Shown here: one piece after another, positions 1 through 64,000 of the stretch
Layout of the letters: every line of letters starts with the position of its first letter
How positions within the stretch are numbered: position 1 is the stretch's first letter
The notes under the pieces: generated by a model
Database searches by the model: none
Seen by the model: only the letters and a program-made list of their open reading frames with translations
What the model was told of the DNA's origin: nothing
Position numbers and translations under genes: made by a program
IMG/VR virus record: IMGVR_UViG_3300032327_001202
Location: 1-64,000 of that record
Length of the DNA: 64,000 nt
Direction: 5' to 3' (one strand)
Origin: a virus
Taxonomy: Duplodnaviria > Caudoviricetes

Positions 1-332
1 ACCCAACTACATACTCTAGGTTGTTTAAATCCTAATTTATCAGCACTTATTTTTATATCATTACATTTCCATATATCATAAAATATAATTAAATACCCTC
101 CTTTTTTTAATACTCTAAAACATTCTTTTAATAAAGTATTTATATCAAAAAATTCTTTATCCCATTCACCAAAGTCTATCTCATGTTTATTAAACTTTTT
201 ATTATCACTGTTTTTAAAATTAGATTTTTTAGATATTATATAAGGAGGATCTGTTAAAACTAGGTCAATAGAGTTATCTTTAATTTTCTTTAATTCTTTA
301 AAGCAATCTCCATTTATTATTTGATTAAGCAT
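1..332 (-). CDS. DNA methyltransferase, N6-adenine/N4-cytosine family (runs off the window edge)
   Basis: Not in the ORF track. Manual translation from ATG at 332: MLNQIINGDCFKELKKIKDNSIDLVLTDPPYIISK...ECFRVLKKGG. Contains the DPPY catalytic motif and the typical GDC..L..I..NSIDL start. Confidence 0.85.
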   Translation of the reverse strand, partial: MLNQIINGDCFKELKKIKDNSIDLVLTDPPYIISKKSNFKNSDNKKFNKHEIDFGEWDKEFFDINTLLKECFRVLKKGGYLIIFYDIWKCNDIKISADKLGFKQPRVCSW

Positions 333-344
333 AATCTATATATC

Positions 345-1067
345 TTAATCAAATAAGTTCCTTAAGTCTAAATTATATTTTAAGTCAACATCAAATCCTT
401 TATGAAAAAGTTTAATATCATTCCATGTTTTAAATGTATTAACTATTTCTTCAATTTTATCATATTCTTCTTTACTCATATCCTCATTGAATAAACTCAT
501 TAAATTATCTATCTCATTAAAACTTAAATAGTTTTTATTACCTAAAAAATAAACAAAGTAAAATGTATATTCTTTTTTAATTTCCTTTTTCTCAAAAATA
601 TAACGAGCCAAACAATCTTCTATTCCCATAGTAGGTAATGAAAATCTATAATCATTCATTAAAAATTCTCTTGTATCATAATCAAATTCATATTTTGAAT
701 AATCAAAATATGAGTAATTATCATCAATAGGAATTTGTATATCACCTAAATTTACATAAATATTTTTCTCTAATGTAAATTTAACTATTTCTAAAAATAT
801 GTAATATAAATCCAATGCTTTTATATCAGCAAAAGAACCGTTTTTAATAACAGTATTATTATTAACTATTTTTATCATACAATTAATAATACTTAAAATA
901 TTATTTTGTTGAAAATTCTTTTTATAAAAAGCAATGTCAATTTCAGATGCTTTTTTAATCTTTACTGTAAAATCTTTAGGATAAAAAATACCATTTGTTG
1001 TAGATCTTGATAAGTCGATAAGTTTTGTTTTATCTTTTAACGATGATAATATAGAAAATATACTCAT
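345..1067 (-). CDS. Hypothetical protein, possibly baseplate hub assembly protein (T4 gp26/gp51-like)
   Basis: 240-aa ORF; only a loose resemblance to hub-assembly proteins. Function is a guess. Confidence 0.35.
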   Translation of the reverse strand: MSIFSILSSLKDKTKLIDLSRSTTNGIFYPKDFTVKIKKASEIDIAFYKKNFQQNNILSIINCMIKIVNNNTVIKNGSFADIKALDLYYIFLEIVKFTLEKNIYVNLGDIQIPIDDNYSYFDYSKYEFDYDTREFLMNDYRFSLPTMGIEDCLARYIFEKKEIKKEYTFYFVYFLGNKNYLSFNEIDNLMSLFNEDMSKEEYDKIEEIVNTFKTWNDIKLFHKGFDVDLKYNLDLRNLFD

Positions 1068-1116
1068 ATTAGTATAAAAATTTTTATATTATATATTATA
1101 TTATATATAAGTTCAT

Positions 1117-1146
1117 AAAAAAATCCCTCTTTAAGAGGGATTTTTT
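1117..1146. terminator. Intrinsic terminator hairpin downstream of nrdA
   Basis: AAAAAAATCCCTCT-TTA-AGAGGGATTTTTT inverted repeat with A/T tails. Confidence 0.75.
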
Positions 1147-1149
1147 AAA

Positions 1150-3678
1150 TTATGCAGAACATACTTCACAATCTTCATCATCATTTGGTTTTGAAAAATT
1201 AATCTGAGTTTTATTCTCTTCTTTATCCTGTGTTGTGAACTTAATAGCACTTGCAGCACCTTTCAATCTTAGATAATAAATACCAGTTTTTAAGTTAGTT
1301 TTATCTTCTCTATAGAACTTAGGATTACCCAATTTATCATAAACTACATCAACACCTTCTGGAATTATTGAATTACCCATTTTATCTAAATTGAAACTTC
1401 TTCTACCCCATCCATAAAAATGCATAGATGTTAATTTAGCAAAGTTAGGTGCTTCCATAAAGATATTCAAAGATTGAGTTTGATCTATAAATGCTCCTCT
1501 ATCCGCAGACATATCTATAATATCTCTTTGTTTAATTTCCCAAACTGTTTTATAAATTTCTTTAATTTCAGTTGGAATTTCAGGTATATTTTGGATAGAA
1601 CCATCTTCATTAATAATTTTAGTTCTAATTTTATCAGACCATATACCCAATTTAACTAATTCTTTTACTAAGTATTTATTTACTATAATAAATTCGCCTG
1701 AAAGAACCCTTCTAACATATAAATTAGAATTTTGAGCCTCATATGATGCTCCATTTCCTAATATAGATGATGTACTTGCGGTTGGCATCACTGCTGTTGT
1801 TAATGAGTTTCTAACACCATATTTTACAACTTCTGTTCTTAACTTATTCCAATCATATCTATCAGATGGTTTAGTATTCCATAAATCAAATTGGAATTTA
1901 CCTTCTGATAATGGAGAACCCTTAAATGTAGCATATGCTCCTTGTTCTTTAGCTAAATCATTTGATGCTTTAATAGCAGCATAATAAATAGTTTCAAATA
2001 TTTCTTTGTTAATCTTTTTAGCTTCAGGACTATCATAAGGTATATTCATTAAGAAAAATACATCTGCTAAACCTTGAATACCTAATCCAATTGGTCTGTG
2101 TAAAAAGTTAGAAAACTTCGCACTTTCTGATGGATAATAGTTTGTTTCAATAACATTATTTAAGTTAATAGTTGCTTGATAAGATACTTCATATAATTTC
2201 TTATGATTTAATGTTCTGTTTTTATTAACAAATTTTGAAAGAGCAATTGATGCTAAGTTACAAACCGCAGTTTCATTAACACTTTCTCTATTATAGAACT
2301 CACCTAATTTAAGACTTTCTAACAATTCTTTATTCTTAAGAATTTCTTTTTGAATCTTTGTAATTCCCGAGCATTCTAATATTTCTGCACAAAGATTCGA
2401 ACTTCGAATAATACCAATATTAGACTGATTAGATTTTTTATTAATAGCGTCTTTATATAAGATATAAGGAGTTCCTGTCTCAATTTGTGATTCAAGAATT
2501 TTATTCCATACTTCCCTTGCTTTAATGGTTTTTTTACCTCTACCTTCTGTTTCATATTTGATATAAAGTTCTTCAAACTCTTTACCATATGTTTCAGTTA
2601 ATCCTGAACACTCATGAGGATCCATTAAAGTCCAATCTTCATCTAAGTCAACTCTAATCATAAATAAATCATTCATCCACATAGCTAAGAATAAATCTCT
2701 AGCACGAATTTCTTCTTTACCTTGATTCTTTCTTAAATCTAAGAAGTCTAAAATATCTGGATGCCAAGGCTCTAAATACATTGCTATACTTCCTTTTCTT
2801 TTACCACCACCTTGATCAACTGCGCGAGCTACTTCATTATAGATTTTTAAGAAAGGTATAATACCATTAGATGTACCATTAGTTCCTGAAATATAAGTTC
2901 CTTTACTTCTTATTTTAGAAAAATCTATACCAATCCCACCTGCATTTTTAGATATTTGTGCACTTTCTTTAATGTTATCAAATATACCTTCAATGCTATC
3001 ACTTACCGATAGTAAGAAACATGAACTTAATTGAGTTCTTGTTGTACCTGAGTTAAATAGAGTTGGAGTTGCGTGAGTATATAATCCTTCTGAAAGAAGG
3101 TTATAAGTTTCGATAACTTTAGGTATATTATTTCCCCATATTTGTAAAGCTGTTCTCATATACATATATTGAGGTCTTTCTGCTACTTTACCATTAATCT
3201 TTAATAAGTAAGATTTTTCTAAAGTCTTATATCCAAAATAATCAAAGTTATGATCTCTTGAATGTATAATAGCAGAATCTAATTCATCTTTATTAGCCAT
3301 TACTAAATCATAAAAATCTTTTGATACTATTGGTTTGTGATCATTTTTTATATCATAAAAATGATATAAATCATAAACTGTTTCTGAGAACCCTTTTTTA
3401 GTTTCTTTGTGTAAAGCTGTAATAGCTAATCTAGCAGCTAAAATTGCATAATCAGGGTGTTTTGTAGTTAATGATGCTGCTGTTTCCATAGCAAATACAT
3501 CTAGTACTCTTGTTTCTATATCAGGTGTTATACCTTCAATAACCTTTTGAGCTATCTCAAAAGGCATTATCCATTTTTGGTCTAAGCCGTATGTTTGTTG
3601 ATTGATTCTATCAAGAATCTTATCTAAGACAACTAGCTCTCGTTTACCATTTCTTTTTGTTACTTTTATCATGTTCAT
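1150..3678 (-). CDS. nrdA: Ribonucleotide reductase class Ia large subunit with N-terminal ATP cone
   Basis: ATP cone (VTKRNG), TPTLFNSGT, SSCFL, QGGGKRKGS, SNLCAEI, VCNLAS, MPTASTS, KTGIYYLR and C-terminal CEVCSA. Confidence 0.97.
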   Translation of the reverse strand: MNMIKVTKRNGKRELVVLDKILDRINQQTYGLDQKWIMPFEIAQKVIEGITPDIETRVLDVFAMETAASLTTKHPDYAILAARLAITALHKETKKGFSETVYDLYHFYDIKNDHKPIVSKDFYDLVMANKDELDSAIIHSRDHNFDYFGYKTLEKSYLLKINGKVAERPQYMYMRTALQIWGNNIPKVIETYNLLSEGLYTHATPTLFNSGTTRTQLSSCFLLSVSDSIEGIFDNIKESAQISKNAGGIGIDFSKIRSKGTYISGTNGTSNGIIPFLKIYNEVARAVDQGGGKRKGSIAMYLEPWHPDILDFLDLRKNQGKEEIRARDLFLAMWMNDLFMIRVDLDEDWTLMDPHECSGLTETYGKEFEELYIKYETEGRGKKTIKAREVWNKILESQIETGTPYILYKDAINKKSNQSNIGIIRSSNLCAEILECSGITKIQKEILKNKELLESLKLGEFYNRESVNETAVCNLASIALSKFVNKNRTLNHKKLYEVSYQATINLNNVIETNYYPSESAKFSNFLHRPIGLGIQGLADVFFLMNIPYDSPEAKKINKEIFETIYYAAIKASNDLAKEQGAYATFKGSPLSEGKFQFDLWNTKPSDRYDWNKLRTEVVKYGVRNSLTTAVMPTASTSSILGNGASYEAQNSNLYVRRVLSGEFIIVNKYLVKELVKLGIWSDKIRTKIINEDGSIQNIPEIPTEIKEIYKTVWEIKQRDIIDMSADRGAFIDQTQSLNIFMEAPNFAKLTSMHFYGWGRRSFNLDKMGNSIIPEGVDVVYDKLGNPKFYREDKTNLKTGIYYLRLKGAASAIKFTTQDKEENKTQINFSKPNDDEDCEVCSA

Positions 3679-3757
3679 AATTATAGTTTTGTATTTTATA
3701 TATTGTTCTAAAAATATTTTATTTAGAAGAAAGATTATTTTTTTATGTTTTTTTATG

Positions 3758-4696
3758 TTAAATAAAATCTAAGTTATTTAATTTATTTAGATTAAATCTA
3801 AACTTAGAATTATTAAGAATTTTAGTAATTTTATCTATTGTTATAATATATTTTTTTTCAAATGAGTCTACTAAATATGTATGCTCATCTTTATCAATTT
3901 CAATTACAATTCCTGTTATCAACTTATCATTATATTCTTCGTCAATCCAAACAAATTCTAATTCAGTTCCTATACTTATATTTTTATGAGCAACATCTTT
4001 AGAAATTTCTTGTTTTCCTATATGAACTTGCAACTCAGCAATTATAACATTTCTCCACTTATTATCCAATAACTTAAACATATTAAATAAATTATCAGAA
4101 AAATAAACTGCTAATTCATTAAATATTTCTACATTTGAAAATTTTTCCTGATGTAATCTAGTTTTCAATAACTGAAAATAATTATTAAAATCAGATTTAG
4201 CAGGTTTTCTTCTATTATTAAAGAAGTTTATATCTGTATTATCTAACAATACTTCATAAACCTTTTCTTTAATCCTTTTATTTCTAATAAAGTTTTCATT
4301 ATTTTGAGATTCATCCCAATATTGAGTAGATCTTTCTACATCAAATTTTTCTTCTAATTGAATTAAATCAAAATCATCTTCACTTATATTTTCTTCCTTC
4401 TTACCCTTAAAGATAGAATCATATTTAAGAGAATGTTTACCTTCTATTGTATGCTTAGATACTAAGATATCTTCTATATACTCTTCGGGTCCTTCTATTT
4501 TTTCTACATCTAAATCAAGTTCTATATCTAAATCTTCTTCTAAGTCGGGAGTTTCTTCATCTAAATTAATAATATCTTCTTCATCAATTTCAATGACTTC
4601 ATCGCACTTATCATCTAAGATTTCTTCATTATATGAAGATTCGTCTAAATTATCGGATAAGTTTTCATCTACTATAGTAGTTTCTTTTTTACTCAT
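3758..4696 (-). CDS. Hypothetical protein with acidic N-terminal region
   Basis: 312-aa ORF, D/E-rich first ~80 aa, no recognisable motif. Confidence 0.6.
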   Translation of the reverse strand: MSKKETTIVDENLSDNLDESSYNEEILDDKCDEVIEIDEEDIINLDEETPDLEEDLDIELDLDVEKIEGPEEYIEDILVSKHTIEGKHSLKYDSIFKGKKEENISEDDFDLIQLEEKFDVERSTQYWDESQNNENFIRNKRIKEKVYEVLLDNTDINFFNNRRKPAKSDFNNYFQLLKTRLHQEKFSNVEIFNELAVYFSDNLFNMFKLLDNKWRNVIIAELQVHIGKQEISKDVAHKNISIGTELEFVWIDEEYNDKLITGIVIEIDKDEHTYLVDSFEKKYIITIDKITKILNNSKFRFNLNKLNNLDFI

Positions 4697-4746
4697 TTTT
4701 ATTATTTATTTTGTCTTTTTATATAAAAAAATTAATTATAGTTTAA

Positions 4747-5856
4747 TTAAGAATCTAAAAATGTTTCATTCTCTAATGTCAAGTATTTAGAATTAAGATT
4801 AATTCTCATTTGACTCTTGGAAAAATCACCATCCCGCTGTTTTAATAACTTAAATCTATATAAATTAATTTTTTTCATTTCATCCGTTCTTATTATCGCA
4901 AAGAATGTATCCGCTGTCTCCGCAATCGCTTTACTTTCAGGTACTGATTCTAATGTTATATCAGATGCATTCCAAGCATCTTTCGCTACTTGAACTGCTG
5001 TTAATACAGGACAATCATATTTAGCTGCAATTGCTCTTAAACCTTCAGCTATAGATTTACCTTTAGAATATAAATTATCTCCAGAAATACCTTTAACAGG
5101 AGCAATAAGTGTTATATAATCAATAATAATAAAATCTATTTTTATATTAGCTTTATCTTTTAATTTTTGGATAAAGAAATCAAAGTCATTTACAGTTGCT
5201 GTACCTGCTGCCCAAAACTTAGTGATAATTTTACCTATTTTTTTCTCAAATAAATCATCCGAATTACTTTTCAGAGCATTTATCTTTTTCATCATAAACT
5301 CCTTATCTTTAGATATTTCATCATAATCATTAATAGGGATATTTAACCTCATTGCTCCTAATCTTTTAAGAACCTTTTTTTCAGACATTTCTAGTGTAAT
5401 ATATAGAACATTATTACCTAAATTAGCAGCTCTTACTGCAAAGTTTTGCATCCATAAAGAATTATGACTTAATATATCATTTGTATAATATTGCTTACTA
5501 GAACCTTCTGAAATTTGTAAATCATACATATTTGATTTCTTACCATTTTTATACATTTCCATTATCATTTCAGGACCTGTTTTAGTCATAATAAAATCGC
5601 CAATTGATAAATTTTCACAATAAATTTCAGTTAAATCACATTTTTTAGTAATAAAATCCATGTTATCACACCGATATAATATATGTTTATCCGCACATAT
5701 TATATCACCACCATTATCCAATAATATATACCATTCTTCAAATTCTATTGTTTTACCAATACCTTCTATATTTATCCATCCATTGGGAGTTAATACTTCG
5801 TAATTTTTAACTTCATAGCCCTCAATAAATTTTTCATATAATATTTTTTCTTCCAT
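4747..5856 (-). CDS. gp41/DnaB-like replicative helicase, C-terminal part, preceded by a 132-aa C-intein
   Basis: Residues 1-132 contain intein block B (CADKH) and blocks F/G (MYDLQI...YYTNDILSHN). They are followed by S-LWMQN and helicase motifs YITLEM, IIIDYI, TAVQV, ESKAIAETAD, KQRDG. Confidence 0.9.
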   Translation of the reverse strand: MEEKILYEKFIEGYEVKNYEVLTPNGWINIEGIGKTIEFEEWYILLDNGGDIICADKHILYRCDNMDFITKKCDLTEIYCENLSIGDFIMTKTGPEMIMEMYKNGKKSNMYDLQISEGSSKQYYTNDILSHNSLWMQNFAVRAANLGNNVLYITLEMSEKKVLKRLGAMRLNIPINDYDEISKDKEFMMKKINALKSNSDDLFEKKIGKIITKFWAAGTATVNDFDFFIQKLKDKANIKIDFIIIDYITLIAPVKGISGDNLYSKGKSIAEGLRAIAAKYDCPVLTAVQVAKDAWNASDITLESVPESKAIAETADTFFAIIRTDEMKKINLYRFKLLKQRDGDFSKSQMRINLNSKYLTLENETFLDS

Positions 5857-6006
5857 TTTATTTTTATTTTTTTAAAAAATCTAAACATTTATTTAAATTG
5901 ACTTATGTCCCTGACTAATAGTGGTAAAGAGCGTTCCTATTTCAATTTTTTCTTCCTTACCAGTCAAGGTATTTCTTATATCTATAACAGTGGAAGAAAA
6001 AGAGCA
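5461..6006 (-). mobile_element. Atypically split intein in the helicase P-loop (IntN 5896-6006, IntC 5461-5856)
   Basis: Cys1 codon at 6004-6006; terminal His-Asn ends at 5461; +1 residue is Ser. Splicing would restore GK-S-LW. The 36-nt spacer holds two more in-frame stops. Confidence 0.85.
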
Positions 6007-6618
6007 TTTACCATTATTAGTTTCACTCATTAAACAATTTAATGTTCCTCTATCCCATCCACCACCTAACATAGTGTTAATAGTATTAAATCCTGAATTA
6101 ATTTTTAATACAGAACTATCTTGTGAGTGAGCTTCGGCATCATCAAAATCAGAACCTAAATCATCTTCTTTTATAAAGTTAGCGTTCATAGAATCTTCTA
6201 CGATAACTCTAATTTTATTAGCAATATCTGTTGTTTCTTCGATATTAGAAAGAGTTTCTAAATTTCTTGTTTGTTCAATAATGTCAGTAGTTCCATCTTT
6301 TATACGATTAGAAAGAATCCATGAGTTTATTTTTGGAAGAATAAAGTTCTTTTCATCATAATCTTCTATTTTAAGAGTTAACATTGACTTTAATATTTCT
6401 TTGGTAATTAATCCTTCATGATCTACTAAAGCCACCATTTCCCAAATTTGTTTAGGAGAAGGTATTTCTGCTTCTTTATTATTTAATACGTATTCTCTAA
6501 TTATTTCATATACGAATTTTAACTCATTATTCTTAAAAAAGTGTGTTTTAACTATGTGAAAAAATCTTTTATTTCCTAATATATACGAAAAGAATATTTT
6601 TTCTAATGAAATTGTCAT
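5893..6618 (-). CDS. gp41/DnaB-like replicative helicase, N-terminal part, ending in a 37-aa N-intein
   Basis: ...INSGFNTINTMLGGGWDRGTLNCLMSETNNGK|CSFSSTVIDIRN...: the Walker A GK is followed directly by an intein block-A Cys, and the ORF stops 37 aa later. Confidence 0.88.
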   Translation of the reverse strand: MTISLEKIFFSYILGNKRFFHIVKTHFFKNNELKFVYEIIREYVLNNKEAEIPSPKQIWEMVALVDHEGLITKEILKSMLTLKIEDYDEKNFILPKINSWILSNRIKDGTTDIIEQTRNLETLSNIEETTDIANKIRVIVEDSMNANFIKEDDLGSDFDDAEAHSQDSSVLKINSGFNTINTMLGGGWDRGTLNCLMSETNNGKCSFSSTVIDIRNTLTGKEEKIEIGTLFTTISQGHKSI

Positions 6619-6691
6619 AATTTTTTTTATTTTTTTACTACATTTTTAGTATATAGTTTTTTTAATATATACATAAAATGTAATACATAAT

Positions 6692-7429
6692 ATGCAAGTA
6701 TTAAAATTTAAGCAGTATAAAAACTCTATTGATCTAGCAACAGATTTTTTAGATTTGCTTGGATCTAAAATTAATGAAGATAACGTTGTGAATGATATCT
6801 TAAATAAAGTAACAAATGATTTAAAATTAAATTTTACTCTTATCACTTCTTTTGGTACAGGTATAAGTTTTATATATCCTATTGTTGATAATTTAATCAA
6901 AAATTCAAAACTAAATATAGATATGTCTATTGAAAATATAGTTTTATTAACTATAACTTCTATAAGTATATTCTATCTTGAATCAAGAAAAGGAAAAGTG
7001 AATGAAAAACTCGAAAAAGAAGTTAAAAATTTACTTGAAGAATTAAAACTTAGAGGTATAGGAAATGGTATTGTTAAAAAATTAACAGAATGTCTAAAAG
7101 CTCTAAATAACATCTTCATAATCCTACTTAAGAACACATATAAAACCATCGAATCTTTTGTTGATATGTTTAGTTATACTTCAATTTTAGTGCCTATTTT
7201 GAGTGCTATAACAACACTAGTATCTAAAAATAATTATAACTTAGATACTTTTAGTAATAGTTTTATTTCTTTAGGTATAGGTATTACTACATTAACTGCT
7301 AAACACGGTTTAAATTGGTTAATACAGAAGTTAAAAAATAAAATCTATTTAAATAACGATATTAATAAAAATATCGCTACTCAAATAGATGATACTCCTA
7401 ATTCTAATTCTATGATAAACGAATCATAG
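6692..7429 (+). CDS. Hypothetical membrane protein
   Basis: 245 aa with several hydrophobic segments; TTTAATATATA motif upstream. Confidence 0.55.
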   Translation: MQVLKFKQYKNSIDLATDFLDLLGSKINEDNVVNDILNKVTNDLKLNFTLITSFGTGISFIYPIVDNLIKNSKLNIDMSIENIVLLTITSISIFYLESRKGKVNEKLEKEVKNLLEELKLRGIGNGIVKKLTECLKALNNIFIILLKNTYKTIESFVDMFSYTSILVPILSAITTLVSKNNYNLDTFSNSFISLGIGITTLTAKHGLNWLIQKLKNKIYLNNDINKNIATQIDDTPNSNSMINES

Positions 7430-8689
7430 TTTAACATTTACTCTTTTAATAGATTCTTGAAACCAAATAGGTAAATATTCTGAACTATATTTGATAATAT
7501 CTCCAAAAGATCCATCTATAATTATAGTATCAGCAAAGTCCGTTTTTGAACGAATACTTCTACCACACATTTGTTGTAAAATAGCACAGGTTTTCCATGC
7601 ATACCATTCAGGATTATTCTTCTGTCTTAGTTTATTTTTTTGTGAAGCTAAACTAGGATAAGGTACTTTTGCTATAATCTGAAATCTGCTTTTATCACCA
7701 TCAAAAGATACCCCTGTTGATATACTTGGTGATATTAAAACAGTTGGATCATCTGAATCAAAATGCTTTTTTAACATTTCTGTTTTATTAGCAGAATCAT
7801 GAAACAATAATCTTTTGTTTTTTATATCATTTTTAATCCAAGTTGATAATTCAAAAGAATTAGTATGTATAATTCCTTTACTATCTTTATACTTATTAAG
7901 TATTTTGTCTAAATAACTTTTGTAATTGATAAAAGTTTCTTCTTTTTTAGCATATGACATCTTACCTAATGGCATATAAAATATTTGTCTATTTTCAATA
8001 GGAAATGGAGAAGGTATAGAATAATATACACATTTTTTTAAATCCAATCCATTCAATTCTGAAAAGATTTTCTTACTTAAAATAGTACCTGACATTAATA
8101 TAACAGTATCATAATTATCCCATACATATTTATTCAAATACTTATATGACCATATTGGTTCTAATGATAATTCATATTGTTTTGTTTTATCATTATAACT
8201 TTTTTCCAAAACCCAATTCTCTCTATCATCATTATACTCCTTTAAGAAAACATCTATTTTAGTTTCATATTGTTTTAAATCTGCCATAACTTGTATAGAT
8301 TTAACATCATCATTAACATAATCTAAAATTTTAGATAACTTTAAATCTCTTTTAGTATTTTTAGCAGTTGATGGTGTACTAATCATATTATTAGTAGTTT
8401 GTGCTATTGTTAGTATAAGCTCTCCTTTAAAATATTCTAAGAATTGAATATAATCATCAATAGTAGCAACATATTTTAACTTACTTATTATTTCATCTTC
8501 ATTATCAAATCTTAATTTTTTAATTACGGTTTCTGTAATTTTTATTGAAATAAAATCTGACATAACTTCATCTAATAAATGGCAATTACTAACATTTAAA
8601 TTATTAGCAAAATAATTATGATTATCTTTAACTCTTAGATTATAAACATCTTCTTTATAATCTATTTTTTTTATTTTTTTTATTTTCAT
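7424..8689 (-). CDS. DinG/YoaA/XPD-like SF2 helicase, C-terminal part, preceded by a 35-aa C-intein
   Basis: MKIKKIKKIDYKEDVYNLRVKDNHNYFANNLNVSN|CHLLDE, then ILMSGTI, GIIHTNSF, STGVSF, IIAKVPYP, QQMCGRSIRSKTD and IIIDGSF motifs. Confidence 0.9.
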   Translation of the reverse strand: MKIKKIKKIDYKEDVYNLRVKDNHNYFANNLNVSNCHLLDEVMSDFISIKITETVIKKLRFDNEDEIISKLKYVATIDDYIQFLEYFKGELILTIAQTTNNMISTPSTAKNTKRDLKLSKILDYVNDDVKSIQVMADLKQYETKIDVFLKEYNDDRENWVLEKSYNDKTKQYELSLEPIWSYKYLNKYVWDNYDTVILMSGTILSKKIFSELNGLDLKKCVYYSIPSPFPIENRQIFYMPLGKMSYAKKEETFINYKSYLDKILNKYKDSKGIIHTNSFELSTWIKNDIKNKRLLFHDSANKTEMLKKHFDSDDPTVLISPSISTGVSFDGDKSRFQIIAKVPYPSLASQKNKLRQKNNPEWYAWKTCAILQQMCGRSIRSKTDFADTIIIDGSFGDIIKYSSEYLPIWFQESIKRVNVKL

Positions 8690-9830
8690 TTTTAAATTGT
8701 TTTAAATTTCTTATTAATTTTTCAGTACAAGATTGTTTTAATACTAATTTTTCATCATAATTATTTTTAAACCATTCATCAGTTATAATTACATAATTAT
8801 AACTATTTTCTTTTGCCCATTTTTCCGCATAAATAATTTTTACTTTTACTTTATCATCATCTAAATTAGATTTAGGTTTTATTTCATAAAAAGTTTTTTG
8901 AGAATGATCAACAAAATCAATTATATAGTTTTTATATTCATTATTATAAACATATGGAATAACTAATTTTTCATATAATAAATCAGGATTAAATAATTGA
9001 AAATATGCTTCCCAACACGATCTTAACTTTAAATTTATAATTTTGTTATTTCTTATAAAAGATATATCACATCTTGATTTTGCCCAACTATTACTTATTG
9101 GTGGTACAAACAACCCATCTTTTATTTTTTTCTTCATAGAAATAGATTGTTTTTTATAAGATTTTTTACGAGTTTCTTCAGTCATTTTATGACTAGTATT
9201 ATTATCACCTTTTTGTATATTAGAAAAATACAAACTAGCACATTTTTTACTACAAAACGGATATATATCTTTTGTATTTCTTCTTGGTAATAAACCAATT
9301 GATTTTTTATTATTATTACATTCTTTTATTCCACATTTTTTATCCCAATGTGATGTTAAATAGTTTTTAACATTCTCTAAAGTAATTTTGGGTAATTCTA
9401 AAATATAATCGTTCTCAATTAAAATTTTATCTAATTTTAGATTTAATCTTTCTTCACCTTTCATATTTAATATCTGTCTTTTTATTAGAAAAGATGATAA
9501 AAAATCATATATTTTATCTTTTTCTTCGTTTGTCATATATTATATATTAATAATATCATCATCTTCTGATAAATCTTCTACTTTTTTCCATTCTCCAGTT
9601 TTTAATCTAACTTTGTGATTCCCTGTTATTTTTAACATAACACCATTTTCCATTTCTAACTCATACATCTGTTGATTTTTACTAAGATTTTTATATACAT
9701 ATTCTACTTCTTTATTTTCATATTCATTAGTTTCTTCATTTAAAGTAAGTACATATTCACCTTCTTTTATATCTTTAATCTTTTTATCTTCCCCTGTACT
9801 CATTTTAATATAACTATCAGGATGTAAACA
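8585..9830 (-). mobile_element. Canonically split intein in the helicase DExH motif with nested endonuclease gene
   Basis: IntN 9543-9830 (Cys1 TGT at 9828-9830); IntC 8585-8689 ends Ser-Asn; +1 residue is Cys. Splicing would restore DE-C-H. Confidence 0.88.
8655..9536 (-). CDS. Free-standing endonuclease (TnsA-N/gp4-like PD-(D/E)xK) nested between the split helicase halves
   Basis: LRSCWEAYF...YIIDF...FYEIKPK...WAKEN..YVIITD, plus an N-terminal Cys motif (CGIKEC...FCSKKC). Confidence 0.75.
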   Translation of the reverse strand: MTNEEKDKIYDFLSSFLIKRQILNMKGEERLNLKLDKILIENDYILELPKITLENVKNYLTSHWDKKCGIKECNNNKKSIGLLPRRNTKDIYPFCSKKCASLYFSNIQKGDNNTSHKMTEETRKKSYKKQSISMKKKIKDGLFVPPISNSWAKSRCDISFIRNNKIINLKLRSCWEAYFQLFNPDLLYEKLVIPYVYNNEYKNYIIDFVDHSQKTFYEIKPKSNLDDDKVKVKIIYAEKWAKENSYNYVIITDEWFKNNYDEKLVLKQSCTEKLIRNLKQFKNENKKNKKNRL

Positions 9831-10331
9831 TTCATCCACAATTAATAATCTAGAATCTCTATTCTCTAATAACTTAGGAGTATATAAAGAATGTATTAAA
9901 TACAAATGAAAATTAGTTAATGAAACTCTACCACCAATATATGCTTCTTTAGCAGAATCATACGGACAAAAATCACAAACAGTTTTATTTAACTTATTAA
10001 ACTCTTTACCTTGAGCACAAGAACAACTATAACTTGAACAATTATAATTATCTTTCCCTTTTAAGTTGGTAATTGATTCGTATTCTTCGTCATATTGATC
10101 TTGAAGAATTTTACCAGGTGTAATTATATCTACTTTTGAATCAGGACTTACTATATTTAAAAACCATTGACTTATCATAAGTGCTAAATGACTTTTACCT
10201 GTCCCTACAGGTAAGTTCATTAGATAAAATTTATTATCAGGTTTATTAGCATGAATTTTCTTAACAAATTCTAATGCTTCATCTTGTTCTTTTCTTGGTG
10301 TGTATCTATTTAAATCTTCTCTTAATCCCAT
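9540..10331 (-). CDS. DinG/YoaA/XPD-like helicase, N-terminal part, ending in a 96-aa N-intein
   Basis: Q motif (PRKEQ), Walker A (PVGTGKS), Cys cluster, Walker B LLIVDE|CLHPDSYI..., intein block B ITGNHKV; ORF ends DDDIINI. Confidence 0.9.
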   Translation of the reverse strand: MGLREDLNRYTPRKEQDEALEFVKKIHANKPDNKFYLMNLPVGTGKSHLALMISQWFLNIVSPDSKVDIITPGKILQDQYDEEYESITNLKGKDNYNCSSYSCSCAQGKEFNKLNKTVCDFCPYDSAKEAYIGGRVSLTNFHLYLIHSLYTPKLLENRDSRLLIVDECLHPDSYIKMSTGEDKKIKDIKEGEYVLTLNEETNEYENKEVEYVYKNLSKNQQMYELEMENGVMLKITGNHKVRLKTGEWKKVEDLSEDDDIINI

Positions 10332-10346
10332 TATTTATTTTTATTT

Positions 10347-11342
10347 TTAATCTTCTAACTTTATTTTATCCCATAAAAACAAACAATCATCTTTTTTTAT
10401 TGATATAATTTCTTTATCTTCAATAAAAAAACAACTTTTTTTATTTCTCTTATGAAGAATTAAATCTTTTCCATATATATTTATACTATCTCCTATTTTA
10501 TAAAAAAATGAGTTTCTTAATACTTTATCTTTTTCTTCCTTAAACTTAAATATAAATTTAGAAGGTATTTTAACTAAATTTCTACATCTTCTTCCAATTG
10601 AAGATTCAGTCATATTTAATTCAACTGAGGCTTCTTTAATAGAAGAAAACTCTTTAATAAAATTTCCTTCTAAATCATATTGAATAATAGATTTTTTTTG
10701 AAATTTAGACATTTTTAATTTTAATTTATTATTATCAATAACTTTATTTCTATTAATTTTTATTTTTTCAATTGTTTCATCAGAATGCTTTTTACCAAAC
10801 ATAGGATGATTAATACCTATAACTCTATCAGATTGTTCTTGTTTAACTTTTTCTGTATGATGTTTTCCAAAAAAAGGATTTTTTTCCCCTAAGTTTATTT
10901 TACTAAAATGCTGTTTTTGCTCTTCAGATATTGGATTATTTTCATAAAATTTTTTTCTTGATAAAATTGCTTTTAATTTAGAATCTCTAGTTATTTGAAA
11001 ATCATAACCACCATTCCCACCTTCACATAGATTAGTTAAAGGTCCTGTATTTATGTTAATTCGACCAATTTTTGATATAACTTTTTTTTCTAATTCATAA
11101 GCTTTACTTTCCTCTTCTATATCATTATATATAATGATAGTTTTTATTTCTATATTATTTTCGTTTAATTTTTTTATTTTATTTGATTTAAAATCAAATG
11201 ATTTCGTTTTTTTAGACTGAGTGTACCTTCTACCACTGCCTTTTCCTACATAAAAAGGTTCGAATTCGAATTCTAAATCATCATAGATAAATTGTCCTGA
11301 TTTAGAAGAATCTAAATAAACATAAATGTAATATTTTTTCAT
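10347..11342 (-). CDS. GIY-YIG-type homing endonuclease with NUMOD3 and NUMOD1 repeats
   Basis: YIYVYLD...PFYVGKG..RY N-terminus; GEKNPFFGKHH and NHPMFGKKHS repeats; IIQYDLEGNFIKEFSSIKEAS. Confidence 0.8.
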   Translation of the reverse strand: MKKYYIYVYLDSSKSGQFIYDDLEFEFEPFYVGKGSGRRYTQSKKTKSFDFKSNKIKKLNENNIEIKTIIIYNDIEEESKAYELEKKVISKIGRININTGPLTNLCEGGNGGYDFQITRDSKLKAILSRKKFYENNPISEEQKQHFSKINLGEKNPFFGKHHTEKVKQEQSDRVIGINHPMFGKKHSDETIEKIKINRNKVIDNNKLKLKMSKFQKKSIIQYDLEGNFIKEFSSIKEASVELNMTESSIGRRCRNLVKIPSKFIFKFKEEKDKVLRNSFFYKIGDSINIYGKDLILHKRNKKSCFFIEDKEIISIKKDDCLFLWDKIKLED

Positions 11343-11393
11343 TTAATCTTTTTTATTTTATATATTAATTAATTTTAAATCCCTATACCAAAT

Positions 11394-12932
11394 CTAATCT
11401 TCTAATTCTTGTTCTAATTGTTTAATTTCATCCAAAATTTGCTTTAATTCCTCTTTTTTCTTCATCATTATGTTTTTATTCTTTTTCCTATCACTAAATA
11501 CATCTATTAACATATTTATAGTAGGTGAAACTACTTTTTTAAAAACACAACCATTATTGCAAATAACTACATTATCAAAATCAATTTCTGTACCATTAGT
11601 ACAGAAATTTTTATTATTTGGGTTTTGAATTCCTACAAAATTTTCAGGTGAAATGTAGAATTGCATCTGGGTTCTGGGATAGAGGCTTGAAAAGTCATAA
11701 CAAACACACCACTTGTTCATTCCAACAATTGGGTCTTTAACAAATCCACCTTCTATTGTTCCTTCGTCACTACCTTCTTTTTCATCATCTTTAAATATGA
11801 TAGCGTTCATTTGATCTTTAAACCTATGTCTTAAAACTCCTTCTGTAATTGCTAATGTACCTAAATTATTTTTTGCTTTAGATAATACATCAGTAATTTT
11901 TATTCTTGATAAAGAACTTATCGCATAAATAATAGAGATATAGTTTTTGGCATCATGTATTTTTTGAACTAACACGGAATCCACCGCATTATAATACATA
12001 AAAGTTTCAAAATCATCTTCATATAATTTTTGTAAAGAACCATTATATTTAATTTTCTCTAATCCAATTAATTTATTAGATACAAATTCTAATTTAGAGG
12101 ATTCTTTAATCTTAATTGTAGTATCACAGATTTCATATAACTGCATATAATCAAAAATCATCTTATGTGCAGGCATTTCATAATCTTTCAACCAAATTTT
12201 ATTCATTTTTTTGGTTGGAGATGCTACCGCAGGATCAATAGTTATTTCTTTACCATTAATTTTCTTTTTTAATTTTCTTGACCTATTAACTAAATAAATC
12301 CAGTCATAGTTAACAAAGTTCCATCCTGTCATAACAGACATTTTTGGAACCATCGTATTAAAAAAGTTATACATCATATCAAATTCTGAATCGTATTTAA
12401 CATACTTAAACTTATATGTTGTTCCTAATTTTTTAAAGTATTTATTAGTATTATCTAATATACGTGTTTGTGTTTCACTTGATAAATCTTTTAATCCTAA
12501 AAGGATTATTTTATCTTCATAAACAATAGATATTGAAAGAACTTTTGTAGCTGCGCCTTCTTTAACTACATTTCCTGCTTCATCTTTAATATCAGCGGCT
12601 TCAGGAAATCCATCTACTATTTCAGTTTCAATATCTATAAAATAGATATTGGGTAAATTAAATTCAAAGATTTCTTCTCTTTCATTTTCGGGAAGAGTGT
12701 CTAAAAATTCATAAATAGAATATCTATTTGGGTATGGTGAATCTACTAATTTAATAGATTTACCATCCCATGATTTATATTTTTGATCTTTTTCAGAATC
12801 TTCATCATCACAAACTACGTATTTTTTGGGATTTGGCCATTTATAGTATTTTAGTTTAATATTTCCTGACTTATCGACATAGGAAACTACTAAATTTTTT
12901 GTACTTGGTAGGTATTGAGTATCAACTAGCAT
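11394..12932 (-). CDS. Family-B DNA polymerase, N-terminal part (3'-5' exonuclease through motif A)
   Basis: FIDIET (ExoI), GWNFVNYDW (ExoII), YNAVDS (ExoIII), GGFV..P, YDFSSLYP. Ends in a coiled coil before motifs B and C. Confidence 0.9.
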   Translation of the reverse strand: MLVDTQYLPSTKNLVVSYVDKSGNIKLKYYKWPNPKKYVVCDDEDSEKDQKYKSWDGKSIKLVDSPYPNRYSIYEFLDTLPENEREEIFEFNLPNIYFIDIETEIVDGFPEAADIKDEAGNVVKEGAATKVLSISIVYEDKIILLGLKDLSSETQTRILDNTNKYFKKLGTTYKFKYVKYDSEFDMMYNFFNTMVPKMSVMTGWNFVNYDWIYLVNRSRKLKKKINGKEITIDPAVASPTKKMNKIWLKDYEMPAHKMIFDYMQLYEICDTTIKIKESSKLEFVSNKLIGLEKIKYNGSLQKLYEDDFETFMYYNAVDSVLVQKIHDAKNYISIIYAISSLSRIKITDVLSKAKNNLGTLAITEGVLRHRFKDQMNAIIFKDDEKEGSDEGTIEGGFVKDPIVGMNKWCVCYDFSSLYPRTQMQFYISPENFVGIQNPNNKNFCTNGTEIDFDNVVICNNGCVFKKVVSPTINMLIDVFSDRKKNKNIMMKKKEELKQILDEIKQLEQELED

Positions 12933-13042
12933 ATGTTTTATTATTTTATAATGTTATATCTAAAAAATAATAAAAAGTTTTTTCAAAATAGATAAAAATC
13001 CACTTTTAACATTTAATATATAATTAAAAATAAAAACAAAAA

Positions 13043-13363
13043 ATGGCAAGACCTTACATTAACACATTAAATGCAACTTATTCTAATCCTACATTCTCTA
13101 TAAATTTACAATACTTTCACGTAAGAGGTGGCGGAACTTTTTCTATAGCTGGACTTTCAGCTGGTGTAGTTTCACCGTTTGCAGCTGGAACTACTAGTTA
13201 TTATAACGCAGGAACTACTTATTCTTTTAGATTAGGAACTTTAGCAACTGCTTCTATTGGAGGTGTACTTATACCAGGAAGTAGCCCAAGCAGATATATT
13301 TATACAGCAACTGTTAGCTATCCATTCCAAAATGGTGTTGAAGGTTTCACATTCTCTGCTTAA
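13043..13363 (+). CDS. Small Gly/Ser/Thr-rich hypothetical protein, possibly virion-associated
   Basis: 106-aa ORF with TTTAATATATA upstream; composition resembles the sheath insertion. Confidence 0.5.
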   Translation: MARPYINTLNATYSNPTFSINLQYFHVRGGGTFSIAGLSAGVVSPFAAGTTSYYNAGTTYSFRLGTLATASIGGVLIPGSSPSRYIYTATVSYPFQNGVEGFTFSA

Positions 13364-14499
13364 TTAGATAAAGGGAATTTTATTGTGGGAGAAGATTTAT
13401 AATCAATTATTTGAATATCTTCGTATTTAATGTCGTCAAAAGAATTATTATTAAGTATTAACTTAGGAAGCATATAAGTTTCCTGAGTTAATTGCTTTTT
13501 AACCCCTTCTACTTGATTTAAGTAAATATGACAATCTCCACCATTAAATATTAATTCATAAGGAATCATATTAGCTTCTTTGGCTAATAAATGTAATAAT
13601 ATACCATAAGAAGCTATATTATACGGAATTCCAAGAGGAAAATCACAACTACGTTGAAACCATTTTAGAGTTAAATATCTTTTTGGAATATTCAAATTAT
13701 CTAAATGTTCGTCAGTAATATCTTCTCCATAATACTTACTTTTACCCAAAGTATTTAACCAATATTGTAATCTTTGATCTTGTGTTAATTCAAATGTATA
13801 ACATTGAAACCCAAAATGACATGGGGGTAAAGTCATTTGATCTATTTCACCAACATTCCAAGCATTTACAATTAATCTACGAGAATCAGGATTTGTTTTA
13901 AGGTCATTAATCAAATTTTGTATTTGGTCAATTCCTTTAATATAAAATTCTTTCATCTCACCACCGACTCTATGTGAAGCTCCACCAAAAGATCCACCAT
14001 AATGGTACCCACCTACTTCACGTAGTTCTTTACGTCCACCCCAATCTCTCCATTGTTTTCCATATACAGGTCCTAATTCACCCCATTTTTTAACAAATTC
14101 TTCACCTCTTTCATTTTTTTCTTGCATTGATTTAACAAACCAATCTTTAGACATTGGTGCATAGTAATCGGGTTGAACGTCTAGTTCAGGAGGACAGGTA
14201 GGTGGGGTAAATTTTTTAAGGTAATTAGCATAGCAATCACCATCCCAAATATGGGTGTCATTATCTAATAAATATTTGACATTAGTATCGCCTTTTATGA
14301 ACCAAATAAGTTCATGGATTATTCCTTTTAAGAACATCTTTTTAGATGTTAAAAGAGGAAATCCTTCGGACATTTTGAATCTCATACTAAGATCAAAAAC
14401 TGATAGAGTTCCGGTGCCGGTTCTATCAGTTTTTTTAATACCATTGTCTAAAATATATTTAAGACATTCTATATATTGTTTATCTACGTTATTTTTCAT
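13360..14499 (-). CDS. thyA: Thymidylate synthase
   Basis: DRTGTGT, FPLLTSKK, ELIWF, LGPVYGKQWR, DSRR, LPPCH, QRSCD, PYNIASY, DCHIY, with several insertions. Confidence 0.97.
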   Translation of the reverse strand: MKNNVDKQYIECLKYILDNGIKKTDRTGTGTLSVFDLSMRFKMSEGFPLLTSKKMFLKGIIHELIWFIKGDTNVKYLLDNDTHIWDGDCYANYLKKFTPPTCPPELDVQPDYYAPMSKDWFVKSMQEKNERGEEFVKKWGELGPVYGKQWRDWGGRKELREVGGYHYGGSFGGASHRVGGEMKEFYIKGIDQIQNLINDLKTNPDSRRLIVNAWNVGEIDQMTLPPCHFGFQCYTFELTQDQRLQYWLNTLGKSKYYGEDITDEHLDNLNIPKRYLTLKWFQRSCDFPLGIPYNIASYGILLHLLAKEANMIPYELIFNGGDCHIYLNQVEGVKKQLTQETYMLPKLILNNNSFDDIKYEDIQIIDYKSSPTIKFPLSN

Positions 14500-14543
14500 A
14501 TTTTTCTATGAAAAATTATTTCAAAAGTTTTATTAAGTAAAAA

Positions 14544-15323
14544 TTATTTTCTAAAACTTTCCCATTTTGGATCATACCAAAATGTTCTATTATCTGAATC
14601 TTTTAGATGATTACCTTTTTGATAAAAAACCCATTTTAAAAAATCATCTGAATTAGAATCATTTGGATTTTTCCAATCTTTTAATTGACCCCCATTTAAT
14701 TTATAAGAAGTAATTTGTATATCTCTACACATATCAATTATTTCAGGTCTTTTAATAATCACATCTTTTGCTTTTTGAAATGGATTTTCATCCAAATAAT
14801 ATAAAATAGTAGACCTAATATAGTTTCCTACTCCACTAAAATACTCTTGATTTAAGAGAGCTTCATAAATAGGTAATTGAAATACTTTTTTATCTAAATT
14901 ATTAACTATATTTAACTTAAATTTATCAAATTCTTTAGTTGGGTCAGGACCTCTTTTGGTATCAAATCCACCTATTTTATATTTAGGTCCTAAATAACCA
15001 CCATATAAAACTAAACTCATATCATCTTCAGAATCAATTCTGAAACGAGTGAATTTTACATTGTTCCATTCATCAGTTGGGACCCAACACCAATTACCAC
15101 TCATCCCCATAAAAAAATCAATATCAATATGATTGTTGTCATTAAAAAATGATAGGGTTAGTAACTTACCACTTGATTGTGTATATACATAAAAATCTGT
15201 AATTATAGGATTTTCGTGTTCTGTATTTTCTTTGTGAACATCAAACATTTTTTTAAATAGTTTGTGTTCAGTATTTTTTTTAATAAAGTCAGACATTATT
15301 CTGACTTCTGGACCTTCGGGCAT
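14544..15323 (-). CDS. Fpg/Nei-family DNA glycosylase
   Basis: N-terminal MPEGPEV, FMGMSG, H2TH region LLNQEYFSGVGNYIRS. No C-terminal Cys4 zinc finger. Confidence 0.85.
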   Translation of the reverse strand: MPEGPEVRIMSDFIKKNTEHKLFKKMFDVHKENTEHENPIITDFYVYTQSSGKLLTLSFFNDNNHIDIDFFMGMSGNWCWVPTDEWNNVKFTRFRIDSEDDMSLVLYGGYLGPKYKIGGFDTKRGPDPTKEFDKFKLNIVNNLDKKVFQLPIYEALLNQEYFSGVGNYIRSTILYYLDENPFQKAKDVIIKRPEIIDMCRDIQITSYKLNGGQLKDWKNPNDSNSDDFLKWVFYQKGNHLKDSDNRTFWYDPKWESFRK

Positions 15324-15356
15324 AATATGTTTTTATATATAGAAATAAAATTGTAT

Positions 15357-15533
15357 ATGGAAAAAATAATCAAAGCAACACCATTAACACAAGAAGAAAT
15401 AACACTTCTTAGAGAGCAATATGTAATAGAATATGCTAAGAAAAAAGGATGGGATTCAAATAAACTTTCAACTACACAACTTTTAGAAATTGTAGAATCA
15501 AAAGGTTATAAGCATCCCATGATTTTAGGTTAA
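15357..15533 (+). CDS. Small hypothetical protein
   Basis: MEKIIKATPLTQEEI...; start moved to ATG 15357 to avoid overlap with the divergent gene. Confidence 0.5.
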   Translation: MEKIIKATPLTQEEITLLREQYVIEYAKKKGWDSNKLSTTQLLEIVESKGYKHPMILG

Positions 15534-16639
15534 AATGGTAAAATTTCATCAGTTAAATGTTCATATGGTATGGTAGATAATTGAGATATATAAGGTATAA
15601 AATAGCTACGATTTCCTACGAATTCATAAGCTTCTTCTGTTCTTATATAACAATCTCTACCGTCCCATACAACACTAACAAAATTAGTTCCCCAATTTTC
15701 TAATTCTTTAGCTAATAGAGCTTTTTCTTTTTCTATCCAAGTATCGGAAATATACATTTTTTTACGAACTCCATTATCTTTAATATAAGTATAATTTAAA
15801 TCAAAGAACTCAGAATATGTATTATCATATCCTGCAAAAGCTTCAAAAACATCTTCATCATTTCTACTAGAGTAATAATTACTATATGAATTAGTTGCTT
15901 TTGTATTATCTCTATGTATTTTTAGAGATTCCCAATCAATTCTTACAACTGCTTTACACAATTTATATAAATAATCTATATCTTGTCTTTCACAAGTTTT
16001 GTGTTCATCATAATAACCAACAGATATATTTGTACATTCGGGAATATCCCACATAAATTGTGCAGAGTCAGTTAAAACTCCTGTATCATCAGGAGATAGT
16101 TCTAATCCATTAGAATTTAATAAAGAGCATAATTGATTAGCAAATTGAGATGAACAACAATCTGTATATAATTGACTTGTAATTACGGAAGTTGTTCCTT
16201 TTCTATCAAATGAAATTACTTTATTGATATTATATAATTCTTTAGGTATTTCCTCAGATCGATTAGCTAATGAAAAAGAAACTTTGGAAGAACCTATACA
16301 TCCAACTTCTTCACTTAAGAAAAAATAGTATAATCCAGGAATATTTTTTTCTATCATATATAACATAACAGTCATACCTGCTTTATCATCCGCACCTAAA
16401 ATTGTAGTACCATCAGTTTTTATGATATTTTTTTCAAATCGGTGTTTTACTTTTTTAAATTCACTACATGCGGTGTCTAAGTGGCATGTAAACATAGTTG
16501 TTGATTCTCCTATCATTAGGTAATAGTTGCCATAAATATCTTTTTTATAGCCAGTTGGTAAATATTTTTCCAACATAAATTCAAAACCTGACGGATAGGT
16601 AAAGCTTGTTAACTCAAGAAATGTTTTTCTTACTTTCAT
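15530..16639 (-). CDS. M28-like zinc peptidase
   Basis: FTCHLD, LGADDKAG, FFLSEEVG, ISFDRKG, TDSA, ISVGYYDEH. Confidence 0.8.
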   Translation of the reverse strand: MKVRKTFLELTSFTYPSGFEFMLEKYLPTGYKKDIYGNYYLMIGESTTMFTCHLDTACSEFKKVKHRFEKNIIKTDGTTILGADDKAGMTVMLYMIEKNIPGLYYFFLSEEVGCIGSSKVSFSLANRSEEIPKELYNINKVISFDRKGTTSVITSQLYTDCCSSQFANQLCSLLNSNGLELSPDDTGVLTDSAQFMWDIPECTNISVGYYDEHKTCERQDIDYLYKLCKAVVRIDWESLKIHRDNTKATNSYSNYYSSRNDEDVFEAFAGYDNTYSEFFDLNYTYIKDNGVRKKMYISDTWIEKEKALLAKELENWGTNFVSVVWDGRDCYIRTEEAYEFVGNRSYFIPYISQLSTIPYEHLTDEILPF

Positions 16640-16660
16640 TTATAATTATTTTTATTTTTA

Positions 16661-16668
16661 CAAATATA
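16661..16668 (-). promoter_or_regulatory. Bacteroidota-type -7 promoter element (TAnnTTTG)
   Basis: TATATTTG on the minus strand ~22 nt upstream of ATG 16639. The same octamer occurs at 21039-21046 (+), 23638-23645 (+) and 55209-55216 (-), each just upstream of a gene start. Confidence 0.55.
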
Positions 16669-16732
16669 ATTATTTTTTTTCATATAAACAAATTTATATA
16701 AATTGTTATAATATAAAAAATAAATAAAAAAT

Positions 16733-17440
16733 ATGATAGATTATTTAATACCATATAGACACTCTGGTAAAAATCTTAATAACTTAAGAAAAGTAATAGA
16801 TTGGATCAAAGGATTTAATACCATTAGAACAACCGTAATTGAAGTTGGAAAAGTTTCTCAATTAAAATATCTAAACTTAGAATGTAATTATCTTTTCTTA
16901 GAAACTAAAGAAAAAATGACATGGAATAGGTCATGGGCTTATAATCATGGGTTATCTAGAACTAATAACCCTATTGTTATATTTGGTGATGTTAATATAT
17001 TAGCAAATCCTGATACTTTAATTAGTTCTTTTAATGAATTAAATATATATGATTGTATATTACCTTATGATTCTATATTACAATTAGACTTTATGAATTC
17101 TAACTCAAGTCTTCAACAAATAATTAGTTTAGATACTACAGGAAAAACAGTTACTGGTTTAGATAATATTTCTATTTTTAAAAGAGAAGCTATTAATAAA
17201 ATTGGTGGGTGGAGTGAAATGTTAAATGATGGGGATGAGAATGTTTTTCAAGCTCATAAAATTGGAAAAATGTTAAATTTTAAGCAGAAAAATAATACAT
17301 CATTCTGTTTTGATAAAGATGATTTTCCTAAACAAAATAATCCCGAATTGTTAAAGAAATTAACAAGTTTAGGTAATTTAGAAATTGAAAGATATATAAG
17401 TGCTGAACAAAGAGGACTTTCTAATAAATTTTTATATTAA
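16733..17440 (+). CDS. Glycosyltransferase, GT2/GT7-like
   Basis: LIPYR, TTVIEV, WNRSWAYNHG, VIFGDVN (degenerate DxD), INKIGGW.E...GDE. Confidence 0.6.
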   Translation: MIDYLIPYRHSGKNLNNLRKVIDWIKGFNTIRTTVIEVGKVSQLKYLNLECNYLFLETKEKMTWNRSWAYNHGLSRTNNPIVIFGDVNILANPDTLISSFNELNIYDCILPYDSILQLDFMNSNSSLQQIISLDTTGKTVTGLDNISIFKREAINKIGGWSEMLNDGDENVFQAHKIGKMLNFKQKNNTSFCFDKDDFPKQNNPELLKKLTSLGNLEIERYISAEQRGLSNKFLY

Positions 17441-17470
17441 AAAAAGCGGAACATTTGTTCCGCTTTTTTT
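17441..17470. terminator. Bidirectional intrinsic terminator
   Basis: AAAAAGCGGAAC-ATTT-GTTCCGCTTTTT between convergent genes. Confidence 0.8.
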
Positions 17471-17864
17471 ATACTTTCTTTAAAGATTTTTTAACTGTAT
17501 CTTTTTTATCAGATTTTTTTACAGGTGTAATGGGAGCTTTTTTAACTACTACTTTTTTAGGAACTTGTTTAACTTTTTCAATAACTTTTTCTTTTACTTC
17601 AACAATTTCTTCTTTTACTTCAACAACTTCTTCTAAAGTAATAGTTTTTTCTTGGGAATCAATCTCAACTTCGATAATTTTTTCTTCATTATTTATCTCA
17701 ACTTCAATTTCAATAGTATCAGTTGTATTAACTAAATTTTCTTCAATAAGTTCTTCAACTATTTCATCAATTTTTTCCTCAGAAATTTCATAAGGTAAAT
17801 CATTATATACATTAAGATCTTTATATAAATGAGGATGCCTTTCTTTTCTTCTTTCGTGATTCAT
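17469..17864 (-). CDS. Low-complexity E/V/K-rich protein (acidic middle, basic tail)
   Basis: 131-aa ORF with strongly polarised charge. Confidence 0.55.
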   Translation of the reverse strand: MNHERRKERHPHLYKDLNVYNDLPYEISEEKIDEIVEELIEENLVNTTDTIEIEVEINNEEKIIEVEIDSQEKTITLEEVVEVKEEIVEVKEKVIEKVKQVPKKVVVKKAPITPVKKSDKKDTVKKSLKKV

Positions 17865-17889
17865 ATTGTTATTATATTTTTATTATATA

Positions 17890-18465
17890 TTAAGAATATG
17901 AAACTCTCATCTTTTGATATTTCATCAGTAATTTATACATCTTCTCGTATTCTAAATCAACGTTATTAATAGTTTTTGGAATCCATCTATCTTCGTTTAA
18001 ATATTCAACAAGCATACCTTTTTTAATATCTTCTTTTTTAGACGGAAAGAAATATCTTTTTTTCTTTTCAAATGAAAAAGACATACTATTAAATACATAA
18101 AGTTTTTGATTTTCATTTAAATCAGGATATAATTTAATATTTAATAAAAATTCTTCCCCTGTTTTTTCAATTAACTTATATTCAATATCATTTTTATATT
18201 TAACAATAACATTGTCTTGTCCAAATTTATCCATTAAAAATACAGAATCTTTTCTTAATGTATTATTATCATCAGGACACATCGCTAATATTGAATTCTC
18301 ACGAATATTTTTAGAAAAAGAATAAATAGGAAATATAGTATAATTTTTAGGATATAAAACAGAACAAATCCTTTCTAAAACTATTTTATTCTCGTGCTGA
18401 GTTAAATAATTTGTAAAAGGATTTATTATTATATAAGAACTATTTTCGTCTAATAAATTTAACAT
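17890..18465 (-). CDS. Hypothetical protein
   Basis: 191-aa ORF in a co-oriented run. Confidence 0.55.
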   Translation of the reverse strand: MLNLLDENSSYIIINPFTNYLTQHENKIVLERICSVLYPKNYTIFPIYSFSKNIRENSILAMCPDDNNTLRKDSVFLMDKFGQDNVIVKYKNDIEYKLIEKTGEEFLLNIKLYPDLNENQKLYVFNSMSFSFEKKKRYFFPSKKEDIKKGMLVEYLNEDRWIPKTINNVDLEYEKMYKLLMKYQKMRVSYS

Positions 18466-18481
18466 AAAGTATATATTAAAA

Positions 18482-19675
18482 TTAATTCATATTAAATTGT
18501 TGTTTTAGTTTTTCTTCAAAAATTAATTCAACAATTTTAGAATATTTTTTTGCACAAATTATACTATCATGAACTGTTATCAATTTTATATCAGGATTAT
18601 ACTCCATAATAGATTTTATAATTTTATTAAAAATTAAATTTGATTCTGCTAATTGTAAAGCATGTGATAAACTTCTATAATCTCCTTTTCTTTTTTTATA
18701 TTCAATAATAAACTTATATACTTCTGGAAATAGATTTTCAAAGTTTTCATCATGTATATTTTTTCTATTTTGTCCAAAAAATACTTTATACACCATTTCT
18801 TTTACTAACTTTTTCTCCGTATATATAGGACATTTATCCATTATAAACTGATATAATTTACCATTATAAGTTAAATACCTATAAAACTGAACACCTTCAT
18901 TATGATAATAGTTTTCATTTTGCATTAATATATTTAAAAATAAAGGCTGAGAATTACTTATATCTACTTCATATGTTTCTTCACTATCTAATAAAAGACA
19001 GTTTTTTCTAATAAAAGATTTTAATACAGTAAAATTAGTATGCATTCTACCAAATACATCAAAGTGATAAAATATCTGATTTTGATCAATACAATCAACA
19101 CTATATTTATTTCTATTATAAATACTATCATCATTAAATGTATTATCCAAATAAAATATAGATTTAGCATAATCTACTTTAGCACTAAATAAATCTAATA
19201 CTAATTTTTTCTTTATTTCAGTGGGTATAACAGTTTCTTTCGCTTTACTAATAAAGTTATTAATATTAAACTTCATGTTATATCTTTTTAAGATAATTTT
19301 ATCATTATTGACATATCTTAAAATTTTACCTCTACATACTTTAGTATTAAACTCATAAACTCTACAGTTATGACCTTTTCTATAATTTAGAAGAAGTTTT
19401 AATACACCTGTTTCAACTAAGTATTTGATATAATAGTTATATAAATAACCATATCTTTCTTTTAAAATTTCTGCTGATAAGCTGATTTTATTATTTTTCT
19501 TATTAAAGTATTTTGCAATTAAAGAATGAACTAAATCAATTAGAAAAGCAGACTTTAGTTTTTTATTTTCATAGAAAAAGAAAGTTTCCCGAGAAATTTC
19601 TAAAAAATCACTCGGTAAATATTGTAGGATATATTTTTTATACATTATGTAATTAAATAGTATTTTTTTTACCAT
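18482..19675 (-). CDS. Small family-A polymerase-like protein
   Basis: FGRMHT, EVDISNSQP (motif A-like), KEMVYKVFFG (motif B-like), LQLAES, LITVHDSII (motif C). No exonuclease domain. Confidence 0.6.
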   Translation of the reverse strand: MVKKILFNYIMYKKYILQYLPSDFLEISRETFFFYENKKLKSAFLIDLVHSLIAKYFNKKNNKISLSAEILKERYGYLYNYYIKYLVETGVLKLLLNYRKGHNCRVYEFNTKVCRGKILRYVNNDKIILKRYNMKFNINNFISKAKETVIPTEIKKKLVLDLFSAKVDYAKSIFYLDNTFNDDSIYNRNKYSVDCIDQNQIFYHFDVFGRMHTNFTVLKSFIRKNCLLLDSEETYEVDISNSQPLFLNILMQNENYYHNEGVQFYRYLTYNGKLYQFIMDKCPIYTEKKLVKEMVYKVFFGQNRKNIHDENFENLFPEVYKFIIEYKKRKGDYRSLSHALQLAESNLIFNKIIKSIMEYNPDIKLITVHDSIICAKKYSKIVELIFEEKLKQQFNMN

Positions 19676-20975
19676 TTTCTGGTATATTACCTATATCCTT
19701 TTTATTTTTTTTAGTTTTATTTTTGCCTGGGTTTTCTATCTCTGAATAAACATCAGGATAAACATCTCCCGTAAAATCTTTATCATATTGGATATCAAAA
19801 TATTGACCAAAATCTAAAAGACCTTTTTTACCTAATTCTACTTCTGTTTTCTTTTTTAAGAAAAAATCTATTCTAGAATTTATTTCATCAATAAACTTAT
19901 TGAATACATTTAACGTTTGGTTAGTAAATATACCTATTACTTTATTTCTTTTCTTATTAAAAGAGCCTAAAATAACTTTAAAAATATATTCTAAACGTTT
20001 GTCTTGTTCAATATATTGTTTAGTTAATTTATTATTTAATAACTCTGTATTAATTCTAAATTTATCCTTATCAAAGAATTTAGGAACTACAAAATCAAAT
20101 TTTAATATATCATCCTTAACTTCTGTAATATACATATTATATAACTTACTTATAAGATTTATATAAGAATCATCTTTTCTAATTCCCGAAAATTTAACAT
20201 TGTTCAGATTAACACTTTGACAAAAGTTTAAGAAATTAACCAATATTAAAGTATATACCTCAACAAATTCTGTTGAGTTTGTTTCACTTATTTTCTTATA
20301 TAAAGGATTTAATATTTGAAATGATAATTGCTCATCATCTGTTTTTATAATCAACTTTTCTAAGTTCTTTTGATAATCACCATCCATTAAAAATGATGAT
20401 TCTAAATTAGGATTTAATATCTTATAAAAAAAGAAACAAAATGACTTTTCTCCAAAAACATATTCCAAATCATCTGGACTTGTATTTAAGAAATACTTAA
20501 TAGCTTCTATCATTTGTTGATTTAAACATCCGCTAAATATAATTGGTAACATATCACAGTCAAATAATCTAGCATACTCCTCTAATTCTTCTATATTAGA
20601 AGAATATTTACCATTTTTATTTATTGATATAAGAACTAAATCATTTTTAGGGGTTCTACTATACTCTATATTAGCAGGTTGATTGTCAGGAAAATATTCA
20701 AAACAAAACCACCAATTTTTATTTAATAAACCCTTAACTCTATCACTTAAACCATTAAGATAATTTAGAGCTTTATTGTAAAAATTTTGCATAGCCAAAT
20801 CAATTATATTAATAGGTTCAGAACTAAGAGTTTTTAATTTTATATTAAATTCTCCATCATAATTTACCCATATTTGGCTACCTTGAACATCTTCGTATAC
20901 TATTATATCTTTATTGAATAAATCATTTAATAATGAATCATCCTCTAAGTTATTTATTGTTATTAATTTTCCCAT
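19653..20975 (-). CDS. RNA-ligase-like (Rnl2-type) fold protein with degenerate catalytic motif
   Basis: IVYEDVQGS (cf. EKxDGS), FCFEY, LEKLIIK (cf. EGxVxK), FQILNP. Confidence 0.4.
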   Translation of the reverse strand: MGKLITINNLEDDSLLNDLFNKDIIVYEDVQGSQIWVNYDGEFNIKLKTLSSEPINIIDLAMQNFYNKALNYLNGLSDRVKGLLNKNWWFCFEYFPDNQPANIEYSRTPKNDLVLISINKNGKYSSNIEELEEYARLFDCDMLPIIFSGCLNQQMIEAIKYFLNTSPDDLEYVFGEKSFCFFFYKILNPNLESSFLMDGDYQKNLEKLIIKTDDEQLSFQILNPLYKKISETNSTEFVEVYTLILVNFLNFCQSVNLNNVKFSGIRKDDSYINLISKLYNMYITEVKDDILKFDFVVPKFFDKDKFRINTELLNNKLTKQYIEQDKRLEYIFKVILGSFNKKRNKVIGIFTNQTLNVFNKFIDEINSRIDFFLKKKTEVELGKKGLLDFGQYFDIQYDKDFTGDVYPDVYSEIENPGKNKTKKNKKDIGNIPENGKKNTI

Positions 20976-21069
20976 AATTAATATATATTATTTATATAAT
21001 ATAGTTTTTAAAAATTTTTTTTTGTTGAAAAATTTTTATATATTTGTATAAATAAAACAAAAAACAAAA

Positions 21070-22338
21070 ATGATAATCGAAAAAAATTTAGTGGAAATAA
21101 TCCAAAATATTGATAGTCCTTTAAGTAAAACTTTTCTAAAATTAGAAAAGTTAAATCTTACTTCTATAGTACAACTATCAAATAAAGATTGGCATTTCCA
21201 AGTAGTAAACGGTAAGAAAAAAGAAACCGTAAAAATGTTTAAATTTATCAATACTTATTTCCCAAATAAGTTTGAAAAAGATGAAGTTATTAGTTTTTGT
21301 GAAAAAATTATAACTAATTCTAAACCTAAACAAGTTACTACTAAAATAGAACCAAGACCATTTAAATATGAGCCTCTTAATGTAAGAGATACATTTATTT
21401 CATTAGTTACTGAAACTTATCCTCATGGATTTGAAGATGAAGTTTTAGCTTATCTTCCACAAGATCTAGAAATAGATGATTTTGGTAATTACTATAAAGT
21501 AATTGGTGATTCTGAAACAGTTTTTACGAGTCATTTAGATACTGCTTTAAGAGAAAAATCTGATATTAATTTATATTCATTCTTTGTTAAAGAACAAGAG
21601 TTTATTAAAACAGATGAAACAACTATATTAGGAGCTGATGATAAAGCCGGTGTTACTATCATGTTATATATGATGGCTAATAATGTTCCTGGTTTATACT
21701 ATTTCTTCTTAGGTGAAGAAAGAGGGGGTATTGGATCTAAAAAGGTTGCTAATGATTTTATAGACAATCCACTTTTAAAAGGTAAAAAAAGAATGGTATC
21801 TTTTGATAGAAAGAATTATTATTCTATCATAACATCACAATTAGGAGAAGCTTGTTGCTCAAATGAGTTTGCAGATGGATTATGTAATGAATTAAATAAA
21901 AATGGTTTGCATATGAAACCTGATGATACAGGTATCTTTACAGACTCTGCTAATTTTGTGGATTATATTCCTGAATGTACTAATATTTCTATTGGATATT
22001 TCAACGAGCACACTCATAAAGAGATTCAAAATATTTCTTATTTAGAAATATTGGCTAAGTGTTTAGTTGATGTAGATTGGGAAAACTTACCAACTGTTAG
22101 AAAGGCAGGTATTAGTGAACAATCTATAATTAAACATGGTGACAAAATTAAGAAGTTAAGAAAGTTAGGTATTAAAAATACGCTTCATATTAAGGAGTTA
22201 AAGGGTAATTTATATACTATCTTAGAGGTAGATAATAAAAATCCTATGGGAATATATGAAGATTTATCTCTTTTAAGAGAAACTTTAGGAAGTATAGATT
22301 TAAGATTTTACAATTCAAATATTTTAATAAAATTATAA
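21070..22338 (+). CDS. M28-like zinc peptidase, paralog of 15530-16639, with N-terminal extension
   Basis: ETYPHGFE, FTSHLD, LGADDKAG, FFLGEERG, SFDRK, TDSA, ISIGYFNEH. Confidence 0.8.
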   Translation: MIIEKNLVEIIQNIDSPLSKTFLKLEKLNLTSIVQLSNKDWHFQVVNGKKKETVKMFKFINTYFPNKFEKDEVISFCEKIITNSKPKQVTTKIEPRPFKYEPLNVRDTFISLVTETYPHGFEDEVLAYLPQDLEIDDFGNYYKVIGDSETVFTSHLDTALREKSDINLYSFFVKEQEFIKTDETTILGADDKAGVTIMLYMMANNVPGLYYFFLGEERGGIGSKKVANDFIDNPLLKGKKRMVSFDRKNYYSIITSQLGEACCSNEFADGLCNELNKNGLHMKPDDTGIFTDSANFVDYIPECTNISIGYFNEHTHKEIQNISYLEILAKCLVDVDWENLPTVRKAGISEQSIIKHGDKIKKLRKLGIKNTLHIKELKGNLYTILEVDNKNPMGIYEDLSLLRETLGSIDLRFYNSNILIKL

Positions 22339-22595
22339 TGCAAGAGACAGTAGATAAAATGGTAGATTACTTAAATGAAAATTTTTCAGAGGAGTTCTAC
22401 GTAGATTTTGAAGAAGATGAAAAAAATAAAGTAGTCTTTATTCAGTTTTTGATGGATAAAGTTATTAGCATTGATAATGCTATAGATTTTTTTAGCAGAA
22501 TCAATGATAGTAAAACTTTGTGTAAAAAACAAGAGTTTGAGTTATGGAAAACAAAGGAAGAAGAACCTATTATTCAAATAAGTTATATTATGTAA
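22338..22595 (+). CDS. Hypothetical protein
   Basis: 85-aa ORF coupled to the upstream stop codon. Confidence 0.55.
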   Translation: MQETVDKMVDYLNENFSEEFYVDFEEDEKNKVVFIQFLMDKVISIDNAIDFFSRINDSKTLCKKQEFELWKTKEEEPIIQISYIM

Positions 22596-22597
22596 TT

Positions 22598-22813
22598 ATG
22601 AGTACAATTAATGTAAAAATACAAACAAATAGAATTATTGGCGGTCTTAGAGATTGTATTAAATTATTTTTACAAGAAACTAAAGAAAAAGTATTAACTT
22701 TAGAAGTTTTAAAAAAATATAATTTTGAAGAAAAAGATTTATATGATATGAATCTAACTAAATCAAAAATAAGAGATTTTAAAATTAATAAAATATTAAA
22801 ATTATGCCAGTAG
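22598..22813 (+). CDS. Mini-protein of the RDxxIxxIL family; N-terminal segment unidentified
   Basis: MSTINVKIQTNRIIGGLRDCIK...LKKYNFEEKDLYDMNLTKSKIRDFKINKILK. Confidence 0.65.
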   Translation: MSTINVKIQTNRIIGGLRDCIKLFLQETKEKVLTLEVLKKYNFEEKDLYDMNLTKSKIRDFKINKILKLCQ

Positions 22814-23043
22814 TTTCATTAGATTTCGCAAGTTTATATCCTAGACCAATGGGTGATTTTTCTATGGGAGATGATTTTGATAAATCTACTAAGTATATAT
22901 TAGATAGAAATAAAGATCATGATTATGTAGATCTTTTATTACTTGAAAAGTATGGGTTGGTAACAAGTAGTTTATTTGATTTTCCTTTTGTTCAAACAAA
23001 GGTAAGAGATTATGAGATAAATAAAATATTAGATAGTATATGA
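22804..23043 (+). CDS. Mini-protein of the RDxxIxxIL family carrying a PolB motif-A-like segment
   Basis: Starts MPVVSLDFASLYPR; ends EKYGLVTSSLFDFPFVQTKVRDYEINKILDSI. Confidence 0.7.
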   Translation: MPVVSLDFASLYPRPMGDFSMGDDFDKSTKYILDRNKDHDYVDLLLLEKYGLVTSSLFDFPFVQTKVRDYEINKILDSI

Positions 23044-23294
23044 GTGATATAATCAGACAAGAACTTAAAAAAGTAATAAATAGTTTTTATGGAAGAAATC
23101 CCGATATAGAAACTGATTTTACTAAATCTATAAAGTTTTTATTATCTAAATTGGATGTTAAGTTTTTAACATACGAGTTTGTAGAAAAGATAAAAGATAA
23201 ATATGATATAGTATATACGGATTTGTCTGATTTTTCATTAGTTCAGATAAAGGTAAGGGATTATGAAATAAATAAAATCTTTAAAAGTATCTAA
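23040..23294 (+). CDS. Mini-protein of the RDxxIxxIL family carrying a PolB motif-B-like segment
   Basis: RQELKKVINSFYG near the N-terminus; ends DKYDIVYTDLSDFSLVQIKVRDYEINKIFKSI. Confidence 0.7.
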   Translation: MSDIIRQELKKVINSFYGRNPDIETDFTKSIKFLLSKLDVKFLTYEFVEKIKDKYDIVYTDLSDFSLVQIKVRDYEINKIFKSI

Positions 23295-23324
23295 ACAAAA
23301 AAAATTATTTTTTTATCACTTTAT

Positions 23325-23618
23325 ATGAAAAGTAAAAGTGATTTAAAGATAAAATATGGTGATAACATCATAGACGAAATAGAAAATAAATTAGCAAAAG
23401 AAATATCTGATAGTATAAACAAGGATATACTTAATAGTTTTAAGAAACCAAGTAAAATTTATCTACTTTCTTTAGTTGAAAATATTAATAATAAAGAAGG
23501 TGAGTTATTTATACTAATGGAAAAATATGGTATTATAGAAAATGATTTATATAGCCTTGAAATTGTTAAATCAAAAATAAGAGAATATAATATAGATTTA
23601 ATCTTAAAAAATAATTAA
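23325..23618 (+). CDS. Mini-protein of the RDxxIxxIL family carrying a major-capsid-like helix
   Basis: DLKIKYGDNIIDEIENKLAKEISDSINKDIL versus capsid DIKANTGMDIVQKMESILVNELSQTISKQII; ends KIREYNIDLILK. Confidence 0.7.
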   Translation: MKSKSDLKIKYGDNIIDEIENKLAKEISDSINKDILNSFKKPSKIYLLSLVENINNKEGELFILMEKYGIIENDLYSLEIVKSKIREYNIDLILKNN

Positions 23619-23646
23619 CTTTTTCAAAAATTTTTTGTATATTTGT

Positions 23647-23934
23647 ATGGAAGAAAAAAATATAAATTATAAATCTTATATAGAGGAACAAATAAGTAAA
23701 AGTATTTCTTATTCTGATTATATATGTGATGAGTTAGATAAAACTATAGATTATGCTGATTACTTAAGTGATAAACTTGAAAGTGAAGTATTTTTAGTAA
23801 AATTACACACTGATATGAATTTATCAGATATAATAGAAATGTATGATTTATCAGAAAAAGATCTTCATAAATTGAGTATAGTTAAGTTAAAAGTAAGAGA
23901 TTATAAAATAAATTTATTACTAAAACAAGATTAA
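23647..23934 (+). CDS. Mini-protein of the RDxxIxxIL family carrying two scaffold-repeat-like units
   Basis: SYIEEQISKSISYSDYICDELDKTIDYADYLSDKL versus scaffold EYIAENLDKNISYSEYIAENLDRNISYAEYLAENL; ends KVRDYKINLLLK. Confidence 0.7.
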   Translation: MEEKNINYKSYIEEQISKSISYSDYICDELDKTIDYADYLSDKLESEVFLVKLHTDMNLSDIIEMYDLSEKDLHKLSIVKLKVRDYKINLLLKQD

Positions 23935-23963
23935 AAAATATAATATATACATTACAAATACAT

Positions 23964-24322
23964 GGGGATGAAATGATTTAGATTCATGGAATTAATGGTA
24001 GAGATGCAAACATCGGATAATCCTAACCCGATTAATAAATTGGATTAAAGTCTAAACGACAAAACAAATACAGTAGCAAGCCGTGAAGAATTAGTAGCCG
24101 CTCTACAAAACAACATCTTAAAGGTAAACGAAGTAGCTTTTGCTTAATTGACAAAAACAAAAAGGTTTCCAAATAGTTAAAAATCTATTCAAAAATTTTC
24201 GGATTTGTTAGGGGTTCGTTAAAAACTAAATTAGTTTGTTATTTTATAAAAAAGTAACTACGTTTGTAAATGAGTTTCTATGATTAACCAGAGAAGACCC
24301 GAATTCGCCTTCGGCATCTCCA
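23964..24322 (+). ncRNA. ssrA: tmRNA (transfer-messenger RNA)
   Basis: 5' GGGGATG pairs with 3' CATCTCC-A (G3.U70 alanine identity). T-arm CCGAA-TTCGCC-TTCGG. Tag frame 24058-24147 follows a TAAAC-G resume context and ends ...NEVAFA*. About 360 nt; CCA not encoded. Confidence 0.88.
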
Positions 24323-24327
24323 CTAAT

Positions 24328-24353
24328 AAATACCCCTTGATTGGGGTATTTTT
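24328..24353 (+). terminator. Intrinsic terminator after ssrA
   Basis: AAATACCCC-TTGATT-GGGGTATTTTT. Confidence 0.8.
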
Positions 24354-24365
24354 AATTAAAATAAT

Positions 24366-24785
24366 ATGAATGATGATAACTTTGATAAATACCTAAAAAT
24401 TAGTAATTTATCTTTAATAATTAAAAAAATAGGAGATAGAATAGATTTTATTGATAAAAATAAAATCTATGAAAATATAGATGGGTGTATTCGAGAATCT
24501 AATATAGATTTTATATTAGAACAACAAAAAGATTTTTATTTTCTTGATATAGAATACTTCAGAGGAAGAAACCCATTAAATAATAATTATTATCCTATAA
24601 ATTATAAATTAATAGAAAGTGATATGATTAAAATAAAAAAATTTAATCAATTATCAAAATCTAAAATAATTATTGTAGGAAACATTACTATACAAAAATT
24701 ATATTATTCCGCAGACTTTATTGTAGAATATATTGATTCTAAACCAAAAATTATTAAAAATAGATATTTTCCAATTTATGATTAA
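24366..24785 (+). CDS. Hypothetical protein with an internal RxxxIDxIL motif
   Basis: Contains CIRESNIDFILE. Confidence 0.55.
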   Translation: MNDDNFDKYLKISNLSLIIKKIGDRIDFIDKNKIYENIDGCIRESNIDFILEQQKDFYFLDIEYFRGRNPLNNNYYPINYKLIESDMIKIKKFNQLSKSKIIIVGNITIQKLYYSADFIVEYIDSKPKIIKNRYFPIYD

Positions 24786-25104
24786 AGTAAGTTTAACCGC
24801 AAAAGAACAAATAATTAAATTAAAAAGTGAAGAACCTAATACAGGACAATACCTTAGAGTAGGGGTAAAGGGTGGAGGATGTAGTGGATTATCATACATC
24901 TTAGAATTTGATGATATATATGATAAAAAAATTGATGAACTTTTTGAAGATAATGATATAAAAATTATATGTGATAAAAGAAGTCTTCTTTATATATTTG
25001 GAACCGAACTAGTATTTTCAGGTGGTTTAAATGGTAAAGGATTCGAGTTTATCAATCCCAATGCAAGTAGAACTTGCTCTTGTGGAGAAAGTTTTTCAGT
25101 TTAA
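24778..25104 (+). CDS. iscA: A-type Fe-S cluster carrier (IscA/HesB family)
   Basis: LRVGVKGGGCSGLSY, LVFSGGLNGKGFEFINPNASRTCSCGESFSV; start placed at MIKV (24778). Confidence 0.92.
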   Translation: MIKVSLTAKEQIIKLKSEEPNTGQYLRVGVKGGGCSGLSYILEFDDIYDKKIDELFEDNDIKIICDKRSLLYIFGTELVFSGGLNGKGFEFINPNASRTCSCGESFSV

Positions 25105-25116
25105 AAAAATAATAAT

Positions 25117-25293
25117 ATGAACAAAGATAAAATAGATTTATATAATTTTTTAGTAGATAACCCTTACTTTTCTAAGGAATATGTTATGGGAAAGATATTT
25201 AATTTTTCTTTTTCTGATATACAATATATCAATAATTTAGAACTAATGGAAAAAAGAAATAAAAAAATAGATGATTTATTAAATGAAGATTAG
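25117..25293 (+). CDS. 58-aa mini-protein carrying a portal C-terminal-like segment plus RNKKIDDLL
   Basis: Not in the ORF track. Manual translation: MNKDKIDLYNFLVDNPYFSKEYVMGKIFNFSFSDIQYINNLELMEKRNKKIDDLLNED*. Confidence 0.65.
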   Translation: MNKDKIDLYNFLVDNPYFSKEYVMGKIFNFSFSDIQYINNLELMEKRNKKIDDLLNED

Positions 25294-25444
25294 TATTGAT
25301 GAAATAATAACTTATGATATAGTAGCATCTCCAGCACTTGGAAGTGCTAAACTAGTATATGATGAAGAGCTTAAACGAAAGAAAATATTAGAGGATATGG
25401 AGAGGAGAAATAAGATTTTAGATGAGTTATTAAAAGAGGATTAA
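25283..25444 (+). CDS. 53-aa mini-protein carrying a prohead-protease motif plus RNKILDELL
   Basis: Not in the ORF track. Manual translation: MKISIDEIITYDIVASPALGSAKLVYDEELKRKKILEDMERRNKILDELLKED*. Confidence 0.7.
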   Translation: MKISIDEIITYDIVASPALGSAKLVYDEELKRKKILEDMERRNKILDELLKED

Positions 25445-25465
25445 ATTAATTTAATCCTCTTTTTT
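25432..25465. terminator. Bidirectional terminator closing the ssrA-iscA-mini-ORF run
   Basis: AAAAGAGGATTAAA-TTAA-TTTAATCCTCTTTTTT. Confidence 0.75.
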
Positions 25466-25468
25466 ATT

Positions 25469-25774
25469 TTAATATTCTTTTAAATCTGAGATTTCTAAAT
25501 CATCTAATACAGATATTGCTTTATCTAATCCACTTTTCCAATTAGGCCATTTTCTTCTATGCATTTCAACTGCTTCTTCTAAATCATGATATAAATCATC
25601 ATTTCCAACTAAGTTATAATATTTATTTTTAAGTTTAGAAACTAATTGATATAAAACAGCATTATCAGTTTCATTTTTTAAGGCTTCAATTTCGGCTTTA
25701 AGTTCAGGAATAAACTCTTTTTTTAATTGCCAATTACCTTCAAATAAATGAAGATATTTTAATTTTTTTTCCAT
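25469..25774 (-). CDS. Hypothetical protein with KYLxLFE leader
   Basis: Starts MEKKLKYLHLFEG. Confidence 0.55.
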   Translation of the reverse strand: MEKKLKYLHLFEGNWQLKKEFIPELKAEIEALKNETDNAVLYQLVSKLKNKYYNLVGNDDLYHDLEEAVEMHRRKWPNWKSGLDKAISVLDDLEISDLKEY

Positions 25775-25776
25775 GT

Positions 25777-26445
25777 TTATTTTAATTTTTTATCAAGGAT
25801 TTTAACTAATCCTTCCCCTATTGTAAAATGTATATTTTTTAATACATCGCTTTTTATATTTAAAAAATCTTCTAAAAAAGTAAAGTTAAAATCATATTCA
25901 TATTCTTCATCTATTTTTACTTTTTTAATACTAAGTTTTAGTTCATAAGAATCATTTACACTAATAACAAAATCAAATTGTAAATCTTCACATTTTGTAA
26001 TCTTAAACTTAGGCTCGTATATAACATCAAATATAGTATAATCAGTTCTATTAACTGTTTTAAGATAATGATTTAAAAGTAATGCTGGTGTTTCAACAAA
26101 ATCTGATAATAATTGTAAATCTTTTCCAAAATTATTTGATTTTATAATCTTCTTTAATTTATATTCTAATTCATTTATATCTTTAAACAATTCTTTATGA
26201 TAAACACAATTTATATTATATAAGTAAGTAAAATAATTTTCTGTTATTTCAGTTTTTTCTAAATTTGTTTTAAATATAAATTTAGTATGTAAAACAAATG
26301 TTTCTTCTATTAATAAACTATGAATAGATATAACTAAATTATAATAATCATCATGTTTTTCATATACATTTTTATATGTTAAAAAACGTCCTTCTGTAAA
26401 AACGGATTTAAATAGTTCCTCTATTTCAGATATTTTAATTGCCAT
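25777..26445 (-). CDS. Hypothetical protein
   Basis: 222-aa ORF. Confidence 0.55.
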   Translation of the reverse strand: MAIKISEIEELFKSVFTEGRFLTYKNVYEKHDDYYNLVISIHSLLIEETFVLHTKFIFKTNLEKTEITENYFTYLYNINCVYHKELFKDINELEYKLKKIIKSNNFGKDLQLLSDFVETPALLLNHYLKTVNRTDYTIFDVIYEPKFKITKCEDLQFDFVISVNDSYELKLSIKKVKIDEEYEYDFNFTFLEDFLNIKSDVLKNIHFTIGEGLVKILDKKLK

Positions 26446-26446
26446 A

Positions 26447-27199
26447 TTATTTAAATTGTTTATCGTAAGTTTTCTTTCTTAGATTAATAAGTTTTTCTAT
26501 ATATTTATTTCTTCTCAATAACTTAAATACTAAGTTTTCTAATGAATACTCACCATCTTTTTCTATACCAGATTTTCTACCATCTTTAATTTTTTTCCAA
26601 ATTTTCTTCCATTTAAACTGAAAATTTTCATAATTAGCCACATTACCTGATTCTATTTCTAAATCATCTATACTATCCATTATATCTTCTGCTTTAAGTT
26701 TAATTAAATGATAATCAATTTCAAAATTCTTTCTATCTGGTTTTTGTACCCAATAGTTATATAGTATAGAATATACTCCACTATTTTTTCTTATCTTTTC
26801 TATGTCTGTTTGGCAGTTAAGTTCTAATTCATATCCTGCTATTATTATATCATGATCTTCATTCCATAATTTAGAATATGTTTTAAGATAATTTTGAACT
26901 AAATTTTCATCGTCATTAATTTCTGTAAAATCTAAAACTATATGTAAATCTATATCTGACCATTCTGACCAATTATAATTGGCTAATGAACCTGTGAATA
27001 TAATATCTTTAACCTTAAAATCTATTTTTAAATCATCTTTTATTTCATCAATAAAATCATTCCCTATTTGGAGTAATTCTTCTTTTACTTCATGATTTAA
27101 TTTAAATTTATGCCATATTTTCGTATTTAAATAATCTTTTAACTTAAATGATTTTAATGGAGTTAAATCCTTTTTATGGTCATTATATTTTTTTATCAT
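26447..27199 (-). CDS. Pol-beta-superfamily nucleotidyltransferase
   Basis: FTGSLANYNWSEWSDIDLHIV (GS...DxD) and YELELNCQ; start placed at MIKKYNDH. Confidence 0.75.
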   Translation of the reverse strand: MIKKYNDHKKDLTPLKSFKLKDYLNTKIWHKFKLNHEVKEELLQIGNDFIDEIKDDLKIDFKVKDIIFTGSLANYNWSEWSDIDLHIVLDFTEINDDENLVQNYLKTYSKLWNEDHDIIIAGYELELNCQTDIEKIRKNSGVYSILYNYWVQKPDRKNFEIDYHLIKLKAEDIMDSIDDLEIESGNVANYENFQFKWKKIWKKIKDGRKSGIEKDGEYSLENLVFKLLRRNKYIEKLINLRKKTYDKQFK

Positions 27200-27251
27200 A
27201 ACTAAAACTTTTTTGTGTATAAGTATATATATTAAAAAATAATACCTAATT

Positions 27252-27776
27252 ATGTTAGATGAAAAATTTCCCGATAGAAAAGAAATTAAATACACTTATC
27301 AGAAAAGTTTAATTGAATCTATTAAATCTATAGATCTTACCGACTATGATTATAATAAAGCAAATGATGAAGAATTTGCACCGAGAACTAAGATAACTCA
27401 AAAACAAAAAATTTATTTTTGGATTAGACTTTATTTAAATGAAGAAATAGAGATTGAACCAAATGATATAGTTAATATAGTTTATACTCCATTAAATGAA
27501 GTATTAGAAACTACTTTTGTTTGCTATTCAAAACCTTATTCATCAAAAGTTGATGTTGATAATTTAACTGAATATAATCCTGAAGATGATAAAAAAGTTT
27601 TATGTTTAATGGTAGATCAATCACGTATAAATGAAAATTCGGATGATATACCTTTTATCAGATCTTTATTTAAAATAAGTAAATATTATGAAGATAGAGT
27701 TATGAGAAAAGGAGAATTAAAATTCATTCTTGAGAAAAATGATACAGAATTAGAATATTTTAGTATTGGATTTTAA
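27252..27776 (+). CDS. Hypothetical protein
   Basis: 174-aa ORF followed by a hairpin at 27779-27811. Confidence 0.55.
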   Translation: MLDEKFPDRKEIKYTYQKSLIESIKSIDLTDYDYNKANDEEFAPRTKITQKQKIYFWIRLYLNEEIEIEPNDIVNIVYTPLNEVLETTFVCYSKPYSSKVDVDNLTEYNPEDDKKVLCLMVDQSRINENSDDIPFIRSLFKISKYYEDRVMRKGELKFILEKNDTELEYFSIGF

Positions 27777-27790
27777 TTAAAAAAGAGGAC

Positions 27791-28288
27791 TTATTTAGTC
27801 CTCTTTTTTTTACCTCTTTTATTTATTGGAGGTGTATAATTTGTTGATGTGGATTGGGTAGATGGCGTAGTGTAAGCATAATCAAAATAAAATAAATTAG
27901 GGCTGGAACCTGTTTTATATAATTCATGTTCTTCTTCTTTAAATTCCTCAAATTCTTTGTTTTCTAAAATAGAATCTAATTTTCTATCACGATTAATGGT
28001 AGCAACTTCTCGTTTAATTCTTTCTTTTTCCTCCTCTGAATTACCAAAACCTTTCATAGGGTTAACAGTAACTAAATCTATCCCTATTGTTTGAGCGGCT
28101 ATTTTTTTAGCAATTGGTAATAAACTTGGAAAAGATTCATTTGACTGTGTCCCTACTAATGTAGTATCCATATTTATTTCATTTTTTAAATGAAGATTAG
28201 CATATTCGGTCATCCAGTTATTTACTACAGATTGTGTAGATGATACATGATTCAAATCCCATTTATCTATTTTTATATTTGGTTTCAT
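27791..28288 (-). CDS. Short paralog of the major capsid N-terminal region with an RDRKLDSIL motif
   Basis: NWMTEYANLHLKNE and SLLPIAKKIAAQTIGIDLVTVNP versus capsid SWMAEYAEYHAINE and NLLPVAMKIAAQTIGLDLVAVKP. Confidence 0.75.
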   Translation of the reverse strand: MKPNIKIDKWDLNHVSSTQSVVNNWMTEYANLHLKNEINMDTTLVGTQSNESFPSLLPIAKKIAAQTIGIDLVTVNPMKGFGNSEEEKERIKREVATINRDRKLDSILENKEFEEFKEEEHELYKTGSSPNLFYFDYAYTTPSTQSTSTNYTPPINKRGKKKRTK

Positions 28289-28291
28289 ATT

Positions 28292-29395
28292 TTATATTAT
28301 TTTTTCTTCTAAAATTATTTCTATATTTTGTTCATAAGAAATTTTTAATAATTCTTTTTTATTTTCCAAAACCCAATTATCTTTTAATTGGTCATTTCTT
28401 TTTACAACCTCAAATTGCTCTTCACCACCAAAAAATTCTCTTGGCTCATAATGTTGAATACCATTAAACTCTATAAATAACCCCTTTTTAGGTAAATAAA
28501 AATCAAATCTATATGTAGAATTACCTATTTTTTGTTTATATTCTTTAATGTATTCTATACCTTTTATATCTAACCAATTCTTTATTTGACGTTCTCCTTT
28601 TGATGAAGAACAATTAGGACAACCACATTTATGATGTATAATATAATTAGGTTTAGCACTCCAAATATAATCACATACTTTACATTTATGTTTTAAATAA
28701 AAAAGAGACCCTATATATTTTTCACCATCTACTAATTCTATATCATTTGGAAGAAGAGATAAATATTTTGTATGAGAAAATTTTCTACCAGAACAAGATG
28801 AACACCCTAATACTATATTAGCTATATTTTTAGGCGTAGTGTTAAATTTCTCACCACATTTTAAACATTCAAAATCATGATTTTCTCTAAAATTAGTGTA
28901 ATTTCCTATTAATTTTATATTCCTTTCTATTAATAATTCATTAAATTTATTAATATAGTTATATGATTTTTTGCTTAATAAATTTTTATCCTTTTTACAT
29001 TCACAAATATATTTTGTGATTTGTTTAGGTGTTTTATTTATTATTTCATTACATATTTTACATTCAAAATTTATATACGTATTAGTGTTAATATAATTAT
29101 CTACTCTAATAAAATCTAAATCTTTTATTCTTAAATCAAATTCTTCATTTGTTATTTTTCTACCTAATGAAGAAAAACTATCGTTTGTTTCTTTTTTACA
29201 TTCACATAATGTTCGATTATATAATTTAGGCTTTTTCATACTTTTTTTACCACATAACTTACATTCAAATTCTATTGGTGTTTCTGCATTAATATAATTA
29301 CCGATTCTTATATAATCAGAATCTTTAATTTTTAAATCAAAATCATTATTAGTAAATGCTTTTGGTCCTGACTTTTCGTTCTTTTTTATATACAT
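28292..29395 (-). CDS. Homing-endonuclease-like protein: Zn-ribbon repeats plus C-terminal Vsr-like PD-(D/E)xK domain
   Basis: Repeated F.CxxC units; SKGERQI...RFDFYLP...IEFNGIQHY...LLKISY. Confidence 0.75.
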   Translation of the reverse strand: MYIKKNEKSGPKAFTNNDFDLKIKDSDYIRIGNYINAETPIEFECKLCGKKSMKKPKLYNRTLCECKKETNDSFSSLGRKITNEEFDLRIKDLDFIRVDNYINTNTYINFECKICNEIINKTPKQITKYICECKKDKNLLSKKSYNYINKFNELLIERNIKLIGNYTNFRENHDFECLKCGEKFNTTPKNIANIVLGCSSCSGRKFSHTKYLSLLPNDIELVDGEKYIGSLFYLKHKCKVCDYIWSAKPNYIIHHKCGCPNCSSSKGERQIKNWLDIKGIEYIKEYKQKIGNSTYRFDFYLPKKGLFIEFNGIQHYEPREFFGGEEQFEVVKRNDQLKDNWVLENKKELLKISYEQNIEIILEEKII

Positions 29396-29446
29396 AATTT
29401 ATATATTTTCTTATTATATTTTTATTTCATGAATAGTTCATGAAAT

Positions 29447-29476
29447 AAAAAAACCTCCCTTGAGGGGAGGTTTTTT
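29447..29476 (-). terminator. Intrinsic terminator after the major capsid gene
   Basis: AAAAAAACCTCCC-TTGAG-GGGAGGTTTTTT. Confidence 0.8.
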
Positions 29477-29494
29477 GTATTCTAATTTATTATA

Positions 29495-31237
29495 TTAGTT
29501 AAGGTAGCCATTAGCATCATTAACGTAGATAGTCATAAATTGTTTTTGTGGGAAGAAACCTAATTCAGCCACAGCATATCTTGATCTTAAAATCATTCTT
29601 GGAGCAAATGTTGCTTCTGACATGATTGAGATAGATTGTGCCATGAGGAATGGCACGAAACAGATACCTGGTTGATCAGGATTGTTTTTACGTCCGATTA
29701 AGATTCTGTTGTCATTGTATTTCATGTAAGGATCTACGTAGATAGTGATATCACCGATTTGACCTACAGGGTACATTTGACCGTTTGTGTTTAATTTAGA
29801 TTTAAGTGGGTTAATTGTGTAACCTGCAACATCCATTAAAGCTGCTGCTAATCCACCATTTGTTACCGCATATTGTGCTGGTCCAACACGTCCTTCAGTT
29901 GCGATGTAGTTAGAAGCATGTACCATTTTAGTGATAAGCTTTCTTTGTACAGCGTGTGTAGTTTCACCACCTGGTCCTGCTTGAACATAAAGAGTATCTA
30001 AGTCAAATATAGTTTGTCCAGAGATGTTAGCGTTAGCATTTAAACCTGTGTATAAAGGAGCAGTTTGTCTGTTTATATTACCCATATCAAATACTTTAGC
30101 AATAATTTGCTTAGAGATAGTTTGAGAAAGTTCGTTTACAAGGATTGATTCCATTTTTTGAACGATATCCATACCAGTGTTAGCTTTGATATCTTCAATT
30201 TCTGTTCTACGTAATGCAGAACTTACTTCTACTGTACCAACTGTAATTGATTTAGAAGAAATTTTTGGTCCAATTGCACCTGCATATGTGCTTTCTTCTT
30301 CTTGACGAGCCATTGGGTATTGCCCACCATTACCATTAAAGTTTGTAACATATCCTGGTAATTGATCTTCAAGAGCAGATACTAAGCTTATGCTTATAGC
30401 ATTTGAGTTAGTAGACTGTCCAAATAAGTAGTTAATTTCTGAAACCATTGAACCACCTGCTGTAGCACCTGTAGTTGAAACGTTAAATGAGTTGTTTGCT
30501 TGATTTAAGCCATAAACAACACCACCACCATATGCACCACCTGCCGCATTTGATTCTTTGTAAGCTCTGAATATAGGCTGTCCATCAATACGAGAGAAAC
30601 CTAAGAACTCTAAGTAACCAAATTTGTTAGTTGGTTCAGTTGTAGTACTAGATACTGAAGTTGATGCAGTGAAACCTGTCCAAATTCTTGTACCAAATGC
30701 TAAACCACCTTGGTTTTGTTGAATACCTGCAGTAGTTAAAGCGCTATTAATAGCTGTATTTAATGAAGCACTTAAACCTGTAGAAGTTAAAGTAGCATTC
30801 CAAGCAATTTTGAATACTTGAGGTTTTGTGTTAAAGTTTGAAAGATTTAAATCGTCATATTGAAAATCAACATAAACTAAATCAATCTTTGGACCTGGAG
30901 TTGGCTTTACAGCTACTAAATCAAGACCAATTGTTTGTGCAGCAATTTTCATAGCTACTGGTAATAGGTTTTGTCCTAAATCACCTGAACCTATGTTTGA
31001 TGAACCATAGTTTGCACCAATTGTTGTACCTGGGTAAGTACCAACTTGTGGAGCTAAAACAGCACCTAAACCACCTGTAGAAGCATTAAGGTAAGCGTTT
31101 TCGTTTATTGCATGGTATTCAGCATATTCTGCCATCCATGAATATTTTTCTCTGTCCTCTTTGTTAACACCAATGTTTTCTAAAATTGGAGTCCATTTGT
31201 TAAGAGCTTTTTGTAAGTCAATTCTAACTTGTGACAT
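29495..31237 (-). CDS. Major capsid protein, T4 gp23-like
   Basis: KWTPIL, AAQTIGLDLVAVKP, ELSQTISKQII, YVDPY, PFL, PRMILRSRYA; strong codon bias; 580 aa with an internal insertion. Confidence 0.9.
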   Translation of the reverse strand: MSQVRIDLQKALNKWTPILENIGVNKEDREKYSWMAEYAEYHAINENAYLNASTGGLGAVLAPQVGTYPGTTIGANYGSSNIGSGDLGQNLLPVAMKIAAQTIGLDLVAVKPTPGPKIDLVYVDFQYDDLNLSNFNTKPQVFKIAWNATLTSTGLSASLNTAINSALTTAGIQQNQGGLAFGTRIWTGFTASTSVSSTTTEPTNKFGYLEFLGFSRIDGQPIFRAYKESNAAGGAYGGGVVYGLNQANNSFNVSTTGATAGGSMVSEINYLFGQSTNSNAISISLVSALEDQLPGYVTNFNGNGGQYPMARQEEESTYAGAIGPKISSKSITVGTVEVSSALRRTEIEDIKANTGMDIVQKMESILVNELSQTISKQIIAKVFDMGNINRQTAPLYTGLNANANISGQTIFDLDTLYVQAGPGGETTHAVQRKLITKMVHASNYIATEGRVGPAQYAVTNGGLAAALMDVAGYTINPLKSKLNTNGQMYPVGQIGDITIYVDPYMKYNDNRILIGRKNNPDQPGICFVPFLMAQSISIMSEATFAPRMILRSRYAVAELGFFPQKQFMTIYVNDANGYLN

Positions 31238-31261
31238 ATTTTTTAATTTTTTTTATTAATC

Positions 31262-31272
31262 TATATATTAAA
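31262..31272 (-). promoter_or_regulatory. Putative late promoter motif TTT(A/T)ATATATA
   Basis: TTTAATATATA upstream of the capsid gene. The same motif precedes portal (36979-36989), gp2/gp4 (palindrome 38226-38239), sheath, gp25, prohead protease and others. Confidence 0.55.
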
Positions 31273-31317
31273 TGCTAAAAGTCTCTTTTTGCTATTTTTA
31301 TAGATTTGTTTGTTTTT

Positions 31318-33522
31318 TTAAATGTTTTTGAATCTTTCTAAGATTGATTTGAAATCTGAATCAGATAGTTTATCTTCTTGTATTAAACTGTCATGAGAAA
31401 TCATTTTTTTAGTTGATTCATTCTTTTTTAAGTTTCTAGTTAACCAAAAATGTTCAATTTTAGCTTCTGAATCCAATTCAGGATATAGTTTAGCTTGTGA
31501 AAGAATTGATTTTTTAGAACTTTCATTTGTTACTTCCCAAATTGATTTTATATTTTCTGGCATCAATCTGATTAGTCTTTCTTCTAATGATTCATTTTTA
31601 ATAGAAAGTGCTTCTTGTATTAATTTTATAACTTCTGAACTTGTGAAATAACTCTTTTCGTTTATGTAAAGTTTTACTTGTTCTTGCTCTTCGTTTGTTA
31701 AGCTATAATAGCTATCAACTTGAGACTTGTTTAAAAATTTTAAGAAATGTAGATCGTTTGTTTCAGAAACTTTACGTTTTCTAGCTTCTTCGATTAATAA
31801 ATCTATTTTTTTACTTAAATCTGAATCTGTATTTTTATTTTCTAAGTAGTCTTCGTCTGCTTTAGATACATCTGGTAAACCTTCTAATTTTACTTCTTTA
31901 CCTAATAATTCATCTTTGAAATCTGCTTCATTTGGAACCGCAGTATCAACTTTTTGTTCTTCTGGTAATTCAACTTCTGTTAATTCAGTATAATCTAAAG
32001 AAACTGGAGTTGCTTCATCAGCTTCACCCGCTTTTTCAACACCATCTTCACCATGAAGTTCATCCTCACCACCTTCTAAATAGTTATCTGATTTATTATC
32101 AACATCATTTTCACCAAAACCATATTCTTCTAAAGTAGGAATAAGATTTGATTCATTACTTTCAAATAATTTAGTACCATTAACTTTTTCAGAAATTAAA
32201 CCTGTATAAGATACAGCTTTATCTAAGTTTTCAGCAATGTATTGAGAATAAGAAATGTTATCATCAAGGTGTTCTGCTATATATTCAGAATATTTAATAT
32301 TACCTTCTAAGTTTTCAGCGATATACTCAGAATAAGCAATATTACCATCTAAGTTTTCAGCTAAATATTCAGCATAAGAAATATTTCTATCTAAGTTTTC
32401 AGCTAAGTATTCTGCATAAGAAATATTCTTATCAACATTCTCAGCAATATATTCAGAATAAGAAATGTTTTTGTCTAAATTTTCAGCGATGTATTCAGAG
32501 TAAGAAATGTTTCTATCTAAATTTTCAGCGATGTATTCAGAATAAGAAATGTTCTTATCTAAGTTTTCAGCAATATATTCTGCATAAGCGATATTTTTAT
32601 CTAAGTTTTCAGCAACATATTCAGAATATTTAATTGATTTGTTTAAGTTTTCAACTAAATAATCGTTATGTTCGATTAATCTATCAGTTGTATCTTTAAG
32701 AGATTTGTTCTCAGAAACAACAACTTGAATTTTTTCTGCTAAATAATCTAAGTATTTAACAACTTGAGAATTAGTTTTATTTAATTCTTCATAGTAGTTT
32801 AAAAGTTTTTCTAATTTAACTGGTTCTAAATTACCAGATTTAAGAGCACTTTTAACTTCTTTTTTAGTTGCAGCAATTTCATTAACTATATATTTCGAAT
32901 AGTCTGACAATTGATCTTTCGTTACGAATTCATTTTTGTTCATGTTAAATAATTCATTTATTTTTGATTCATTTGATACTTCATATATTCTGAAGTTAGC
33001 ATCATTTGAATAATTTAAAGACTCATTTATAGAAGACATTCTCGCAGAAGCAAATCCCGGATCTGCAACTATATCATAAGTAAATAATTTTTTTAGTGAT
33101 ACTGTACCATCAGCTTCTGTAATACCAGCAGCTCTTGAAGATACAAATATAGGGCAACCATCATCAACTAAAGCCTTAGCTTCTTTTCCCCAATAGGTAT
33201 TTAATAATTTAATTTGTCCTTCAACTACATTTTTTTCTTTAACATAATATGCGGTTTTGATTAAATGGGATGCACGGGATAGTGAAGTGTCAAAGACGTC
33301 GGGGTGGTCAAACTCACCATAAACTACTCCCATAGTAGAAATCCTGCTATTAAGTTCTTCTAAACAAGGCAAGAATCTTTCAGGAGTATATACTCTTTCA
33401 TTCCTATTTTTAACCATAAACTCAGTAAAAGTACCTCCTAAAAGATAATCTTTTCTAGCATCTACACCTTCGTTCATTTTTAAAGGATTTGTATTATTTT
33501 CAATGATTAATACTGGCTTCAT
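31318..33522 (-). CDS. Prohead protease (T4 gp21-like) fused to a scaffold/core-like coiled-coil region
   Basis: KNRNERVY, YGEFDHP, FVSSRAAG, TYDIVADPGFASA, followed by 14-aa repeats and an acidic region. Confidence 0.88.
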   Translation of the reverse strand: MKPVLIIENNTNPLKMNEGVDARKDYLLGGTFTEFMVKNRNERVYTPERFLPCLEELNSRISTMGVVYGEFDHPDVFDTSLSRASHLIKTAYYVKEKNVVEGQIKLLNTYWGKEAKALVDDGCPIFVSSRAAGITEADGTVSLKKLFTYDIVADPGFASARMSSINESLNYSNDANFRIYEVSNESKINELFNMNKNEFVTKDQLSDYSKYIVNEIAATKKEVKSALKSGNLEPVKLEKLLNYYEELNKTNSQVVKYLDYLAEKIQVVVSENKSLKDTTDRLIEHNDYLVENLNKSIKYSEYVAENLDKNIAYAEYIAENLDKNISYSEYIAENLDRNISYSEYIAENLDKNISYSEYIAENVDKNISYAEYLAENLDRNISYAEYLAENLDGNIAYSEYIAENLEGNIKYSEYIAEHLDDNISYSQYIAENLDKAVSYTGLISEKVNGTKLFESNESNLIPTLEEYGFGENDVDNKSDNYLEGGEDELHGEDGVEKAGEADEATPVSLDYTELTEVELPEEQKVDTAVPNEADFKDELLGKEVKLEGLPDVSKADEDYLENKNTDSDLSKKIDLLIEEARKRKVSETNDLHFLKFLNKSQVDSYYSLTNEEQEQVKLYINEKSYFTSSEVIKLIQEALSIKNESLEERLIRLMPENIKSIWEVTNESSKKSILSQAKLYPELDSEAKIEHFWLTRNLKKNESTKKMISHDSLIQEDKLSDSDFKSILERFKNI
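32194..32655 (-). repeat. About 11 tandem in-frame 42-nt repeats (14-aa unit AENLDKNISYSEYI)
   Basis: Read directly from the protein and the DNA; degenerate at synonymous positions. Confidence 0.9.
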
Positions 33523-33658
33523 TAATTTTTAAGTTATTTTGTAGTATTATATATAAAAAAATAATACCTCCTTTTTTCTAAAAAAATCAATTATTTTTAT
33601 GACCTGGATTTTTTATAGAAAAACTTAAAACTTAAAATTTTTTTAATATATATTATCT

Positions 33659-34063
33659 ATGTATAAAATTAATTTTGGTGATGAGAAAGTTTTTTTAAAT
33701 TATTTAAAAGGTTTTGAAAATAAGTACCATAAAAGACAAAAAGTATTAAATGAGATTTTAGAAATTAATGATAAAGATGATGAAGCATTAAGCTACTGGG
33801 ATTTTACTGATAATAGTATAATATATGGTCAATTTTTTGATAAAAGATATGATAAAGATACATCTTTAAGTAATGTTTCACATTATGTTAAAAACATAGA
33901 AAAAATAAATGGGGAATATTTCGCAGAAATAAAAATATTAACTACTTATTGGGGTATAGCATTATTAGATTTAATTAATGCTGGAATAAAATTTCATTTA
34001 GAATGTGTCTATCATACTTATGAAAATAAAAAAATAATTAGACTAGATATAAATGATTATTAG
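33659..34063 (+). CDS. Truncated, probably inactive prohead-protease paralog
   Basis: IYGQFFDKRYDKDTSLSNVSH...EIKILTTYWG versus VYGEFDHPDVFDTSLSRASH...QIKLLNTYWG. Lacks the HP His and the SSR Ser; contains RQKVLNEIL. Confidence 0.65.
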   Translation: MYKINFGDEKVFLNYLKGFENKYHKRQKVLNEILEINDKDDEALSYWDFTDNSIIYGQFFDKRYDKDTSLSNVSHYVKNIEKINGEYFAEIKILTTYWGIALLDLINAGIKFHLECVYHTYENKKIIRLDINDY

Positions 34064-34391
34064 CAGAGAAATAGAAATAAAAGTAAATAACACAAATATA
34101 GGTTATTTACATAATTTAGGTTATGAGGTTAATAGAGGAGAATTATTATCAATTCCAATTGAATTACTTAGTCCTGGTAGTCATTACAAAATAAGTTGTA
34201 AATGTGATAAGTGTGGAATTATTAAAGATATTTTATTTAAAAATTATATTAAATATGGAAATAAATGGGGAGAATATTTTTGTAGAAAATGTAGTGAAGA
34301 TAAAAGAAAAAAATCTTTACAATTAAGTCATGGAGTAGATTACCCTATTCAAAATAAAGAAATACGAAATAAAATAAAGTTTAAAAACTAA
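34053..34391 (+). CDS. Small Zn-ribbon protein, likely a homing-endonuclease N-terminal fragment
   Basis: KISCKCDKCG...YFCRKC...HGVDYPIQ; no nuclease domain follows. Confidence 0.5.
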   Translation: MIISREIEIKVNNTNIGYLHNLGYEVNRGELLSIPIELLSPGSHYKISCKCDKCGIIKDILFKNYIKYGNKWGEYFCRKCSEDKRKKSLQLSHGVDYPIQNKEIRNKIKFKN

Positions 34392-35169
34392 CTTGTATTC
34401 TTTCAAGTTGATATTTTCTTATATCTATATTTTTATTAGATTTTAAAAAATCAACAATTTTTTCTAATAAAGTAATTGTGATTCTACAATCACTTAAAGC
34501 ATCATGATAATTAGACATATTTATATTTAAAGCAGGACCAATTTTAGATAAACTTGAAGATATAAGTCCATTATCTCTAATAGAAGTACCAATTTTATTT
34601 ATTAATTCTAAATATTCTAAATTCTCTTCTGATAATTTTTGAATACAAGGTATATAATATAATTGTATTAAATCTTTAGTATCTAAAACATCATTATTAA
34701 ATGTTTTTATTCCACTTCTAATATTTAACATCCTCATATCAAATTTTGCATTTTGTATTACAAAAATTGAATTTTTATATTGATTAGACCAATTCAAAAA
34801 ATCATTTAATACTAAATTTTCATCTTCATATTTATTTTTATTTTGTCCATAATGGTTAAATCTTAATACTTGTTTAATCCTAGAGTTTGAATTATTTTTG
34901 ATTATATCTTTAGTTTTATCTGTTAATTTAATTTTTTTATTAAATGAATCATTTTCCTTGAATTTATTCAAATTAAAATCATATGTGCATGAAACAGCAC
35001 TGATTTGTGTAAGTTGTATATCATAAGGATCAGATTGAAATAACCCTGTAGTTTCAGTATCTAAAAATAAAAAATTATTATTTGATATTTTTTCTAACCA
35101 ATTTAGAAAGTCTTCTATACTTTTATAGAATAATTTATTTTCATTTAATTCAAAAAACCTATTTACCAT
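34381..35169 (-). CDS. DEDDh 3'-5' exonuclease (DnaQ-like)
   Basis: FLDTETTG, QNAKFD, YHDALSDC. Confidence 0.85.
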   Translation of the reverse strand: MVNRFFELNENKLFYKSIEDFLNWLEKISNNNFLFLDTETTGLFQSDPYDIQLTQISAVSCTYDFNLNKFKENDSFNKKIKLTDKTKDIIKNNSNSRIKQVLRFNHYGQNKNKYEDENLVLNDFLNWSNQYKNSIFVIQNAKFDMRMLNIRSGIKTFNNDVLDTKDLIQLYYIPCIQKLSEENLEYLELINKIGTSIRDNGLISSSLSKIGPALNINMSNYHDALSDCRITITLLEKIVDFLKSNKNIDIRKYQLERIQVSF

Positions 35170-35186
35170 ACATTATATATTAAAAT

Positions 35187-35214
35187 AAAAAAATCCTCTT
35201 AAAGAGGATTTTTT
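35187..35214 (-). terminator. Intrinsic terminator after the portal gene
   Basis: AAAAAATCCTCTT-AA-AGAGGATTTTTT. Confidence 0.75.
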
Positions 35215-35221
35215 AGTTATA

Positions 35222-36955
35222 TTAAAATTCAAACTCACCACCGCCAGCTTCACCACCAGCTTCAGGTGCAGGAGGATTTTCACCACCAGCTTCAGGTTCC
35301 GAAGCAGCTTCACCACCTTCAGGAGGAGTTTCACCACCCGCTTCAGGAACAGGAGCTTCAGGAGAAGGTCCTGCTTCTCCACCACCGCCTCCACCTTCTG
35401 GCATTCCACCTCCAGCAGCAGTTGATGATCCAACCCCTTTTGATTTAATCCAATAAGCCTTATTTTCTTCAATTTCTTCGGGAGTTAATTTCATAATTTT
35501 ATCAACAAGGAAATCAACATGGAAATAAGGTTGTTCACCATTCATAATTCCTAATAAAGTAGTCATTATGGTAGCTCTAGATTCCATATTTGCTAATTTT
35601 TTCCATTCTTCAAAAATCTGATTTGTATTGAAAATAACATCAACTTGGTTAAGAAATACTTCATCATGTCTTAATTCAGGAAATTCCATACACATTTGAA
35701 GTTTAATTGGTTTAACAATTAGTTCTTTAATAATTGAACGTAAACGGCTAATAAAATTACCAAAGGTTATTTCATCTCTTGTCATTTCATTTGCAGCAGT
35801 CACTAACTGACCCCCACCATTTTCTTTTTCAAATCTTTGGAAAGGTATCTTACTTGCTCTTTTCAAACAATTCATAAACCAATTTAACATATTATCTTCA
35901 TTAAGATTATGTCCTTGTGGAGAAATCAATTCCATATTTGGTGTACCTTGATCACCTTCTGGAAACCATATTTGTTTATTATATGGTAAGTGTTTACTAC
36001 CACTAATAGTTAATGTACCTAATGAATCATCAAATTCTACATCTTCAGAATAATCAGCTATTAATTGTGCAATTTGTTCCTCAGCTCTTTGTTTTGGTAA
36101 ACCTTTAATAGGTATTGTAAACTTTTGATAAACCATCGCATTAACTACGTTAAACATAATTCTTGTTTGTTCCATAATCTTTAATTGATTATATGGTTTA
36201 ATAAGTCCTTCTACATAAGAAGTTTCGGAATAATCATGTTGAGTAGAATATGATATAAATACTATTTGCGAATCTAAGAAAATTCTTCTTAAAGCAGGAT
36301 CTTCTGGATATTGTATCCAAATATTTCCTATACTTGGTTCATAAGCTGGAACAAGAGTTTCAGGTCTCATTCTATTAAAACTAATAATATTCTTTTTTGT
36401 ATCATCCCATATAATTTCAACTGCGGCATAACCATCAATTAAAAAATCTTTAGTCATATTCCAAGCAGTAATACCATCAGAAAAACCAAAACGACTGTAT
36501 ATTTTTTCAAAAAATTCTTGATATTTATCTCGTATATCTTGTGAATAACTATTATTTAAAGGACTTGGAGAACAGAAATCTTTATCTTCATCATACACAA
36601 TAATTTCATCGGCTAACACAGATACAAATTCACGTATTTCATCCTTAATAGAATATTCTCTTAATATTCTTCTTTTATCTGAATACGCTTTATCTAAATA
36701 AGGAATTGATTTTTTGTTTAAAACTTGAGCGACTGCTCTTTGAGAAAAGAAAGCATACATAGAATCCGCTCTTTGAGCAAGAGGGTCTTCATTCATACCG
36801 ACACCGATAGAATTTCTAAGTATCATATCTTCATATTTTAGACCTAACCCTGAAAGGGATCTAAGAAGACGATTAAATATACCTTTATTTTCAACAGCAG
36901 AAGGTATAATATTTGGGTTTGTATTGCTATTTATTGGATTATATGATCCTGGCAT
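35222..36955 (-). CDS. Portal protein, T4 gp20-like
   Basis: FLIDG, LKIMEQTRIMFNVVNA, QIWFPEGDQG, LKRASKIPFQR, TRDEITFGNFISRLR; G/E/P/A-rich tail. Confidence 0.88.
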   Translation of the reverse strand: MPGSYNPINSNTNPNIIPSAVENKGIFNRLLRSLSGLGLKYEDMILRNSIGVGMNEDPLAQRADSMYAFFSQRAVAQVLNKKSIPYLDKAYSDKRRILREYSIKDEIREFVSVLADEIIVYDEDKDFCSPSPLNNSYSQDIRDKYQEFFEKIYSRFGFSDGITAWNMTKDFLIDGYAAVEIIWDDTKKNIISFNRMRPETLVPAYEPSIGNIWIQYPEDPALRRIFLDSQIVFISYSTQHDYSETSYVEGLIKPYNQLKIMEQTRIMFNVVNAMVYQKFTIPIKGLPKQRAEEQIAQLIADYSEDVEFDDSLGTLTISGSKHLPYNKQIWFPEGDQGTPNMELISPQGHNLNEDNMLNWFMNCLKRASKIPFQRFEKENGGGQLVTAANEMTRDEITFGNFISRLRSIIKELIVKPIKLQMCMEFPELRHDEVFLNQVDVIFNTNQIFEEWKKLANMESRATIMTTLLGIMNGEQPYFHVDFLVDKIMKLTPEEIEENKAYWIKSKGVGSSTAAGGGMPEGGGGGGEAGPSPEAPVPEAGGETPPEGGEAASEPEAGGENPPAPEAGGEAGGGEFEF

Positions 36956-36991
36956 AAATATATATTTTTTTTATTGAATATATATTAAATA

Positions 36992-37519
36992 TTATGCCTT
37001 TTCTAGTATTTCAGAAAAGTAGGGCTGTGTGAAGTTTAATAATTTATTTTTATTACCGTCATAAGATGATATTAAAAAATCAAATAACTCTTGACTTTTT
37101 ATTAAATATTTATTACTTAATTTATTTAATTCTTTTTTTCTTAATAAATTATCTATGCGGTCACAAATTTTAATTTCTATAATATCATTTTTTGTTTTAG
37201 TATCTATATCTTTAAATCTTTCTTTTAGAATATCTAAAGATTTATTTTTTGATAAATTTACATCATTATCATAATATGTCAAAAACTCAACTAATTTAAT
37301 CGAATATGAACTAATCATATTTTTTAGTACATAAATAGATCCACCTCTTTCTAAAAAGTCATGATATAAGGCCGCATTATGTACATCTTGAGAAACAGTT
37401 AATAACTTAATTAAGTTAGCAACTCTTTTTGAGTGTTTAACTTTTTGTAAAGGCATACTCTTTTTAAGAGTTTTTATGTCTGTTTTAGTTGCTTCAAAAA
37501 TAAATTCTTTGAATTTCAT
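36992..37519 (-). CDS. HD-domain protein (SpoT/Mesh1-like hydrolase) with a capsid-targeting-like leader
   Basis: Starts MKFKEFIFEA; contains KHSKRVA, AALYHDFLE, IKICDRIDNL. Confidence 0.65.
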   Translation of the reverse strand: MKFKEFIFEATKTDIKTLKKSMPLQKVKHSKRVANLIKLLTVSQDVHNAALYHDFLERGGSIYVLKNMISSYSIKLVEFLTYYDNDVNLSKNKSLDILKERFKDIDTKTKNDIIEIKICDRIDNLLRKKELNKLSNKYLIKSQELFDFLISSYDGNKNKLLNFTQPYFSEILEKA

Positions 37520-37532
37520 TGTATAAATATTT

Positions 37533-38225
37533 TTATTTTCCATACTTGCTATAACTTTTTTGTATTCTATTAATATGGTCTTTTAACTCTGTAAAATTTT
37601 TATCAATATCTGATGATATATCAAACATATCTTTAACTAATAATTTAGATAATTCAGCATGTCTTTTATCTCGTGTTTCTAATTTAATTTTCCAAATTTC
37701 ATATAATTTTTTTGGATCATATTTATTTATTGGATGTCCTGAATATAAAAATCTAGGAATTAAATTCATATTAATTTCATGAACTAAAACTATTTGAGCC
37801 ATATTATATTCTACAATAGCCCATTCATATCCATATTTTGATAATTCATTATAACATCCTTCATAATCAACGTTCAATCCTATATTATTATCAAAGTTTT
37901 TATCTATAAAAAATTTATCAAAAATAGATACTCTTATTCCAATTGGAATAAAATTAAAATTAACCCCATATATAATAATCAAGTTATCAAACTTTTTAAA
38001 ATCAATAATAAATACAGGAGAATATTTAATCCAATTAGAATCATCTTTATAATGAAGATGATAAAAATATCCTAACTTCATGTTACCAGGACTTATATTT
38101 AAAACATTTTTATCTGAATTTTTGTATTTTTCATAAAAAAATAAAGAATTTTGTTTAAAAACATCGGGTATATCTTTTCCATATACTAAATTAGATAATT
38201 TAACTCTTTCCAACAACTCTGACAT
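37533..38225 (-). CDS. DNA end protector, T4 gp2-like
   Basis: GYFYHLHY...SPVF...YGVNFNFIP; divergent from the gp4-like gene. Confidence 0.55.
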   Translation of the reverse strand: MSELLERVKLSNLVYGKDIPDVFKQNSLFFYEKYKNSDKNVLNISPGNMKLGYFYHLHYKDDSNWIKYSPVFIIDFKKFDNLIIIYGVNFNFIPIGIRVSIFDKFFIDKNFDNNIGLNVDYEGCYNELSKYGYEWAIVEYNMAQIVLVHEINMNLIPRFLYSGHPINKYDPKKLYEIWKIKLETRDKRHAELSKLLVKDMFDISSDIDKNFTELKDHINRIQKSYSKYGK

Positions 38226-38256
38226 TTAATATATATTAAAAAAATAATATTTTAAT

Positions 38257-38763
38257 ATGCTTAATTCAAAACCAAATAATAGTAATTATCATCAAGGTTT
38301 ATATATTCCAAAAAACAAAGATAAAGTTTTAAAATTAAATAATCAAGGTGGATTATATTATCGTTCAGGGTTAGAAAAAAAAGCTATGATATTTTTTGAT
38401 TATAGTGAAAGAGTTATTAGATGGTCTGCTGAAAATTTTAAAGTAGAATATGTTAAAACTGATTGGGATAATGGTACACAAGGTTTAATTAGTTCTAAAC
38501 ATAGTTACTACCCAGATTTTTATTATGAAATGAAAAAACCTGATGGTAGTATTGCAAAAATTATAGCAGAAGTTAAACCACATAGTGAAACTGTAGCACC
38601 AATCTTAAAAGAAAATGCTACAGTTAAACAACTTAAAAATTTTGAATATTCCCTAAAAATGTGGAATAAAAATTTAAGTAAGTGGAAATACATGATTGAG
38701 TTTTGTGAGAAAAAAGGTTTTGAATTTATTATAATAACTGATAAATTCTTATCTAAACTATAA
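38257..38763 (+). CDS. Head completion nuclease, T4 gp4-like
   Basis: YRSGLE, WSAE, YYPDFY, EVKP, KW...FCEKKGFEFIIITD. Confidence 0.8.
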   Translation: MLNSKPNNSNYHQGLYIPKNKDKVLKLNNQGGLYYRSGLEKKAMIFFDYSERVIRWSAENFKVEYVKTDWDNGTQGLISSKHSYYPDFYYEMKKPDGSIAKIIAEVKPHSETVAPILKENATVKQLKNFEYSLKMWNKNLSKWKYMIEFCEKKGFEFIIITDKFLSKL

Positions 38764-39046
38764 TTATATCTTCTAATTTAAGAAGATTATTATAATTATA
38801 ACTTCGTATTTTAAGATTCAAATTCTTTTTTACTAACTTAAAAAGTTTCTCAGTTATTTCAACTAATATAGGTTCTCCGACAATACGAGAATATTTACTT
38901 GGAACTTTTTTTCCTACCCGTTTTTTATAAAATTGATTTATATAATTTTTACAATCATTGATTGTAAGATGTAATGATACTCCGTCATTTTTAACTTCTT
39001 GATTAATTTCTGATAATTCCCAAAATTGTAGATATACTTTATTCAT
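38753..39046 (-). CDS. Hypothetical protein
   Basis: 97-aa ORF. Confidence 0.5.
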   Translation of the reverse strand: MNKVYLQFWELSEINQEVKNDGVSLHLTINDCKNYINQFYKKRVGKKVPSKYSRIVGEPILVEITEKLFKLVKKNLNLKIRSYNYNNLLKLEDIIIV

Positions 39047-39084
39047 AATAAATATTTTTTATATTATAAAGATATGAAAATTTT

Positions 39085-40773
39085 TTATAATAAAAAAATC
39101 CACTTTTTATTGCCACCATTATATACTCTATAATATCCTAATTCTAGCATAATTTCTTCTTCAGTTTTATTTATATCATAACCCATTTTGACTAACTTAG
39201 ATTTTCTCCAATTAAATCTATGTTCTCTTTTTTTATCAATTACATACCAATATCCAGGTTTAGATGTATGTAAATAAGTAAAACCTAATTTTTCATACAT
39301 ATTTCCATTAGAAATTAAATTATCTGAATAAGTTTCTATTCTAATTGGAATCCATTTATCAATAAAATATTTTAATAATTTGGAAGCTCCACCAATTATA
39401 TTAGTGTTTATTATATTACAATACCGTGTTAACTCATAAACATGTTCTTGATTTTTTCCACCTAAAGGAAGTCTTAATTTAGAAAATGTCATTAAATTAA
39501 CTAATTCATTATTATAATATAACCCAATTCTTATTGATGATTTACAATCACCTTGAAAATGATTCCTATCTAAAAAATTTTTAGAAGTTGTATAATCAAC
39601 TTCTTTAATTACACATTTACGTGCTCCTATTTTATATGTTAAGTTTAATTTATTTAGAATATATGATTTACAGATTTCTTTTTTAATAACCCAATCATCT
39701 TCCCATATAGTAAATAAATTAATATTATTTTTTTCTGCTAATTGTTTTTTTATTAAATGATATTCTTCTTTTTTAAATTTCTCACTATGCCAATATAGCC
39801 CATTAAATTCAAACCCTAATTTTAATTCTGGTAAATAAATGTCAATTTCATACGGATTAATATAATCTTTAGTATTTACTATAATTTCTCCATTATAATT
39901 TTCTTTAATAAAATTATAAATATCAATTTGTTTAATACTTGAACTTTCTGATATAGGAAAGCAATTAGTACATATACTAGTATTATTAGTGACTCTATAA
40001 TAAAATTGATAAGTTAATATCTCAAAATTAGTATTACATTTTTTACAAAAAAATTTTAAATATGTAGTTATATTTTTATTAAAACCATTAAATTCATAAT
40101 CATTTTGATTAATTTTATCCATTATTCTTTTTTTATAATCAGAATAAAAAACATCAATTGATTTATCATGTATTTCTTTTATCATCCAATGATGTTCAAC
40201 TCCATATTTTTCAATGGATGTTTTTTTAAAATTTTCTTTAAAATCACTTATTTTAAAACTTTCTATTCTTTTTTTATTTAATTCTTCTGATTTATTGGGG
40301 TTATCTACACCCCAATTTTTTAATAAAGTTTGTTTAGATTTTTCTTGAGTTTTTTCTAAACACATAGCAGAATTAACCCCATATTTTTCTAAATTTGTTT
40401 TTATAATTTTTTGTTTTATTTCTAATGATTCAGCAGGGGTTTTAGTTCCATATTTAACAATAGATTTTTCTTGTTTAGATTTTTTTATATTTTCATCTGA
40501 ACTTATACATTTATTAGAGCAATAAGTTAAATATCCTATTGTTGAGTTTTTATACTTTACTTTATTACTACAATTATTATTTTTACATTTAGGAACTTCT
40601 TTTAAATTATTGACAGAGATAAAAACTTTTTCTTTAAAAGGTAAATCTCCTAATTCATTATTTATACAATAATCAATAATATATTCATATTCCTTTGGAT
40701 ATGTTTTTAACAAAGATTTTTCTTTACACATACTTCCAGAAGGATCACTTTTTTTAAAAATTTCTAAATCCAT
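39085..40773 (-). CDS. Hef-like homing endonuclease with KYG repeats
   Basis: Cys module, KYG..N repeats, EIDIYLPE..LGFEFNGLYWH, then ARKC...NHFQG...IIGGASKLL...GNMYEKLGF. Confidence 0.7.
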   Translation of the reverse strand: MDLEIFKKSDPSGSMCKEKSLLKTYPKEYEYIIDYCINNELGDLPFKEKVFISVNNLKEVPKCKNNNCSNKVKYKNSTIGYLTYCSNKCISSDENIKKSKQEKSIVKYGTKTPAESLEIKQKIIKTNLEKYGVNSAMCLEKTQEKSKQTLLKNWGVDNPNKSEELNKKRIESFKISDFKENFKKTSIEKYGVEHHWMIKEIHDKSIDVFYSDYKKRIMDKINQNDYEFNGFNKNITTYLKFFCKKCNTNFEILTYQFYYRVTNNTSICTNCFPISESSSIKQIDIYNFIKENYNGEIIVNTKDYINPYEIDIYLPELKLGFEFNGLYWHSEKFKKEEYHLIKKQLAEKNNINLFTIWEDDWVIKKEICKSYILNKLNLTYKIGARKCVIKEVDYTTSKNFLDRNHFQGDCKSSIRIGLYYNNELVNLMTFSKLRLPLGGKNQEHVYELTRYCNIINTNIIGGASKLLKYFIDKWIPIRIETYSDNLISNGNMYEKLGFTYLHTSKPGYWYVIDKKREHRFNWRKSKLVKMGYDINKTEEEIMLELGYYRVYNGGNKKWIFLL

Positions 40774-40821
40774 AACATTTTGTTTTTACATATATATTAA
40801 AAACTCCTAATTATGTTTAAT

Positions 40822-40852
40822 AAAAAATCCGTTCCAAAAGAACGGATTTTTT
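40822..40852 (-). terminator. Intrinsic terminator after the tail sheath gene
   Basis: AAAAAATCCGTTC-CAAAA-GAACGGATTTTTT. Confidence 0.8.
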
Positions 40853-40869
40853 ATTATTTTTATTAATTA

Positions 40870-43800
40870 TTATTGGAAACCACCTGAAGCAATTGCTCCT
40901 GTCTTAAGGATTGTTATATTATTAACAATTACTCCCATACCCTTAATAATTTCTACATAAGTATCTAATACACCGATTTGATTATCTATGATAATTTGAG
41001 TATTATTTTCTTGGTCACACTTGTTAAAGTAGTTATATAAACCATTTTTACTTACATATGTGCTACAAATAGAATCAGCTCTTTGCTTGATTTCTGCTCT
41101 TGTTTGTGTTGTGTTATATTTCCATTGGAAATCTAACAACATTGCACTTAAATCTCTTTCTAATTCAACCAACACTTCTCTACAGTGAATGTATGATAAT
41201 GATGATTTGTATTCAGTTTGAGCTGTATTTTCAGTCTCAATAACATAACCTCTATTCTTTTTGTATACAATAGGATTAATTTGAGCCGTATTAAGATTAG
41301 AAATATCTTGTGGGGTAAAGTCAATTTCAGTTTTACCAAAACCACTTATTTTACCATTTGTTATACCTGCTGCTATAGTCCAAGGAGTTATAGAAGATGA
41401 ATTTGCATTTATTTTCTTCATATAAGTTGTGGCTACAAACATTGCTGGTGGAACATTGAATGGTCTACCATTGTCACTAACTGTTACATAAGGAGTGAAA
41501 TAACCTACACAAGTTGTACCTCTACCTATACCAAAAGAGTATAAGAATGCTGGGTTTTTGTCTAAATTACCACCTGCTGCAATATAGCTTGTTTGTAATA
41601 CTCCATTTGCATCTATAAATGTAGGTGATGCTGATTGTTTAAATTGTTTCATTGAAGGCATGTTTAAAAAACCAAAGCAGTCTAATCTTTCTCCACAAAG
41701 GTCAACTAATTGTTGTTTTGAGTATTCTGTTAAACCTAAACCAAATGAATCAACTAAATATCTGAAATCAATTGCATCTTTATTTGATAAAGCAGTAAAT
41801 AAAGGAGTTCCTTTTCCAACTAAATCAAGTATTAATGATTGTCTTGCTTCTGTTCCATCAGGCATTGAGGCATTTCTCATTCTAAATCCTTTAAGAACAA
41901 TACCTTTATATGTTGTCGCATAGTTATCAATTGAAGAATATCTTGTTGTTTGTTTAATCCCATTATAAATCTTATAGTCAATTTTAGAATCACAAGATAG
42001 TAATACTTGAGTATTATCAGAAGGATTAACTTTTTTTGTTAAGATTCTTGTTATTTTCTTAGGTACTTCACCAACTTCTAACATAGTTTCATCATAATAA
42101 GCAGATAAGAAATCTCCTGCTAAAATATTAGAATATCTTGAACCATCTACAGCAACTGTATTTGCATTAATAACACTTTTAATTTCTACACTTTCTTTAT
42201 ATTCTCCATCATAAGATGTTACATCTAATAGTGTTGGTAAATCAAGTATAATAGATTTTGGTGTTTCCTTATCTGTATCAGTAAAAGTTACATTTAATAA
42301 ATTACCAGAAAATTCCATTTGTAAATAATGTGTGTTATCAGGGTCTGTTTTATAAACTCTGTTTGTTGATGTAATAATTTCGTCAGTTACATTATATAAA
42401 CCTGTGTCTATAACGTACCCGTAAGTAGCACTTATAGGATCACCTGTTTTTGTAAACTCAAATTTATTAGATGTTGAATCTGGAACTAATAAGGTATCCC
42501 CTGTAGTTAAATCTAAATTAGGATTAGAAAACTTAACATAATTAGTACCATTAACAAAGCTAAATACTACTGATGTTGTTGTGCCTGAGATTAAATTGTC
42601 ATAAAAATAATCGCCTGTATTTATTACACCATTATAGTAATCCTTATAGAAAGTTGATTGGTATCTTACTGAACCATATCCTGTTGCAGAAATAGGATCA
42701 GTTTCGCTTGTTTTAAATCCTTGACGACCAATTATAAATTCATCATCTTTTATATAGAATACAATTTGATTAAGACTTGTACCTGTTAAATTTGTATTAA
42801 TAGCAATATATCTATCAGTTAAGTTATTATTAGTGTAAGATGCTAAACTCATATTGCTTGTTGATTTAACAACTGCATTTGGACCAGTTGTATATAAAAA
42901 TGCTCCGTGAGTAAAATTTGAACTACTAACTATTGATAATAAGTAATTGAATGCTTTAATTTTTCTGTAAGTAGCATAATCATTAACATTAGGTGTACCT
43001 GCTGTTTTTGAAAATGTTATACCTAAAACTCCATTAGAAAGGCTATATAAAAAGTCTGTACCATTTTGTAATTCTACAAAACCATTTGTATCTACTGTTA
43101 CATTACTAAATGTTAGAGATGATAATCCTTCAGAATTTTTTATAGTATAGTTCATATAACCTAACACTATATCTGTTGGTTGTACTGGGGGATTTATTTT
43201 TCCAGGAACTGTTGATCTTATAGCATTAATTCCAGAATTATTTAATACAATAGCTGTTTGATATAATCCATCTGAAGTATAAGACATTGGATCTATACTA
43301 AAAGAATAATTACCTTCTGAAAAAGTAATAAAAATACCATTAGATACAGCAGAAGCCATTGAACCTATAACATAAGTAACGGGAGTATATAATGTTGGAT
43401 ATTTTAATGATAATATTAAAGGATTAGCTAATGCATTATATGCAGAACCACCTGAAAAAGTACCACTTGTAAATATTGATGCTGTAACACCTTTTGATAT
43501 TTTAATAGAAAAAGTGTATCCATTAGCAGCAGTACCTCCATTGGTGTAGCCTAAAGAAATTGTAGCTCCAATAGTACTCATTGTATAACCTGATGATGTA
43601 CCATATGACAAATTCCAATTCTTAACTATATCAGCAGCAATAGCTGTTGAAGCTGTTGAAGCTGTTGTTGATGAAAGTGTAAATCCAATAGTTAGTCCAG
43701 GGGCAGCACTTGTTAAATTAAAATAACTATAACTCAATCCTGAATAAGTTAATCCGCTTATATTTATATAAGCTAAAGCACTTGCTGTTGCGGTAGCAGT

Positions 43801-45207
43801 TGCTCCAAATGATGTAGATGGTATAGAAACTGTAGTACCATCAATTCCAATTGAACTAGTACCTACATAATTTGTATTTATTACCACACTAGTTCCATAA
43901 TTAATTACATTAATTGAAGCTGTTAGACCAGCAGTAAGACCTATAGAATATGTAAATCCTGATGATGTAATATCAGGGAAATAACCGGTAGTTGGTGAAG
44001 ATATAGTAGTAAGTCCGTTAAATTTTATATAAGAAGATGGTGTAGAACCTAATGTTATATTTCTTACTATACCTTCTGAGTAATCAAAATCTCTATCATT
44101 TACAGTATCTGTTCCTCTTTGTCCGCCTGATATATCAATACCAAAAACATTTCCTGCTCTATTTAATACAGTATTTTCAAATTCAACATTTTCAACAATT
44201 GTGTCTTTATAAGATAAAAAATCAATAGAATTTGTTGAATCAATTGAATTACCTACTAAATCAACTAAGCCATTAGCAAATGCAGTTTCATATAAATCCA
44301 TATTAAATGCACAGTATAATCCTGTTTTTGCAAAATCATTATTTAATACAGTTTCAATAAATAAATTATTACCACTTAAATCAGTGAAATAAGGAATAAA
44401 AGAAAGATTAGAATAAAATGATAATACACTTATATTTCTATCAGCAGCAAAGTTTGATAATTGACCTTTTTTAAGACCTGTTCCATCAAAGTATTTATTC
44501 CATCTAGGATCAACTGATAAAGATGCATAGTTAGACCAATCACCTGATACTGCTAATACATCAACCATATAATCAGAAGCCCAATCTGTAGCTTTTAAGT
44601 ATGGAGGAATATTTTCTACAGAACCATAATAATTAATTAAACTATTATTGTAAGAAGTTGTTTGTGTTTTGTATATAAATAATGTTACATAATTACCACT
44701 CATATTAGTAACATTAAATAATCTATTATGATTATTTCCATCAGTACTACCATTTGGCTCAACATTAGCTAAATAGTTAAATGATTCAGTATCTTTTTTC
44801 CAGAAACCTGTCGTATTAAAGAACTTGCTATAAGGAGCACCATTAGAATTAATATAGTTAGGATAATTACAAGCGGCTGAAAGTGAAGCGTATTGTAATA
44901 GATCTAAAGTATCATCAGTTTCTAATAAGTTTAGAGCATAAACTGGACCTGATAATAACATTTGTTGAATTGTTCTATGAAAGAAAGAACCATTTCTTTC
45001 TAGGGTTCTATCAATATTACCGAATATATTTGTTAAATCACTTTGACTTTGTAATAAAACTGGAGTATTAATAGGTCCTATCTTAGAGAAACCTATTACT
45101 AACGTATAATTCCCAGCTGGTGCTACAATGTTTGGTAAAATTGAATTGTCATACTCATTAATATATATACCTGGTCTTGTATATTGTCCTATTTGAATTG
45201 TTGGCAT
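40870..45207 (-). CDS. Contractile tail sheath protein, T4 gp18-like (1445 aa)
   Basis: RPGIYINEYD, IGFSKIGPINTP at the N-terminus; GYFTPYV, VPPA, INPI, HCREVL at the C-terminus; large central S/T/G-rich insertion. Confidence 0.88.
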   Translation of the reverse strand: MPTIQIGQYTRPGIYINEYDNSILPNIVAPAGNYTLVIGFSKIGPINTPVLLQSQSDLTNIFGNIDRTLERNGSFFHRTIQQMLLSGPVYALNLLETDDTLDLLQYASLSAACNYPNYINSNGAPYSKFFNTTGFWKKDTESFNYLANVEPNGSTDGNNHNRLFNVTNMSGNYVTLFIYKTQTTSYNNSLINYYGSVENIPPYLKATDWASDYMVDVLAVSGDWSNYASLSVDPRWNKYFDGTGLKKGQLSNFAADRNISVLSFYSNLSFIPYFTDLSGNNLFIETVLNNDFAKTGLYCAFNMDLYETAFANGLVDLVGNSIDSTNSIDFLSYKDTIVENVEFENTVLNRAGNVFGIDISGGQRGTDTVNDRDFDYSEGIVRNITLGSTPSSYIKFNGLTTISSPTTGYFPDITSSGFTYSIGLTAGLTASINVINYGTSVVINTNYVGTSSIGIDGTTVSIPSTSFGATATATASALAYINISGLTYSGLSYSYFNLTSAAPGLTIGFTLSSTTASTASTAIAADIVKNWNLSYGTSSGYTMSTIGATISLGYTNGGTAANGYTFSIKISKGVTASIFTSGTFSGGSAYNALANPLILSLKYPTLYTPVTYVIGSMASAVSNGIFITFSEGNYSFSIDPMSYTSDGLYQTAIVLNNSGINAIRSTVPGKINPPVQPTDIVLGYMNYTIKNSEGLSSLTFSNVTVDTNGFVELQNGTDFLYSLSNGVLGITFSKTAGTPNVNDYATYRKIKAFNYLLSIVSSSNFTHGAFLYTTGPNAVVKSTSNMSLASYTNNNLTDRYIAINTNLTGTSLNQIVFYIKDDEFIIGRQGFKTSETDPISATGYGSVRYQSTFYKDYYNGVINTGDYFYDNLISGTTTSVVFSFVNGTNYVKFSNPNLDLTTGDTLLVPDSTSNKFEFTKTGDPISATYGYVIDTGLYNVTDEIITSTNRVYKTDPDNTHYLQMEFSGNLLNVTFTDTDKETPKSIILDLPTLLDVTSYDGEYKESVEIKSVINANTVAVDGSRYSNILAGDFLSAYYDETMLEVGEVPKKITRILTKKVNPSDNTQVLLSCDSKIDYKIYNGIKQTTRYSSIDNYATTYKGIVLKGFRMRNASMPDGTEARQSLILDLVGKGTPLFTALSNKDAIDFRYLVDSFGLGLTEYSKQQLVDLCGERLDCFGFLNMPSMKQFKQSASPTFIDANGVLQTSYIAAGGNLDKNPAFLYSFGIGRGTTCVGYFTPYVTVSDNGRPFNVPPAMFVATTYMKKINANSSSITPWTIAAGITNGKISGFGKTEIDFTPQDISNLNTAQINPIVYKKNRGYVIETENTAQTEYKSSLSYIHCREVLVELERDLSAMLLDFQWKYNTTQTRAEIKQRADSICSTYVSKNGLYNYFNKCDQENNTQIIIDNQIGVLDTYVEIIKGMGVIVNNITILKTGAIASGGFQ

Positions 45208-45261
45208 ATTATGTTATTTTTTTTATTATCTTATATATAAAAATAAAATTATCTATTTTTT

Positions 45262-45789
45262 CTATTTTGTAGATTTCATATTACTAATTTTTTTGTTTAG
45301 TAAAGTTAATTTATTTTTTATTTCCGTATCTATTTTAGTAATTTCCGTTTTTAGTAGGTTAATTTCATTTAATTTATCTGAGATTTTTTTATTTAATTCT
45401 GTTATTTCTTCATTTGTACTTTCTTGTAAGTTAGGATTTTTTTTAATTAAATCTTGTTTTTGGATTATATTATTTTTATAACCTTCTATAGTATCATTTA
45501 TATTTTGTATTTCTTTTTTCTTACCTGCAATTTTTGCCCATATTTCTAGTAGTTCATTGGTAAAAGCCATTTTATTATCTTTACCTCTAATAACTAATTT
45601 AGCATTAAATAATTTATTTTCTAAATCTTTTTCATTAATATTAGTTTGGTAAATTTTATCTAAAATAGTTTTTTTGGATTTATATTCCATTACTTGTTTT
45701 TCTAAATTTTCCAAACTTTCTAAATTCTCTAAGTTTTGTACTTCTACTTCTTCTTTAATAAAAGAAGAAAATTTTTTATATATTTTCAT
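45262..45789 (-). CDS. Coiled-coil hypothetical protein with KKFxxFIKE leader
   Basis: Starts MKIYKKFSSFIKEE. Confidence 0.55.
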   Translation of the reverse strand: MKIYKKFSSFIKEEVEVQNLENLESLENLEKQVMEYKSKKTILDKIYQTNINEKDLENKLFNAKLVIRGKDNKMAFTNELLEIWAKIAGKKKEIQNINDTIEGYKNNIIQKQDLIKKNPNLQESTNEEITELNKKISDKLNEINLLKTEITKIDTEIKNKLTLLNKKISNMKSTK

Positions 45790-45790
45790 A

Positions 45791-47527
45791 TTAAATTATT
45801 GTGCCTTTTTTATAAGATAAAACAGCGTCTGTTAATTTACTTTTAACTTTATCTGTTAATAACTTATGATATTTATTATAAGTATTATCATCACAAGAAA
45901 ATTGAGAACCAGCAGCACCTTCTGTTAAAAAAGAATAATTTTTTATTTCTGTATCACCAAAAGAAATTTTTGTATCAATATTATCTTTAATTGTAGGATA
46001 ACCACCACTTTTATCTTTTGTTACATCTATATAATCAAAAGTTGTATTATTACCACCTTTAACATCCATTAAATACCATTCACAATTATCAATTTTAATA
46101 GGACTATTAGATGTATTTAGTGAATCTAAAAGTCCTATTCCTTCATGATCATTTTCTATATTAGGATATTTAGCATCTCTTAATTTAAATCCTTTATGAT
46201 TTAAATTTATCCAATCTCTAATTATTTTATCATTATTTTTCCAATAATAAAAATATATTCCTTTAAACTCTTCCTTTTTATTATTAGCTTTAAATTCAAA
46301 AAAACATTTTTCCAAAGCTATACATATAAAAGCTAATTGATTACTTGTAGCAGCCGCAAAAAACTTTTTATTTATTTTATCATAATCTGGTCTACCTGAA
46401 ACTTGCCAATAAAAAGTTTTTGGTTCTATATCTCTTTTATTTTTCTTAATAAGTGTCCCATTATAAGTTACTTTATCAACTGAATCCCCTTTAATTCCAA
46501 AATAATCAAACATTAGTTTATTTTTATTACTATCAAAATCTGATAATTTATTTTTATCAAGCATATTCCTCATAAAAGTAAATATTATTTGACCTTGTTT
46601 ATCATTACCACTTGGTGTAGCAGTTGCTTCTTCAGCTTCATTAATAAATTTAATACTTTCTAATTTAGTTTGTTTATTTGGTTCTTCTACAACTGTAGTA
46701 TTTTTTACTTTAAATTTAGAATTAGCAAATATTTTTCTCATTTCTTTATCTTGAAATATTTTCTCAATACCATCTCTCCATTTATTAAATATAGAATTTG
46801 CTATAAAAGGTCCATTTGGTGCTCTTTCTTCAGTCCACTGACCTCCACCTGGTTCTTTTCCTACATAAGTATATTCTAAATAAGTTTTTTGAGATACTTT
46901 ACCTAAAGGTCTTCCTGTTGGAATTTGAGGAGTAAAATATAATTGATGTGCTTGTTGAAATAAATCAACTATTTTAATAATAGGATCTTTATCTGTATCA
47001 TCTGGAGTATAAGACCATGATTCTACATCTTGTGAACCTATATATTCCATTTTTTTATAATCTTCATCCGTCATTTCCCATTTTTGTCTTTCTTCTTGTT
47101 TAAAGATTGTTCCAAACAAACCATCTATAGTTAGAGGAGTTGATGCACTAGCGCCTTGAGTAGGCGCTGTTACTGATGCACTTCCTCCTTGAGTTTGAGA
47201 TGTATTTGATGCACTTCCTCCTTGAGTTTGAGAGGTATTTGATGCACTACCACTTTGTGGTTGATTTTGTATAGAAGAATTATTATTTGAAGCACTTGCT
47301 CCTTTATTATCATTGTTATTTAAACCTTTATATATAGTATCTAATTTATTAATCCAATAATTAGAGTCTTGTTTTTTTGTGTTATCAGCAGAAACAAACT
47401 CATCTAATAGTGATTTTAATTCTGTATTATTTTTATCAGATTTTGAAGCTTTTGCTAATTTATCATAAATAAAATCAGAATTAAGTTCTTCTTTTAATAA
47501 AGTTGGATGTTTTTTTATATATCTCAT
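45791..47527 (-). CDS. Hypothetical protein with an S/Q/T/G linker repeat
   Basis: 578 aa; SQTQGGSAS repeats (33-nt unit) near 47150-47260. Confidence 0.55.
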   Translation of the reverse strand: MRYIKKHPTLLKEELNSDFIYDKLAKASKSDKNNTELKSLLDEFVSADNTKKQDSNYWINKLDTIYKGLNNNDNKGASASNNNSSIQNQPQSGSASNTSQTQGGSASNTSQTQGGSASVTAPTQGASASTPLTIDGLFGTIFKQEERQKWEMTDEDYKKMEYIGSQDVESWSYTPDDTDKDPIIKIVDLFQQAHQLYFTPQIPTGRPLGKVSQKTYLEYTYVGKEPGGGQWTEERAPNGPFIANSIFNKWRDGIEKIFQDKEMRKIFANSKFKVKNTTVVEEPNKQTKLESIKFINEAEEATATPSGNDKQGQIIFTFMRNMLDKNKLSDFDSNKNKLMFDYFGIKGDSVDKVTYNGTLIKKNKRDIEPKTFYWQVSGRPDYDKINKKFFAAATSNQLAFICIALEKCFFEFKANNKKEEFKGIYFYYWKNNDKIIRDWINLNHKGFKLRDAKYPNIENDHEGIGLLDSLNTSNSPIKIDNCEWYLMDVKGGNNTTFDYIDVTKDKSGGYPTIKDNIDTKISFGDTEIKNYSFLTEGAAGSQFSCDDNTYNKYHKLLTDKVKSKLTDAVLSYKKGTII

Positions 47528-47562
47528 AATTTTTTATTTTTTAATTTATTTAAATAAAAAAC

Positions 47563-48381
47563 TTAAATACTAAGTTTTTTATTTAACTCTGCAATTTCTT
47601 CTTCTTTTTTCTTAATATCATCTTCTATTTTTGATTTAAGTACAGGATTATTTGCATTATTCAATGCTTCTTTCTGATTATTAATACTATCTTTGATAGT
47701 ATTAATTTGTTCTTCAACTTTTTTCTTCTCATCACTAATATCAACTTGATTATTAACCTGACTTGCACTAGGACCATTATAAGTAAGTAGCCCTTGTGGT
47801 TTAATTGGTTGAGGAGCTTCTTCTTCAGGTTTAGATTCTTCTTTTGGATTTTTTAAAGTTTTCAACTTTTGTGCAAAATCTCTTAATTGTTTCAAAATAA
47901 AATCACGATTATCAATTTTATACTGATAGTCACCTGCTTTATCTTTTAGATTTAATTCAGTTAATGCTTCAATGGCAGCTTGTATTAAACCACCATTACC
48001 ATTTTTACCTATAAGTTGAATCTTTTTTTCTTCAAACTCAATATCCTCATTTTTAACCATCTCATCAACATTAGACATAGCAAGACGATATAAATAATAA
48101 CCATACTCATTCTTTAATTCACCACTCATATTCTCATCTAACATTAAGTATAATTGATCTCTAACTTTTGTTACTAAGGGAGTTACTTGAGTTCCTTTAT
48201 ATGCATTTGTTGCTCTTCTAATTGTAGAGTTTATCAAACGGCCAAACCATGAACCACCAAATCTAATATCATTACCTACTATTTCAGTAATTAAATTAGA
48301 ATCTTGATTAAGTAATTCAGGATTAATTAAAGATTGTTTTACGTTAGATATAAATAATTTTCTTTCTTTGATATATTTCAT
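47563..48381 (-). CDS. Hypothetical protein
   Basis: Starts MKYIKERKLF; late-type motif upstream. Confidence 0.55.
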   Translation of the reverse strand: MKYIKERKLFISNVKQSLINPELLNQDSNLITEIVGNDIRFGGSWFGRLINSTIRRATNAYKGTQVTPLVTKVRDQLYLMLDENMSGELKNEYGYYLYRLAMSNVDEMVKNEDIEFEEKKIQLIGKNGNGGLIQAAIEALTELNLKDKAGDYQYKIDNRDFILKQLRDFAQKLKTLKNPKEESKPEEEAPQPIKPQGLLTYNGPSASQVNNQVDISDEKKKVEEQINTIKDSINNQKEALNNANNPVLKSKIEDDIKKKEEEIAELNKKLSI

Positions 48382-48640
48382 TTATCTATTATATTTTATT
48401 TATTATATATTAAAATATAATTGTTGTATTTTACATTAGATAATTTAAATAAACATGATTTTTAATGTTGAGAAAAAGTAGTAAATATAAGTAAATATAG
48501 TATATTATATATATCATGATCTTGCATGAATTCAAATTTATTTCATTCTGATTAAAATCTGCGTAAATTAAAAAATTGTGTTTTTTCCAAAAAAACACAT
48601 ATCGGTTATTTTGGAGTTTAAGATTAAAATATATATGTGT

Positions 48641-48928
48641 ATGAGATTTTTAAAATTAAAAATTAATGATAAAATCATTACCGACCCAATTGAAATAAAC
48701 AAAATATTATCTAAACAAAAATTTTATTGGTTAATAGATTCAGAAATTGAAATGGCTGATATTGAAATCATACATGATACTATTGTATGGAATAGTGGTA
48801 ATTTTTATACTGGAAATTGGTATTATGGAATTTGGAAAGGGGGTAATTTTTACGGGATTTGGGAGAATGGGATATTTGAAGCAGGTAAATTTGAAGGAAA
48901 GTTTTTATCAGGAATAAAAAATATTTAA
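48641..48928 (+). CDS. Hypothetical protein with W/F-x-x-G repeats
   Basis: WNSGNFYTGNWYYGIWKGGNFYGIWENGIF. Confidence 0.55.
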   Translation: MRFLKLKINDKIITDPIEINKILSKQKFYWLIDSEIEMADIEIIHDTIVWNSGNFYTGNWYYGIWKGGNFYGIWENGIFEAGKFEGKFLSGIKNI

Positions 48929-48931
48929 CTT

Positions 48932-49372
48932 ATGAGAAAAAAAAGACTTAATGAAGCAGATAACATTATTTTTAAAAATAATAACATCAGCATCATAAAA
49001 GATTTAGAAAACCAATATGTTTATGAAATAGGAAATGAAATTACATATGATGTTGGTGAAGCAGTTGCTCTAATGATCGGTGATAATTCTAAAAATTTAT
49101 GGGATTTAGATATAAAAGTTAAATTAACAGATATTTCTCCTGAAAAAACTTTATACTGGATGAGTGGTGGTAATAAAGAATGGAAAACTTTAGAACATTA
49201 TAATAAAACATGGACGGATTGTTATTTAGATTTTTTAGAAGAATATGGATATATTATCATAAATATTCTTCGTAAGTCTAAAAAGTTAGTAGATATTAAA
49301 AGAGGATTTCAAAAACATATTAATTTACCGACAATGTATGACTTTGCAATAAGTAAAGGTTTTGTCAAATAA
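48932..49372 (+). CDS. Hypothetical protein
   Basis: 146-aa ORF. Confidence 0.5.
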   Translation: MRKKRLNEADNIIFKNNNISIIKDLENQYVYEIGNEITYDVGEAVALMIGDNSKNLWDLDIKVKLTDISPEKTLYWMSGGNKEWKTLEHYNKTWTDCYLDFLEEYGYIIINILRKSKKLVDIKRGFQKHINLPTMYDFAISKGFVK

Positions 49373-49390
49373 AATTTAATATATAACTTA

Positions 49391-50248
49391 ATGGAAAAAT
49401 TTAAATGTAATGTTTTTGATATAGATACTATTTTAGTAATAGATAGTAAAGTATGGATAGTTGATAAAACTAAACCAAATATCCCTATATTAAAAATAAG
49501 CGAATATGAATTTAATTTAATTAAAGACGGTATATATAAAAGTCAAGATAATAAAATATATTTTAATGGTAAAGTATATTGGCTTCCTACAACATTATAT
49601 AATAATATAAAAATTCATGCTAAAAACTATAAAGCAGATCTTAATAATTTAGGAATATCTATTCAAGAATTTCTAAACAAAGATATTATTGATAATACTA
49701 ACTATGAATTAAGAATAGATTTACTAAATAAATTATTAAAGAATAAAACAGATGATAATTATATAATTTGTTCTAAATTAACTAAAAGAAATTATGAATC
49801 TATAATTGAAAAAGTTGAAAAAAAGTTAAATGAAGAAGGTATTATAATTAAAAAATTTATTTTCATAAATGAAACTTTTTATGATAAAGATGCTGATTTT
49901 GTACATTACAAAAAAATAGAATTTTTATTAAGACTATTGACCGGATATAAAATTCAAGATAAAAAGTTTATAGATAAACAAAATAAACAATATAGTGTTG
50001 TTAATTTTTATGATATTGATTTAGGAACTCTTAGTATATATAATGATATAAATAATTACTTAAAAAGTATTTTAAGTAAAACTGATAATGGTCTAAAAGA
50101 AGTTATTAAAGAAAACATAGATTTAATAAAACCACTTTTAGAAATAAATCAATTAACTACAAATAAGCATAATCAAATTATTTCCAAAAGTGTTTATTTA
50201 GATTATTCTAATCTTTTCAAGACTTTTGAATCTTTTAATAAAAGATAA
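49391..50248 (+). CDS. Hypothetical protein, possibly a degenerate HAD-like fold
   Basis: VFDIDTIL near the N-terminus and FYDID near the C-terminus. Confidence 0.4.
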   Translation: MEKFKCNVFDIDTILVIDSKVWIVDKTKPNIPILKISEYEFNLIKDGIYKSQDNKIYFNGKVYWLPTTLYNNIKIHAKNYKADLNNLGISIQEFLNKDIIDNTNYELRIDLLNKLLKNKTDDNYIICSKLTKRNYESIIEKVEKKLNEEGIIIKKFIFINETFYDKDADFVHYKKIEFLLRLLTGYKIQDKKFIDKQNKQYSVVNFYDIDLGTLSIYNDINNYLKSILSKTDNGLKEVIKENIDLIKPLLEINQLTTNKHNQIISKSVYLDYSNLFKTFESFNKR

Positions 50249-50893
50249 TTAATCCTTATTTTTAAGGATTTTATCAATCATATCATTTAAACTTCTTGCA
50301 TCAACAACTTGTTTATCATCTTCAACAACCTTGTTAATTTCTTCCTCTTGGATTAATTCTTCTTTAACTTCTGGTTCAATTGAAGTAGTTACATTTGTTA
50401 AACCTAAATCTTTACGAATTTCTTTATAGAATTTTTCTAATTCAGTTCTTTGAGTAGAAATAAATTTAATATTTTCTCTCATCTGACCTACTGTTTGATT
50501 CACAACTTCATGCATTCTAGCACTATTATCACCATTATCAATTTGTCTTAACTGTGTTAAATAGTTCTTTCTTGTCATTTTACCCAAGAACATAGTTTCT
50601 GCATATATTGAAGCATCCTGCCTCATTTTTTGTTTAATATATCCATGTTCCATTACTACTTTAGAATCTCCTAAATATAAATCAACTAATGATTCTAACA
50701 TATCTGATGCTTCAGTATTTGCTGTAGTAAGATCTAAATCATAATTATATATTTCTATTTCACCTAAATCGGGTAAATCATCTTCTGTTGCAAAGTATTT
50801 TGTTAAATCTAGCCCTTTGCTAGTTTCTTGAATTCTTTCAAACTCCTCTTTTATAGACTCCATTTTGACGTCTTTTTCTGATTTTTTTGCCAT
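50249..50893 (-). CDS. Possible terminase small subunit (gp16-like)
   Basis: Helical protein with SARMHEVVNQTV, divergent from terL. Assignment is mostly positional. Confidence 0.35.
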   Translation of the reverse strand: MAKKSEKDVKMESIKEEFERIQETSKGLDLTKYFATEDDLPDLGEIEIYNYDLDLTTANTEASDMLESLVDLYLGDSKVVMEHGYIKQKMRQDASIYAETMFLGKMTRKNYLTQLRQIDNGDNSARMHEVVNQTVGQMRENIKFISTQRTELEKFYKEIRKDLGLTNVTTSIEPEVKEELIQEEEINKVVEDDKQVVDARSLNDMIDKILKNKD

Positions 50894-50946
50894 ATTTTTA
50901 TGTATATGATATTTATTTATATATATTAAAAAATAATTTTTCTTTT

Positions 50947-53097
50947 ATGGCTAAAAGCACAAAGATAGATGAAGAAGAATTAAGGAAATTTGTCTTTAAC
51001 TCAGAACTAGTTGAAGAATTAACGCAGAAAATAAATGACGGTATTGTATTAAAACGTTATCAAAATCCTTGGTTCAAAAATGAAATAGGAAATAGGAGAG
51101 CAGGTATAACCTTCGCAATGACTCCTGAAGAAATCGCAGAATATATTAAATGTAAAACAGATATAAAATACTTCGCACAAAAATATTGTAAAATTAAAGT
51201 TGAAGATGGTAGTATTAAAAATCTAACACTCAGAGATTATCAAATAGATATATTAGAATTATATCAAAATAGAAAATCTATTCTATGTGGTAGTCGTCAG
51301 ATAGGTAAAACTATTAATGCCGCAATTACCATGTTACACTTTGTAACATTTAATAATGATAAAAATATCATGATTGTGGCTAATATAGCCAGTACAACAA
51401 TTGAAATTGTAGATAAAATTAAATCTATATATGTTCACCTTCCATTCTTCCTTAAAGTAGGTATTAAAAACTGGAACCAAAGAACAATGATATTTGAAAA
51501 TGGTTGTCGTATTAAAACAGCTGCAAGAAGTAGAACTCCCGCTATCGGTTTTACGATAGACTTTTTATACTTAGATGAATTTGCACACATTCCTTCTAAT
51601 ATTATCGAACCTTATTATCAAGCAGTTTATCCCGTAGTATCTGCGGTAGAAAACTCAAAAATAATTATTACATCAACCCCTAATGGAATGAATCTATTTT
51701 ATAGATTATTAACCGATGCGGAACGCCCTGAAGGCGATCCTCAAAAAAATCAGTTTAAGGCATTAAGAATATATTGGTATCAAGTACCAGGAAGATTCGT
51801 AACATTTTATAGATTAAACCCTGTTAAATTATTTAAATTTGGTTTAACAGAAGAATCTTTATATGAACAAGTTATAGCTAACTTTTCACACTTAACTAAA
51901 GTAGAAAAAAAGTTCGATGCTGAAATAGAAAAAGAAACTATAGCAATTCATAATAATGAACTATGTCCTGAAGAATTAACAAAATCTTTTCAATTTTATG
52001 ACAACAATAATGTATTAACACCTATTCAATTAGCATGTGACGTTTCTACATGGAAAGAAGATTCTATAAAAAATATAGGTGGAGAAGATGCATTTAACCA
52101 AGAATATGGTTTACGTTTTATTAACGCAACTCGTTCTATATTAAGTGAAAGTGTGATAGATACGCTAATAAAAGGAAAAAAGCATTTTGAGTATAGAGAT
52201 ATACCTATGTTTGATGATAAATTAAGATTTAGTTATAGAGACTTAGCATGGGTTGATAATGATACATTTAATCATGCAAATCGTAAAGATATTAAAGGTA
52301 TAATGTCGATTGATATATCTGAGGGTTTAGGTCAAGATTATACTATTATAAATATATTTAGAATAGCGTTAAAACCTATAGAATTAATTGAAGCTCAAAA
52401 ATCTAATTTATATGATTTTAGTGATTTCTTTTGGTTAGAACAAATTGGATTATATAGATCTAATTTAATTTCTGTTAAACAATTATCAGATTTATTTTAT
52501 ATGTTAGCTTTTGAATATTTTGATTATGAAAAGTTTAGAGTAGTATTAGAAACGAATACTTATGGTAGTGAGTTTTTAGCACATTTACCACATGTATTTG
52601 ATGGTAATAATAATTATGGTTCTGGTATATTTTTTAGATATAAACACAGGATGGATTCTAGTGAAGAAAAAGTAGGATTAAAATTAGGAGATAATAAAAA
52701 TCTTTTAGTTAAAGATTATCAAGAAAACATGAATAAAAGAAATTTTCACATAACTAATGAAGATAATATTAAAGAAATAACCACGTTTGTTAGACACATA
52801 ACATCAGCAGGTAATGTTAGATATGCTGCGGATATAGGTAAAGATGACTTAGCCATGTCATTAGTAAATGCTTCATCTATATTTAGTCGTTATGATTATA
52901 AAGAGATGATACAAGATTTTAGTAAAGAGTTGCCAAGTGATGTATTAAATTATATTAATAATATAATAAATAATTCAAGTGAAGCTAAAGAAGTTTCGGA
53001 TTATTCTGCATTAATAAATGTTAATCGTAGAAGAAAAAATGCTACTTCATATACTTATGAAAAAAGTATAGATTGGCATGGTAAAAAATATTATTAA
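50947..53097 (+). CDS. terL: Terminase large subunit, T4 gp17-like
   Basis: LRDYQ, SRQIGKT, FLYLDEFAH, ITSTPNG, FNQEY, IDISEGLGQDY, GKDDLAMS. Confidence 0.93.
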   Translation: MAKSTKIDEEELRKFVFNSELVEELTQKINDGIVLKRYQNPWFKNEIGNRRAGITFAMTPEEIAEYIKCKTDIKYFAQKYCKIKVEDGSIKNLTLRDYQIDILELYQNRKSILCGSRQIGKTINAAITMLHFVTFNNDKNIMIVANIASTTIEIVDKIKSIYVHLPFFLKVGIKNWNQRTMIFENGCRIKTAARSRTPAIGFTIDFLYLDEFAHIPSNIIEPYYQAVYPVVSAVENSKIIITSTPNGMNLFYRLLTDAERPEGDPQKNQFKALRIYWYQVPGRFVTFYRLNPVKLFKFGLTEESLYEQVIANFSHLTKVEKKFDAEIEKETIAIHNNELCPEELTKSFQFYDNNNVLTPIQLACDVSTWKEDSIKNIGGEDAFNQEYGLRFINATRSILSESVIDTLIKGKKHFEYRDIPMFDDKLRFSYRDLAWVDNDTFNHANRKDIKGIMSIDISEGLGQDYTIINIFRIALKPIELIEAQKSNLYDFSDFFWLEQIGLYRSNLISVKQLSDLFYMLAFEYFDYEKFRVVLETNTYGSEFLAHLPHVFDGNNNYGSGIFFRYKHRMDSSEEKVGLKLGDNKNLLVKDYQENMNKRNFHITNEDNIKEITTFVRHITSAGNVRYAADIGKDDLAMSLVNASSIFSRYDYKEMIQDFSKELPSDVLNYINNIINNSSEAKEVSDYSALINVNRRRKNATSYTYEKSIDWHGKKYY

Positions 53098-53115
53098 AAA
53101 TTAATATATACAGAT

Positions 53116-54378
53116 ATGGAAAATTATGTTAAAGTTTTTGAACTCTTTGATAAGAGAACTAATGTATTTAAAAATGCTAGTGTAGATAAAATAGAAGGTC
53201 AGAGTAAACAACCTTATACTCAAACAATTAATTACTTTTTTACATTTGAGGAAGCTAAGAAAAAAATAAGTTCTATATGGAACTTTTCTACTCCTGAATT
53301 AAATAAAAGAATTGATAAAGAAGTAAGTCCTTCATTGATAAAAAAATTTGGGGATAAAGTTAAAGATAAGTTAGGTATTTCTAAAGAAAAAGAAATTAAA
53401 ATAAAAAGCTTAACAAGTTTAGGTATTTCTGAAAAAAAAGAAAGTAATCAATTATTTTACTATACATATCAAGGTTTAAGAATTGCTAAAATAGAATTTG
53501 ATAGAACTAAAGTTCATGATAGAAGTTGGAAAATGACTTTTTATTATTATGATGGAGTTAATGGAGATTCTAGTAAAAAAGTTCCAGGAGAAATACCTTC
53601 TAATAGTAAAAAGAAAGAAGATAATATACCTGGTAATATAGAAAGTAATAATCAAGGAGAAGAAAATAATAAACCTAAAGAATTAGGATATAAAAAAGAT
53701 ATTGTTGTTCCATTTATAGATAGTTCAAAAAAAGCATTAGATTTTATTAAAAAGCATTTAGATTATATTTACAAACCAAGTGATACAGAAATAGAAATTG
53801 GGGATATGAAAGTTTTAAAAGATTCTAATAAAAAATTTACTATTAAAATAGATAATAGAAGTATTGAAGTAGTAAATAGTGATATAGTAAAAGGATTAAA
53901 TCAGGTATTTAATTATGAAGGATCTTCTGATGCTAAACAAATAGGAAATGGAGAAACTCCAAATGAAGATCCTATAAAAACTGATAAAGAATCTAATAAA
54001 GATACAGAAGAAAAAGTTGATACATTTGAGGAACATAAAAAGAAAGATACGCCTGAAAATAAACTTTTAAGTGAACTTACTAAAATCAAAAATGATATTA
54101 ATAATGAAGATTATAAAAAAATAAGAAGTTCTTATAGAATGTTGGTTCATCCGGACAAATTAGGTAAAGTTATAGAAGTGAAAGATGATGAAGGTAGAAA
54201 TACAACTGAAAGAGAACATTCTAAGTTAGATAATAAAATTATTGCAATATATACAGAAACAGAAGAAATTTTAGGTAATAAACAATTATCAGAATCTGAT
54301 AAAAAAAATCGTATAAAAGGAGATTTAGATAAAATAATAAATTTATTAGAAAAAGAAATAAAAAAAGAGGCTAAGTAA
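53116..54378 (+). CDS. Hypothetical protein with a C-terminal J-domain-like HPD segment
   Basis: YKKIRSSYRMLVHPDKL near 54110-54160. Confidence 0.5.
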   Translation: MENYVKVFELFDKRTNVFKNASVDKIEGQSKQPYTQTINYFFTFEEAKKKISSIWNFSTPELNKRIDKEVSPSLIKKFGDKVKDKLGISKEKEIKIKSLTSLGISEKKESNQLFYYTYQGLRIAKIEFDRTKVHDRSWKMTFYYYDGVNGDSSKKVPGEIPSNSKKKEDNIPGNIESNNQGEENNKPKELGYKKDIVVPFIDSSKKALDFIKKHLDYIYKPSDTEIEIGDMKVLKDSNKKFTIKIDNRSIEVVNSDIVKGLNQVFNYEGSSDAKQIGNGETPNEDPIKTDKESNKDTEEKVDTFEEHKKKDTPENKLLSELTKIKNDINNEDYKKIRSSYRMLVHPDKLGKVIEVKDDEGRNTTEREHSKLDNKIIAIYTETEEILGNKQLSESDKKNRIKGDLDKIINLLEKEIKKEAK

Positions 54379-54393
54379 TTAGCCTCTTTTTTT
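54361..54393. terminator. Bidirectional terminator
   Basis: AAAAAAGAGGCTAA-GTAA-TTAGCCTCTTTTTTT. Confidence 0.75.
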
Positions 54394-54394
54394 A

Positions 54395-54679
54395 TTAGAT
54401 ATTTTCTTCCATTGTCACACTAAGACCTTTTGACTTTAATTGTTCATACATCTTAGTTACTATTTCTTTAGTACCTCTTTTTACATCACATTTACCTCTA
54501 AAATGTACTATATGAGCACACTGAGATGCTTGTTCGTAAGAATGCTTACAAACTTTCATTAAACACTCTATTACGTGTTCAAAACTATTATAGTCGTCAT
54601 TGTGAAGTAAAAGGGTAAAAGGTTGACTTAAGATCTCATCTACTTTTGTTTCACTTTTTGTTTCTGTAATTGTTGCCAT
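54395..54679 (-). CDS. clpS: ATP-dependent Clp protease adaptor ClpS
   Basis: LLLHNDDYNSFEHVIECL...QASQCAHIVHFRGKCDV...L.V.ME. Confidence 0.9.
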   Translation of the reverse strand: MATITETKSETKVDEILSQPFTLLLHNDDYNSFEHVIECLMKVCKHSYEQASQCAHIVHFRGKCDVKRGTKEIVTKMYEQLKSKGLSVTMEENI

Positions 54680-54683
54680 ATTA

Positions 54684-55184
54684 TTATATTAATTTTTTCT
54701 TGTTTATAACATCTATTATTTCAATAGGAACTTTTTGTTTAGGAGCCCATTCATTTACAAACTTAATTAAATGTTCATGTCTATCATCGAATAAAATGAA
54801 TTTCTTTGGTTTATATCTATCAATTAGATTTGTAAATAATCTTGCTTTAAATAAATATGTATCCATGCCAGGGTTACAATACAAATCTATATCAATATCA
54901 TGAAGTTTTAAAACTTTTATTACTGATCCTCTTAACTTCTCAACTCTACCTGTTGCTAAAAAGCAATGACTGTTAGTATCTTCTGAATATTGTTTATAAA
55001 ATTTATATACCCATTCATTACGAGGTATATAAAATATATTTGTATTTAAGGATTCTTTATTTCCCCACCAACCTCTTCCTTGCCAAGAAGAACCTGTTTC
55101 TTTTTCCCAAAGATCTTTACCACTTTCTGGTGTTGGAGTGTGGAACATTGTTGAATCAAAATCAAAACTCACTAGGTTTTCCAT
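54684..55184 (-). CDS. HAD-superfamily phosphatase
   Basis: SFDFDSTMF (DxD), ATGR, LFDDR. Confidence 0.7.
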   Translation of the reverse strand: MENLVSFDFDSTMFHTPTPESGKDLWEKETGSSWQGRGWWGNKESLNTNIFYIPRNEWVYKFYKQYSEDTNSHCFLATGRVEKLRGSVIKVLKLHDIDIDLYCNPGMDTYLFKARLFTNLIDRYKPKKFILFDDRHEHLIKFVNEWAPKQKVPIEIIDVINKKKLI

Positions 55185-55274
55185 TTTTAATTATTTTTAT
55201 TTATATAACAAATATAAGAAAAATATTTATTAAAACAAAGTATTTTTTTTATATATAAAAATAAAAAAGTTTCT

Positions 55275-55892
55275 ATGAATAAATTATTTATTCCAATTAT
55301 CGGAACCCTACTTATCATTTTATTTTTAATGAGATTTAATAGTTGTGGTTGCCATTCTCCAATCCCTCAAATAAAATCAGACACATTAGTAATACATGAT
55401 ACTATTAAAATTTATGATACTACTCCTGGAAAGATTGAGTTTGTAAAATCTAAGCCAATTCAACATTGGGATACTATACCAAAATATATTCCTGATACAA
55501 ATTATCCTGGTTTATTAAAACAATATAATAATTTAGGAAATGAGTATTTTACTCAAAATATATATAAAGCTATATATAGAATAGATTCATTAGGAACATT
55601 AACTGCAATAGATACCATATCACAAAATAAATTAACAGGTACTTCTTTAATTACTAATTTAAAAATACCATATAAAAGAATAGTTGTAACTAATACTATA
55701 ATACCTGCTGCTAAAAATCAATTATATATAGGTGGTGGTCTTAATGGAAATAGAAGTTCATTAATAAATTCAGCAGAAGTTGGGCTTATTTTAAAGACGA
55801 ATAAAGATCAAATTTTCCAAGTAAAAGTAAGTGAAGACTTAGATGGTAAAATTAATTATGGAGTTGGAACTTATTGGAAAATAAAATTATAG
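55275..55892 (+). CDS. Membrane-anchored hypothetical protein (spanin-like or exported)
   Basis: N-terminal hydrophobic segment followed by Cys; beta-rich C-terminus ending YWKIKL. Confidence 0.45.
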   Translation: MNKLFIPIIGTLLIILFLMRFNSCGCHSPIPQIKSDTLVIHDTIKIYDTTPGKIEFVKSKPIQHWDTIPKYIPDTNYPGLLKQYNNLGNEYFTQNIYKAIYRIDSLGTLTAIDTISQNKLTGTSLITNLKIPYKRIVVTNTIIPAAKNQLYIGGGLNGNRSSLINSAEVGLILKTNKDQIFQVKVSEDLDGKINYGVGTYWKIKL

Positions 55893-55951
55893 AAAATTAA
55901 TAAAAAATGACTTTTGATTAATAATATATAATTAAAATTAAAATTAAAATT

Positions 55952-56458
55952 ATGAAATACATAAAACAATATGAAAATCATGTAAAATTAAAAAAGGCAC
56001 AAGAAGTTCCTGTTAAAGAAGTAAAAACTTTACAAGTGATTAATGAAAGTGTTGAAATAATTGATGATATATATGAAGTTAGAACAACTACTGAGATCCC
56101 TCAATCTCTTATTAATGGTTTTATTAAAAAAGCAGAAACTAATTTAGACATTAAAGTTCGTAAAACTTACAGTGATAAAGACCTTGCTGAGATGTTAGTT
56201 AATAAAGTTATTAAAATGAATTTAGATATTGAGAAGTTAAACCCAAGTGATTTCTTTGGAGGAGGACAATCTTCTTCACAAGAAGGACAATCTCAAGAAA
56301 CTCCAACAGAAGCTCCAACTGAGACACCTCAAGAAGATTCAGCAGAAGCTCCTCAATCTCAACCACAAGCACAAGCACAATCAGCTCCTACAGAAGGATA
56401 TGAAAGTACAGAAGAAAATTTACCAGAAGAACAAACTCAAACTCAAGAACAAGTTTAA
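55952..56458 (+). CDS. Hypothetical protein with KYIKxYE leader and Q/E/A/P-rich tail
   Basis: Starts MKYIKQYENH; hairpin follows at 56475-56502. Confidence 0.55.
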   Translation: MKYIKQYENHVKLKKAQEVPVKEVKTLQVINESVEIIDDIYEVRTTTEIPQSLINGFIKKAETNLDIKVRKTYSDKDLAEMLVNKVIKMNLDIEKLNPSDFFGGGQSSSQEGQSQETPTEAPTETPQEDSAEAPQSQPQAQAQSAPTEGYESTEENLPEEQTQTQEQV

Positions 56459-56518
56459 AAATAAAAGCCAAAACAAAAAAACCACCGATTAGGTGGTTTT
56501 TTATTTAATATATACTTT

Positions 56519-57127
56519 ATGAAATATTTAAAAATATTTGAAGAATTTGAGGATAAAGTATTAGTTATTGTAGATGTTCAAAAATCTTTTAAGAAATACT
56601 TTAATGATATTTATTTAGAAGAATTAAAAAAATATTGTGCGGAATTTACAGAAGTTTATCAAATATACGATAATCATATTTTTGATAAACCAGGAACAGA
56701 TTTTATGTTTTCTGATAATCCTATAAAACCTATTTTTGATGAATTATATAATTTTAATGAAGTTGATATAATAGAAAAACGTTATCATAATGAACACCAT
56801 TTAGTTTATTACAAATCTTATTTAACTAATGAAGTTTATAGAACTATTGTTGAAAGACAAAAAAATAATTTGTTAAAAGTTGGTGATATGTTTGATACTA
56901 AACACGGAACTAAAATAATTTTTGTAAACCATAAACATATGTGGTTTCATTTAACTAAAAAAATGATAAATTTCTTTAATAAATTAAAAGGAAGAAAAAT
57001 TATTTTAGTAGGTGGTGCTATAGACCATTGTTTAAAAGATATAGAAGTTTCTATGGAAACATTTGTATTAGATATAACTATACAACACAAATTTATTTAT
57101 AGTGGTACTTACTGTTATTTTAGTTAA
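56519..57127 (+). CDS. Isochorismatase/nicotinamidase-like cysteine hydrolase
   Basis: VLVIVDVQKSF...IILVGGAIDHCL; leader MKYLKIFEEFE. Confidence 0.7.
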   Translation: MKYLKIFEEFEDKVLVIVDVQKSFKKYFNDIYLEELKKYCAEFTEVYQIYDNHIFDKPGTDFMFSDNPIKPIFDELYNFNEVDIIEKRYHNEHHLVYYKSYLTNEVYRTIVERQKNNLLKVGDMFDTKHGTKIIFVNHKHMWFHLTKKMINFFNKLKGRKIILVGGAIDHCLKDIEVSMETFVLDITIQHKFIYSGTYCYFS

Positions 57128-57512
57128 GAACTTGATTATAAACACCTAACTTAGCATATACATCATACTTTCCTATTTTAAAATTAACATAAAGTATATC
57201 TTGATAGTTAAAAGGATCTTGTGTAAATATACATTTTACTTCATAATTTATACCTGCTATTTCAGGAATAAATTGAATGATCTGATCATTTATTGATTTT
57301 TGAACATATTCAGCACTTACTGTAGTATTAAAAATTAAAGATTCTAAATTAGCACCTAATTTTGGTTCGCCATAAACTTCTCCTTGATTAGTAAAAAGAA
57401 TTATTTCATATTTCTGAATAATCATTTGCATTATATCATCTTCTTCTATTACAGAAGAATTAAATCTAGGATGTCCATCGTATAGTATATAAAAATCTTT
57501 AAAGTCAAACAT
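57120..57512 (-). CDS. Baseplate wedge protein, T4 gp25-like
   Basis: ILFTNQGEVYGEPKLGANLESLIF...QIIQFIP. Confidence 0.75.
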   Translation of the reverse strand: MFDFKDFYILYDGHPRFNSSVIEEDDIMQMIIQKYEIILFTNQGEVYGEPKLGANLESLIFNTTVSAEYVQKSINDQIIQFIPEIAGINYEVKCIFTQDPFNYQDILYVNFKIGKYDVYAKLGVYNQVLN

Positions 57513-57539
57513 AAAATATATATTAAAATATATATTCTT

Positions 57540-58517
57540 TTATTTAAACAAATCTTTTAATTTACCAATTAAAGTCATTCCAACAACTACAGGATCTGTA
57601 TTAGTATCTAATAATTTATGATATTCTGAAATAATATAATTAACTTCAAATAATTTATCCATGTTTTCTCTTTTTTCATTAAATACCCAATTGATAAAAT
57701 CACGACTAAATAATTGGAACATTTCGTCAATATTATCTTGACCAAAATTATCCATCATAAAGTGATATATCTTTTCATAATCCATATCACTAAATACAAC
57801 ATTATATAAATCTGTTTTTAATTTAGCATTAATGGAATTATTACTTGTTACTTCACCTGTTAATTTAAACTGTTGTAAAGCATTTATTATAGATCTAAAA
57901 TCAGGAAAATTTCTGTTAATTAACTTTACTAAATTTTCTTTATTAATTTCTATTTCTTCTTTAACACATATTTCATTCATTATTCTTTTATACAAAGAAT
58001 TTTTTAAGAACTTTTCTTCTTCACCATTTATTGTATTAAAGTTAATACAAGTCATTCTTGACTTAATACCATCTGATACTTTATTTATATTATTTGTATT
58101 AAAAATAAATCTAACATTCTTATTAGAAAAATCTTCAATATAAACTTTTAATGCATCTTGATATTGAATTGAAGATCTTTCAAACTCATCTAAAAATACA
58201 TATTTTATATCATCTTTTGTTATTTCGGAATCTAAGTCTATCCCTGTATATACTTTAGAACAGAAATCATCAACTTTAGTTCTTAAATCATCAATTGAAG
58301 AATAGTAAGAATTATTTAATTCTAAATAAGGTTTATCTTTTGAATATTTACCAATTAAAATTCTTGCTAATGAAGTTTTACCTGTTCCAGGTGTTCCATA
58401 AAATACATAATTAGCGGTTATTTCTCCATTCGGAAAAAACTTTTGGATTCTTGGTATAATAACCAAATCTTCTAATTTTTTAGGTCTCCATCTCTCGTTT
58501 AGTAGTAATTGTTTCAT
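57540..58517 (-). CDS. Sliding-clamp loader large subunit (gp44/RFC-like AAA+)
   Basis: ERWRPK, GTPGTGKT, FLDEFE, FIFNTN, SRM, FPDFRSIINALQ. Confidence 0.9.
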   Translation of the reverse strand: MKQLLLNERWRPKKLEDLVIIPRIQKFFPNGEITANYVFYGTPGTGKTSLARILIGKYSKDKPYLELNNSYYSSIDDLRTKVDDFCSKVYTGIDLDSEITKDDIKYVFLDEFERSSIQYQDALKVYIEDFSNKNVRFIFNTNNINKVSDGIKSRMTCINFNTINGEEEKFLKNSLYKRIMNEICVKEEIEINKENLVKLINRNFPDFRSIINALQQFKLTGEVTSNNSINAKLKTDLYNVVFSDMDYEKIYHFMMDNFGQDNIDEMFQLFSRDFINWVFNEKRENMDKLFEVNYIISEYHKLLDTNTDPVVVGMTLIGKLKDLFK

Positions 58518-58547
58518 ATAAAATTATATTATTTTTTAAGGAAAAAG

Positions 58548-59513
58548 TTAAAAAATAATATAGTCGTATATTCTAGATAATTCATGATATACATAAATAT
58601 CATTATTAAATTCATCATTATTATAGTCATTACCTATAGTTAGGTAATGACTTTCAGAATAAGGTTTATTGTCTCTTATAAATTTATCTATAATTTCATT
58701 AGAATTTAATAAAAATTTATTCCCAATTTTTTCGAAATTTATTTTTATTTCTTTATAAAAATTTTTTAATTCATTAAATGTTTTTATAACATATTTTTTC
58801 TTTAATATATTTTCTATAAATAAATTTGTAAATTCTAATAATTCATTAAATTCAACTTTTGTTAGAATATTATTTGAATCAAAATTAATAAGCATCATTG
58901 CTGATTTATATAAATAATTTTTTTTGAATTCATCTTGAATCATAGATTTATCAAATGTTCTTAGATAATATAATTTATCATACAACATTCTAATTCTTGC
59001 ATCTACCTCATGATCTAATGCTAAGTAATTTAATTGCATAAAATCATGTATCCAATAATTTTTTTTATAAAAGTTTATTAATCCATTTGTATATAAAACT
59101 TTATCAAAAGATTCAAGATTATTATTATGATATAAGTCATATATATGTTTTAATTCATGAACAATTATAGAAAATAATTGATAATAATCTATTTTAATGT
59201 CAATTATTTCTATTTTAATGTCAAAATTTTTAAAATTATTTTTTTTAATTATGTCTTCCTGTACATAAGCATAATATTTTTTCTTATTATTATCTTTATA
59301 ATCTATAATTATATCAAATATAACACCAAATGGATCAAATTCTTTAAAGTCATTTTTGTTTCTAAAATCAAAATCAAAATGGTATTTATTTATTCCTAAA
59401 TTAATATTATTTTCTATTTTTTGTCTAATAATATTCATATGCTTTTTTAAAGCAAACTCATATATTTTTTCTTCACTTTTACTAAATTCTTGATATTTTT
59501 TTAAATTATCCAT
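58548..59513 (-). CDS. Hypothetical protein with HExxH zinc-peptidase-like motif
   Basis: IIVHELKHIYD...DHEVDA; leader MDNLKKYQEF. Confidence 0.5.
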   Translation of the reverse strand: MDNLKKYQEFSKSEEKIYEFALKKHMNIIRQKIENNINLGINKYHFDFDFRNKNDFKEFDPFGVIFDIIIDYKDNNKKKYYAYVQEDIIKKNNFKNFDIKIEIIDIKIDYYQLFSIIVHELKHIYDLYHNNNLESFDKVLYTNGLINFYKKNYWIHDFMQLNYLALDHEVDARIRMLYDKLYYLRTFDKSMIQDEFKKNYLYKSAMMLINFDSNNILTKVEFNELLEFTNLFIENILKKKYVIKTFNELKNFYKEIKINFEKIGNKFLLNSNEIIDKFIRDNKPYSESHYLTIGNDYNNDEFNNDIYVYHELSRIYDYIIF

Positions 59514-59642
59514 ATATTATATATTTTTTAAGAAAAGTATCTTTATTTTAAATAATATATTTTTACATGTAAAAGTTTAAAAAATACATTTTTCACATGT
59601 AAAAAATACAAGAGGAAAACACCATTTTAATATATAATTAAA

Positions 59643-59951
59643 ATGTCAAAAAAATTAACACAAGAAGAATATATAGAAAAAGTTAGGTTTATTCATAATA
59701 ATAGTTATGAATATTCAAAAACTATCTATACTGGTAATAAGAATAAATTAATTATTACTTGTATAGAATATGATGGAAAGCAACATTTCGAATCAATTGA
59801 ATATTTTGGTAGTGAAGAATCATTAAAAAAGAAAAAAATAAAAGATTTTATTAAAGATAATTTTTGTTTAAAAAATAAAATTAATCTAATAAGAATACCT
59901 TATTATGATTTTGATAAAATTGAAAAAATTATAGAAGAAATATGCCAATAG
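59643..59951 (+). pseudogene. Internally deleted Vsr-like homing-endonuclease remnant
   Basis: N-terminal KLTQEEYIEK...YEYSK...IITC joins directly to IEYDGKQHF...LIRIPY; the RFDFY catalytic strand is absent. Confidence 0.55.
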
Positions 59952-60730
59952 GTCAAAAACACAATGCCGACGACAGTTTTTTCCGGGACCTAATTTTATG
60001 TGTTTTAGATACTTTAGAATCTGAGTTAATGTGGGTTAATAGATTTTCAAGTGGTAATATAGAAGTATCTGTGCCTATTTATTATTCTCTAACTGGTGAT
60101 GAAAGATTTTTATTAGATTCATTTGTTGATGATGTTGTATCTGATAATAGATATGTTGAATTAAATACTGATAAAATACCAAGAGGTCATTTAACGATGA
60201 CTGGATTTGATATTTTGTCTGATAGATTTAATAATCCAAATGTTTGGTTAAAAACTGTAATTGATGATAATGAGGAAATAAAAAAAGTTTTGACAAAAAT
60301 TAAAGCTATTCCTTTGAGTGTAAAATTTGATTTAGTAATTTTATTAGCAAATGAAATAGATTATTTTAAATGTAGTCAAGCTATTTTAGATTCTTTTTCA
60401 TTTTATAGATATATTCAATTTGAGTATAATTATATGAATATAGATGCTATGATTATATTACCTGATACAAAAACACTTGAGTTTTCAAGAGAAAAGAACA
60501 TGACATCAGACAACTCACTTAAATTAACAATGCAATTTGAGGTATCTACTTATTACCCTGCTTATAGAAGACCAAAAAGTAATTTAGAACTTAATGATAA
60601 AAATATGACGTGGTCAAATGCTTTTAATTATGATGGATTTAAATCAAATAATAAAGATTTGATAGTAAATCCAAAGAAAAGTAAGTGGTGGAGTAATTTA
60701 CTAAGAGTACAAAAAAGAAATAATGAGTAA
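59942..60730 (+). CDS. Tail terminator/sheath stabiliser, T4 gp15-like
   Basis: FRDLILCV, VPIYY, IPRGHLTMTGFD, IPLSVKFDL. Confidence 0.65.
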   Translation: MPIGQKHNADDSFFRDLILCVLDTLESELMWVNRFSSGNIEVSVPIYYSLTGDERFLLDSFVDDVVSDNRYVELNTDKIPRGHLTMTGFDILSDRFNNPNVWLKTVIDDNEEIKKVLTKIKAIPLSVKFDLVILLANEIDYFKCSQAILDSFSFYRYIQFEYNYMNIDAMIILPDTKTLEFSREKNMTSDNSLKLTMQFEVSTYYPAYRRPKSNLELNDKNMTWSNAFNYDGFKSNNKDLIVNPKKSKWWSNLLRVQKRNNE

Positions 60731-60802
60731 TTGTTTTTCTAAAATAGAAATAAATGACTTTTTATATAAAATATATACTAATAACAAAAATAATAAATAT
60801 TC

Positions 60803-62086
60803 ATGAAAAATATTAAATTGGAAATTTTTAACTTTCGTAAAAGTTTATCTATTGAGCAAGAAGAAGTATCTAACATATTAGAAGCTTATCTAGGTTCTCT
60901 TAATGATATATCAGAAAAACAAACTGTTCTTTCGCTTAATGAAAGATTAAAAACATATACTTATGATAAAGGAGTAAAATCTTTTTTAGAAGCATTAAAT
61001 AATGATATGAAAGAATATCAATTAGTATATGAATTAAAACATTTATATAGTGTATTAAATACTAAAAATCAAGGTGAACTTTATAGACAACCTATTAATG
61101 TTATCTTACAAACTATCAATTTAGATTCTGATTCTGACAGAATGTCAAAAGTATTAAACGAATTAGCAATTTATGATTGGGTTCCTGAGATTAAATTATT
61201 CGTACATAACTTAACAAAATCTCCTGAACAAAGAGCTAACTTATTATCAGGGGGTAAGGGAGAACCTATTTATACATTAGTAGAACAAGTAGAAAATGGA
61301 TATATCTGTTTAATTAGAGATTCATGGTTTTTCTTAAGTGATGATAACATCGAAAAAACTTTAGTAGAAACTCATGTTAAAGATGAAAGTAAAATCCTTT
61401 TATTAAGAACTTTATCAACTGCAATGCAGTATTCAAATATCACGGCTGAAAGAGTTAATTTTAGAATTTCAGAAAATTTAACAATCGGCTTATCAGTATC
61501 AAAGAAAGGGCAAATTTATATCAATGAAGATTTATTAAATAAAGAAACAACATTAGAAAGTTTATTCAATTCTCCAATCGTGCCATTAATAAATAAAAAT
61601 TTCTATCCATTAATTGTTGAAACTGCAAATAATTTAGACAAATTCGTGGAATTAGATATAGTTAAAAAAGTATCAAATATAGTTAATCCTTATTTAGAAG
61701 CTTATGTATTCAATTATAAAGACGCATCTTATATTTATCGTTGCGATGAAAGATTTGGGCATTCATTATTCAAATATGATTCAGTTTTAGAAATAGTAAA
61801 TGAAATTAAAAATGACTTAAATTACGATTTAACATATTTCTTTGAAAATAAATTAGATAAAGAATTAATTAGCAAAAGAAAATTAGAAGATAAAGAAAGA
61901 GAAATAGTTCTTAAATTAGAAGATATTAAATTCAATATTAGTAAAATTAAAACATCTTTACAATATATCGGTGAATCAGAAACTTTATCAACTGCATTAG
62001 TTAATTTAGAAAAAAGAGAAAACACATTATCTACAGAATTACAAGCTGTAAAAGAATTACAATATAACGAAAGAATTAAAATCTAA
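60803..62086 (+). CDS. Hypothetical protein with C-terminal coiled coil
   Basis: 427-aa ORF; hairpin follows at about 62104-62138. Confidence 0.55.
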   Translation: MKNIKLEIFNFRKSLSIEQEEVSNILEAYLGSLNDISEKQTVLSLNERLKTYTYDKGVKSFLEALNNDMKEYQLVYELKHLYSVLNTKNQGELYRQPINVILQTINLDSDSDRMSKVLNELAIYDWVPEIKLFVHNLTKSPEQRANLLSGGKGEPIYTLVEQVENGYICLIRDSWFFLSDDNIEKTLVETHVKDESKILLLRTLSTAMQYSNITAERVNFRISENLTIGLSVSKKGQIYINEDLLNKETTLESLFNSPIVPLINKNFYPLIVETANNLDKFVELDIVKKVSNIVNPYLEAYVFNYKDASYIYRCDERFGHSLFKYDSVLEIVNEIKNDLNYDLTYFFENKLDKELISKRKLEDKEREIVLKLEDIKFNISKIKTSLQYIGESETLSTALVNLEKRENTLSTELQAVKELQYNERIKI

Positions 62087-62188
62087 TCAAATAAAATAAC
62101 GGCAAAGACCTATGTATTTTTATACATAGGTCTTTTTTTGTTAAACTTTTTATCAAAAAAGTCTATAGTATAAAAATAATATCTACAA

Positions 62189-62554
62189 ATGTATTTACAA
62201 AACAAAGAACTTTTCATTGAAATTGTTATTTCAAAAGCTCAAGGAAAATTAACTAATCCCGCTAAAAAAATGTTAGAAATGTTAGCTAAAAAAACAATTA
62301 AAAAATTTAGATATTACAACAACGAAGATAAAATGGATTGCTACCAATCTGCTTTATTAGATATGTTTTCTAATTGGTATAATTTTAATGATGAAAAAAG
62401 TGATAATGCTTTTGCTTATTTTACTGAGATATTTAAAAGAGGTAGTGCGAAAGGACTTAATCAAATCTATGTAAAAAAAGGAGATTCATTAAATCAAATA
62501 AAAGTAATTAGTATAGAATCATCAAATGATGGTCAAGGACTTCACTCAATTTAA
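62189..62554 (+). CDS. Late-transcription sigma factor, T4 gp55-like (121 aa)
   Basis: YLQNKELF...FRYY...DKMDCYQ...NF.DEKSDNAFAYFTEI. Confidence 0.75.
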   Translation: MYLQNKELFIEIVISKAQGKLTNPAKKMLEMLAKKTIKKFRYYNNEDKMDCYQSALLDMFSNWYNFNDEKSDNAFAYFTEIFKRGSAKGLNQIYVKKGDSLNQIKVISIESSNDGQGLHSI

Positions 62555-62575
62555 TTAAAAAAAAGTAGGCAATGC

Positions 62576-62857
62576 CTACTTTTTTGCTTTATGTAATAAC
62601 ATTTCTAAATTATCTTTAGTAAAATCTTTAAAATCTTCTTTACCACCATCTTTTAAATAAGCATTATATAACTCTTGATATTCATATAATGTATAATATT
62701 TTCCTGTAGTTTCGGAAAATAAAACTCCTGTATCTTTAGCATCTATTCCTATATCTAATACTTGATTACCATATGCCGGTCCTATACTTCCTGCACCAAC
62801 AGGTATTTCTGCTCCACTAATGGATTCTACAAACTTGTTAAATTTTTTAATTATCAT
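62576..62857 (-). CDS. Hypothetical protein with IKKFxKFVE leader
   Basis: Starts MIIKKFNKFVES. Confidence 0.5.
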   Translation of the reverse strand: MIIKKFNKFVESISGAEIPVGAGSIGPAYGNQVLDIGIDAKDTGVLFSETTGKYYTLYEYQELYNAYLKDGGKEDFKDFTKDNLEMLLHKAKK

Positions 62858-63263
62858 CAGTTTCTATTTTTTCATAAAATTCATCACTTTCGGTTAATAA
62901 AAAGTGATCATTTTTGCATACATAATTTATGTGATAAAGATAATTATCTTTTACTTCACAACGTTTTTGATTTTCTAATAAAAGAAAATCTCTATCTTTT
63001 TTATTTATAACTTCTAAAACTTTGTCATTGTATGCTTGAAGATTACATATCATATCTTTTTTATCTAACAAATATTTAACTTGTGAAATAAAATCGTATT
63101 TTGATAAATATAAATAATCTTTTATATAATCTAAATTATAGTTATCTAAAAATTTCTTTTCACATGTAGATATAATTTCATTTTTAGATATTTTATCCAA
63201 AATTTGATTTAATGCATACACTTTATCAGTGTCTCTCTTAAAAAAATATTTTAACCTCTTCAT
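62847..63263 (-). CDS. Hypothetical protein
   Basis: 138-aa ORF. Confidence 0.5.
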   Translation of the reverse strand: MKRLKYFFKRDTDKVYALNQILDKISKNEIISTCEKKFLDNYNLDYIKDYLYLSKYDFISQVKYLLDKKDMICNLQAYNDKVLEVINKKDRDFLLLENQKRCEVKDNYLYHINYVCKNDHFLLTESDEFYEKIETDDN

Positions 63264-63313
63264 ATATGTATATATTATTATTTTATATATAAGATTAATA
63301 ACTAACCTAAAAA

Positions 63314-64000
63314 ATGGATAAAAAACTATTAGATGCTTTTAATAATTTGAGTAAAGCCTTAGATTTACTTGCTAATACATTAGATAAAAATAAAAAAAGC
63401 AAAGAATCTGGGTCGGCTACTGGAGATGCTTTAAAAAATAAAGAAATTAAGGATATTGCTACGCAGATAAAAGATATTAGTGATGGTGTCAAATCATTAA
63501 AAAGTGATAATAAAAAGATTTTAGCCAATCAAAAAACTTTATTAGACTTAGCAAGAAAACCACAAAAAGGAGTTGAAAGTAAAACAGGCGCAGTTGAAGA
63601 TGCAGGAGATCCTAATAAGAATAAACGTATTAAAGATGGTGCTTTAATGATAGTTGGGATAGCAGTTGCTGTATTAGCAATTGGTCTGGCATTTAAACTA
63701 ATAGGTAAAATTGATGTAGGTAGTGTATTAGCTCTTTCTTTAGCAATACCGTTAATAGCATATGCTTTTGAAAGAGTTTCTAAATTAAAATTAAATTATA
63801 GAGATATATTAAGTACTTCTTTAGCATTAATAGCAATTGCTGGTGTTCTTACGATAGCATCATTCATTATGCAATATATTCGTCCTATTTCATTTGCACA
63901 AGGGTTTACAGCTATTTTTATAGCTACAACATTTGTTGCTATATCTTTTGGTATAAGACGAATTGTAGATGGTTTCAAAAGTATTAATCCAATTCAACTT
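63314..64000 (+). CDS. Start of a large protein with hydrophobic Ala/Ile/Gly-rich helices, tape-measure-like (truncated by the window edge)
   Basis: Not in the ORF track. Manual translation: MDKKLLDAFNNLSKAL...GALMIVGIAVAVLAIGLAFKLIG..., open to the end of the window. Confidence 0.55.
   Translation, partial: MDKKLLDAFNNLSKALDLLANTLDKNKKSKESGSATGDALKNKEIKDIATQIKDISDGVKSLKSDNKKILANQKTLLDLARKPQKGVESKTGAVEDAGDPNKNKRIKDGALMIVGIAVAVLAIGLAFKLIGKIDVGSVLALSLAIPLIAYAFERVSKLKLNYRDILSTSLALIAIAGVLTIASFIMQYIRPISFAQGFTAIFIATTFVAISFGIRRIVDGFKSINPIQL

Follow-up and report, generated by a model that had tools for sequence, protein, structure and literature searches.

Four natural split inteins with an atypical break point have been named in the literature searched, AceL-TerL, GOS-TerL, VidaL and PolB16 (PMC11766414, PMC13014065). 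Two positions were distinguished among them: S1, where VidaL and PolB16 are split, and S2, where AceL-TerL and GOS-TerL are split (PMC13014065). AceL-TerL, GOS-TerL and their consensus Cat-TerL (6DSL), which are of phage origin and hosted by terminases, combine a short IntN of 25 to 37 aa running through the first helix with a long IntC of 104 to 115 aa carrying blocks B, F and G (lengths and split sites in PMC11766414 and PMC13014065). The S1-type elements VidaL (6VGV) and PolB16 OarG (8CPN) are split directly after strand beta2, leaving an IntN of 15-16 aa. A further set, described as fractured genes by Dassa et al. (2009), comprises gp41-1 to gp41-9, NrdJ-1, IMPDH-1 and a terminase (PMC2677866). 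In these, the break in a phage replication gene falls within an intein, relatives carry a free-standing Vsr-like homing endonuclease gene (HEG) between the two halves, and this gene's 3' end adjoins or overlaps the start of the IntC. The break site in gp41-1 to gp41-7 is equivalent to position 356 in gp41 of cyanophage P-SSM2, and gp41-8 and gp41-9 represent two further sites; an unusual break point was found in the terminase locus only (PMC2677866). One fractured locus of that set, gp41-7, lacks an endonuclease (PMC2677866).

The window analysed here, a 64,000-nt stretch of phage DNA, very probably carries a natural class-1 split intein of the S2 type in the Walker A motif of a DnaB-type helicase, whose halves would be joined by trans-splicing and from which an HEG has been lost. 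Its short IntN through the first helix, its long IntC with blocks B, F and G and its phage origin are those of AceL-TerL, GOS-TerL and Cat-TerL, and the Cys1 chemistry is like that of AceL-TerL; terminase relatives of the window's intein found in databases also occupy a GK|S/T site. Differences concern the host protein (a DnaB-like helicase instead of a terminase), the IntC, which at 132 aa (and at 146-150 aa in the majority of helicase relatives) is longer than in the TerL inteins, and the +1 residue, Ser in the window and Cys in AceL-TerL and GOS-TerL. Block B reads CADKH in the window versus CSDNH in Cat, and the window's intein is known from sequence alone. A natural split near the N-terminus is also shared with VidaL and PolB16, but the window's IntN, with 37 aa, includes helix alpha1.

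The window's family displays the traits of the Dassa fractured genes listed above, with a putative Vsr-like HEG and including the position of the endonuclease 3' end in the window's relatives. The window itself resembles gp41-7 in having no endonuclease; the free-standing HEG is present in 12 of 17 split relatives and in loci L070 and L073-L075. Unlike the window, all gp41 inteins of that set have the canonical split site, with an IntN of 88-105 aa and an IntC of 33-54 aa. Contiguous members of the family (P0169, P0270, P0134 and P0135, among others) likewise follow the Walker A GK of DnaB-type or terminase P-loops and have an IntN-like segment with Cys in first place as well as an IntC region that is homologous. 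In contrast to the window, they are single polypeptides, i.e. a cis-splicing form.

Organization of the interrupted helicase gene

The window comes from an IMG/VR virus record of 82.8 kb with an estimated completeness of about 15% (CheckV). Genes for tail sheath, portal, major head protein, prohead protease and large terminase were present (PHROG), which identifies a tailed phage. The closest helicases occurred in GenBank records of uncultured phages of 635-735 kb and in a syntenic 636-kb JGI contig. ORFs of translation table 11 spanned 90% of the window and ended in TAA (43), TAG (4) or TGA (1), and the genetic code is the standard one. Recoding or read-through of the in-frame stops between the helicase halves was considered and ruled out by this ORF coverage, by TAA being the usual stop, by the nature of the spacer as an out-of-frame endonuclease remnant (see below) and by the L070 N-gene, which ends with the same stop at the aligned position (Table 1).

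Both helicase halves were encoded on the minus strand, by an N-gene (5893-6618, 241 aa) and a C-gene (4747-5856, 369 aa). The N-gene product ended in ...CLMSETNNGK|C plus 36 residues, giving an IntN of 37 aa, and the first 132 aa of the C-gene product formed the remainder of the intein, ending in ...NDILSHN and followed by SLWMQNFAV with Ser as +1 residue. The initial annotation had described precisely this layout (GK|C plus 36 aa; 132 aa ending HN|S), and re-reading both ORFs gave the same result. Also as annotated, the 36-nt spacer (5857-5892) between the N-gene TAA stop and the C-gene ATG was in frame and contained TAG and TAA, so that three stops (TAA, TAG, TAA) separate the halves. The A-rich start context that had been noted for the C-gene and other genes was likewise seen: the 20 nt upstream of the C-gene ATG contained 75% A, against a mean of 60% over 49 ORFs and 36% genome-wide. 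No Shine-Dalgarno signal was seen, and the start context therefore corresponds to the local norm. A promoter scan recorded fewer sigma-70-like sites than in shuffled sequences and thus carries no information.

Table 1. Position of the helicase and intein parts and of the endonuclease remnant in the window
Feature	Coordinates	Strand	Basis
N-extein (N-gene residues 1-204; N-terminal helicase domain as far as Walker A ...ETNNGK)	6007..6618	-	PHROG 19, E 1.9e-14; intein-less relatives
IntN, 37 aa, Cys1 at 6004-6006	5896..6006	-	Alignment with 13 relatives; AF2 read-through model
N-gene TAA stop	5893..5895	-	N-gene of HEG-bearing L070 likewise Ile-TAA at aligned position
Scar of deleted homing endonuclease gene	5864..5896	-	Identity to 3' end of L074 endonuclease ORF
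Native endonuclease-to-IntC intergenic bases (AAATAAA), adjoining C-gene ATG	5857..5863	-	Identical in HEG-bearing L074
IntC, 132 aa: block B CADKH at 5683-5697, block F Asp, terminal His-Asn at 5461-5466	5461..5856	-	Match to 6DSL_B
C-extein: Ser+1 (5458-5460) and remaining RecA-like helicase core	4750..5460	-	Pfam DnaB_C, PHROG 19

Pfam DnaB_C matched C-gene residues 137-353 only (E 1.2e-15), and neither the window's IntC nor the N-gene was recognized by Pfam. The profile of PHROG 19 (DnaB-like replicative helicase) matched the N-gene at profile positions 160-370 (E 1.9e-14) and the C-extein, i.e. the C-gene from residue 133, at positions 367-578 (E 1.4e-44). The flanks are therefore abutting pieces of one helicase, to which 37 and 132 residues have been added. 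A scan of IMG/VR returned 67 related loci, about 45 of which were intein-less and encoded a contiguous helicase of 442-446 aa reading ...NNGKSLWMQNF..., which places the splice junction at GK|S inside Walker A. The predicted spliced product (204 + 237 = 441 aa) has nearly the size of these intact relatives, and the Walker A motif of the window's helicase is whole only after both halves are joined. The location of the intein in the P-loop of a replicative helicase, as initially annotated, thus agrees with the domain matches on both halves and with the intein-less alleles. When the 636-kb record behind L070 is left aside, one DnaB_C locus each was found in the present record, in two intein-less relatives of 95-97% completeness and in five split-bearing relatives; the present record being about 15% complete, a second helicase may occur elsewhere in the genome.

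Intein identity, conservation and proposed splicing

The best solved match of the window's IntC was chain B of 6DSL (Cat IntC, a consensus atypical TerL intein; E 7.8e-7), with IntC residues 15-131 (positions 75-191 of the read-through model described below) aligned to chain residues 13-111. The IntC of a long-type relative matched Cat IntC with E 1.5e-4, and gp41-1 was the next-best solved match. The IntN profile, which is short, matched no chain of the PDB. Key residues were strongly conserved. Cys1, which is Cys205 of the N-gene product and directly follows GK, was invariant in 14 sequences together with one IntN Phe, and the block B His (CADKH), the block F Asp, the terminal His-Asn and Ser+1 were likewise invariant across relatives; the IntC displayed 47 invariant columns in an alignment of 13 relatives. 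The Thr position of block B (TxxH) is occupied by Ala in the window. This Ala was invariant across 99 family representatives and is therefore a family trait, not a defect; the corresponding residues of Cat IntC are SDNH.

The fold was modelled with AF2 on the in-frame read-through as a single chain, with stops read as Gly and an alignment of four sequences. Confidence of this model was low (mean pLDDT 59.6, pTM 0.52), particularly so at both splice junctions, while a core of approximately residues 100-170 reached 71-90. Within the IntN, a strand-strand-helix succession was predicted (E17-22, E28-32, H33-43), which puts the split after helix alpha1, i.e. at the S2 site. All 27 Foldseek matches of the model at E <= 0.001 were intein or HINT entries, and the model aligned to solved inteins at Z 8-10, over both IntN and IntC. 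The alignment with the Mja TFIIB mini-intein (5o9j) gave Z 10.0 in VIA-align (146 aligned residues, rmsd 4.3, model residues 14-192), and that with VidaL (6vgv), which was compared by model fold alone, gave Z 9.1 (131 aligned, rmsd 5.7). The residues, the insertion site and this low-confidence model fold together assign the predicted intein to the class-1 HINT domains. The short-IntN, long-IntC split claimed initially is borne out, with an IntN of 37 aa predicted to end after helix alpha1 and an IntC of 132 aa carrying blocks B, F and G, and the comparison with known inteins that had been proposed revealed the homology to the solved Cat-TerL IntC.

Seventeen further IMG/VR loci, 68-75% identical, were broken at the same point as the window. 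Their N-genes ended in GK|C plus 34-39 residues and their C-genes started with 146-150 intein residues ending SHN|S; an ORF of about 390 aa lay between the halves in 12 of them, and a spacer of 63-108 nt in the other five (three distinct). In a word-indexed search of 5.8 billion proteins, 409 clusters shared IntC and DnaB_C, and among the 120 matches listed most had a length of 369-397 aa, equal to that of a split C-gene. Hundreds of related phage helicases are split in this way, usually with a putative Vsr-like HEG between the halves. A chance resemblance was rejected on the strength of the Cat IntC match, these 409 clusters and the uninterrupted relatives.

The shorter IntC of the window (132 versus 146-150 aa) was examined as possible deletion damage, an explanation that was discarded since the HEG-bearing L070 and L073-L077 were equally short. 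This short-IntC clade includes, with an HEG, L070/L071, L073, L074 and L075-77, and in the wider family the IntC of most members begins near the same profile position as that of the window. Another candidate, that the N-terminal extra of about 17 aa in long-type IntCs ('..IIEADSLLEG..') is a duplicated block A replacing the IntN, was not supported by the model of L008, in which this segment had pLDDT < 50 and the N-terminal strands were taken by the IntN.

Ratios of dN/dS, calculated between the window and four relatives of its own short-IntC clade, were 0.05-0.13 for the IntC, 0.04-0.16 for the C-extein and 0.09 for the N-extein; the IntN, with 37 codons only, gave 0.34 against L070. Constraint on the IntC is therefore as strong as that on the helicase itself, which fits an element whose activity would be required for making an essential enzyme. 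Identities were mosaic: the window and L073 shared 97% in the C-extein and 89% in the IntC, and L070 and L075 shared 94% in the IntC and 81% in the C-extein. This suggests that recombination affects the intein region separately from the gene that hosts it.

According to the mechanism we propose, the two genes are probably co-transcribed and would yield a 241-aa N-precursor and a 369-aa C-precursor. The 37-aa IntN would fold onto the IntC to complete a HINT domain, in which a thioester formed at Cys1 would be attacked by Ser+1 and Asn132 would cyclise with the help of His131. The final O-to-N shift would restore the GK-S peptide bond, giving the 441-aa helicase with an intact P-loop, and ATPase activity would be impossible for either half alone. 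All tests run at the sequence level agree with a helicase that depends on trans-splicing, and the claim may be regarded as supported to that extent.

Origin of the spacer and alternative explanations

From TTAAATAAATG on, the window was 100% identical to the 3' end of the L074 endonuclease ORF, the following 7-nt intergenic stretch and the start of the IntC. Read in the endonuclease frame, the scar, which was nearly identical in L073 and L070, encodes LNKCLDFLKK-stop; its first bases overlap the end of the N-gene, the junction lying within a shared TTAA. L074 keeps its endonuclease gene, and its C-gene is 97% identical to that of the window. Since upstream of TTAAATAAATG the window continues with the N-gene and L074 with the endonuclease, a deletion of about 1.2 kb with its junction in TTAA is deduced. 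The spacer thus consists of the last ~30 nt of an endonuclease gene plus native intergenic bases, left by a recent event, and its in-frame spacing and three stops are explained by an endonuclease remnant read out of frame. The locus would accordingly have originated from a fractured gene with a free-standing Vsr-like HEG between its halves, from which a deletion at the TTAA microhomology removed the HEG and left the native IntC start region in place. Whatever promoter came with the endonuclease gene was also taken by the deletion. A scar of like kind arose independently in L009, and the window was the sole locus found without HEG within its closest clade. Absence of an intervening gene, which the initial annotation had reported, is therefore correct for the window but reflects a secondary loss.

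A tentative assignment of the deleted gene came from its relatives. The C-terminus of the intervening ORF gave weak Pfam matches to MTES_1575/DUF559 (E 2e-4 to 4e-3, below the cut-off), and an endonuclease profile weakly matched Vsr in the PDB (E 0.14-0.2 over the FNGDxWH region), a search in which a single endonuclease sequence had matched no chain. These weak similarities would fit the Vsr-like homing endonucleases of fractured genes (PMC2677866).

Given how recent the deletion is, the exact arrangement of the window has been exposed to selection only briefly. Complete identity of the scar with an HEG-bearing relative could indeed mean that the locus has been freshly disabled, the deletion having impaired expression or stoichiometry of the C-half in what would be a defective or transient variant. 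Retention of the HEG in each of the five other distinct short-IntC loci points the same way, as does the loss from the window of an A/T-rich stretch with a TATA, which comes after the N-gene stop where an HEG is present. Both window ORFs were nevertheless intact, no terminator-like site was found between the halves, and the C-gene ATG was preceded by the same 44 nt as in the HEG-bearing relative. Moreover, the lineages L008, L009/L010 and L017/L021 also did without the HEG while their halves remained intact. An endonuclease-less fractured locus, gp41-7, was described by Dassa et al. (PMC2677866), and we consider a disabled locus unlikely.

Reads mis-joined across A/T-rich repeats, in a genome that really retains the HEG, would produce the same picture, and the source is a metagenome assembly whose junction is A/T-rich, of low complexity and marked by the TTAA microhomology. 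This seems very unlikely, given that the flanks were colinear, that both ORFs were intact across the junction and that comparable deletions with different scars occurred in independent assemblies; even then, a split intein would remain, in the form of a standard fractured gene. The rival that we rate lowest, and hold to be highly improbable, denies a peptide bond altogether: the intein halves would serve for non-covalent dimerisation only, or the helicase halves would work separately. Fragmented phage enzymes kept together by mobile-element remnants are known, and one account (PMC3045599) describes a fragmented ribonucleotide reductase that is assembled by domains of this kind. In the window, however, 169 intein residues would part the Walker A Lys and Ser in the absence of ligation, all class-1 splicing residues are conserved and purifying selection on the IntC is strong. 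A real and probably functional split-intein locus thus remains our preferred reading.

A broad family of P-loop inteins

The IntC profile was compared with 1.84 billion cluster representatives and gave 812 matches at E <= 0.001, 420 of them at E <= 1e-10. In the best 150 of the 812, the intein stood at the protein N-terminus (split form) in 123 and was internal (contiguous) in 27, most of the latter having GK|C and an IntN-like segment ahead of it. Hosts, which were labelled from the exteins only, were large terminases for 52 and DnaB-type helicases for 23 of 99 split representatives (Pfam), others being Clp/AAA+, ABC, PIF1 and ParA-like ATPases. Junctions were HN|T or HN|S in all 113 family representatives, and the median IntC length was 121 aa. 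In the available sequence data the family is large and mostly split; its members occupy the GK|S/T site of P-loop NTPases, terminases and DnaB helicases among them, and DnaB-type helicases are the second most frequent host. Rarity of the short-IntN type, as stated in the initial annotation, holds for the literature with its four named natural examples; it does not hold for nature, where hundreds of split members occur in metagenomes.

In a tree of the inteins, the window fell into a supported clade of six members, where all four host-labelled rows were helicases. Hosts as well as split and contiguous states were interleaved, near-identical split/contiguous pairs included, and it is for this interleaving only that the tree, which was quick and poorly resolved (117 columns, 12 starred branches), can be used. 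We tentatively propose, while giving it somewhat less than an even chance as a whole, that P-loop inteins run through a homing cycle among contiguous, fractured with HEG, and split without HEG forms, of which the window would be one step; that S2, after helix alpha1, would be a second general landing site for HEGs; and that the elements would move among the P-loops of terminases, DnaB helicases, Clp/AAA+, ABC and PIF1 proteins. Within such a cycle, a split gene could heal to a cis intein by in-frame deletion of its HEG, a possibility suggested by P0270, where an in-frame stretch at the S2 position resembles an endonuclease tail.

The kind of element is already known from terminases and its principle is not new. 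The present locus adds an atypical split intein of the Cys1/Ser+1 type in a different host protein, beyond the four literature examples. Natural split inteins with a short N-piece are wanted by protein chemists, as a synthetic N-piece can be used for protein labelling and semisynthesis, and the locus opens hundreds of natural variants, including near-identical contiguous/split pairs, to comparisons of speed, orthogonality and extein tolerance. Near-identical alleles with and without HEG further record, to the base pair, how a fractured gene lost it. For the phage itself, which is very large, an essential replication enzyme would depend on post-translational ligation. If the homing cycle outlined above is true, split and contiguous inteins would be interconvertible states and not end points.

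Fractured genes and homing endonucleases in the window

The DnaB-type helicase is not the only gene of the window to be split by an intein. A DinG/XPD-like helicase (7424-10331, minus strand) constitutes a second fractured gene, i.e. one broken within its intein with a free-standing endonuclease gene between the halves, and its intein is canonically split (see table). The family-B DNA polymerase region (10347-12932, minus strand) also contains a homing endonuclease gene. Intein residues were absent from the end of the polymerase ORF, of which Pfam recognized only the exonuclease domain, and the C-half of the window's polymerase was not located. Elsewhere, the tail sheath gene adjoins a homing/HNH endonuclease-like ORF, which also displayed a weak match to the MTES_1575 nuclease.

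Coordinates of split-intein, polymerase and endonuclease features in the window
Feature	Position	Strand	Remarks
DinG/XPD-like helicase N-gene	9540-10331	-	~96-aa IntN at its end
TnsA-like endonuclease ORF, 293 aa	8655-9536	-	between DinG/XPD-like helicase N-gene and C-gene
DinG/XPD-like helicase C-gene	7424-8689	-	~35-aa IntC at start, terminating SN|C
Family-B DNA polymerase ORF, 512 aa	11394-12932	-	Pfam: exonuclease domain only
NUMOD1/NUMOD3 homing endonuclease gene	10347-11342	-	follows family-B DNA polymerase ORF
Free-standing ORF, 562 aa	39085-40773	-	PHROG homing/HNH endonuclease families, E 1e-115

The large subunit of ribonucleotide reductase is an intact 842-aa ORF in the window (1150-3678), whereas it is fractured in the syntenic 636-kb contig L070 (8392-12823), with Hint/Intein_splicing matches there and a DUF723 ORF separating the pieces. 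Across all ORF starts of the window, leaders were A-rich, A making up 55-77% at the majority of positions between -20 and -2, and nearly devoid of G; translation starts thus carry no Shine-Dalgarno signal.

Variation among relatives of the DnaB-type helicase

In one relative (L011), the fractured helicase contains a gene for a Tad3-like anti-Thoeris protein (3340-3954; Pfam PF25185, E 1.3e-26), with the endonuclease gene on one side of it and the gene starting with IntC on the other. Its place is occupied by a DUF6934 ORF in relative L013 and by an 83-aa ORF in L015. Most helicase relatives (L004-L022) further displayed an N-terminal extension of IntC (first ~17 residues, including NFEIIEADSLLEGKYD), which resembles intein block A minus its Cys. 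Neither the window's short-IntC clade nor most members of the wider intein family have this extension, and in the structure predicted for L008 with stops read through, the pLDDT of the extension was below 50.

Split and contiguous forms among database relatives

Near-identical inteins occurred in both contiguous and split form in two pairs of database terminase pieces (P0242/P0148 and P0221/P0231). P0148 itself displayed an IntC at its start, a second, contiguous intein within and a third, short IntN at its end, indicating that one terminase was invaded at three sites. Among DnaB-type helicases, the 615-aa database protein P0270 is contiguous, with an intein of the window's family after ...CGK|C. 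The S2 position of this intein carries ELNKCINFIKEN, a stretch similar to the Vsr-like endonuclease's own C-terminal tail (…LEKCIKFINE); an in-frame deletion of the endonuclease may have healed a fractured gene into one with a cis intein.

Follow-up and report, generated by a model that had tools for sequence, protein, structure and literature searches.

The window, a 64,000-nucleotide stretch of DNA from a giant uncultured phage, carries on its minus strand a helicase gene interrupted by the two halves of a split intein, with a free-standing nuclease gene between them (Table 1). The first ORF (9540-10331) encodes 263 aa, comprising the N-terminal part of the helicase and IntN, and its tail reads ...LLIVDE/CLHPD...DDDIINI up to the stop codon (slashes mark splice junctions and the corresponding DNA site). 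The last ORF (7424-8689) encodes 421 aa and starts with MKIKKIKKIDY...NLNVSN/CH. The IntN stop lies 3 nt from the ATG of the nuclease gene. The original prediction had described three abutting or overlapping ORFs, a 96-aa IntN with an acidic tail behind LLIVDE/C, and a 35-aa IntC with a basic start and the end SN/CH. All coordinates and lengths were correct, given the 3-nt gap and the 35-nt overlap; IntN matches Pfam Hint and has a net charge of -8, and that of IntC is +4.

Table 1. Features of the interrupted helicase locus in the window
Feature	Position	Strand	Basis
N-extein, helicase residues 1-167; Walker A GTGKS, conserved Cys cluster, end at LLIVDE of motif II/Walker B	9831..10331	(-)	Pfam ResIII; 96.5% DNA identity to unsplit L021 6001-6501
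IntN, 96 aa (CLHPD...ITGNHKV...DDDIINI), and TAA stop (9540-9542)	9540..9830, coding 9543-9830	(-)	Pfam Hint
Free-standing 293-aa TnsA-like PD-(D/E)xK endonuclease, putative homing endonuclease	8655..9536	(-)	Pfam PF08722, invariant residues, fold match
Overlap, 35 nt, of nuclease 3' end (..NENKKNKKNRL, stop) and IntC start (MKIKKIKKIDY..), different frames	8655..8689	(-)	
IntC, 35 aa (MKIKKIKKIDYKEDVYNLRVKDNHNYFANNLNVSN), terminal Asn, penultimate Ser	8585..8689	(-)	Pfam Intein_splicing positions 122-152
C-extein, helicase residues 168-553, first residue Cys+1 (CHLLDEVMSDF...), stop 7424-7426	7424..8584	(-)	Helicase_C_2; 96.8% DNA identity to L021 6502-7386
Complete cassette, IntN + nuclease + IntC, 1246 nt	8585..9830	(-)	Absent from near-identical empty allele
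Terminator-like hairpin directly downstream of helicase C-part	7343..7390	(-)	

Three terminator-like sites were found, against 0.3 expected, and the position of the hairpin behind the helicase C-part is consistent with a single transcript for all three ORFs. Promoter-like sites inside the locus show no excess over expectation, and its internal starts have neither a Shine-Dalgarno-like signal nor a visible promoter or hairpin.

The interrupted gene encodes an SF2 repair helicase of the DinG/XPD/Rad3 superfamily. Its C-part matches Helicase_C_2 (PF13307) at 56.5 bits (cut-off 25.3), and its N-part matches ResIII; the DEAD_2 domain (PF06733), precomputed for many 555-aa homologs, is not reported for the window's N-part. 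A cysteine cluster of the form C-x4-C-x-C-x13-C-x2-C is kept in the window and in two related loci (L001 and L002), where its Fe-S role is putative. An unsplit allele (P0323) was scored against the NCBIfam equivalog cut-offs for YoaA (80.5 of 680 bits), DinG (68.8 of 598) and rad3 (50.1 of 247), and orthology to DinG, YoaA or Rad3 was not found at these levels; the host helicase is thus classed as a superfamily member only, below ortholog level. The early suggestion of a DinG/XPD-like host with the intein inside the DExH box agrees with the Helicase_C_2 match and with the insertion point, which separates DE from CH in motif II. The record covers only about 15% of the genome, and another, unbroken copy of the helicase may lie outside it.

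Judged from its sequence, the intein is of the class-1 HINT type, split at the canonical endonuclease-insertion point and placed between the Glu of LIVDE and Cys-His. The Hint model scores 33.9 bits on the N-part (cut-off 29.7), and Intein_splicing reaches 33.4 bits there and 23.8 bits on the C-part; since the domain is divided, both scores stay under its cut-off of 35.8. Cys1 follows directly behind the N-extein (LLIVDE/CLHPD), and DE/C is found in all 115 parsed homologs. The TxxH motif of block B is ITGNHKV in the window, with TGNH likewise kept in 115 of 115. In block G the terminal Asn is followed by Cys+1 (..NVSN/CH), and VSN/CH with a 35-aa IntC recurs in each of the 13 DinG-type split C-parts. 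The penultimate His of inteins normally assists Asn cyclisation, being common and not obligatory; Chen, Benner and Perler reportedly found in 2000 that inteins without it can splice. This residue is missing here. Ser, already pointed out in the original prediction, stands in its place in the window and likewise in all the relatives that were checked, and Lys in the PhoH intein of Campylobacter phage CPt10.

Uninterrupted alleles, for which a survey had been proposed, were found, some of them in near-identical phages. These 553-aa alleles (97-99% amino acid identity) read LIVDECHLLDEVMSDF, which is the exact predicted spliced product of the window halves. Over the C-extein, the unbroken 553-aa alleles P0318-P0328 show 90-99% identity, and the junction RLLIVDECHLLDEVMSDF, present in 10 of 10 unbroken alleles, is the sequence that results when the two exteins of the window are joined. 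DNA of empty alleles was taken from two related-locus contigs (L021 and L044) and compared by blastn. L021 aligns with the window at 96.5% and 96.8% DNA identity on the two sides and lacks exactly positions 8585-9830; the three-ORF layout is therefore no chance arrangement. The empty-site junction reads GTGGATGAA/TGY CAT. Since occupied and empty alleles are only about 3% apart in DNA, the putative homing site is defined to the base, which allows direct design of cleavage and plasmid homing assays.

The cassette appears to be recently mobile, and the history of the nuclease is at odds with that of the helicase. Across loci, extein and IntN identities correlate weakly (r=0.30), with disagreement in both directions. 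Among the closest occupied relatives of the window (P0052, P0002 and P0321), P0052 shares 95% identity with it over the extein and only 85% over IntN. In the comparison of L006 with L007, synonymous divergence (pS) is 0.27 in the nuclease, 0.33 in IntC, 0.52 in IntN and 0.55-0.65 in the exteins. The empty/occupied polymorphism could equally mean precise loss through recombination with an empty allele. Only two synonymous differences between the window and the empty allele come into play here, at +3 and +9 of the C-extein, the nearest N-side difference being at -67. Reading these as a co-conversion tract is suggestive and was set aside, as two synonymous C-side differences are too weak.

The nuclease consists of an N-terminal helical domain, a four-cysteine finger (C68, C73, C95, C99) and a nuclease core. 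Pfam TnsA-like_N (PF08722) detects the window protein only marginally (26.7 bits against a cut-off of 26.5), and matches 26 of the 27 members of its family (best E 1.9e-8). In the family alignment, E189, D207, D210 and E218-x-K220 are invariant within a core motif Y(I/V)DF.D...YE(I/V)KP, and there is no invariant His. An AF2 model (pLDDT 85) was compared by VIA-align with 48,161 chains, and the top match was TnsA (1t0f_A; Z 9.4, rmsd 4.0, 139 aa). Foldseek against PDB returned nothing at E <= 0.001 with the same model, TnsA standing first in rank; the clear TnsA match came from running VIA-align over the full representative set, beyond Foldseek. A sequence search of PDB with the nuclease alone and with the family profile gave no relative, the I-CreI rows being rejected as a short chance match, and NCBIfam has no model for the protein. 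A NUMOD3-like motif in the linker (G.NNTSH.MTEET...) was also dropped, since Pfam gave no NUMOD match even at E <= 10. The protein is best classed as a PD-(D/E)xK enzyme nearest to TnsA. Because the E..D..ExK set is invariant and a catalytic His is absent, it is distinct from the EDxHD/Vsr-like type known from fractured genes. With a dN/dS of 0.15-0.24, it is kept by purifying selection. The TnsA/gp4-like middle nuclease foreseen in the original prediction is supported by PF08722 and the TnsA fold match, and T4 gp4, a head-completion nuclease, is itself TnsA-like (PMC7824862).

How might these parts work together? In our judgement it is very probable that the locus is a fractured gene, trans-spliced to a 553-aa helicase, in which the nuclease most likely serves homing. 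The three ORFs would probably be co-transcribed and translationally coupled, and the acidic IntN would pair with the basic IntC. Trans-splicing would then use Cys1, the TGNH block, the terminal Asn and Cys+1, giving a helicase with an intact DECH box and a junction sequence identical to that of the sister phages' unbroken alleles. In mixed infections the zinc-finger TnsA-like nuclease, most likely a homing endonuclease, would cut intein-less alleles near GTGGATGAA/TGYCAT, and repair of the cleaved DNA would copy the whole cassette into the empty allele. In this scheme the sequences show the anatomy, the exact presence/absence polymorphism, the conserved splicing and nuclease residues, the purifying selection and the discordant histories of cassette and host gene, whereas the splicing activity, the nuclease activity and the nuclease target are what we infer.

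A different target is conceivable, though we regard it as unlikely: the intein itself may be what the nuclease homes into, so that contiguous mini-intein alleles are cut, at the canonical endonuclease-insertion point, and intein-less ones are spared. The whole intein would then spread only now and then, through long co-conversion tracts or through ordinary recombination. This is the route put forward by Dassa et al. as a gene-breaking model (PMC2677866). One contiguous mini-intein, matching the Npu DnaB and DnaE mini-inteins in PDB, does occupy the same site (P0337), and others occur in UvsW genes (P0198, P0209). The outward climb of pS from the nuclease to the exteins in L006/L007 hints that the nuclease perhaps moves among intein-bearing alleles and less into empty ones, and related nucleases reside in differently split inteins, such as that of TerL with its short IntN. 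However, contiguous mini-intein alleles are scarce at the helicase site (1 of the 120 top homologs), and what separates the window from L021 is the entire cassette, bounded exactly by the intein ends, so that whole-cassette homing or precise loss is needed.

It is improbable that the gene is simply broken, either as a pseudogene made by a selfish insert or with its halves forming a non-covalent complex on non-splicing intein halves. The missing penultimate His would fit such a state, and sister phages live with or without the cassette. Nevertheless, the other splicing residues are invariant in more than 100 homologs, and other inteins without that His can splice. Among pairs of occupied loci, dN/dS of IntN and IntC is 0.01-0.14 where the window is not involved and 0.12-0.55 in the two pairs that include it, alongside 0.09-0.31 for the exteins among occupied alleles, and the split form is maintained across lineages about 60% diverged. 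A housekeeping nuclease without any role in mobility, whether for gp4-like head completion and packaging or as a helicase partner, is more improbable still: a weak PHROG match to 'head closure' (phrog_14892, E 1.7e-7), the kinship of T4 gp4 with TnsA, and the presence of Bax1, the nuclease partner of XPB, among weak fold matches speak for it, but the gene is missing from 97-99% identical sister phages, sits between intein halves wherever it occurs, with four unrelated genes as hosts, has a history discordant with its host gene, and is single-copy within the record.

The fractured-gene layout, rightly recognised in the original prediction, is that of the split inteins with free-standing homing endonucleases described by Dassa et al. 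2009 (gp41-1, NrdJ-1, IMPDH-1 and others; PMC2677866), and introduces no new principle. As in those phage loci, a DNA-metabolism enzyme is encoded by adjacent same-strand ORFs that carry the intein halves, with the nuclease ORF between them and the break at the canonical endonuclease-insertion point. The lengths of IntN and IntC lie within the published ranges (88-105 and 33-54 aa), and the 3' end of the nuclease gene runs into the start of IntC, as it does by 6-69 bp in the known cases (PMC2677866). The differences lie in the host, a DinG/XPD-like helicase broken at motif II and not among the eight host types of Dassa et al.; in the nuclease, which is TnsA-like PD-(D/E)xK and not GIY-YIG or Vsr-like; in the penultimate Ser; and in the lack of a hairpin upstream of the nuclease gene, which is present at some of those loci.

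Three nucleases invite closer comparison. Tn7 TnsA (PDB 1T0F/1F1Z) is the best structural match and shares the PD-(D/E)xK catalytic residues. Unlike TnsA, the window enzyme has an N-terminal helical domain with a four-Cys finger and is encoded inside an intein; Pfam finds no TnsA C-terminal domain in the family, and the neighbouring ORFs are intein halves, with no TnsB or TnsC partner among them. To our knowledge, I-Ssp6803I is the sole characterised canonical PD-(D/E)xK homing endonuclease. The window enzyme is likewise a canonical PD-(D/E)xK nuclease with a putative homing role, whereas I-Ssp6803I, which is named in PMC2677866, is small, intron-encoded and directed at a tRNA gene; it was not found among the sequence or fold matches of the window nuclease. 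The EDxHD prototype I-Bth0305I (PMC3239194; PDB 3R3P) also has a restriction-endonuclease-like fold and a free-standing gene inside a fractured gene, and the window nuclease would share its arrangement of an N-terminal DNA-binding region and a C-terminal catalytic domain. The EDxHD family uses His as general base (PMC3239194), unlike the window family, in which no His is invariant and the canonical E..D..ExK set is retained. I-Bth0305I is matched in fold at Z 5.9, and TnsA is clearly better (Z 9.4 versus 5.9-6.2).

What the locus adds to the fractured-gene repertoire is a host gene, a DinG/XPD-like helicase, with motif II as the insertion site, and apparently also a nuclease family, TnsA-like PD-(D/E)xK enzymes with a zinc finger; the nucleases described in the repertoire so far are of the GIY-YIG and Vsr-like/EDxHD types, with HNH where there is no intein. 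A search of the literature outside subscription journals, covering split inteins in huge-phage, UvsW and DEAH-motif helicases, TnsA-type homing endonucleases, AceL-TerL and CPt10, found neither this intein site nor this nuclease family described. For protein ligation, the intein is a candidate for a natural split intein that is new and orthogonal: it measures 96 + 35 aa, has Cys1 and Cys+1, ends in Ser-Asn, and its minimal native junction residues are DE/CH.

The combination of host and nuclease had been called unusual. This holds for the literature and fails for nature: a search for this intein yielded 190 N-fragments, including 43 classified as DinG-type and 86 as UvsW-type, and related nucleases also break PhoH and TerL genes of cultured phages. 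The split layout recurs in many related huge-phage contigs. UvsW helicases, including those of Lak phages (Lak-B2) and metagenomes, carry the same intein lineage (common motif CLHPD..TGNHK / ..NHNY.AN..SN/C) and a TnsA-like nuclease. CPt10 PhoH has a related intein with a homologous TnsA-like nuclease, which is also found in T4-like TerL (phiR1-RT g166-g168, Thanatos-2), where the intein is split atypically into a short IntN and a long IntC. The host genes of these cassettes differ from that of the window, and in some of them (P0184, TH2_002) IntN and the nuclease form a single in-frame fusion. In DinG-type, UvsW, PhoH and TerL genes alike, the insertion point lies directly behind the Asp-Glu of Walker B in every case. 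That cassettes of this type recur at the Walker B sites of four NTPase families suggests that intein jumps between genes follow a general rule.

Perhaps, then, the TnsA-like zinc-finger nucleases are an unrecognised family of intein-linked homing endonucleases, specialised on the Walker B 'hhhhDE/' DNA of P-loop NTPases; we give this proposal about an even chance. Its hosts may be DinG-like and UvsW helicases, PhoH, TerL and possibly clamp loaders, and one intein lineage may cover DinG, UvsW and PhoH. Such a specialisation, if true, would explain how one cassette hops between unrelated essential phage genes, and the window would then catch a hop as it happens, since in nature empty alleles exist side by side with near-identical occupied ones.

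In the window, a DinG/XPD-like helicase gene is broken into three head-to-tail ORFs on the minus strand: the N-part of the helicase with the first half of an intein (IntN), a nuclease gene, and the second intein half (IntC) followed by the rest of the helicase. The original prediction, which placed IntN at LLIVDE ahead of a 293-aa nuclease and a 35-aa IntC, is correct throughout according to the ORF coordinates and Pfam. The N-part matches ResIII as well as Hint (33.9 bits against a cut-off of 29.7); in the C-part, Helicase_C_2 scores 56.5 bits and the C-terminal end of Intein_splicing is recognized; the middle ORF matches TnsA-like_N (26.7 bits against a cut-off of 26.5). The PHROG assignment is phrog_2488 ('DNA helicase') for each helicase part and phrog_15427 ('endonuclease') for the middle ORF. 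The ORFs do abut or overlap as described, with 3 nt between the IntN stop and the nuclease ATG and 35 nt shared, in different frames, by the nuclease 3' end and the IntC start; likewise, the acidic and basic characters noted for IntN and IntC correspond to net charges of -8 and +4. A terminator-like hairpin lies 3' of the helicase C-part, and promoter-like sites within the locus show no excess over expectation.

Features of the helicase locus, its neighbours and related cassettes in cultured phages (a slash marks the extein/intein boundary)
Feature	Position	Strand	Description
Helicase N-part + IntN	9540-10331	(-)	263 aa: Walker A GTGKS, Cys cluster, LLIVDE end, then 96-aa IntN
IntN	within 9540-10331	(-)	96 aa, CLHPD...ITGNHKV...DDDIINI
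Nuclease ORF	8655-9536	(-)	293 aa
IntC + helicase C-part	7424-8689	(-)	421 aa: 35-aa IntC MKIKKIKKIDYKEDVYNLRVKDNHNYFANNLNVSN, then CHLLDEVMSDF...
GIY-YIG-type homing endonuclease	10347-11342	(-)	331 aa, NUMOD3 + NUMOD1; between helicase and PolB
DnaB/gp41-like helicase	4747-6618	(-)	split atypically: IntN of ~37 aa (CSFSS...), long IntC ending SHN/S
Family-B DNA polymerase (PolB)	11394-12932	(-)	512 aa, exonuclease domain, coiled-coil-like tail
Campylobacter phage CPt10 PhoH (L019)	NC_027996 57667-60642		related split intein FVIVDE/CLHED...TGNHK and ...SKN/C
CPt10 nuclease APL46_gp060	between PhoH intein halves		373 aa, TnsA-like
Yersinia phage phiR1-RT large terminase (L020)	g166-g168		split after YIDE/C; short IntN, long IntC; nuclease g167 between
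Shewanella phage Thanatos-2 TerL (L018)	TH2_002/003		TerL N-part, short IntN and nuclease in one ORF

The window is AT-rich (GC ~24%) and belongs to an 82.8-kb IMG/VR record with a completeness estimate of 15%. Because its closest deposited relatives, the uncultured phages LR745206 and LR756502, exceed 630 kb, it is a fragment of a huge phage. Translation table 11 leaves the ORFs intact across the whole locus. In the 82.8-kb record (~15% of the genome), the nuclease is present in a single copy and no second copy of the helicase was found.

How precisely is the cassette (IntN, nuclease gene and IntC) inserted? The survey for uninterrupted alleles that had been proposed did turn them up, some of them near-identical to the window. 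In the same neighbourhood, LR745206 and LR756502 carry unbroken 555-aa helicase genes with LIVDEAHDF and LIVDESHEF at the insertion site. A search with the C-extein (the helicase portion after the intein) recovered unbroken 553-aa alleles (P0318-P0328) with 90-99% identity to the window, and in 10/10 the junction reads RLLIVDECHLLDEVMSDF, exactly what joining the two exteins of the window would give. The DNA of the empty allele L021 matches the window at 96.5% over 10347-9828 and at 96.8% over 8584-7700, while window positions 8585-9830 (1246 nt) are missing; its junction reads GTGGATGAA/TGTCAT, with the slash at the insertion point. Empty and occupied alleles thus have flanks ~3% different and otherwise differ by exactly the cassette. 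Since these junctions match exactly, the predicted spliced helicase is identical across the junction to a natural unbroken protein.

The best 120 helicase homologs comprise 96 unbroken proteins, 14 split C-parts, 1 contiguous mini-intein and 9 others that are fragments or do not fit the patterns used. Motif II is DECH in 54 of the 96 unbroken homologs, DEAH in 36 and DESH in 6. DECH is therefore native to much of the helicase clade, and it provides the Cys+1 that the intein requires.

Near the insertion point, the occupied allele (window 8576-8582) and the empty one (L021 6503-6510) differ only by two synonymous substitutions in the C-extein, TGC/TGT at +3 and TTA/TTG at +9. At least two differences in the first 9 nt of the C-extein have a probability of ~3%, and the changes may be a mark of co-conversion or target immunity.

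Several features bear on the activity of the intein. Cys1, the TGNH of block B and the preceding DE are found in 115/115 parsed homologous N-fragments. The penultimate Ser in place of His, remarked on earlier, is confirmed, and it is a fixed trait of the lineage rather than a lesion, because IntC is 35 aa long and ends VSN/CH in each of the 13 DinG-type split C-parts. The break point and half sizes (96 and 35 aa) lie inside the ranges of the fractured genes described by Dassa (88-105 and 33-54 aa; PMC2677866), and the contiguous form of the intein weakly matches two mini-inteins of known structure, Npu DnaB and DnaE. Among occupied loci, pairs not involving the window have a dN/dS of 0.06-0.14 (IntN) and 0.01-0.05 (IntC); the two pairs that include the window give higher values (0.32-0.55 and 0.12-0.15). 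From the splicing residues, the break point and sizes, the likeness to mini-inteins and dN/dS, we infer that the halves would trans-splice.

The nuclease has 50 homologs in metagenomes (268-341 aa, 43-85% identity). Their alignment shows three invariant cysteines (C73, C95, C99) and a nearly invariant C68, a conserved RS.WEAYF helix, and conserved E189, D207, D210 and E218-x-K220, which form a classical PD-(D/E)xK set. It contains no invariant His; considering that the EDxHD/Vsr-like family uses His as general base (PMC3239194), membership of that family is ruled out. An AlphaFold model built from the alignment (mean pLDDT 85) was compared with 48,161 PDB representatives, and TnsA was the best match (1t0f_A, Z 9.4, rmsd 4.0, 139 residues), followed by Vsr (Z 6.2) and I-Bth0305I (Z 5.9). 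Foldseek also ranked TnsA first, weakly, and 26/27 family members match Pfam TnsA-like_N, so the proposed gp4/TnsA-like identity holds. T4 gp4, the head-completion nuclease, is itself TnsA-like (PMC7824862), which explains both the 'gp4' label and a weak PHROG match to 'head closure'. In the less saturated pairs, nuclease dN/dS is 0.15-0.24.

The best-supported reading of the locus has four steps: the three ORFs would be co-transcribed, acidic IntN would pair with basic IntC, trans-splicing would restore a DECH-box DinG/XPD-like helicase, and the TnsA-like enzyme would be a homing endonuclease that targets alleles lacking the cassette in co-infection. Alternatively, mini-intein alleles may be what the nuclease cuts, along the gene-breaking route of Dassa. 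Two observations favour this alternative: P0337 (687 aa) carries the window's intein as a contiguous mini-intein without the nuclease, and synonymous divergence climbs outward from the nuclease. Between L006 and L007, both occupied, the proportion of synonymous differences is lowest in the nuclease (0.27) and rises through IntC (0.33) and IntN (0.52) to the exteins (0.55-0.65); the lower values in the nuclease and IntC indicate that the cassette is younger than its host genes. That the helicase is a dead gene, or the middle gene a housekeeping nuclease, is unlikely given the conservation, the polymorphism of the cassette among near-identical phages and its presence in four unrelated host genes.

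Mobility of the cassette is supported by its exact presence or absence in near-identical alleles, by this lower divergence and by further comparisons. Over 861 pairs of DinG-type N-fragments, extein and IntN identity correlate only at r=0.30, with conflicts both ways. In the closest occupied relative, the extein is 95% identical to the window (P0052), IntN 85% and the nuclease 84% (P0002). This intein lineage also breaks a different helicase family, the UvsW-like helicases (UvsW_N, DEAD, Helicase_C), again together with a homologous nuclease, for example in a Lak-B2 phage (TAG=Q reading) and at metagenome loci L010, L012 and L013. On a tree built from 129 IntN sequences, the DinG/UvsW host label requires only 2 changes versus 36 in shuffles. 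Jumps between helicase families were therefore rare, and movement is mostly among alleles of one gene.

The fractured-gene layout recognized in the original prediction is shared with Dassa's loci, break point and half sizes included (PMC2677866). Those loci involve gp41, IMPDH, DnaE, NrdA, NrdJ, ligase and terminase, but neither a DinG/XPD nor a UvsW helicase, and their nucleases are GIY-YIG or Vsr-like (PMC2677866). In the full-text literature, with most subscription journals outside it, no description of this intein site or of a TnsA-type homing endonuclease was found; hundreds of examples are already present in databases under the labels 'endonuclease' or 'hypothetical protein'. The finding is solid as anatomy, with splicing and cleavage predicted from sequence, and provides a putative homing site defined to the base and a candidate new split intein.

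Relatives in cultured phages emerged from a tblastn search of deposited phages with the nuclease (see table). In all cases (DinG-type, UvsW, PhoH, TerL), the intein lies directly after the Walker B Asp-Glu. The PhoH-like gene of CPt10 is annotated in its record as a disrupted pseudogene, while its sequence is that of a fractured gene; PhoH is probably functional after predicted trans-splicing, and the annotation is open to correction. Phage phiR1-RT exemplifies T4-like phages with an atypically split TerL intein and a homologous nuclease. In the UvsW allele P0184, IntN continues in frame into the nuclease, as in the Thanatos-2 fusion, and in the UvsW N-fragments P0145 and P0086 it continues in frame into a Cys-rich extension; perhaps these three are intermediates between nested and free-standing endonucleases. 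Two further UvsW N-fragments, P0190 and P0235, have two inteins, an upstream contiguous one with a LAGLIDADG endonuclease and a split IntN at motif II.

The GIY-YIG gene immediately upstream of the helicase is a second selfish gene. Its slot holds an unrelated 213-221-aa gene on the opposite strand in LR745206 and LR756502; a GIY-YIG gene resembling the window's occurs in L006, and in L008 a LAGLIDADG-like ORF, which Pfam matches faintly, lies nearby. The region between the helicase and PolB appears to be a hot spot for free-standing endonuclease genes. The DnaB/gp41-like helicase has no nuclease between its halves, and in relatives it is intact in L006 and L007 (442-444 aa) and split in L008. 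The short form of PolB is conserved and reflects no local break, because LR745206 and LR756502 also carry it at 512-513 aa.

Follow-up and report, generated by a model that had tools for sequence, protein, structure and literature searches.

A peptide tag on many small proteins of huge phages related to Lak megaphages, with short copies of head-protein segments among its carriers

Results

Small ORFs and resident core genes in the window

The window is a 64,000-nt stretch of a phage contig of 82.8 kb (IMG/VR record IMGVR_UViG_3300032327_001202). A preliminary description had reported ten small ORFs that share a motif, eight of them with a segment resembling a core phage protein. All ten ORFs and their motifs are present where they had been placed. 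The resident genes of the core families concerned are as follows:

11394..12932, minus strand: PolB N-terminal piece, with the exonuclease domain and motif A (aa 409-425)
29495..31237, minus strand: major capsid protein, gp23 type (Pfam PF07068, E = 3.3e-27), source family for the fragments at 27791 and 23325
31318..33522, minus strand: prohead protease fused to a 14-aa-repeat scaffold (PHROG 207 head maturation protease, E = 4.8e-29), source family of 23635, 25283, and 33659
35222..36955, minus strand: portal protein (Pfam Portal_T4, E = 4.6e-54), claimed source of 25117

The resident capsid is 61% identical to the capsids of LR756502.1 and LR745206.1, and the scaffold repeats are evident in the translation. 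PolB is split: a GIY-YIG endonuclease gene (10347-11342) comes after the N-terminal piece, and the C-terminal piece, identified in relatives (W01:120483-121907), is absent from the contig. This explains why PolB motif B could not be aligned within the window, as had been observed.

Five of the small ORFs ("minis") form an array within one operon (21070-23934), directly followed by a phage tmRNA gene:

21070..22595, plus strand: operon head, a metallopeptidase-like gene (422 aa; PHROG 4191 peptidase, E = 4.4e-66) and an 85-aa gene (22338-22595)
22598..22813, plus strand: mini 1, 71 aa with the ATG at 22598 as its start (ORF opens at 22544); long ~35-aa tail ending RDFKINKIL
22804..23043, plus strand: mini 2, 79 aa, its start overlapping the mini 1 stop; N-terminal VVSLDFASLYPR, weakly like PolB motif A; long tail RDYEINKIL
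23040..23294, plus strand: mini 3, 84 aa; KKVINSFYG, a purely motif-level match to PolB motif B; long tail RDYEINKIF
23325..23618, plus strand: mini 4, 97 aa; residues 5-42 like a capsid helix (capsid aa 339-376); long tail REYNIDLIL
23635..23934, plus strand: mini 5, 99 aa with a TTG start (95 aa if the ATG at 23647 is used); roughly three 14-aa scaffold repeats; long tail RDYKINLLL

In the operon head, where dN/dS is 0.05-0.13, the 85-aa gene is strongly constrained. The longer tail that had been ascribed to the first five ORFs is borne out over ~35 aa, the DNA being 64-72% identical over 92 nt, and these five are true paralogs. The other five ORFs are:

24366..24785, plus strand: 139-aa protein with an internal motif, RESNIDFIL (aa 43-51), kept in orthologs
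25117..25293, plus strand: 58-aa mini, tail RNKKIDDLL; residues 13-36 weakly like the portal C-terminus
25283..25444, plus strand: 53-aa mini, tail RNKILDELL; residues 3-24 (ITYDIVASPALGSAKL) like protease aa 141-162
27791..28288, minus strand: 165-aa paralog of the capsid N-terminal region (capsid HMM, E = 1.3e-7)
33659..34063, plus strand: 134-aa paralog of protease aa 65-123 (HMM, E = 1.7e-5)

Resemblance to core proteins ranges from strong to motif level

E-values for resemblance are from HMMs built from the clade's own proteins (Z = 1888 small ORFs). Judged by these profiles, the strong copies are those of the scaffold repeat (23635), the capsid N-terminus (27791), and the protease (33659). 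Mini 5 scores 130 against the scaffold repeat by Smith-Waterman, where the null maximum is 86 (HMM E = 1.6e-11), and has a homolog at W02:460435-460686. The 27791 protein carries its motif, NRDRKLDSIL, within a ~50-aa insertion; in its AF2 model, helix 84-108 is the only confident element and bears this motif. Its orthologs lie at W02:291407-291880 (55% identity, 2.5e-38) and W01:315773-316270 (42%), and NRDRKI(D/E)SI is nearly invariant among the 39 cluster representatives of the family. The capsid-like block aligns with T4 gp23 aa ~92-121, and the gene occupies the position of gene 24 in T4. The 33659 protein (Smith-Waterman 86 against the protease, p < 0.01) has its motif, RQKVLNEIL, close to the N-terminus, and another residue replaces the conserved His that the resident protease has in GEFDHP. 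In LR756502.1 and LR745206.1, the interval from portal to protease holds positional analogs with RDILINNIL and RDIKLNTLL.

Resemblance is good for the protease copy at 25283 and the capsid helix copy at 23325. The former scores 60 by Smith-Waterman (shuffle p < 0.01) and E = 0.016 against the protease HMM, with orthologs at 0.0045-0.07, all on the same segment (aa 141-163). It has six cluster representatives of 53 aa (83-96% identity; dN/dS 0.11-0.25), and a 53-aa analog in LR745206.1 (L002:8737-8898) combines DLVADPGF with RKQKINKIL. Mini 4 matches Pfam Gp23 (E = 0.003), PHROG 138, major head (E = 0.0026), and the clade capsid HMM (E = 0.16; orthologs 0.0012 and 0.0085).

The PolB motif A (22804) and portal (25117) resemblances are weak. 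Mini 2 is identical to resident PolB aa 409-425 at 10 of 16 positions, and the PolB N-piece HMM (E = 0.57-1.2) is the top match in 4/4 orthologs, one of which bears the JGI name "DNA polymerase family B". The ten cluster representatives of its family are all 76-79 aa long (76-97% identity) and conserve DF.SLYPR; its AF2 model has a pLDDT of 51, with a helical tail. For 25117, whose orthologs are 68-90% identical, the PHROG portal match has E = 0.01 and the clade portal HMM E = 1.6-4.7, and portal was not the top match against all 360 families. The PolB motif B likeness of mini 3 is confined to the motif itself. Orthologs in L119 and L120 read KIITNGIYG and the PolB C-piece of relatives reads KLVLNGSYG, but the motif B regex is expected to match by chance ~0.45 times per genome by our estimate, and profile searches (clade HMMs; 360 families) gave no support for a PolB source. 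The N-terminal part of mini 1, whose start is backed by the 68-aa ortholog L119:9804-10010, has no significant source among 360 families. The 24366 protein has no Pfam match; its orthologs in L119 and L120 read RDFNIDSIL (dN/dS 0.3-0.4).

Thus, of the eight core-protein resemblances proposed earlier, those to scaffold, capsid (two), and protease (two) stand, those to PolB motif A and portal are weak, and that to PolB motif B is not recovered by profile. At least five of the ten ORFs are old, conserved copies of short capsid, scaffold, and protease pieces. That they are not fresh duplications agrees with two observations: the copies are equidistant from their capsid and protease counterparts in three genomes, and 27791 has orthologs that are much nearer to it than any capsid is. 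Fragment sources are mostly head proteins. In a genome-wide scan, small ORFs matched the capsid family 12 times, protease-scaffold 5 times, and portal once, exceeding every other conserved core-gene family.

The minis are evidently real genes, since orthologs in syntenic relatives hold their length (76-97% identity), dN/dS is 0.1-1.0 (neighboring genes 0.05-0.25), and the motif is invariant across the 39 clusters of 27791. Some copies may nevertheless be decaying, because dN/dS nears 1 in some pairs, one ortholog (mini 5 in L120) is split in two, and minis are gained or lost between close relatives.

The shared motif is a helical tag constrained at the protein level

The shared motif, R-[DE]-x-K-[IL]-[ND]-x-[IL]-L, proves to be a helical tag close to the C-terminal end. 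Its extended consensus is K-[SQ]-x-[IL]-R-[DE]-x-K-[IL]-[ND]-x-[IL]-L, typically ending 0-3 residues upstream of the stop codon; in three conserved families (27791, 24366, and 33659) it is internal. The search regex, R[DENQK]xx[ILV][DNKE]x[ILV][ILFV], was broadened only after data inspection; it matches 14 ORFs in the contig, where shuffled proteins give 1.4, and 9 within 12 residues of the C-terminus, where 0.09 are expected. The motif is thus well in excess of chance.

Codons, frame, and regex-free positions indicate that the constraint acts on protein and not on DNA. Synonymous codons within the motif largely follow genome-wide usage, with some skew at positions 7-9, closest to the stop. 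A six-frame search with K fixed at position 4 placed 76 of 80 matches in frame within called genes, the remaining 4 outside called genes, and none out of frame. At position 4, 136 of the 207 instances have K, and there is conservation at positions -4, -3, and -1 relative to the motif too, although the regex leaves all of these free. The tag face comprises an invariant Arg plus I/L at +4, +7, and +8.

The tag marks about a tenth of the ORFs in one phage subclade

We find the tag on ~10% of ORFs in a single subclade of huge phages, relatives of the Lak megaphages:

LR756502.1: 95/993 ORFs with the C-terminal tag (~1 expected)
LR745206.1: 103/964 ORFs with the C-terminal tag
LR756504.1, first 400 kb: 39 C-terminal matches of the variant R-K-x-[IK]-I-x-[DE]-L-[LI] (0.6 expected)
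LR756500.1: 1 C-terminal match (0.6 expected), no tag excess
Lak-B1: 0 C-terminal matches (0.3 expected)

We found no earlier description of an arrangement in which the same peptide tag marks about one-tenth of a phage's proteins and several tagged minis copy segments of its capsid, scaffold, and protease. Grouped by N-terminal part, the 207 tagged proteins make up 174 clusters. They are small, soluble, fast-evolving, and encoded in tightly packed operons, with unrelated N-terminal parts and a transmembrane-looking stretch in only 7%. A Pfam search of 108 returned nothing except DUF6011 in 2, and no named PHROG family was matched. All ten ORFs fall within this set. The proposed architecture, with a constant module attached to a variable part, holds and extends to related genomes. 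The constant motif, taken earlier as the mark of a mimic family, is not the signature of one: it occurs on ~100 unrelated small proteins per genome. Still, the tag is present on 6/9 short core-fragment ORFs versus 135/819 short ORFs overall (Fisher p = 0.001).

Tagged operons belong to a promoter-motif class other than that of structural and replication genes. The TATATATA-type motif, which stands upstream of capsid, portal, and protease, is rarer in transcription units with tagged genes (18/130 versus 291/691; p = 1.3e-10). TAnnTTTG, the Bacteroidota -7 box (PMC12632263), is commoner in them (35/130 versus 88/691, or 27% versus 13%; p = 1.4e-4). Tagged genes are probably early and transcribed by a Bacteroidota host's RNA polymerase, but this reading is based on motifs that look promoter-like in a highly AT-rich sequence, TAnnTTTG is only modestly enriched, and the five-mini operon has both promoter-like motifs upstream of 21070.

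Discussion

We suggest that the tag is a docking peptide whose Arg and I/L face would fit one common receptor, tethering to it a variable N-terminal part that serves as a working or bait module. For this general model, in which a repertoire of small proteins carries a docking tag and the fragment minis are genuine tagged genes, we see the case as evenly balanced. In the fragment minis, the N-terminal part might mimic a core phage protein at one of its interfaces, a tentative reading that we would sooner doubt than adopt.

The preliminary description had proposed that the minis recruit a common partner, act as dominant negatives, or serve as decoys for host defense sensors. Recruitment and decoy both fit a separate, probably early promoter class and phage-encoded Clp machinery. 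Decoys for Avs-type sensors are less likely, because such sensors are reported to recognize whole core folds (2026 preprint, 10.64898/2026.01.04.697583). The AF2 models of two minis are largely low-confidence beyond the tag helix.

Our leading candidate for the receptor of the proposed docking tag is the phage's own ClpC-type unfoldase, acting with ClpP; we hold this to be unlikely and offer it as a lead only. The ATPase has AAA, UVR, AAA_2, and D2-small domains but no Clp_N domain, and occurs in 3/3 genomes with the tag and 0/2 without; ClpP is present in all five genomes compared. This co-occurrence, however, amounts to one split in the phylogeny, so the same pattern must be common to many other genes. 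The ClpC-type ATPase of the variant-tag genome is only 43% identical, and a search for the gene in the window's lineage was swamped by cellular ClpC relatives. Furthermore, the tag is charged and unlike known Clp degrons. Its internal position in 27791, 24366, and 33659 also counts against the model. If the receptor is nevertheless this Clp machinery, early proteins would be degraded on schedule, clearing head-protein mimics before assembly starts, or a bait-bound partner would be handed over for unfolding.

A C-terminal tag across the clade

Our analysis best supports a lineage-wide tag, putatively for docking, that is carried by a large and fast-evolving repertoire of small proteins; in a conserved subset of these, the variable module consists of copied pieces of core phage proteins, mainly those of the head. 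The ten small ORFs reported in the preliminary description (here minis, named by their start coordinates) lie, with their motifs, where it placed them, and its modular design of a variable part joined to a constant module holds. Its proposal of a dedicated mimic family does not: the constant module is proteome-wide and also occurs on about 100 non-mimic proteins per genome, and is thus not part of a dedicated decoy device.

The tag, R-[DE]-x-K-[IL]-[ND]-x-[IL]-L, is strongly enriched near the C-terminus. Within the contig, the motif matched 14 ORFs, against 1.4 expected from shuffles, and ended within 12 residues of the C-terminus in 9, against 0.09 expected. In four genomes, the motif lies 10- to 100-fold above composition-matched shuffles, whereas two equally AT-rich relatives lack enrichment.

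Near-C-terminal tags in related genomes
LR756502.1: 95 of 993 ORFs; about 1 expected
LR745206.1: 103 of 964 ORFs
LR756504.1, first 400 kb: 39 ORFs with the variant form R-K-x-[IK]-I-x-[DE]-L-[LI]; 0.6 expected
Lak-B1: 0 ORFs; 0.3 expected
LR756500.1: 1 ORF; 0.6 expected

Constraint on the tag acts at the protein level. The logo built from 207 instances is K-[SQ]-x-[IL]-R-[DE]-x-K-[IL]-[ND]-x-[IL]-L, usually followed by one further residue and then the stop, and several of its positions are conserved even though the search expression left them free. Residues past the final L are mostly K, N, D or G (169 of 188 cases). Synonymous codon choice inside the motif largely matches that of the genome, with a skew at positions 7-9 beside the stop. 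When K was required at position 4, 76 of 80 six-frame matches were in frame within called genes, four lay outside genes and none was out of frame. A DNA or RNA signal, such as a promoter, terminator or mobile-element end, was rejected on the background codon usage and the absence of out-of-frame matches.

The proteins that carry the tag are otherwise diverse. They are soluble, with a median length of 114 aa, and their N-terminal parts fall into 174 clusters (from 207 proteins) that are unrelated to each other; 108 tagged proteins searched against Pfam and PHROGs returned almost no known families. We set aside a membrane-targeting helix or secretion signal, since only 7% of carriers have a hydrophobic stretch and a helical-wheel reading places the invariant Arg on the hydrophobic face of the helix. 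In three conserved families, the motif is internal rather than C-terminal. AF2 models of the minis were too poor for fold searches (pLDDT 59 for 27791 and 51 for 22804); 27791 gave the one model with a confident element, a long helix that contains the motif.

Genomic setting

The contig is 82.8 kb long with 24% G+C (the window is its first 64 kb), and encodes a T4-like head module together with ribonucleotide reductase, terminase and a split family B polymerase (PolB). Two uncultured huge phages, LR756502.1 (642 kb) and LR745206.1 (635 kb), have capsids that share 61% identity with that of the contig; for LR756504.1 the value is 50%, and for the Prevotella Lak megaphages 28%. A 635,887-bp JGI contig with identical gene order is a closer relative. 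Mobile elements are abundant and include a GIY-YIG gene, intein-split helicases and an endonuclease gene.

Features of the window
4747-5856 and 5893-6618 (-): helicase gene, apparently intein-split
7424-8689, 8655-9536 and 9540-10331 (-): helicase gene, apparently intein-split
10347-11342 (-): GIY-YIG endonuclease gene, following the polymerase N-piece
11394-12932 (-): N-piece of family B polymerase, split after motif A
15530-16639 (-): M20/M28/M42-type metallopeptidase-like gene
21070-22338 (+): paralogous metallopeptidase-like gene, head of the tagged-mini operon
23964-24325 (+): putative divergent tmRNA gene
24733-25104 (+): iron-sulfur cluster biogenesis gene, among the tagged minis
28292-29395 (-): homing-endonuclease gene
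29495-31237: capsid, part of the T4-like head module
31318-33522: protease fused to scaffold, part of the T4-like head module
35222-36955: portal, part of the T4-like head module

In the relatives, motifs B and C belong to the polymerase C-piece, which has its own gene at a distance of over 100 kb (LR756502.1, 120483-121907). In both split helicases, one Rad3/XPD-like and the other DnaB-like, the upstream ORF ends in an intein N-part and the downstream ORF opens with the C-part (...HN then C/S); a free-standing endonuclease-like ORF lies between the halves in the 9540-7424 region. The two metallopeptidase-like paralogs share 53% identity over 247 aa and match PHROG 4191, with no match in Pfam. 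Orthologs of the iron-sulfur cluster gene carry PF01521, and its start overlaps the end of ORF 24366. With two split-intein helicase genes in the window, the minis might have been intein or extein remnants; this was rejected, as no intein blocks lie beside the fragments.

Fragments of core phage proteins

The preliminary description saw segments of core proteins in eight minis. At least five of these resemblances exceed chance, while those of 23040 and 25117 do not rise above noise when compared with the full set of 360 protein families and that of 22804 is weak. E-values were obtained with HMMs built from the clade's own proteins, against a database of 1888 small ORFs.

Resemblance of minis to core proteins
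23635 (23647 read from an upstream TTG): scaffold repeats, E = 1.6e-11; strong
27791: capsid N-terminus, E = 1.3e-7 over the N-terminal ~110 aa, no Pfam match; strong
33659: protease, E = 1.7e-5; strong
25283: protease aa 141-163, E = 0.016, shuffle p < 0.01, with 4 of 4 orthologs matching the same segment (E = 0.0045-0.07); good
23325: capsid aa 339-376, E = 0.16, orthologs 0.0012 and 0.0085, Pfam Gp23 E = 0.003, PHROG 0.0026; good
22804: PolB motif A, identical to that of the resident gene at 10/16 positions, E = 0.57-1.2, one ortholog labelled family B polymerase by JGI; weak
25117: portal, PHROG at 0.01 only; weak
23040: PolB motif B, likeness at motif level only, no HMM support

The minis likened to capsid, polymerase and protease are not full members of those families. 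Both 23325 and 27791 are fragments of the Gp23 family, whose members cover the HK97-like fold, and not capsid proteins; 23325 scores 17.4 bits against the Pfam gathering cut-off of 24.4 for Gp23 (PF07068), over 36 residues only. A family B polymerase has motifs A, B and C in a palm/fingers domain and a match to Pfam DNA_pol_B; 22804 has DF.SLYP only, 23040 has K...NS.YG only, and neither matched Pfam at E <= 1. Mini 33659 aligns with protease aa 65-123, but it has YGQFFDKR in place of YGEFDHPD and no SSR, and thus lacks the two presumed catalytic motifs of the resident protease, that with His (GE.DHP) and that with Ser (SSR). Mini 25283 spans just 22 residues of this T4-type prohead protease.

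Fragments are biased towards head proteins throughout the clade. We scanned all small ORFs with HMMs of all large proteins from four genomes, and the capsid (12 fragments), protease-scaffold (5) and portal (1) families ranked top among conserved core-gene families; several fragments were also found for a few multi-copy paralog families. The sources are strongly biased to three head-protein families out of the 47 that are conserved in three or more genomes. Examples include a 53-aa ORF in LR745206.1 with DLVADPGF followed by the tag and, in LR756502.1, a tagged 61-aa piece of the capsid C-terminus and a portal piece adjoining a capsid-like gene. Among short fragment ORFs (<=100 aa), 6 of 9 carry the tag, against 135 of 819 short ORFs overall (p = 0.001). 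This shows that fragment and motif do go together, as noted earlier, even if the tag is not confined to such pairs. Tagged fragments also resemble PolB, ribonucleotide reductase and the ClpC UVR motif.

Two look-alikes in LR745206.1 call for caution with matches at motif level. The ‘motif B’ look-alike there is in fact a capsid fragment. The ‘motif A’ look-alike (83154-83393, locus L048), a tagged mini of 79 aa with DFASLYP, matches a ribonucleotide reductase profile at E = 0.003; either it adds a further class of core-gene fragments or it illustrates how motif-level matches can mislead.

Age and constraint of the minis

Five minis form an array of true paralogs. Minis 22598, 22804, 23040, 23325 and 23647 share a common module of ~35 aa that ends in the tag, with 64-72% DNA identity among their tails, and lie in one tightly packed operon downstream of the metallopeptidase-like gene and a strongly constrained 85-aa gene. 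The array is retained in syntenic relatives, with members gained and lost: of these relatives, L119 and L120 each carry one more mini, L121 is without the first, and one ortholog is split in L120. A DNA search with the array against 50,697 phage records returned spurious AT-rich matches only.

The pieces kept in the minis are the most conserved blocks of their source proteins, with key residues fixed while the flanks drift. All ten cluster representatives of 22804 (76-97% identity) are 76-79 aa long, with DF.SLYPR fixed in the 10 clusters, and all six representatives of 25283 are 53 aa long. The 27791 family has 39 cluster representatives of 105-168 aa, in which the internal N-R-D-R-K-I-(D/E)-S-I is the best conserved stretch and LLPIA..AQTIG.DLV.V.P is fixed in 26 aligned members. 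The block kept in this family aligns to T4 gp23 aa ~92-121, which by position we take to be the Gol region, its exact residue numbers being assumed. Minis are nevertheless fast-evolving and weakly constrained, with dN/dS (Nei-Gojobori) of 0.1-1.0 against 0.05-0.25 for neighbouring genes, and some copies may be decaying.

The capsid fragment is old. Mini 27791 is much closer to its orthologs in LR745206.1 (2.5e-38) and LR756502.1 (1.6e-28) than to any capsid (about 1e-7), which indicates that the duplication is ancient; the family long predates the divergence of the compared genomes. The homing-endonuclease gene between the capsid gene and 27791 occurs in L119 and L121; in L120 it is absent and the 27791 ortholog directly follows the capsid gene, so the endonuclease is a later, mobile insertion. 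An endonuclease origin of the capsid fragment was rejected on both grounds. Lak-B1 (MK250020.1) has a weak match to the 27791 family at 371564-371920 (-) (E = 0.004), with two in-frame TAG codons that may reflect stop-codon recoding. This match suggests that the capsid N-terminal paralog may predate the tag.

The preliminary description asked whether the fragments match other phages better than the resident genes. They are equally distant, the resident proteins being no closer than those of other clade members, which speaks against a recent origin from one particular competitor and against such a competitor as the target.

Promoter classes

Tagged genes differ from other genes in their upstream motifs. 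A TTWATATATA-type motif lies 20-40 nt upstream of the capsid, protease and portal genes and of many other structural and replication genes; promoter-like motifs occur, for example, in the upstream regions 31238-31317, 33523-33658, 36956-36991 and 20976-21069. The TATATATA-type upstream motif is rarer in units with tagged genes (18 of 130) than in other units (291 of 691; p = 1.3e-10), and TAnnTTTG is commoner (35 of 130 against 88 of 691; p = 1.4e-4). Mini 33659 has the TATATATA-type motif upstream, and the five-mini operon has both types. TAnnTTTG is the -7 box of Bacteroidota promoters (PMC12632263). The two motif classes, read in AT-rich DNA, suggest that the host belongs to the Bacteroidota and that TTWATATATA is a phage-specific promoter of the middle or late class. 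Most tagged genes probably form a separate, early class that is read by the host polymerase.

A candidate receptor

Docking onto Clp machines classically occurs through C-terminal peptides, and a ClpC-type ATPase encoded by the phages is a candidate receptor for the tag. In LR756502.1, this double-ring ATPase (440544-442667, L033:544-2667) is 707 aa long, with a UVR motif and no Clp_N domain, and the genome also has several ClpP-like genes (364437-365003, L029). The ATPase occurs in all three tag-positive genomes and in neither of two tag-negative ones, a pattern that amounts to one phylogenetic split; ClpP occurs in all five. The ATPase of the variant-tag genome is only 43% identical. Tagged minis with a copy of the ClpC UVR motif exist (e.g., LR756502.1, 320919-321134). 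A metagenome scan with the ClpC-type protein was flooded by relatives at 50-71% identity, which were taken as cellular ClpC.

A putative divergent tmRNA gene (23964-24325) directly follows the five-mini array. Typical tmRNAs have a tRNA-like acceptor with G3:U70 and a tag reading frame. The locus gives a full-length match to RF00023 (22.2 bits against a gathering score of 47; E = 4.2e-7 in a 501-base search), with a G:U at position 3 of the acceptor stem, as read by eye, and a long tag frame ending in ...EVAFA. An Rfam scan at gathering thresholds returned nothing, and ARAGORN found no tmRNA.

We tentatively propose that about 100 early small proteins per genome would each join a variable bait to a common C-terminal tether for the phage ClpC/ClpP, whose ClpC lacks the N-domain. 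In the fragment minis, the bait would be a piece of one of the phage's core proteins (capsid, scaffold, protease, portal or polymerase) and would capture host factors or sensors that recognize the protein in question, handing them over for unfolding. Alternatively, the fragment minis themselves might be cleared before head assembly starts. Such a programmable degrader repertoire, a modular targeting system of bait and Clp tether, is improbable as a full account.

Comparison with known systems

Our literature searches turned up no account of the tag or of decoys made from capsid fragments, and to our knowledge no such tagged repertoire is known in phages. The proposed Clp tether resembles the ClpX-binding tail of SspB and the ssrA tag, which are also short peptides at the extreme C-terminus behind a linker and bring diverse proteins to a single AAA+ machine; the phage has genes for a ClpC-type ATPase and ClpP and a putative tmRNA gene. 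There is no sequence likeness, however: the phage tag is charged, with an invariant Arg, and lacks the non-polar extreme C-terminus, such as LAA, by which ClpX or ClpA recognize ssrA-type degrons. It is also carried by ~100 proteins per genome and is internal in three conserved families. By sequence, the tag is unlike any known degron.

Poxvirus ankyrin/PRANC (F-box-like), RxLR and PEXEL proteins resemble the tagged set as large, fast-evolving repertoires with variable N-terminal modules, in which a short constant motif addresses one host or delivery machine. This is an analogy of design only, as these are eukaryotic systems with other motifs and other machinery.

PIP-boxes and T4-type clamp-binding tails share with the tag a C-terminal position and the spacing polar-x-x-[ILM]-x-x-hydrophobic-hydrophobic. 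A PIP-box is defined by Q-x-x-[ILM]-x-x-[FY]-[FY] and sliding-clamp binding. The spacing fits, but the tag has no aromatic pair (I/L in 207 of 207, then L/I/F) and Q is rare (3 of 207), so that we regard a clamp-binding role as doubtful. The relatives' polymerase C-piece ends in a different, clamp-binding-like tail (…VMDIFGGSGF), unlike the tag, and ~100 clamp partners per genome are implausible.

Alternative explanations

The preliminary description proposed that the minis are decoys, which would be made early and occupy host immune sensors for capsid, portal, protease or polymerase ahead of the genuine proteins. The promoter class of tagged genes, which differs from that of late genes, is consistent with this, as are the rapid evolution of the minis and their gain and loss between close relatives. 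The alignment of the 27791 block with the presumed Gol region of gp23 also fits. Gol, a 29-residue peptide from the initial and best conserved quarter of gp23, suffices on its own as a ligand to bind EF-Tu and trigger the Lit protease (PMC3014915). Gol lies within the full capsid protein, whereas 27791 is a separate gene whose likeness appears positional, and a Gol-like peptide would trigger, not block, a Lit-type system. Capsid, portal and DNA polymerase belong to the classes sensed by Avs families, but Avs sensors are reported to recognize whole core folds (10.64898/2026.01.04.697583). The mimicking pieces of 20-45 aa, predicted to be largely unstructured, would be poor mimics of a fold, so a decoy function against fold-sensing Avs proteins is unlikely. 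The presence of the tag on ~100 non-mimic proteins and the equal distance of fragments from resident and other clade proteins also count against decoys, which we regard as doubtful.

Alternatively, the minis could be accessory or internal head proteins that co-assemble with the prohead core through copied interfaces, with the tag as a head-targeting or cargo-loading peptide, by analogy with the T4 capsid-targeting sequence, gp67, gp68 and Inh, or with encapsulin cargo peptides. The fragments come overwhelmingly from head proteins, and the mini made of scaffold repeats might pair with the coiled coil of the scaffold. As with the T4 prohead accessories (gp67, gp68, Inh and targeted internal proteins), small proteins surround the portal-protease-scaffold-capsid block. 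Mini 33659, with its TATATATA-type motif, lies between portal and protease, and 27791 lies beside the capsid gene at the gene-24 position, matching the T4 order 20-67-68-21-22-23-segD-24. The capsid/endonuclease/27791 order mirrors 23-segD-24, gp24 being likewise a capsid paralog just past an endonuclease gene. However, gp24 is a full-length paralog (427 aa) and 27791 a 165-aa N-terminal piece, and T4 has no shared tag. Most tagged-gene units lack the head-gene promoter motif, ~100 proteins per genome would be much cargo, and PolB-, ribonucleotide reductase- and ClpC UVR-like fragments are tagged as well. The tag is also unlike encapsulin cargo peptides and the T4 targeting sequence. The latter comprises ~10 N-terminal residues that the prohead protease removes by cleavage at L/I-x-E, whereas the tag lies at the C-terminus or internally and has no L/I-x-E site after it. 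A role in head assembly is slightly more doubtful still.

The minis could also reflect gene birth, in which the tail DNA acts as a recombination anchor that captures random pieces of the genome, only those from conserved genes being recognizable and the fragment having no specific role. This would fit the DNA identity among the five tails, the abundance of homing endonucleases and split genes, the high dN/dS, gain and loss of minis with one split ortholog, and the lack of a recognizable source for most tagged proteins. It would not predict the bias to three head families, the retention of the most conserved blocks with fixed key residues, or a 27791 family far older than the split of the compared genomes, and the endonuclease beside 27791 cannot have created the fragment, being absent from L120. 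We consider random capture improbable as an explanation of the fragments.

A generic low-complexity helix with noise matches in an AT-rich genome is hardly credible: despite the two noise-level minis and the reassigned look-alikes, it is refuted for the motif by the shuffles, including the two untagged AT-rich relatives, and for at least five fragments by E-values that reach 1e-5 to 1e-11 in three.

Implications

If the tag is a docking signal, it labels at once a hidden and almost wholly unannotated repertoire that makes up ~10% of the proteome in some of the largest known phages, and a single peptide would allow the receptor to be found and every member to be pulled down. Mini-genes that join the tag to pieces of capsid, scaffold, protease and perhaps polymerase would represent a new viral use of core proteins, in which mimicry of their interfaces could serve counter-defence, rivalry with other phages or the control of assembly. 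Should the fragments themselves prove functionless, the system still shows how small genes originate in giant phages, through captured pieces joined to a constant module.

Follow-up and report, generated by a model that had tools for sequence, protein, structure and literature searches.

Two adjacent small open reading frames (ORFs) of an uncultured giant bacterial virus, each opening with a copied catalytic motif of family B DNA polymerases (PolB), are intact genes and belong to a lineage-specific family of small proteins of 54-140 aa ("minis") composed of a disordered, exchangeable N-terminal part and a helical C-terminal domain. The first of them, mini 2, carries motif A, and the second, mini 3, carries motif B. 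The same conserved and selected design, in which a copied invariant segment is coupled to a shared tail, is found for polymerase motifs as well as for head proteins. Deriving their putative function from this design alone, we see an even chance that the minis are tagged mimic peptides, i.e., baits or competitors, and not enzymes.

The window, which is the whole stretch of 64,000 nucleotides analysed here, has a G+C content of 24.8% and is contained in an 82.8-kb viral record with an estimated completeness of 15%. The N-terminal PolB half encoded in the window is 68-70% identical to those of the uncultured phages LR745206 (635 kb) and LR756502 (642 kb), which are members of the group of megaphages of more than 630 kb treated in PMC9723777, and a locus syntenic to the window is found on the 633-kb metagenomic scaffold L024. 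The syntenic arrays of four genomes were compared, namely those of the window, L023, L024 and L026. TAA, TAG and TGA each function as stops in the window's record; hence, the standard code is valid for this phage. Joining of the minis by read-through or an alternative code was considered and discarded, given that the minis lie in three different frames and that all three stops are in use.

Mini 2 starts with M-P-V-V-S-L-DFASLYPR, and the motif A that the initial annotation had proposed for this ORF is recognisable by comparison with DFSSLYPR of the resident polymerase. For the next ORF, which overlaps the first by ATGA, a family B motif B had been proposed; it is present as KKVINSFYG within R-Q-E-L-KKVINSFYG (residues 6-18 of mini 3) and constitutes the single match to K...NS.YG in a six-frame translation of the window. 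A degenerate DNA pattern for motif A has two sites only in the window (0.07 expected), one in mini 2 and the other in the resident PolB gene, and second-order Markov simulations of the window yielded, per 64 kb, 0.013 matches to motif A and 0.057 to motif B. Considering these low rates, the presence of motif A and motif B at the N-termini of neighbouring paralogues is not due to chance.

Coordinates of the minis, their parts and related features (positions in the window unless LR745206 is named)
Feature	Position	Strand	Description
Mini 1	22598-22813	+	71 aa from ATG at 22598; family member, N-terminal part not assigned, tail RDFKINKIL
Mini 2	22804-23043	+	79 aa; PolB motif A peptide and C-terminal domain
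Motif A copy D-F-A-S-L-Y-P	22822-22842	+	Residues 7-13 of mini 2
C-terminal domain of mini 2	22906-23040	+	Three helices, pLDDT 84-93
Tail RDYEINKIL of mini 2	23005-23031	+	3 residues from the end
Mini 3	23040-23294	+	84 aa; canonical PolB motif B peptide and C-terminal domain
Motif B copy K-K-V-I-N-S-F-Y-G	23067-23093	+	Residues 10-18 of mini 3
C-terminal domain of mini 3	23157-23291	+	Last codons from a neighbouring cassette, either lost in the window or gained in L023
Tail RDYEINKIF of mini 3	23256-23282	+	3 residues from the end
Mini 4	23325-23618	+	97 aa; copy of conserved gp23-type capsid helix and C-terminal domain
Mini 5	23647-23934	+	95 aa; two to three units of the scaffold's 14-residue repeat and C-terminal domain
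58-aa mini	25117-25293	+	Portal C-terminal (crown) segment and short tail RNKKIDDLL; PHROG portal E 0.01
53-aa mini	25283-25444	+	Head-protease segment and short tail RNKILDELL
165-aa ORF	27791-28288	-	Copies capsid residues 34-115 (E 2e-10), then internal tag-like motif
HNH endonuclease gene	28292-29395	-	Between capsid gene and 165-aa capsid-copy ORF
134-aa ORF	33659-34063	+	Copies head-protease N-terminal region (scaffold-protease residues 65-122); tag-like motif near own N-terminus
Resident PolB N-terminal half	11394-12932	-	Exonuclease, motif A (11676-11696), first fingers helix; ends before motif B
LR745206 motif A mini	83154-83393		79 aa; 17-residue motif A stretch, 11/17 identical to own polymerase
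LR745206 motif B mini	near 265.9 kb		About 50 aa; canonical motif B at start
LR745206 Clp genes (two ClpP paralogues, 700-aa Clp-type unfoldase)	123568-124089, 75197-75721, 424469-424990		

The five ORFs between 22598 and 23934, which had been described as tandem minis, all match the family profile (A2) with E-values from 5.5e-32 to 5.9e-26 (mini 2, 1.5e-30; mini 3, 5.5e-32), and a search of the 82.8-kb record with this profile returned no match beyond them. The C-terminal domain of the family comprises ~40 residues, is helical, and ends in R-D-x-x-I-N-x-I-L; it lies at the extreme C-terminus and is marked by conserved Y, L, K, R and an I..IL ending, and mini 1 of L026 is cut to 33 aa and lacks the domain. 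Upon comparison of the domain profile with 1.84 billion representative proteins, 69 clusters were obtained, all of which are 31-140 aa in size and contain the domain at or near the C-terminal end, except for P0024 (326 aa, repetitive). On the N-terminal side, the classes comprise motif A (P0004, P0023, P0042), motif B (P0006), a gp23-type capsid helix (four family members match Pfam Gp23, best E-value 1.8e-6), a scaffold 14-residue repeat, collagen-like or tail-fibre repeats, and P-L-P-H-Y. Most family members contain an N-terminal part without a recognised parent; mimicry may, thus, cover only a subset of the family. Cassettes of the P-L-P-H-Y class are located at L023:3700-3921 and L024:10238-10453 and are absent from the window.

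In the AlphaFold2 model of mini 2 calculated with the family alignment, the C-terminal domain is made up of helices 40-50, 54-58 and 60-78, and the N-terminal half, with a pLDDT of about 50, is modelled as disordered. The domain could not be assigned with Pfam, PHROGs, the PDB sequence profile, ESM Atlas, Foldseek or VIA-align, Foldseek returning no match below an E-value of 4, and the best Z-score in the fold comparison was 3.0 (J-domain and HLH chains). It is our guess that the domain might be of the SAP/HeH type or a scaffold-type coat-binding hairpin.

The evolution of the array can be read from L023, which is about 96% identical to the window and possesses six cassettes versus five. The gain/loss breakpoints of the extra cassette lie inside the constant tail-coding stretch, and, consequently, the last codons of the window's mini 3 derive from a neighbouring cassette; in mini 5 of L023, the 5' part is replaced between identical flanks. 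The initial annotation had postulated a constant 3' cassette with exchanged 5' parts, which this comparison makes directly visible, and it had described the last 60 nt of minis 2 and 3 as nearly identical, which was overstated, as 47 of 60 nt agree, with the likeness concentrated in a shared 31-nt core (29/31 identical). Turnover of the array is unequal recombination between the constant 3' parts, by which cassettes are gained, lost and re-headed.

On either side of the array, two features deserve mention. Upstream, a metallopeptidase-like gene (PHROG 4191) and an 85-aa ORF (21070-22595, +) precede the array on the same strand in four of four syntenic genomes, and the minis may be co-transcribed with the peptidase. 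Downstream, the non-coding stretch 23940-24340 is almost identical between the window and L023, exceeding its coding flanks in this respect; ARAGORN and Rfam searches of this stretch gave no match, and it could be a structured RNA.

Orthologues of mini 2 in L024 and L026 show 48% identity overall, with the motif A residues D, F, S, L and Y being invariant. The initial annotation had allowed for the N-terminal segments falling within unrelated small-protein families that do not conserve the motif residues, and D-F-x-S-L-Y proved to be unchanged throughout the orthologous minis. The motif A codons differ synonymously among these orthologues and from the resident polymerase gene, to which mini 2 is identical at 14 of 20 nt of the motif. 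An invariant peptide combined with synonymous codon differences implies that the motif is kept by selection and not by recent gene conversion, and in the four sequences, the motif seems to be constrained more tightly than the linker. In sequence, the motif A mini is similar to the polymerase of its own lineage, down to the unusual R after SLYP.

Minis with polymerase motifs also occur in LR745206 and in LR756502, the latter containing a 49-aa motif A ORF; they are devoid of the 40-residue domain and end in the basic tail R-K-x-K-I-x-x-I-F. The capsid, scaffold and portal copies of LR745206 share this ending, and its protease copy terminates in RKQKINKIL. Motif B minis were found in the window, in L023, in one further cluster and, in unrelated-looking form, in LR745206; mini 3 is missing from the syntenic arrays of L024 and L026.

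The sister minis copy proteins of the phage head. Mini 4 matches Pfam Gp23 (E 0.003) and the PHROG major head protein (0.0026). The local alignment of mini 5 with the scaffold scores 130 (null maximum 81; z 11.4), and at the DNA level, the identity to the scaffold gene is about 80% over about 100 nt. Outside the array, the 58-aa portal mini, which is kept in L024, and the 53-aa protease mini (score 60 versus a null of 39.7 +/- 4.4, z about 4; 31/39 nt identity) carry a shorter version of the tail. The 165-aa and 134-aa ORFs are larger copies of capsid and head-protease regions, respectively, and the capsid region copied by the former would, by position, correspond to the Gol segment of T4. In L024 and L026, the place behind the capsid gene is occupied by ORFs of 117 and 146 aa, respectively, and the endonuclease is absent there. 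In an unbiased BLAST comparison of small versus large proteins of LR745206, six copies of the capsid protein, one of the scaffold, two of the protease and one of the portal protein were retrieved along with the motif A copy. Two neighbouring capsid-fragment minis of LR745206 overlap on the parent, which identifies them as paralogues and dismisses them as tiles of a cut gene. Two further similarities, one between mini 4 and ORF 81577-82788 and the other between ORF 34053-34391 and the helicase, were set aside as low-complexity or spurious. A co-variation test of minis and parents encountered identical parental segments in three of three genomes compared.

The tail is not confined to the minis. 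The tag of the clade has the consensus R-[DE]-x-K-[IL]-[DN]-x-[IL]-L and was counted as R-[DE..]-x-x-[ILV]-[DN..]-x-[ILV]-[LIF] within 8 residues of the stop, a pattern that is contained in both mini 2 and mini 3. In LR745206, 116 of 948 called genes are tagged versus 1.6 expected at gene ends (33 internal occurrences), among them 102 of the 494 genes of up to 150 aa; in the window's own record, the tag is present on 8 of 88 genes versus 0.22 expected. Codon usage at the conserved tag positions of LR745206 equals the genome average, indicating that the constraint acts on the peptide. A signal at the DNA level, be it a promoter or an element serving the following gene, was excluded on the grounds of genome-wide synonymous usage and of variable positions that are whole codons. 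As a lead to a reader of the tag, the phage Clp proteins come into consideration, since genes for two or three ClpP paralogues and for a Clp-type unfoldase of 700 aa are present in both LR745206 and LR756502. Of this unfoldase, 21 residues (15/21 identical) are copied in LR745206 by a 99-aa ORF (296085-296384).

In all relatives seen, the PolB of the clade is split between the fingers helices, the N-halves measuring about 508 aa and the C-halves about 475 aa. Motif B reads KLVLNGSYG, with Gly for the canonical Ser (NGSYG), in 117 of 120 C-half representatives (P0193-P0312; e.g., L008:442-1866), clade C-halves having been used for this comparison, as the window phage's own C-half lies outside the 82.8-kb record; the clade C-halves keep their own motif C. 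The minis, unlike these, keep the canonical NS.YG, and their motif B is not copied from the present clade polymerase. Each mini contains one motif, and motif C is found in neither mini 2 nor mini 3. When the mini 2 subfamily was compared with the PolB N-half by hhalign, 12 columns were aligned (E 4e-4); nothing was aligned between mini 3 and the clade C-halves, and Pfam PolB (PF00136 / PF03104) did not match mini 2 or mini 3 at E-values up to 0.1. Likewise, hhalign lent no support to a homology between the first fingers helix and the linker of mini 2 (I-L-D-R-N-K). Past Y-G, mini 3 diverges into the family linker and the C-terminal domain; with 84 aa and no run through motif C and thumb (about 470 aa), it was rejected as a second subunit of the gp43B type. 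A catalytic role, deemed unlikely from the outset, is indeed not to be expected from 12-13 matching residues when the resident halves carry their own motifs, and we infer that the minis do not polymerise DNA.

If the minis are tagged mimic peptides, the copied peptide would stand in for a constrained, invariant stretch of an essential protein of the phage before the binders of that stretch, which might be a host defence sensor or inhibitor, a factor of a rival phage, or partner proteins of the phage itself, and the shared tail would dock the mini on one common reader. The uniform architecture of the family, the helical domain and low-pLDDT N-terminal part of the AlphaFold model, the canonical motif B that sets the minis apart from the present polymerase, the retention of motif A in orthologues, the recurrence of motif minis in LR745206 and LR756502, the extension of the same design over other core proteins, the excess of the tag, the turnover of cassettes and the Clp genes of the relatives argue for this reading; the majority of N-terminal parts lacking a recognised parent and the narrow distribution of the motif B mini, which is dispensable in L024 and L026, argue against it. 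In folded polymerases, motifs A and B of PolB lie in the interior, around the dNTP pocket. This makes them an odd surface for a sensor to read and also counts against mimicry. Further elaborated, the minis would form a tagged library imitating the least mutable segments of polymerase, capsid, scaffold, protease and portal: host defence or rival-phage proteins that recognise those segments would bind the baits instead, and the common tag would hand bait and captive to a phage reader, e.g., the phage's own Clp unfoldase and ClpP. The polymerase would have left the canonical motif B (now NGSYG), which the bait would retain. We hold this elaborate scheme to be unlikely. The difference between NS.YG of the minis and NGSYG of the clade speaks mildly against exact self-imitation and fits an arms race, although it could also stem from ancestral retention. 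A special case of mimicry, to which we assign a limited though real probability, has the phage itself as the target, with the minis acting as microProtein-type regulators of its own machines. In the polymerase, the orphan fingers helix of the N-half would be packed against by the motif B helix, and the motif A strand would take a place next to the motif C hairpin of the C-half. In the head, the scaffold repeats would enter the coiled coil of the scaffold, and the crown helix would enter the ring of the portal. In this way the minis would cap, chaperone or time the split polymerase and prohead assembly. In agreement with such regulation, the split between the fingers helices leaves an unpaired element exposed on each polymerase half, the scaffold-repeat, capsid and portal copies are interface-rich segments, and the motif A mini resembles its own lineage's polymerase even in the R after SLYP. 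However, the real partner is not imitated exactly in motif B (NS.YG versus NGSYG), close relatives sharing the same split polymerase are without the motif B mini, and at least six different capsid fragments are scattered in LR745206, which goes beyond the apparent need of assembly capping.

The alternatives to mimicry attribute the motifs to the way the family evolves, to mobile elements, or to the polymerase itself. A fast-turning accessory family could pick up patches by illegitimate recombination, leaving the motifs without a role and noticed only when they come from famous motifs; this would account for the gain, loss and 5' replacement of cassettes between near-identical genomes, for the many N-terminal parts without a recognisable parent, and for a scaffold copy with about 80% DNA identity to its parent. 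We consider such by-products improbable, because motif A is invariant at 48% overall identity, with synonymous changes and no recent conversion at the DNA level (14/20 nt), because the same segments of the same parents recur in distant relatives at other loci and in other architectures, and because the unbiased self-comparison gives core head proteins, and not random genes, as parents. Far less probable is an origin as extein or exon pieces left behind by decayed inteins or homing endonucleases, although these elements prefer motifs A and B and are numerous in the window, which has GIY-YIG and HNH genes and an intein-like helicase insertion. Neither an endonuclease nor an intein remnant is present in or beside the array in the four syntenic genomes, and Pfam and PHROG searches of the minis gave no endonuclease or Hint match; the array consists of intact, conserved and translationally coupled ORFs, in which the fragment is followed in frame by a conserved protein domain, and the relatives lack endonucleases at the same places. 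Finally, the succession of motif A and motif B together with the already split polymerase might suggest that the minis are working parts of a polymerase in more than two pieces, supplying motifs A and B in trans. With motif A in the N-half, motifs B and C in the clade C-halves, 12-13 matching residues in N-terminal parts that are modelled as disordered, and the motif B mini absent in relatives, the probability of this is next to nil.

Mobile elements are encountered at other sites of the window. Directly after the PolB N-half, a GIY-YIG/NUMOD homing-endonuclease gene is located at 10347-11342 (-), which is absent from this site in LR745206. The neighbouring Rad3/XPD-like helicase (7424-10331, -) contains an intein-like insertion after the D-E-x-H box and is read as three ORFs (9540-10331, 8655-9536 and 7424-8689); the orthologue in LR745206 is one intact protein of 555 aa.

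New for phage biology are the catalytic PolB motifs under selection in non-enzymes of 50-84 residues, the proteome-wide C-terminal tag on about one gene in eight, and a clade polymerase in which the canonical Ser of motif B is replaced. If the minis are baits, they would represent a generic modular device of counter-defence or competition in the largest known phages and a natural catalogue, in which each peptide marks a segment of a core protein that is recognised by something in the cell, including the active-site motifs of the polymerase.

A keyword search of the literature retrieved neither such minis nor the tag as features described for phages, with the proviso that a description elsewhere may have escaped it. 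Closest among the published analogues found are the fusion proteins of Bodo saltans virus (BsV), for which a decoy function towards host factors, possibly coupled to degradation, was proposed in 2018 (PMC5871332). Both systems have tandemly amplified accessory genes in which an N-terminal fragment of an essential protein is joined to a constant part, which in BsV is a protein-binding module. However, BsV infects eukaryotes, and its proteins have a large ankyrin module and a link to ubiquitin, whereas the minis belong to a bacterial virus, their copied pieces are only 12-45 residues long and centred on invariant motifs, a helical domain of 40 residues with a proteome-wide C-terminal tag serves as the constant part, and any link to degradation would run via phage Clp proteins.

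Eukaryotic microProteins (e.g., the Id helix-loop-helix proteins) are small, related to part of a larger protein, and thought to compete for its partners. At the sequence level, minis 2 and 3 and their sister minis likewise imitate part of a larger protein, as expected of a microProtein or decoy mimic. In contrast to the minis, which keep a short linear motif, microProteins keep a whole folded interaction domain; Id HLH chains are among the weak fold matches of the C-terminal domain, with non-significant Z-scores of 2.3-2.6. Concerning the polymerase, Petrov and Karam reportedly described a split T4-type family B polymerase of Aeromonas phages with the subunits gp43A and gp43B. The clade polymerase is equally split between motifs A and B, and mini 3 begins, like gp43B, just upstream of motif B; unlike gp43B (about 475 aa), mini 3 is of 84 aa, belongs to another family, lacks motif C, palm and thumb, and carries a motif B that is not that of the clade.

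The Gol peptide of T4 gp23, which is sensed by the Lit protease, is an example of a capsid protein being read by host defence at its most conserved stretch (PMC3014915). The window comparably encodes a separate small protein that copies the conserved first quarter of the capsid protein; Gol, however, is part of the full capsid protein, whereas the minis are separate, tagged proteins. We know of no sensor of PolB motifs. Peptide address tags, such as the N-terminal capsid-targeting sequence of T4, which is cleaved off, and the C-terminal degrons and adaptor tails of AAA+ proteases, resemble the clade tag in that one short peptide is common to many unrelated small proteins. Unlike the T4 sequence, the clade tag is a C-terminal amphipathic helix, and it is carried by about 12% of genes.
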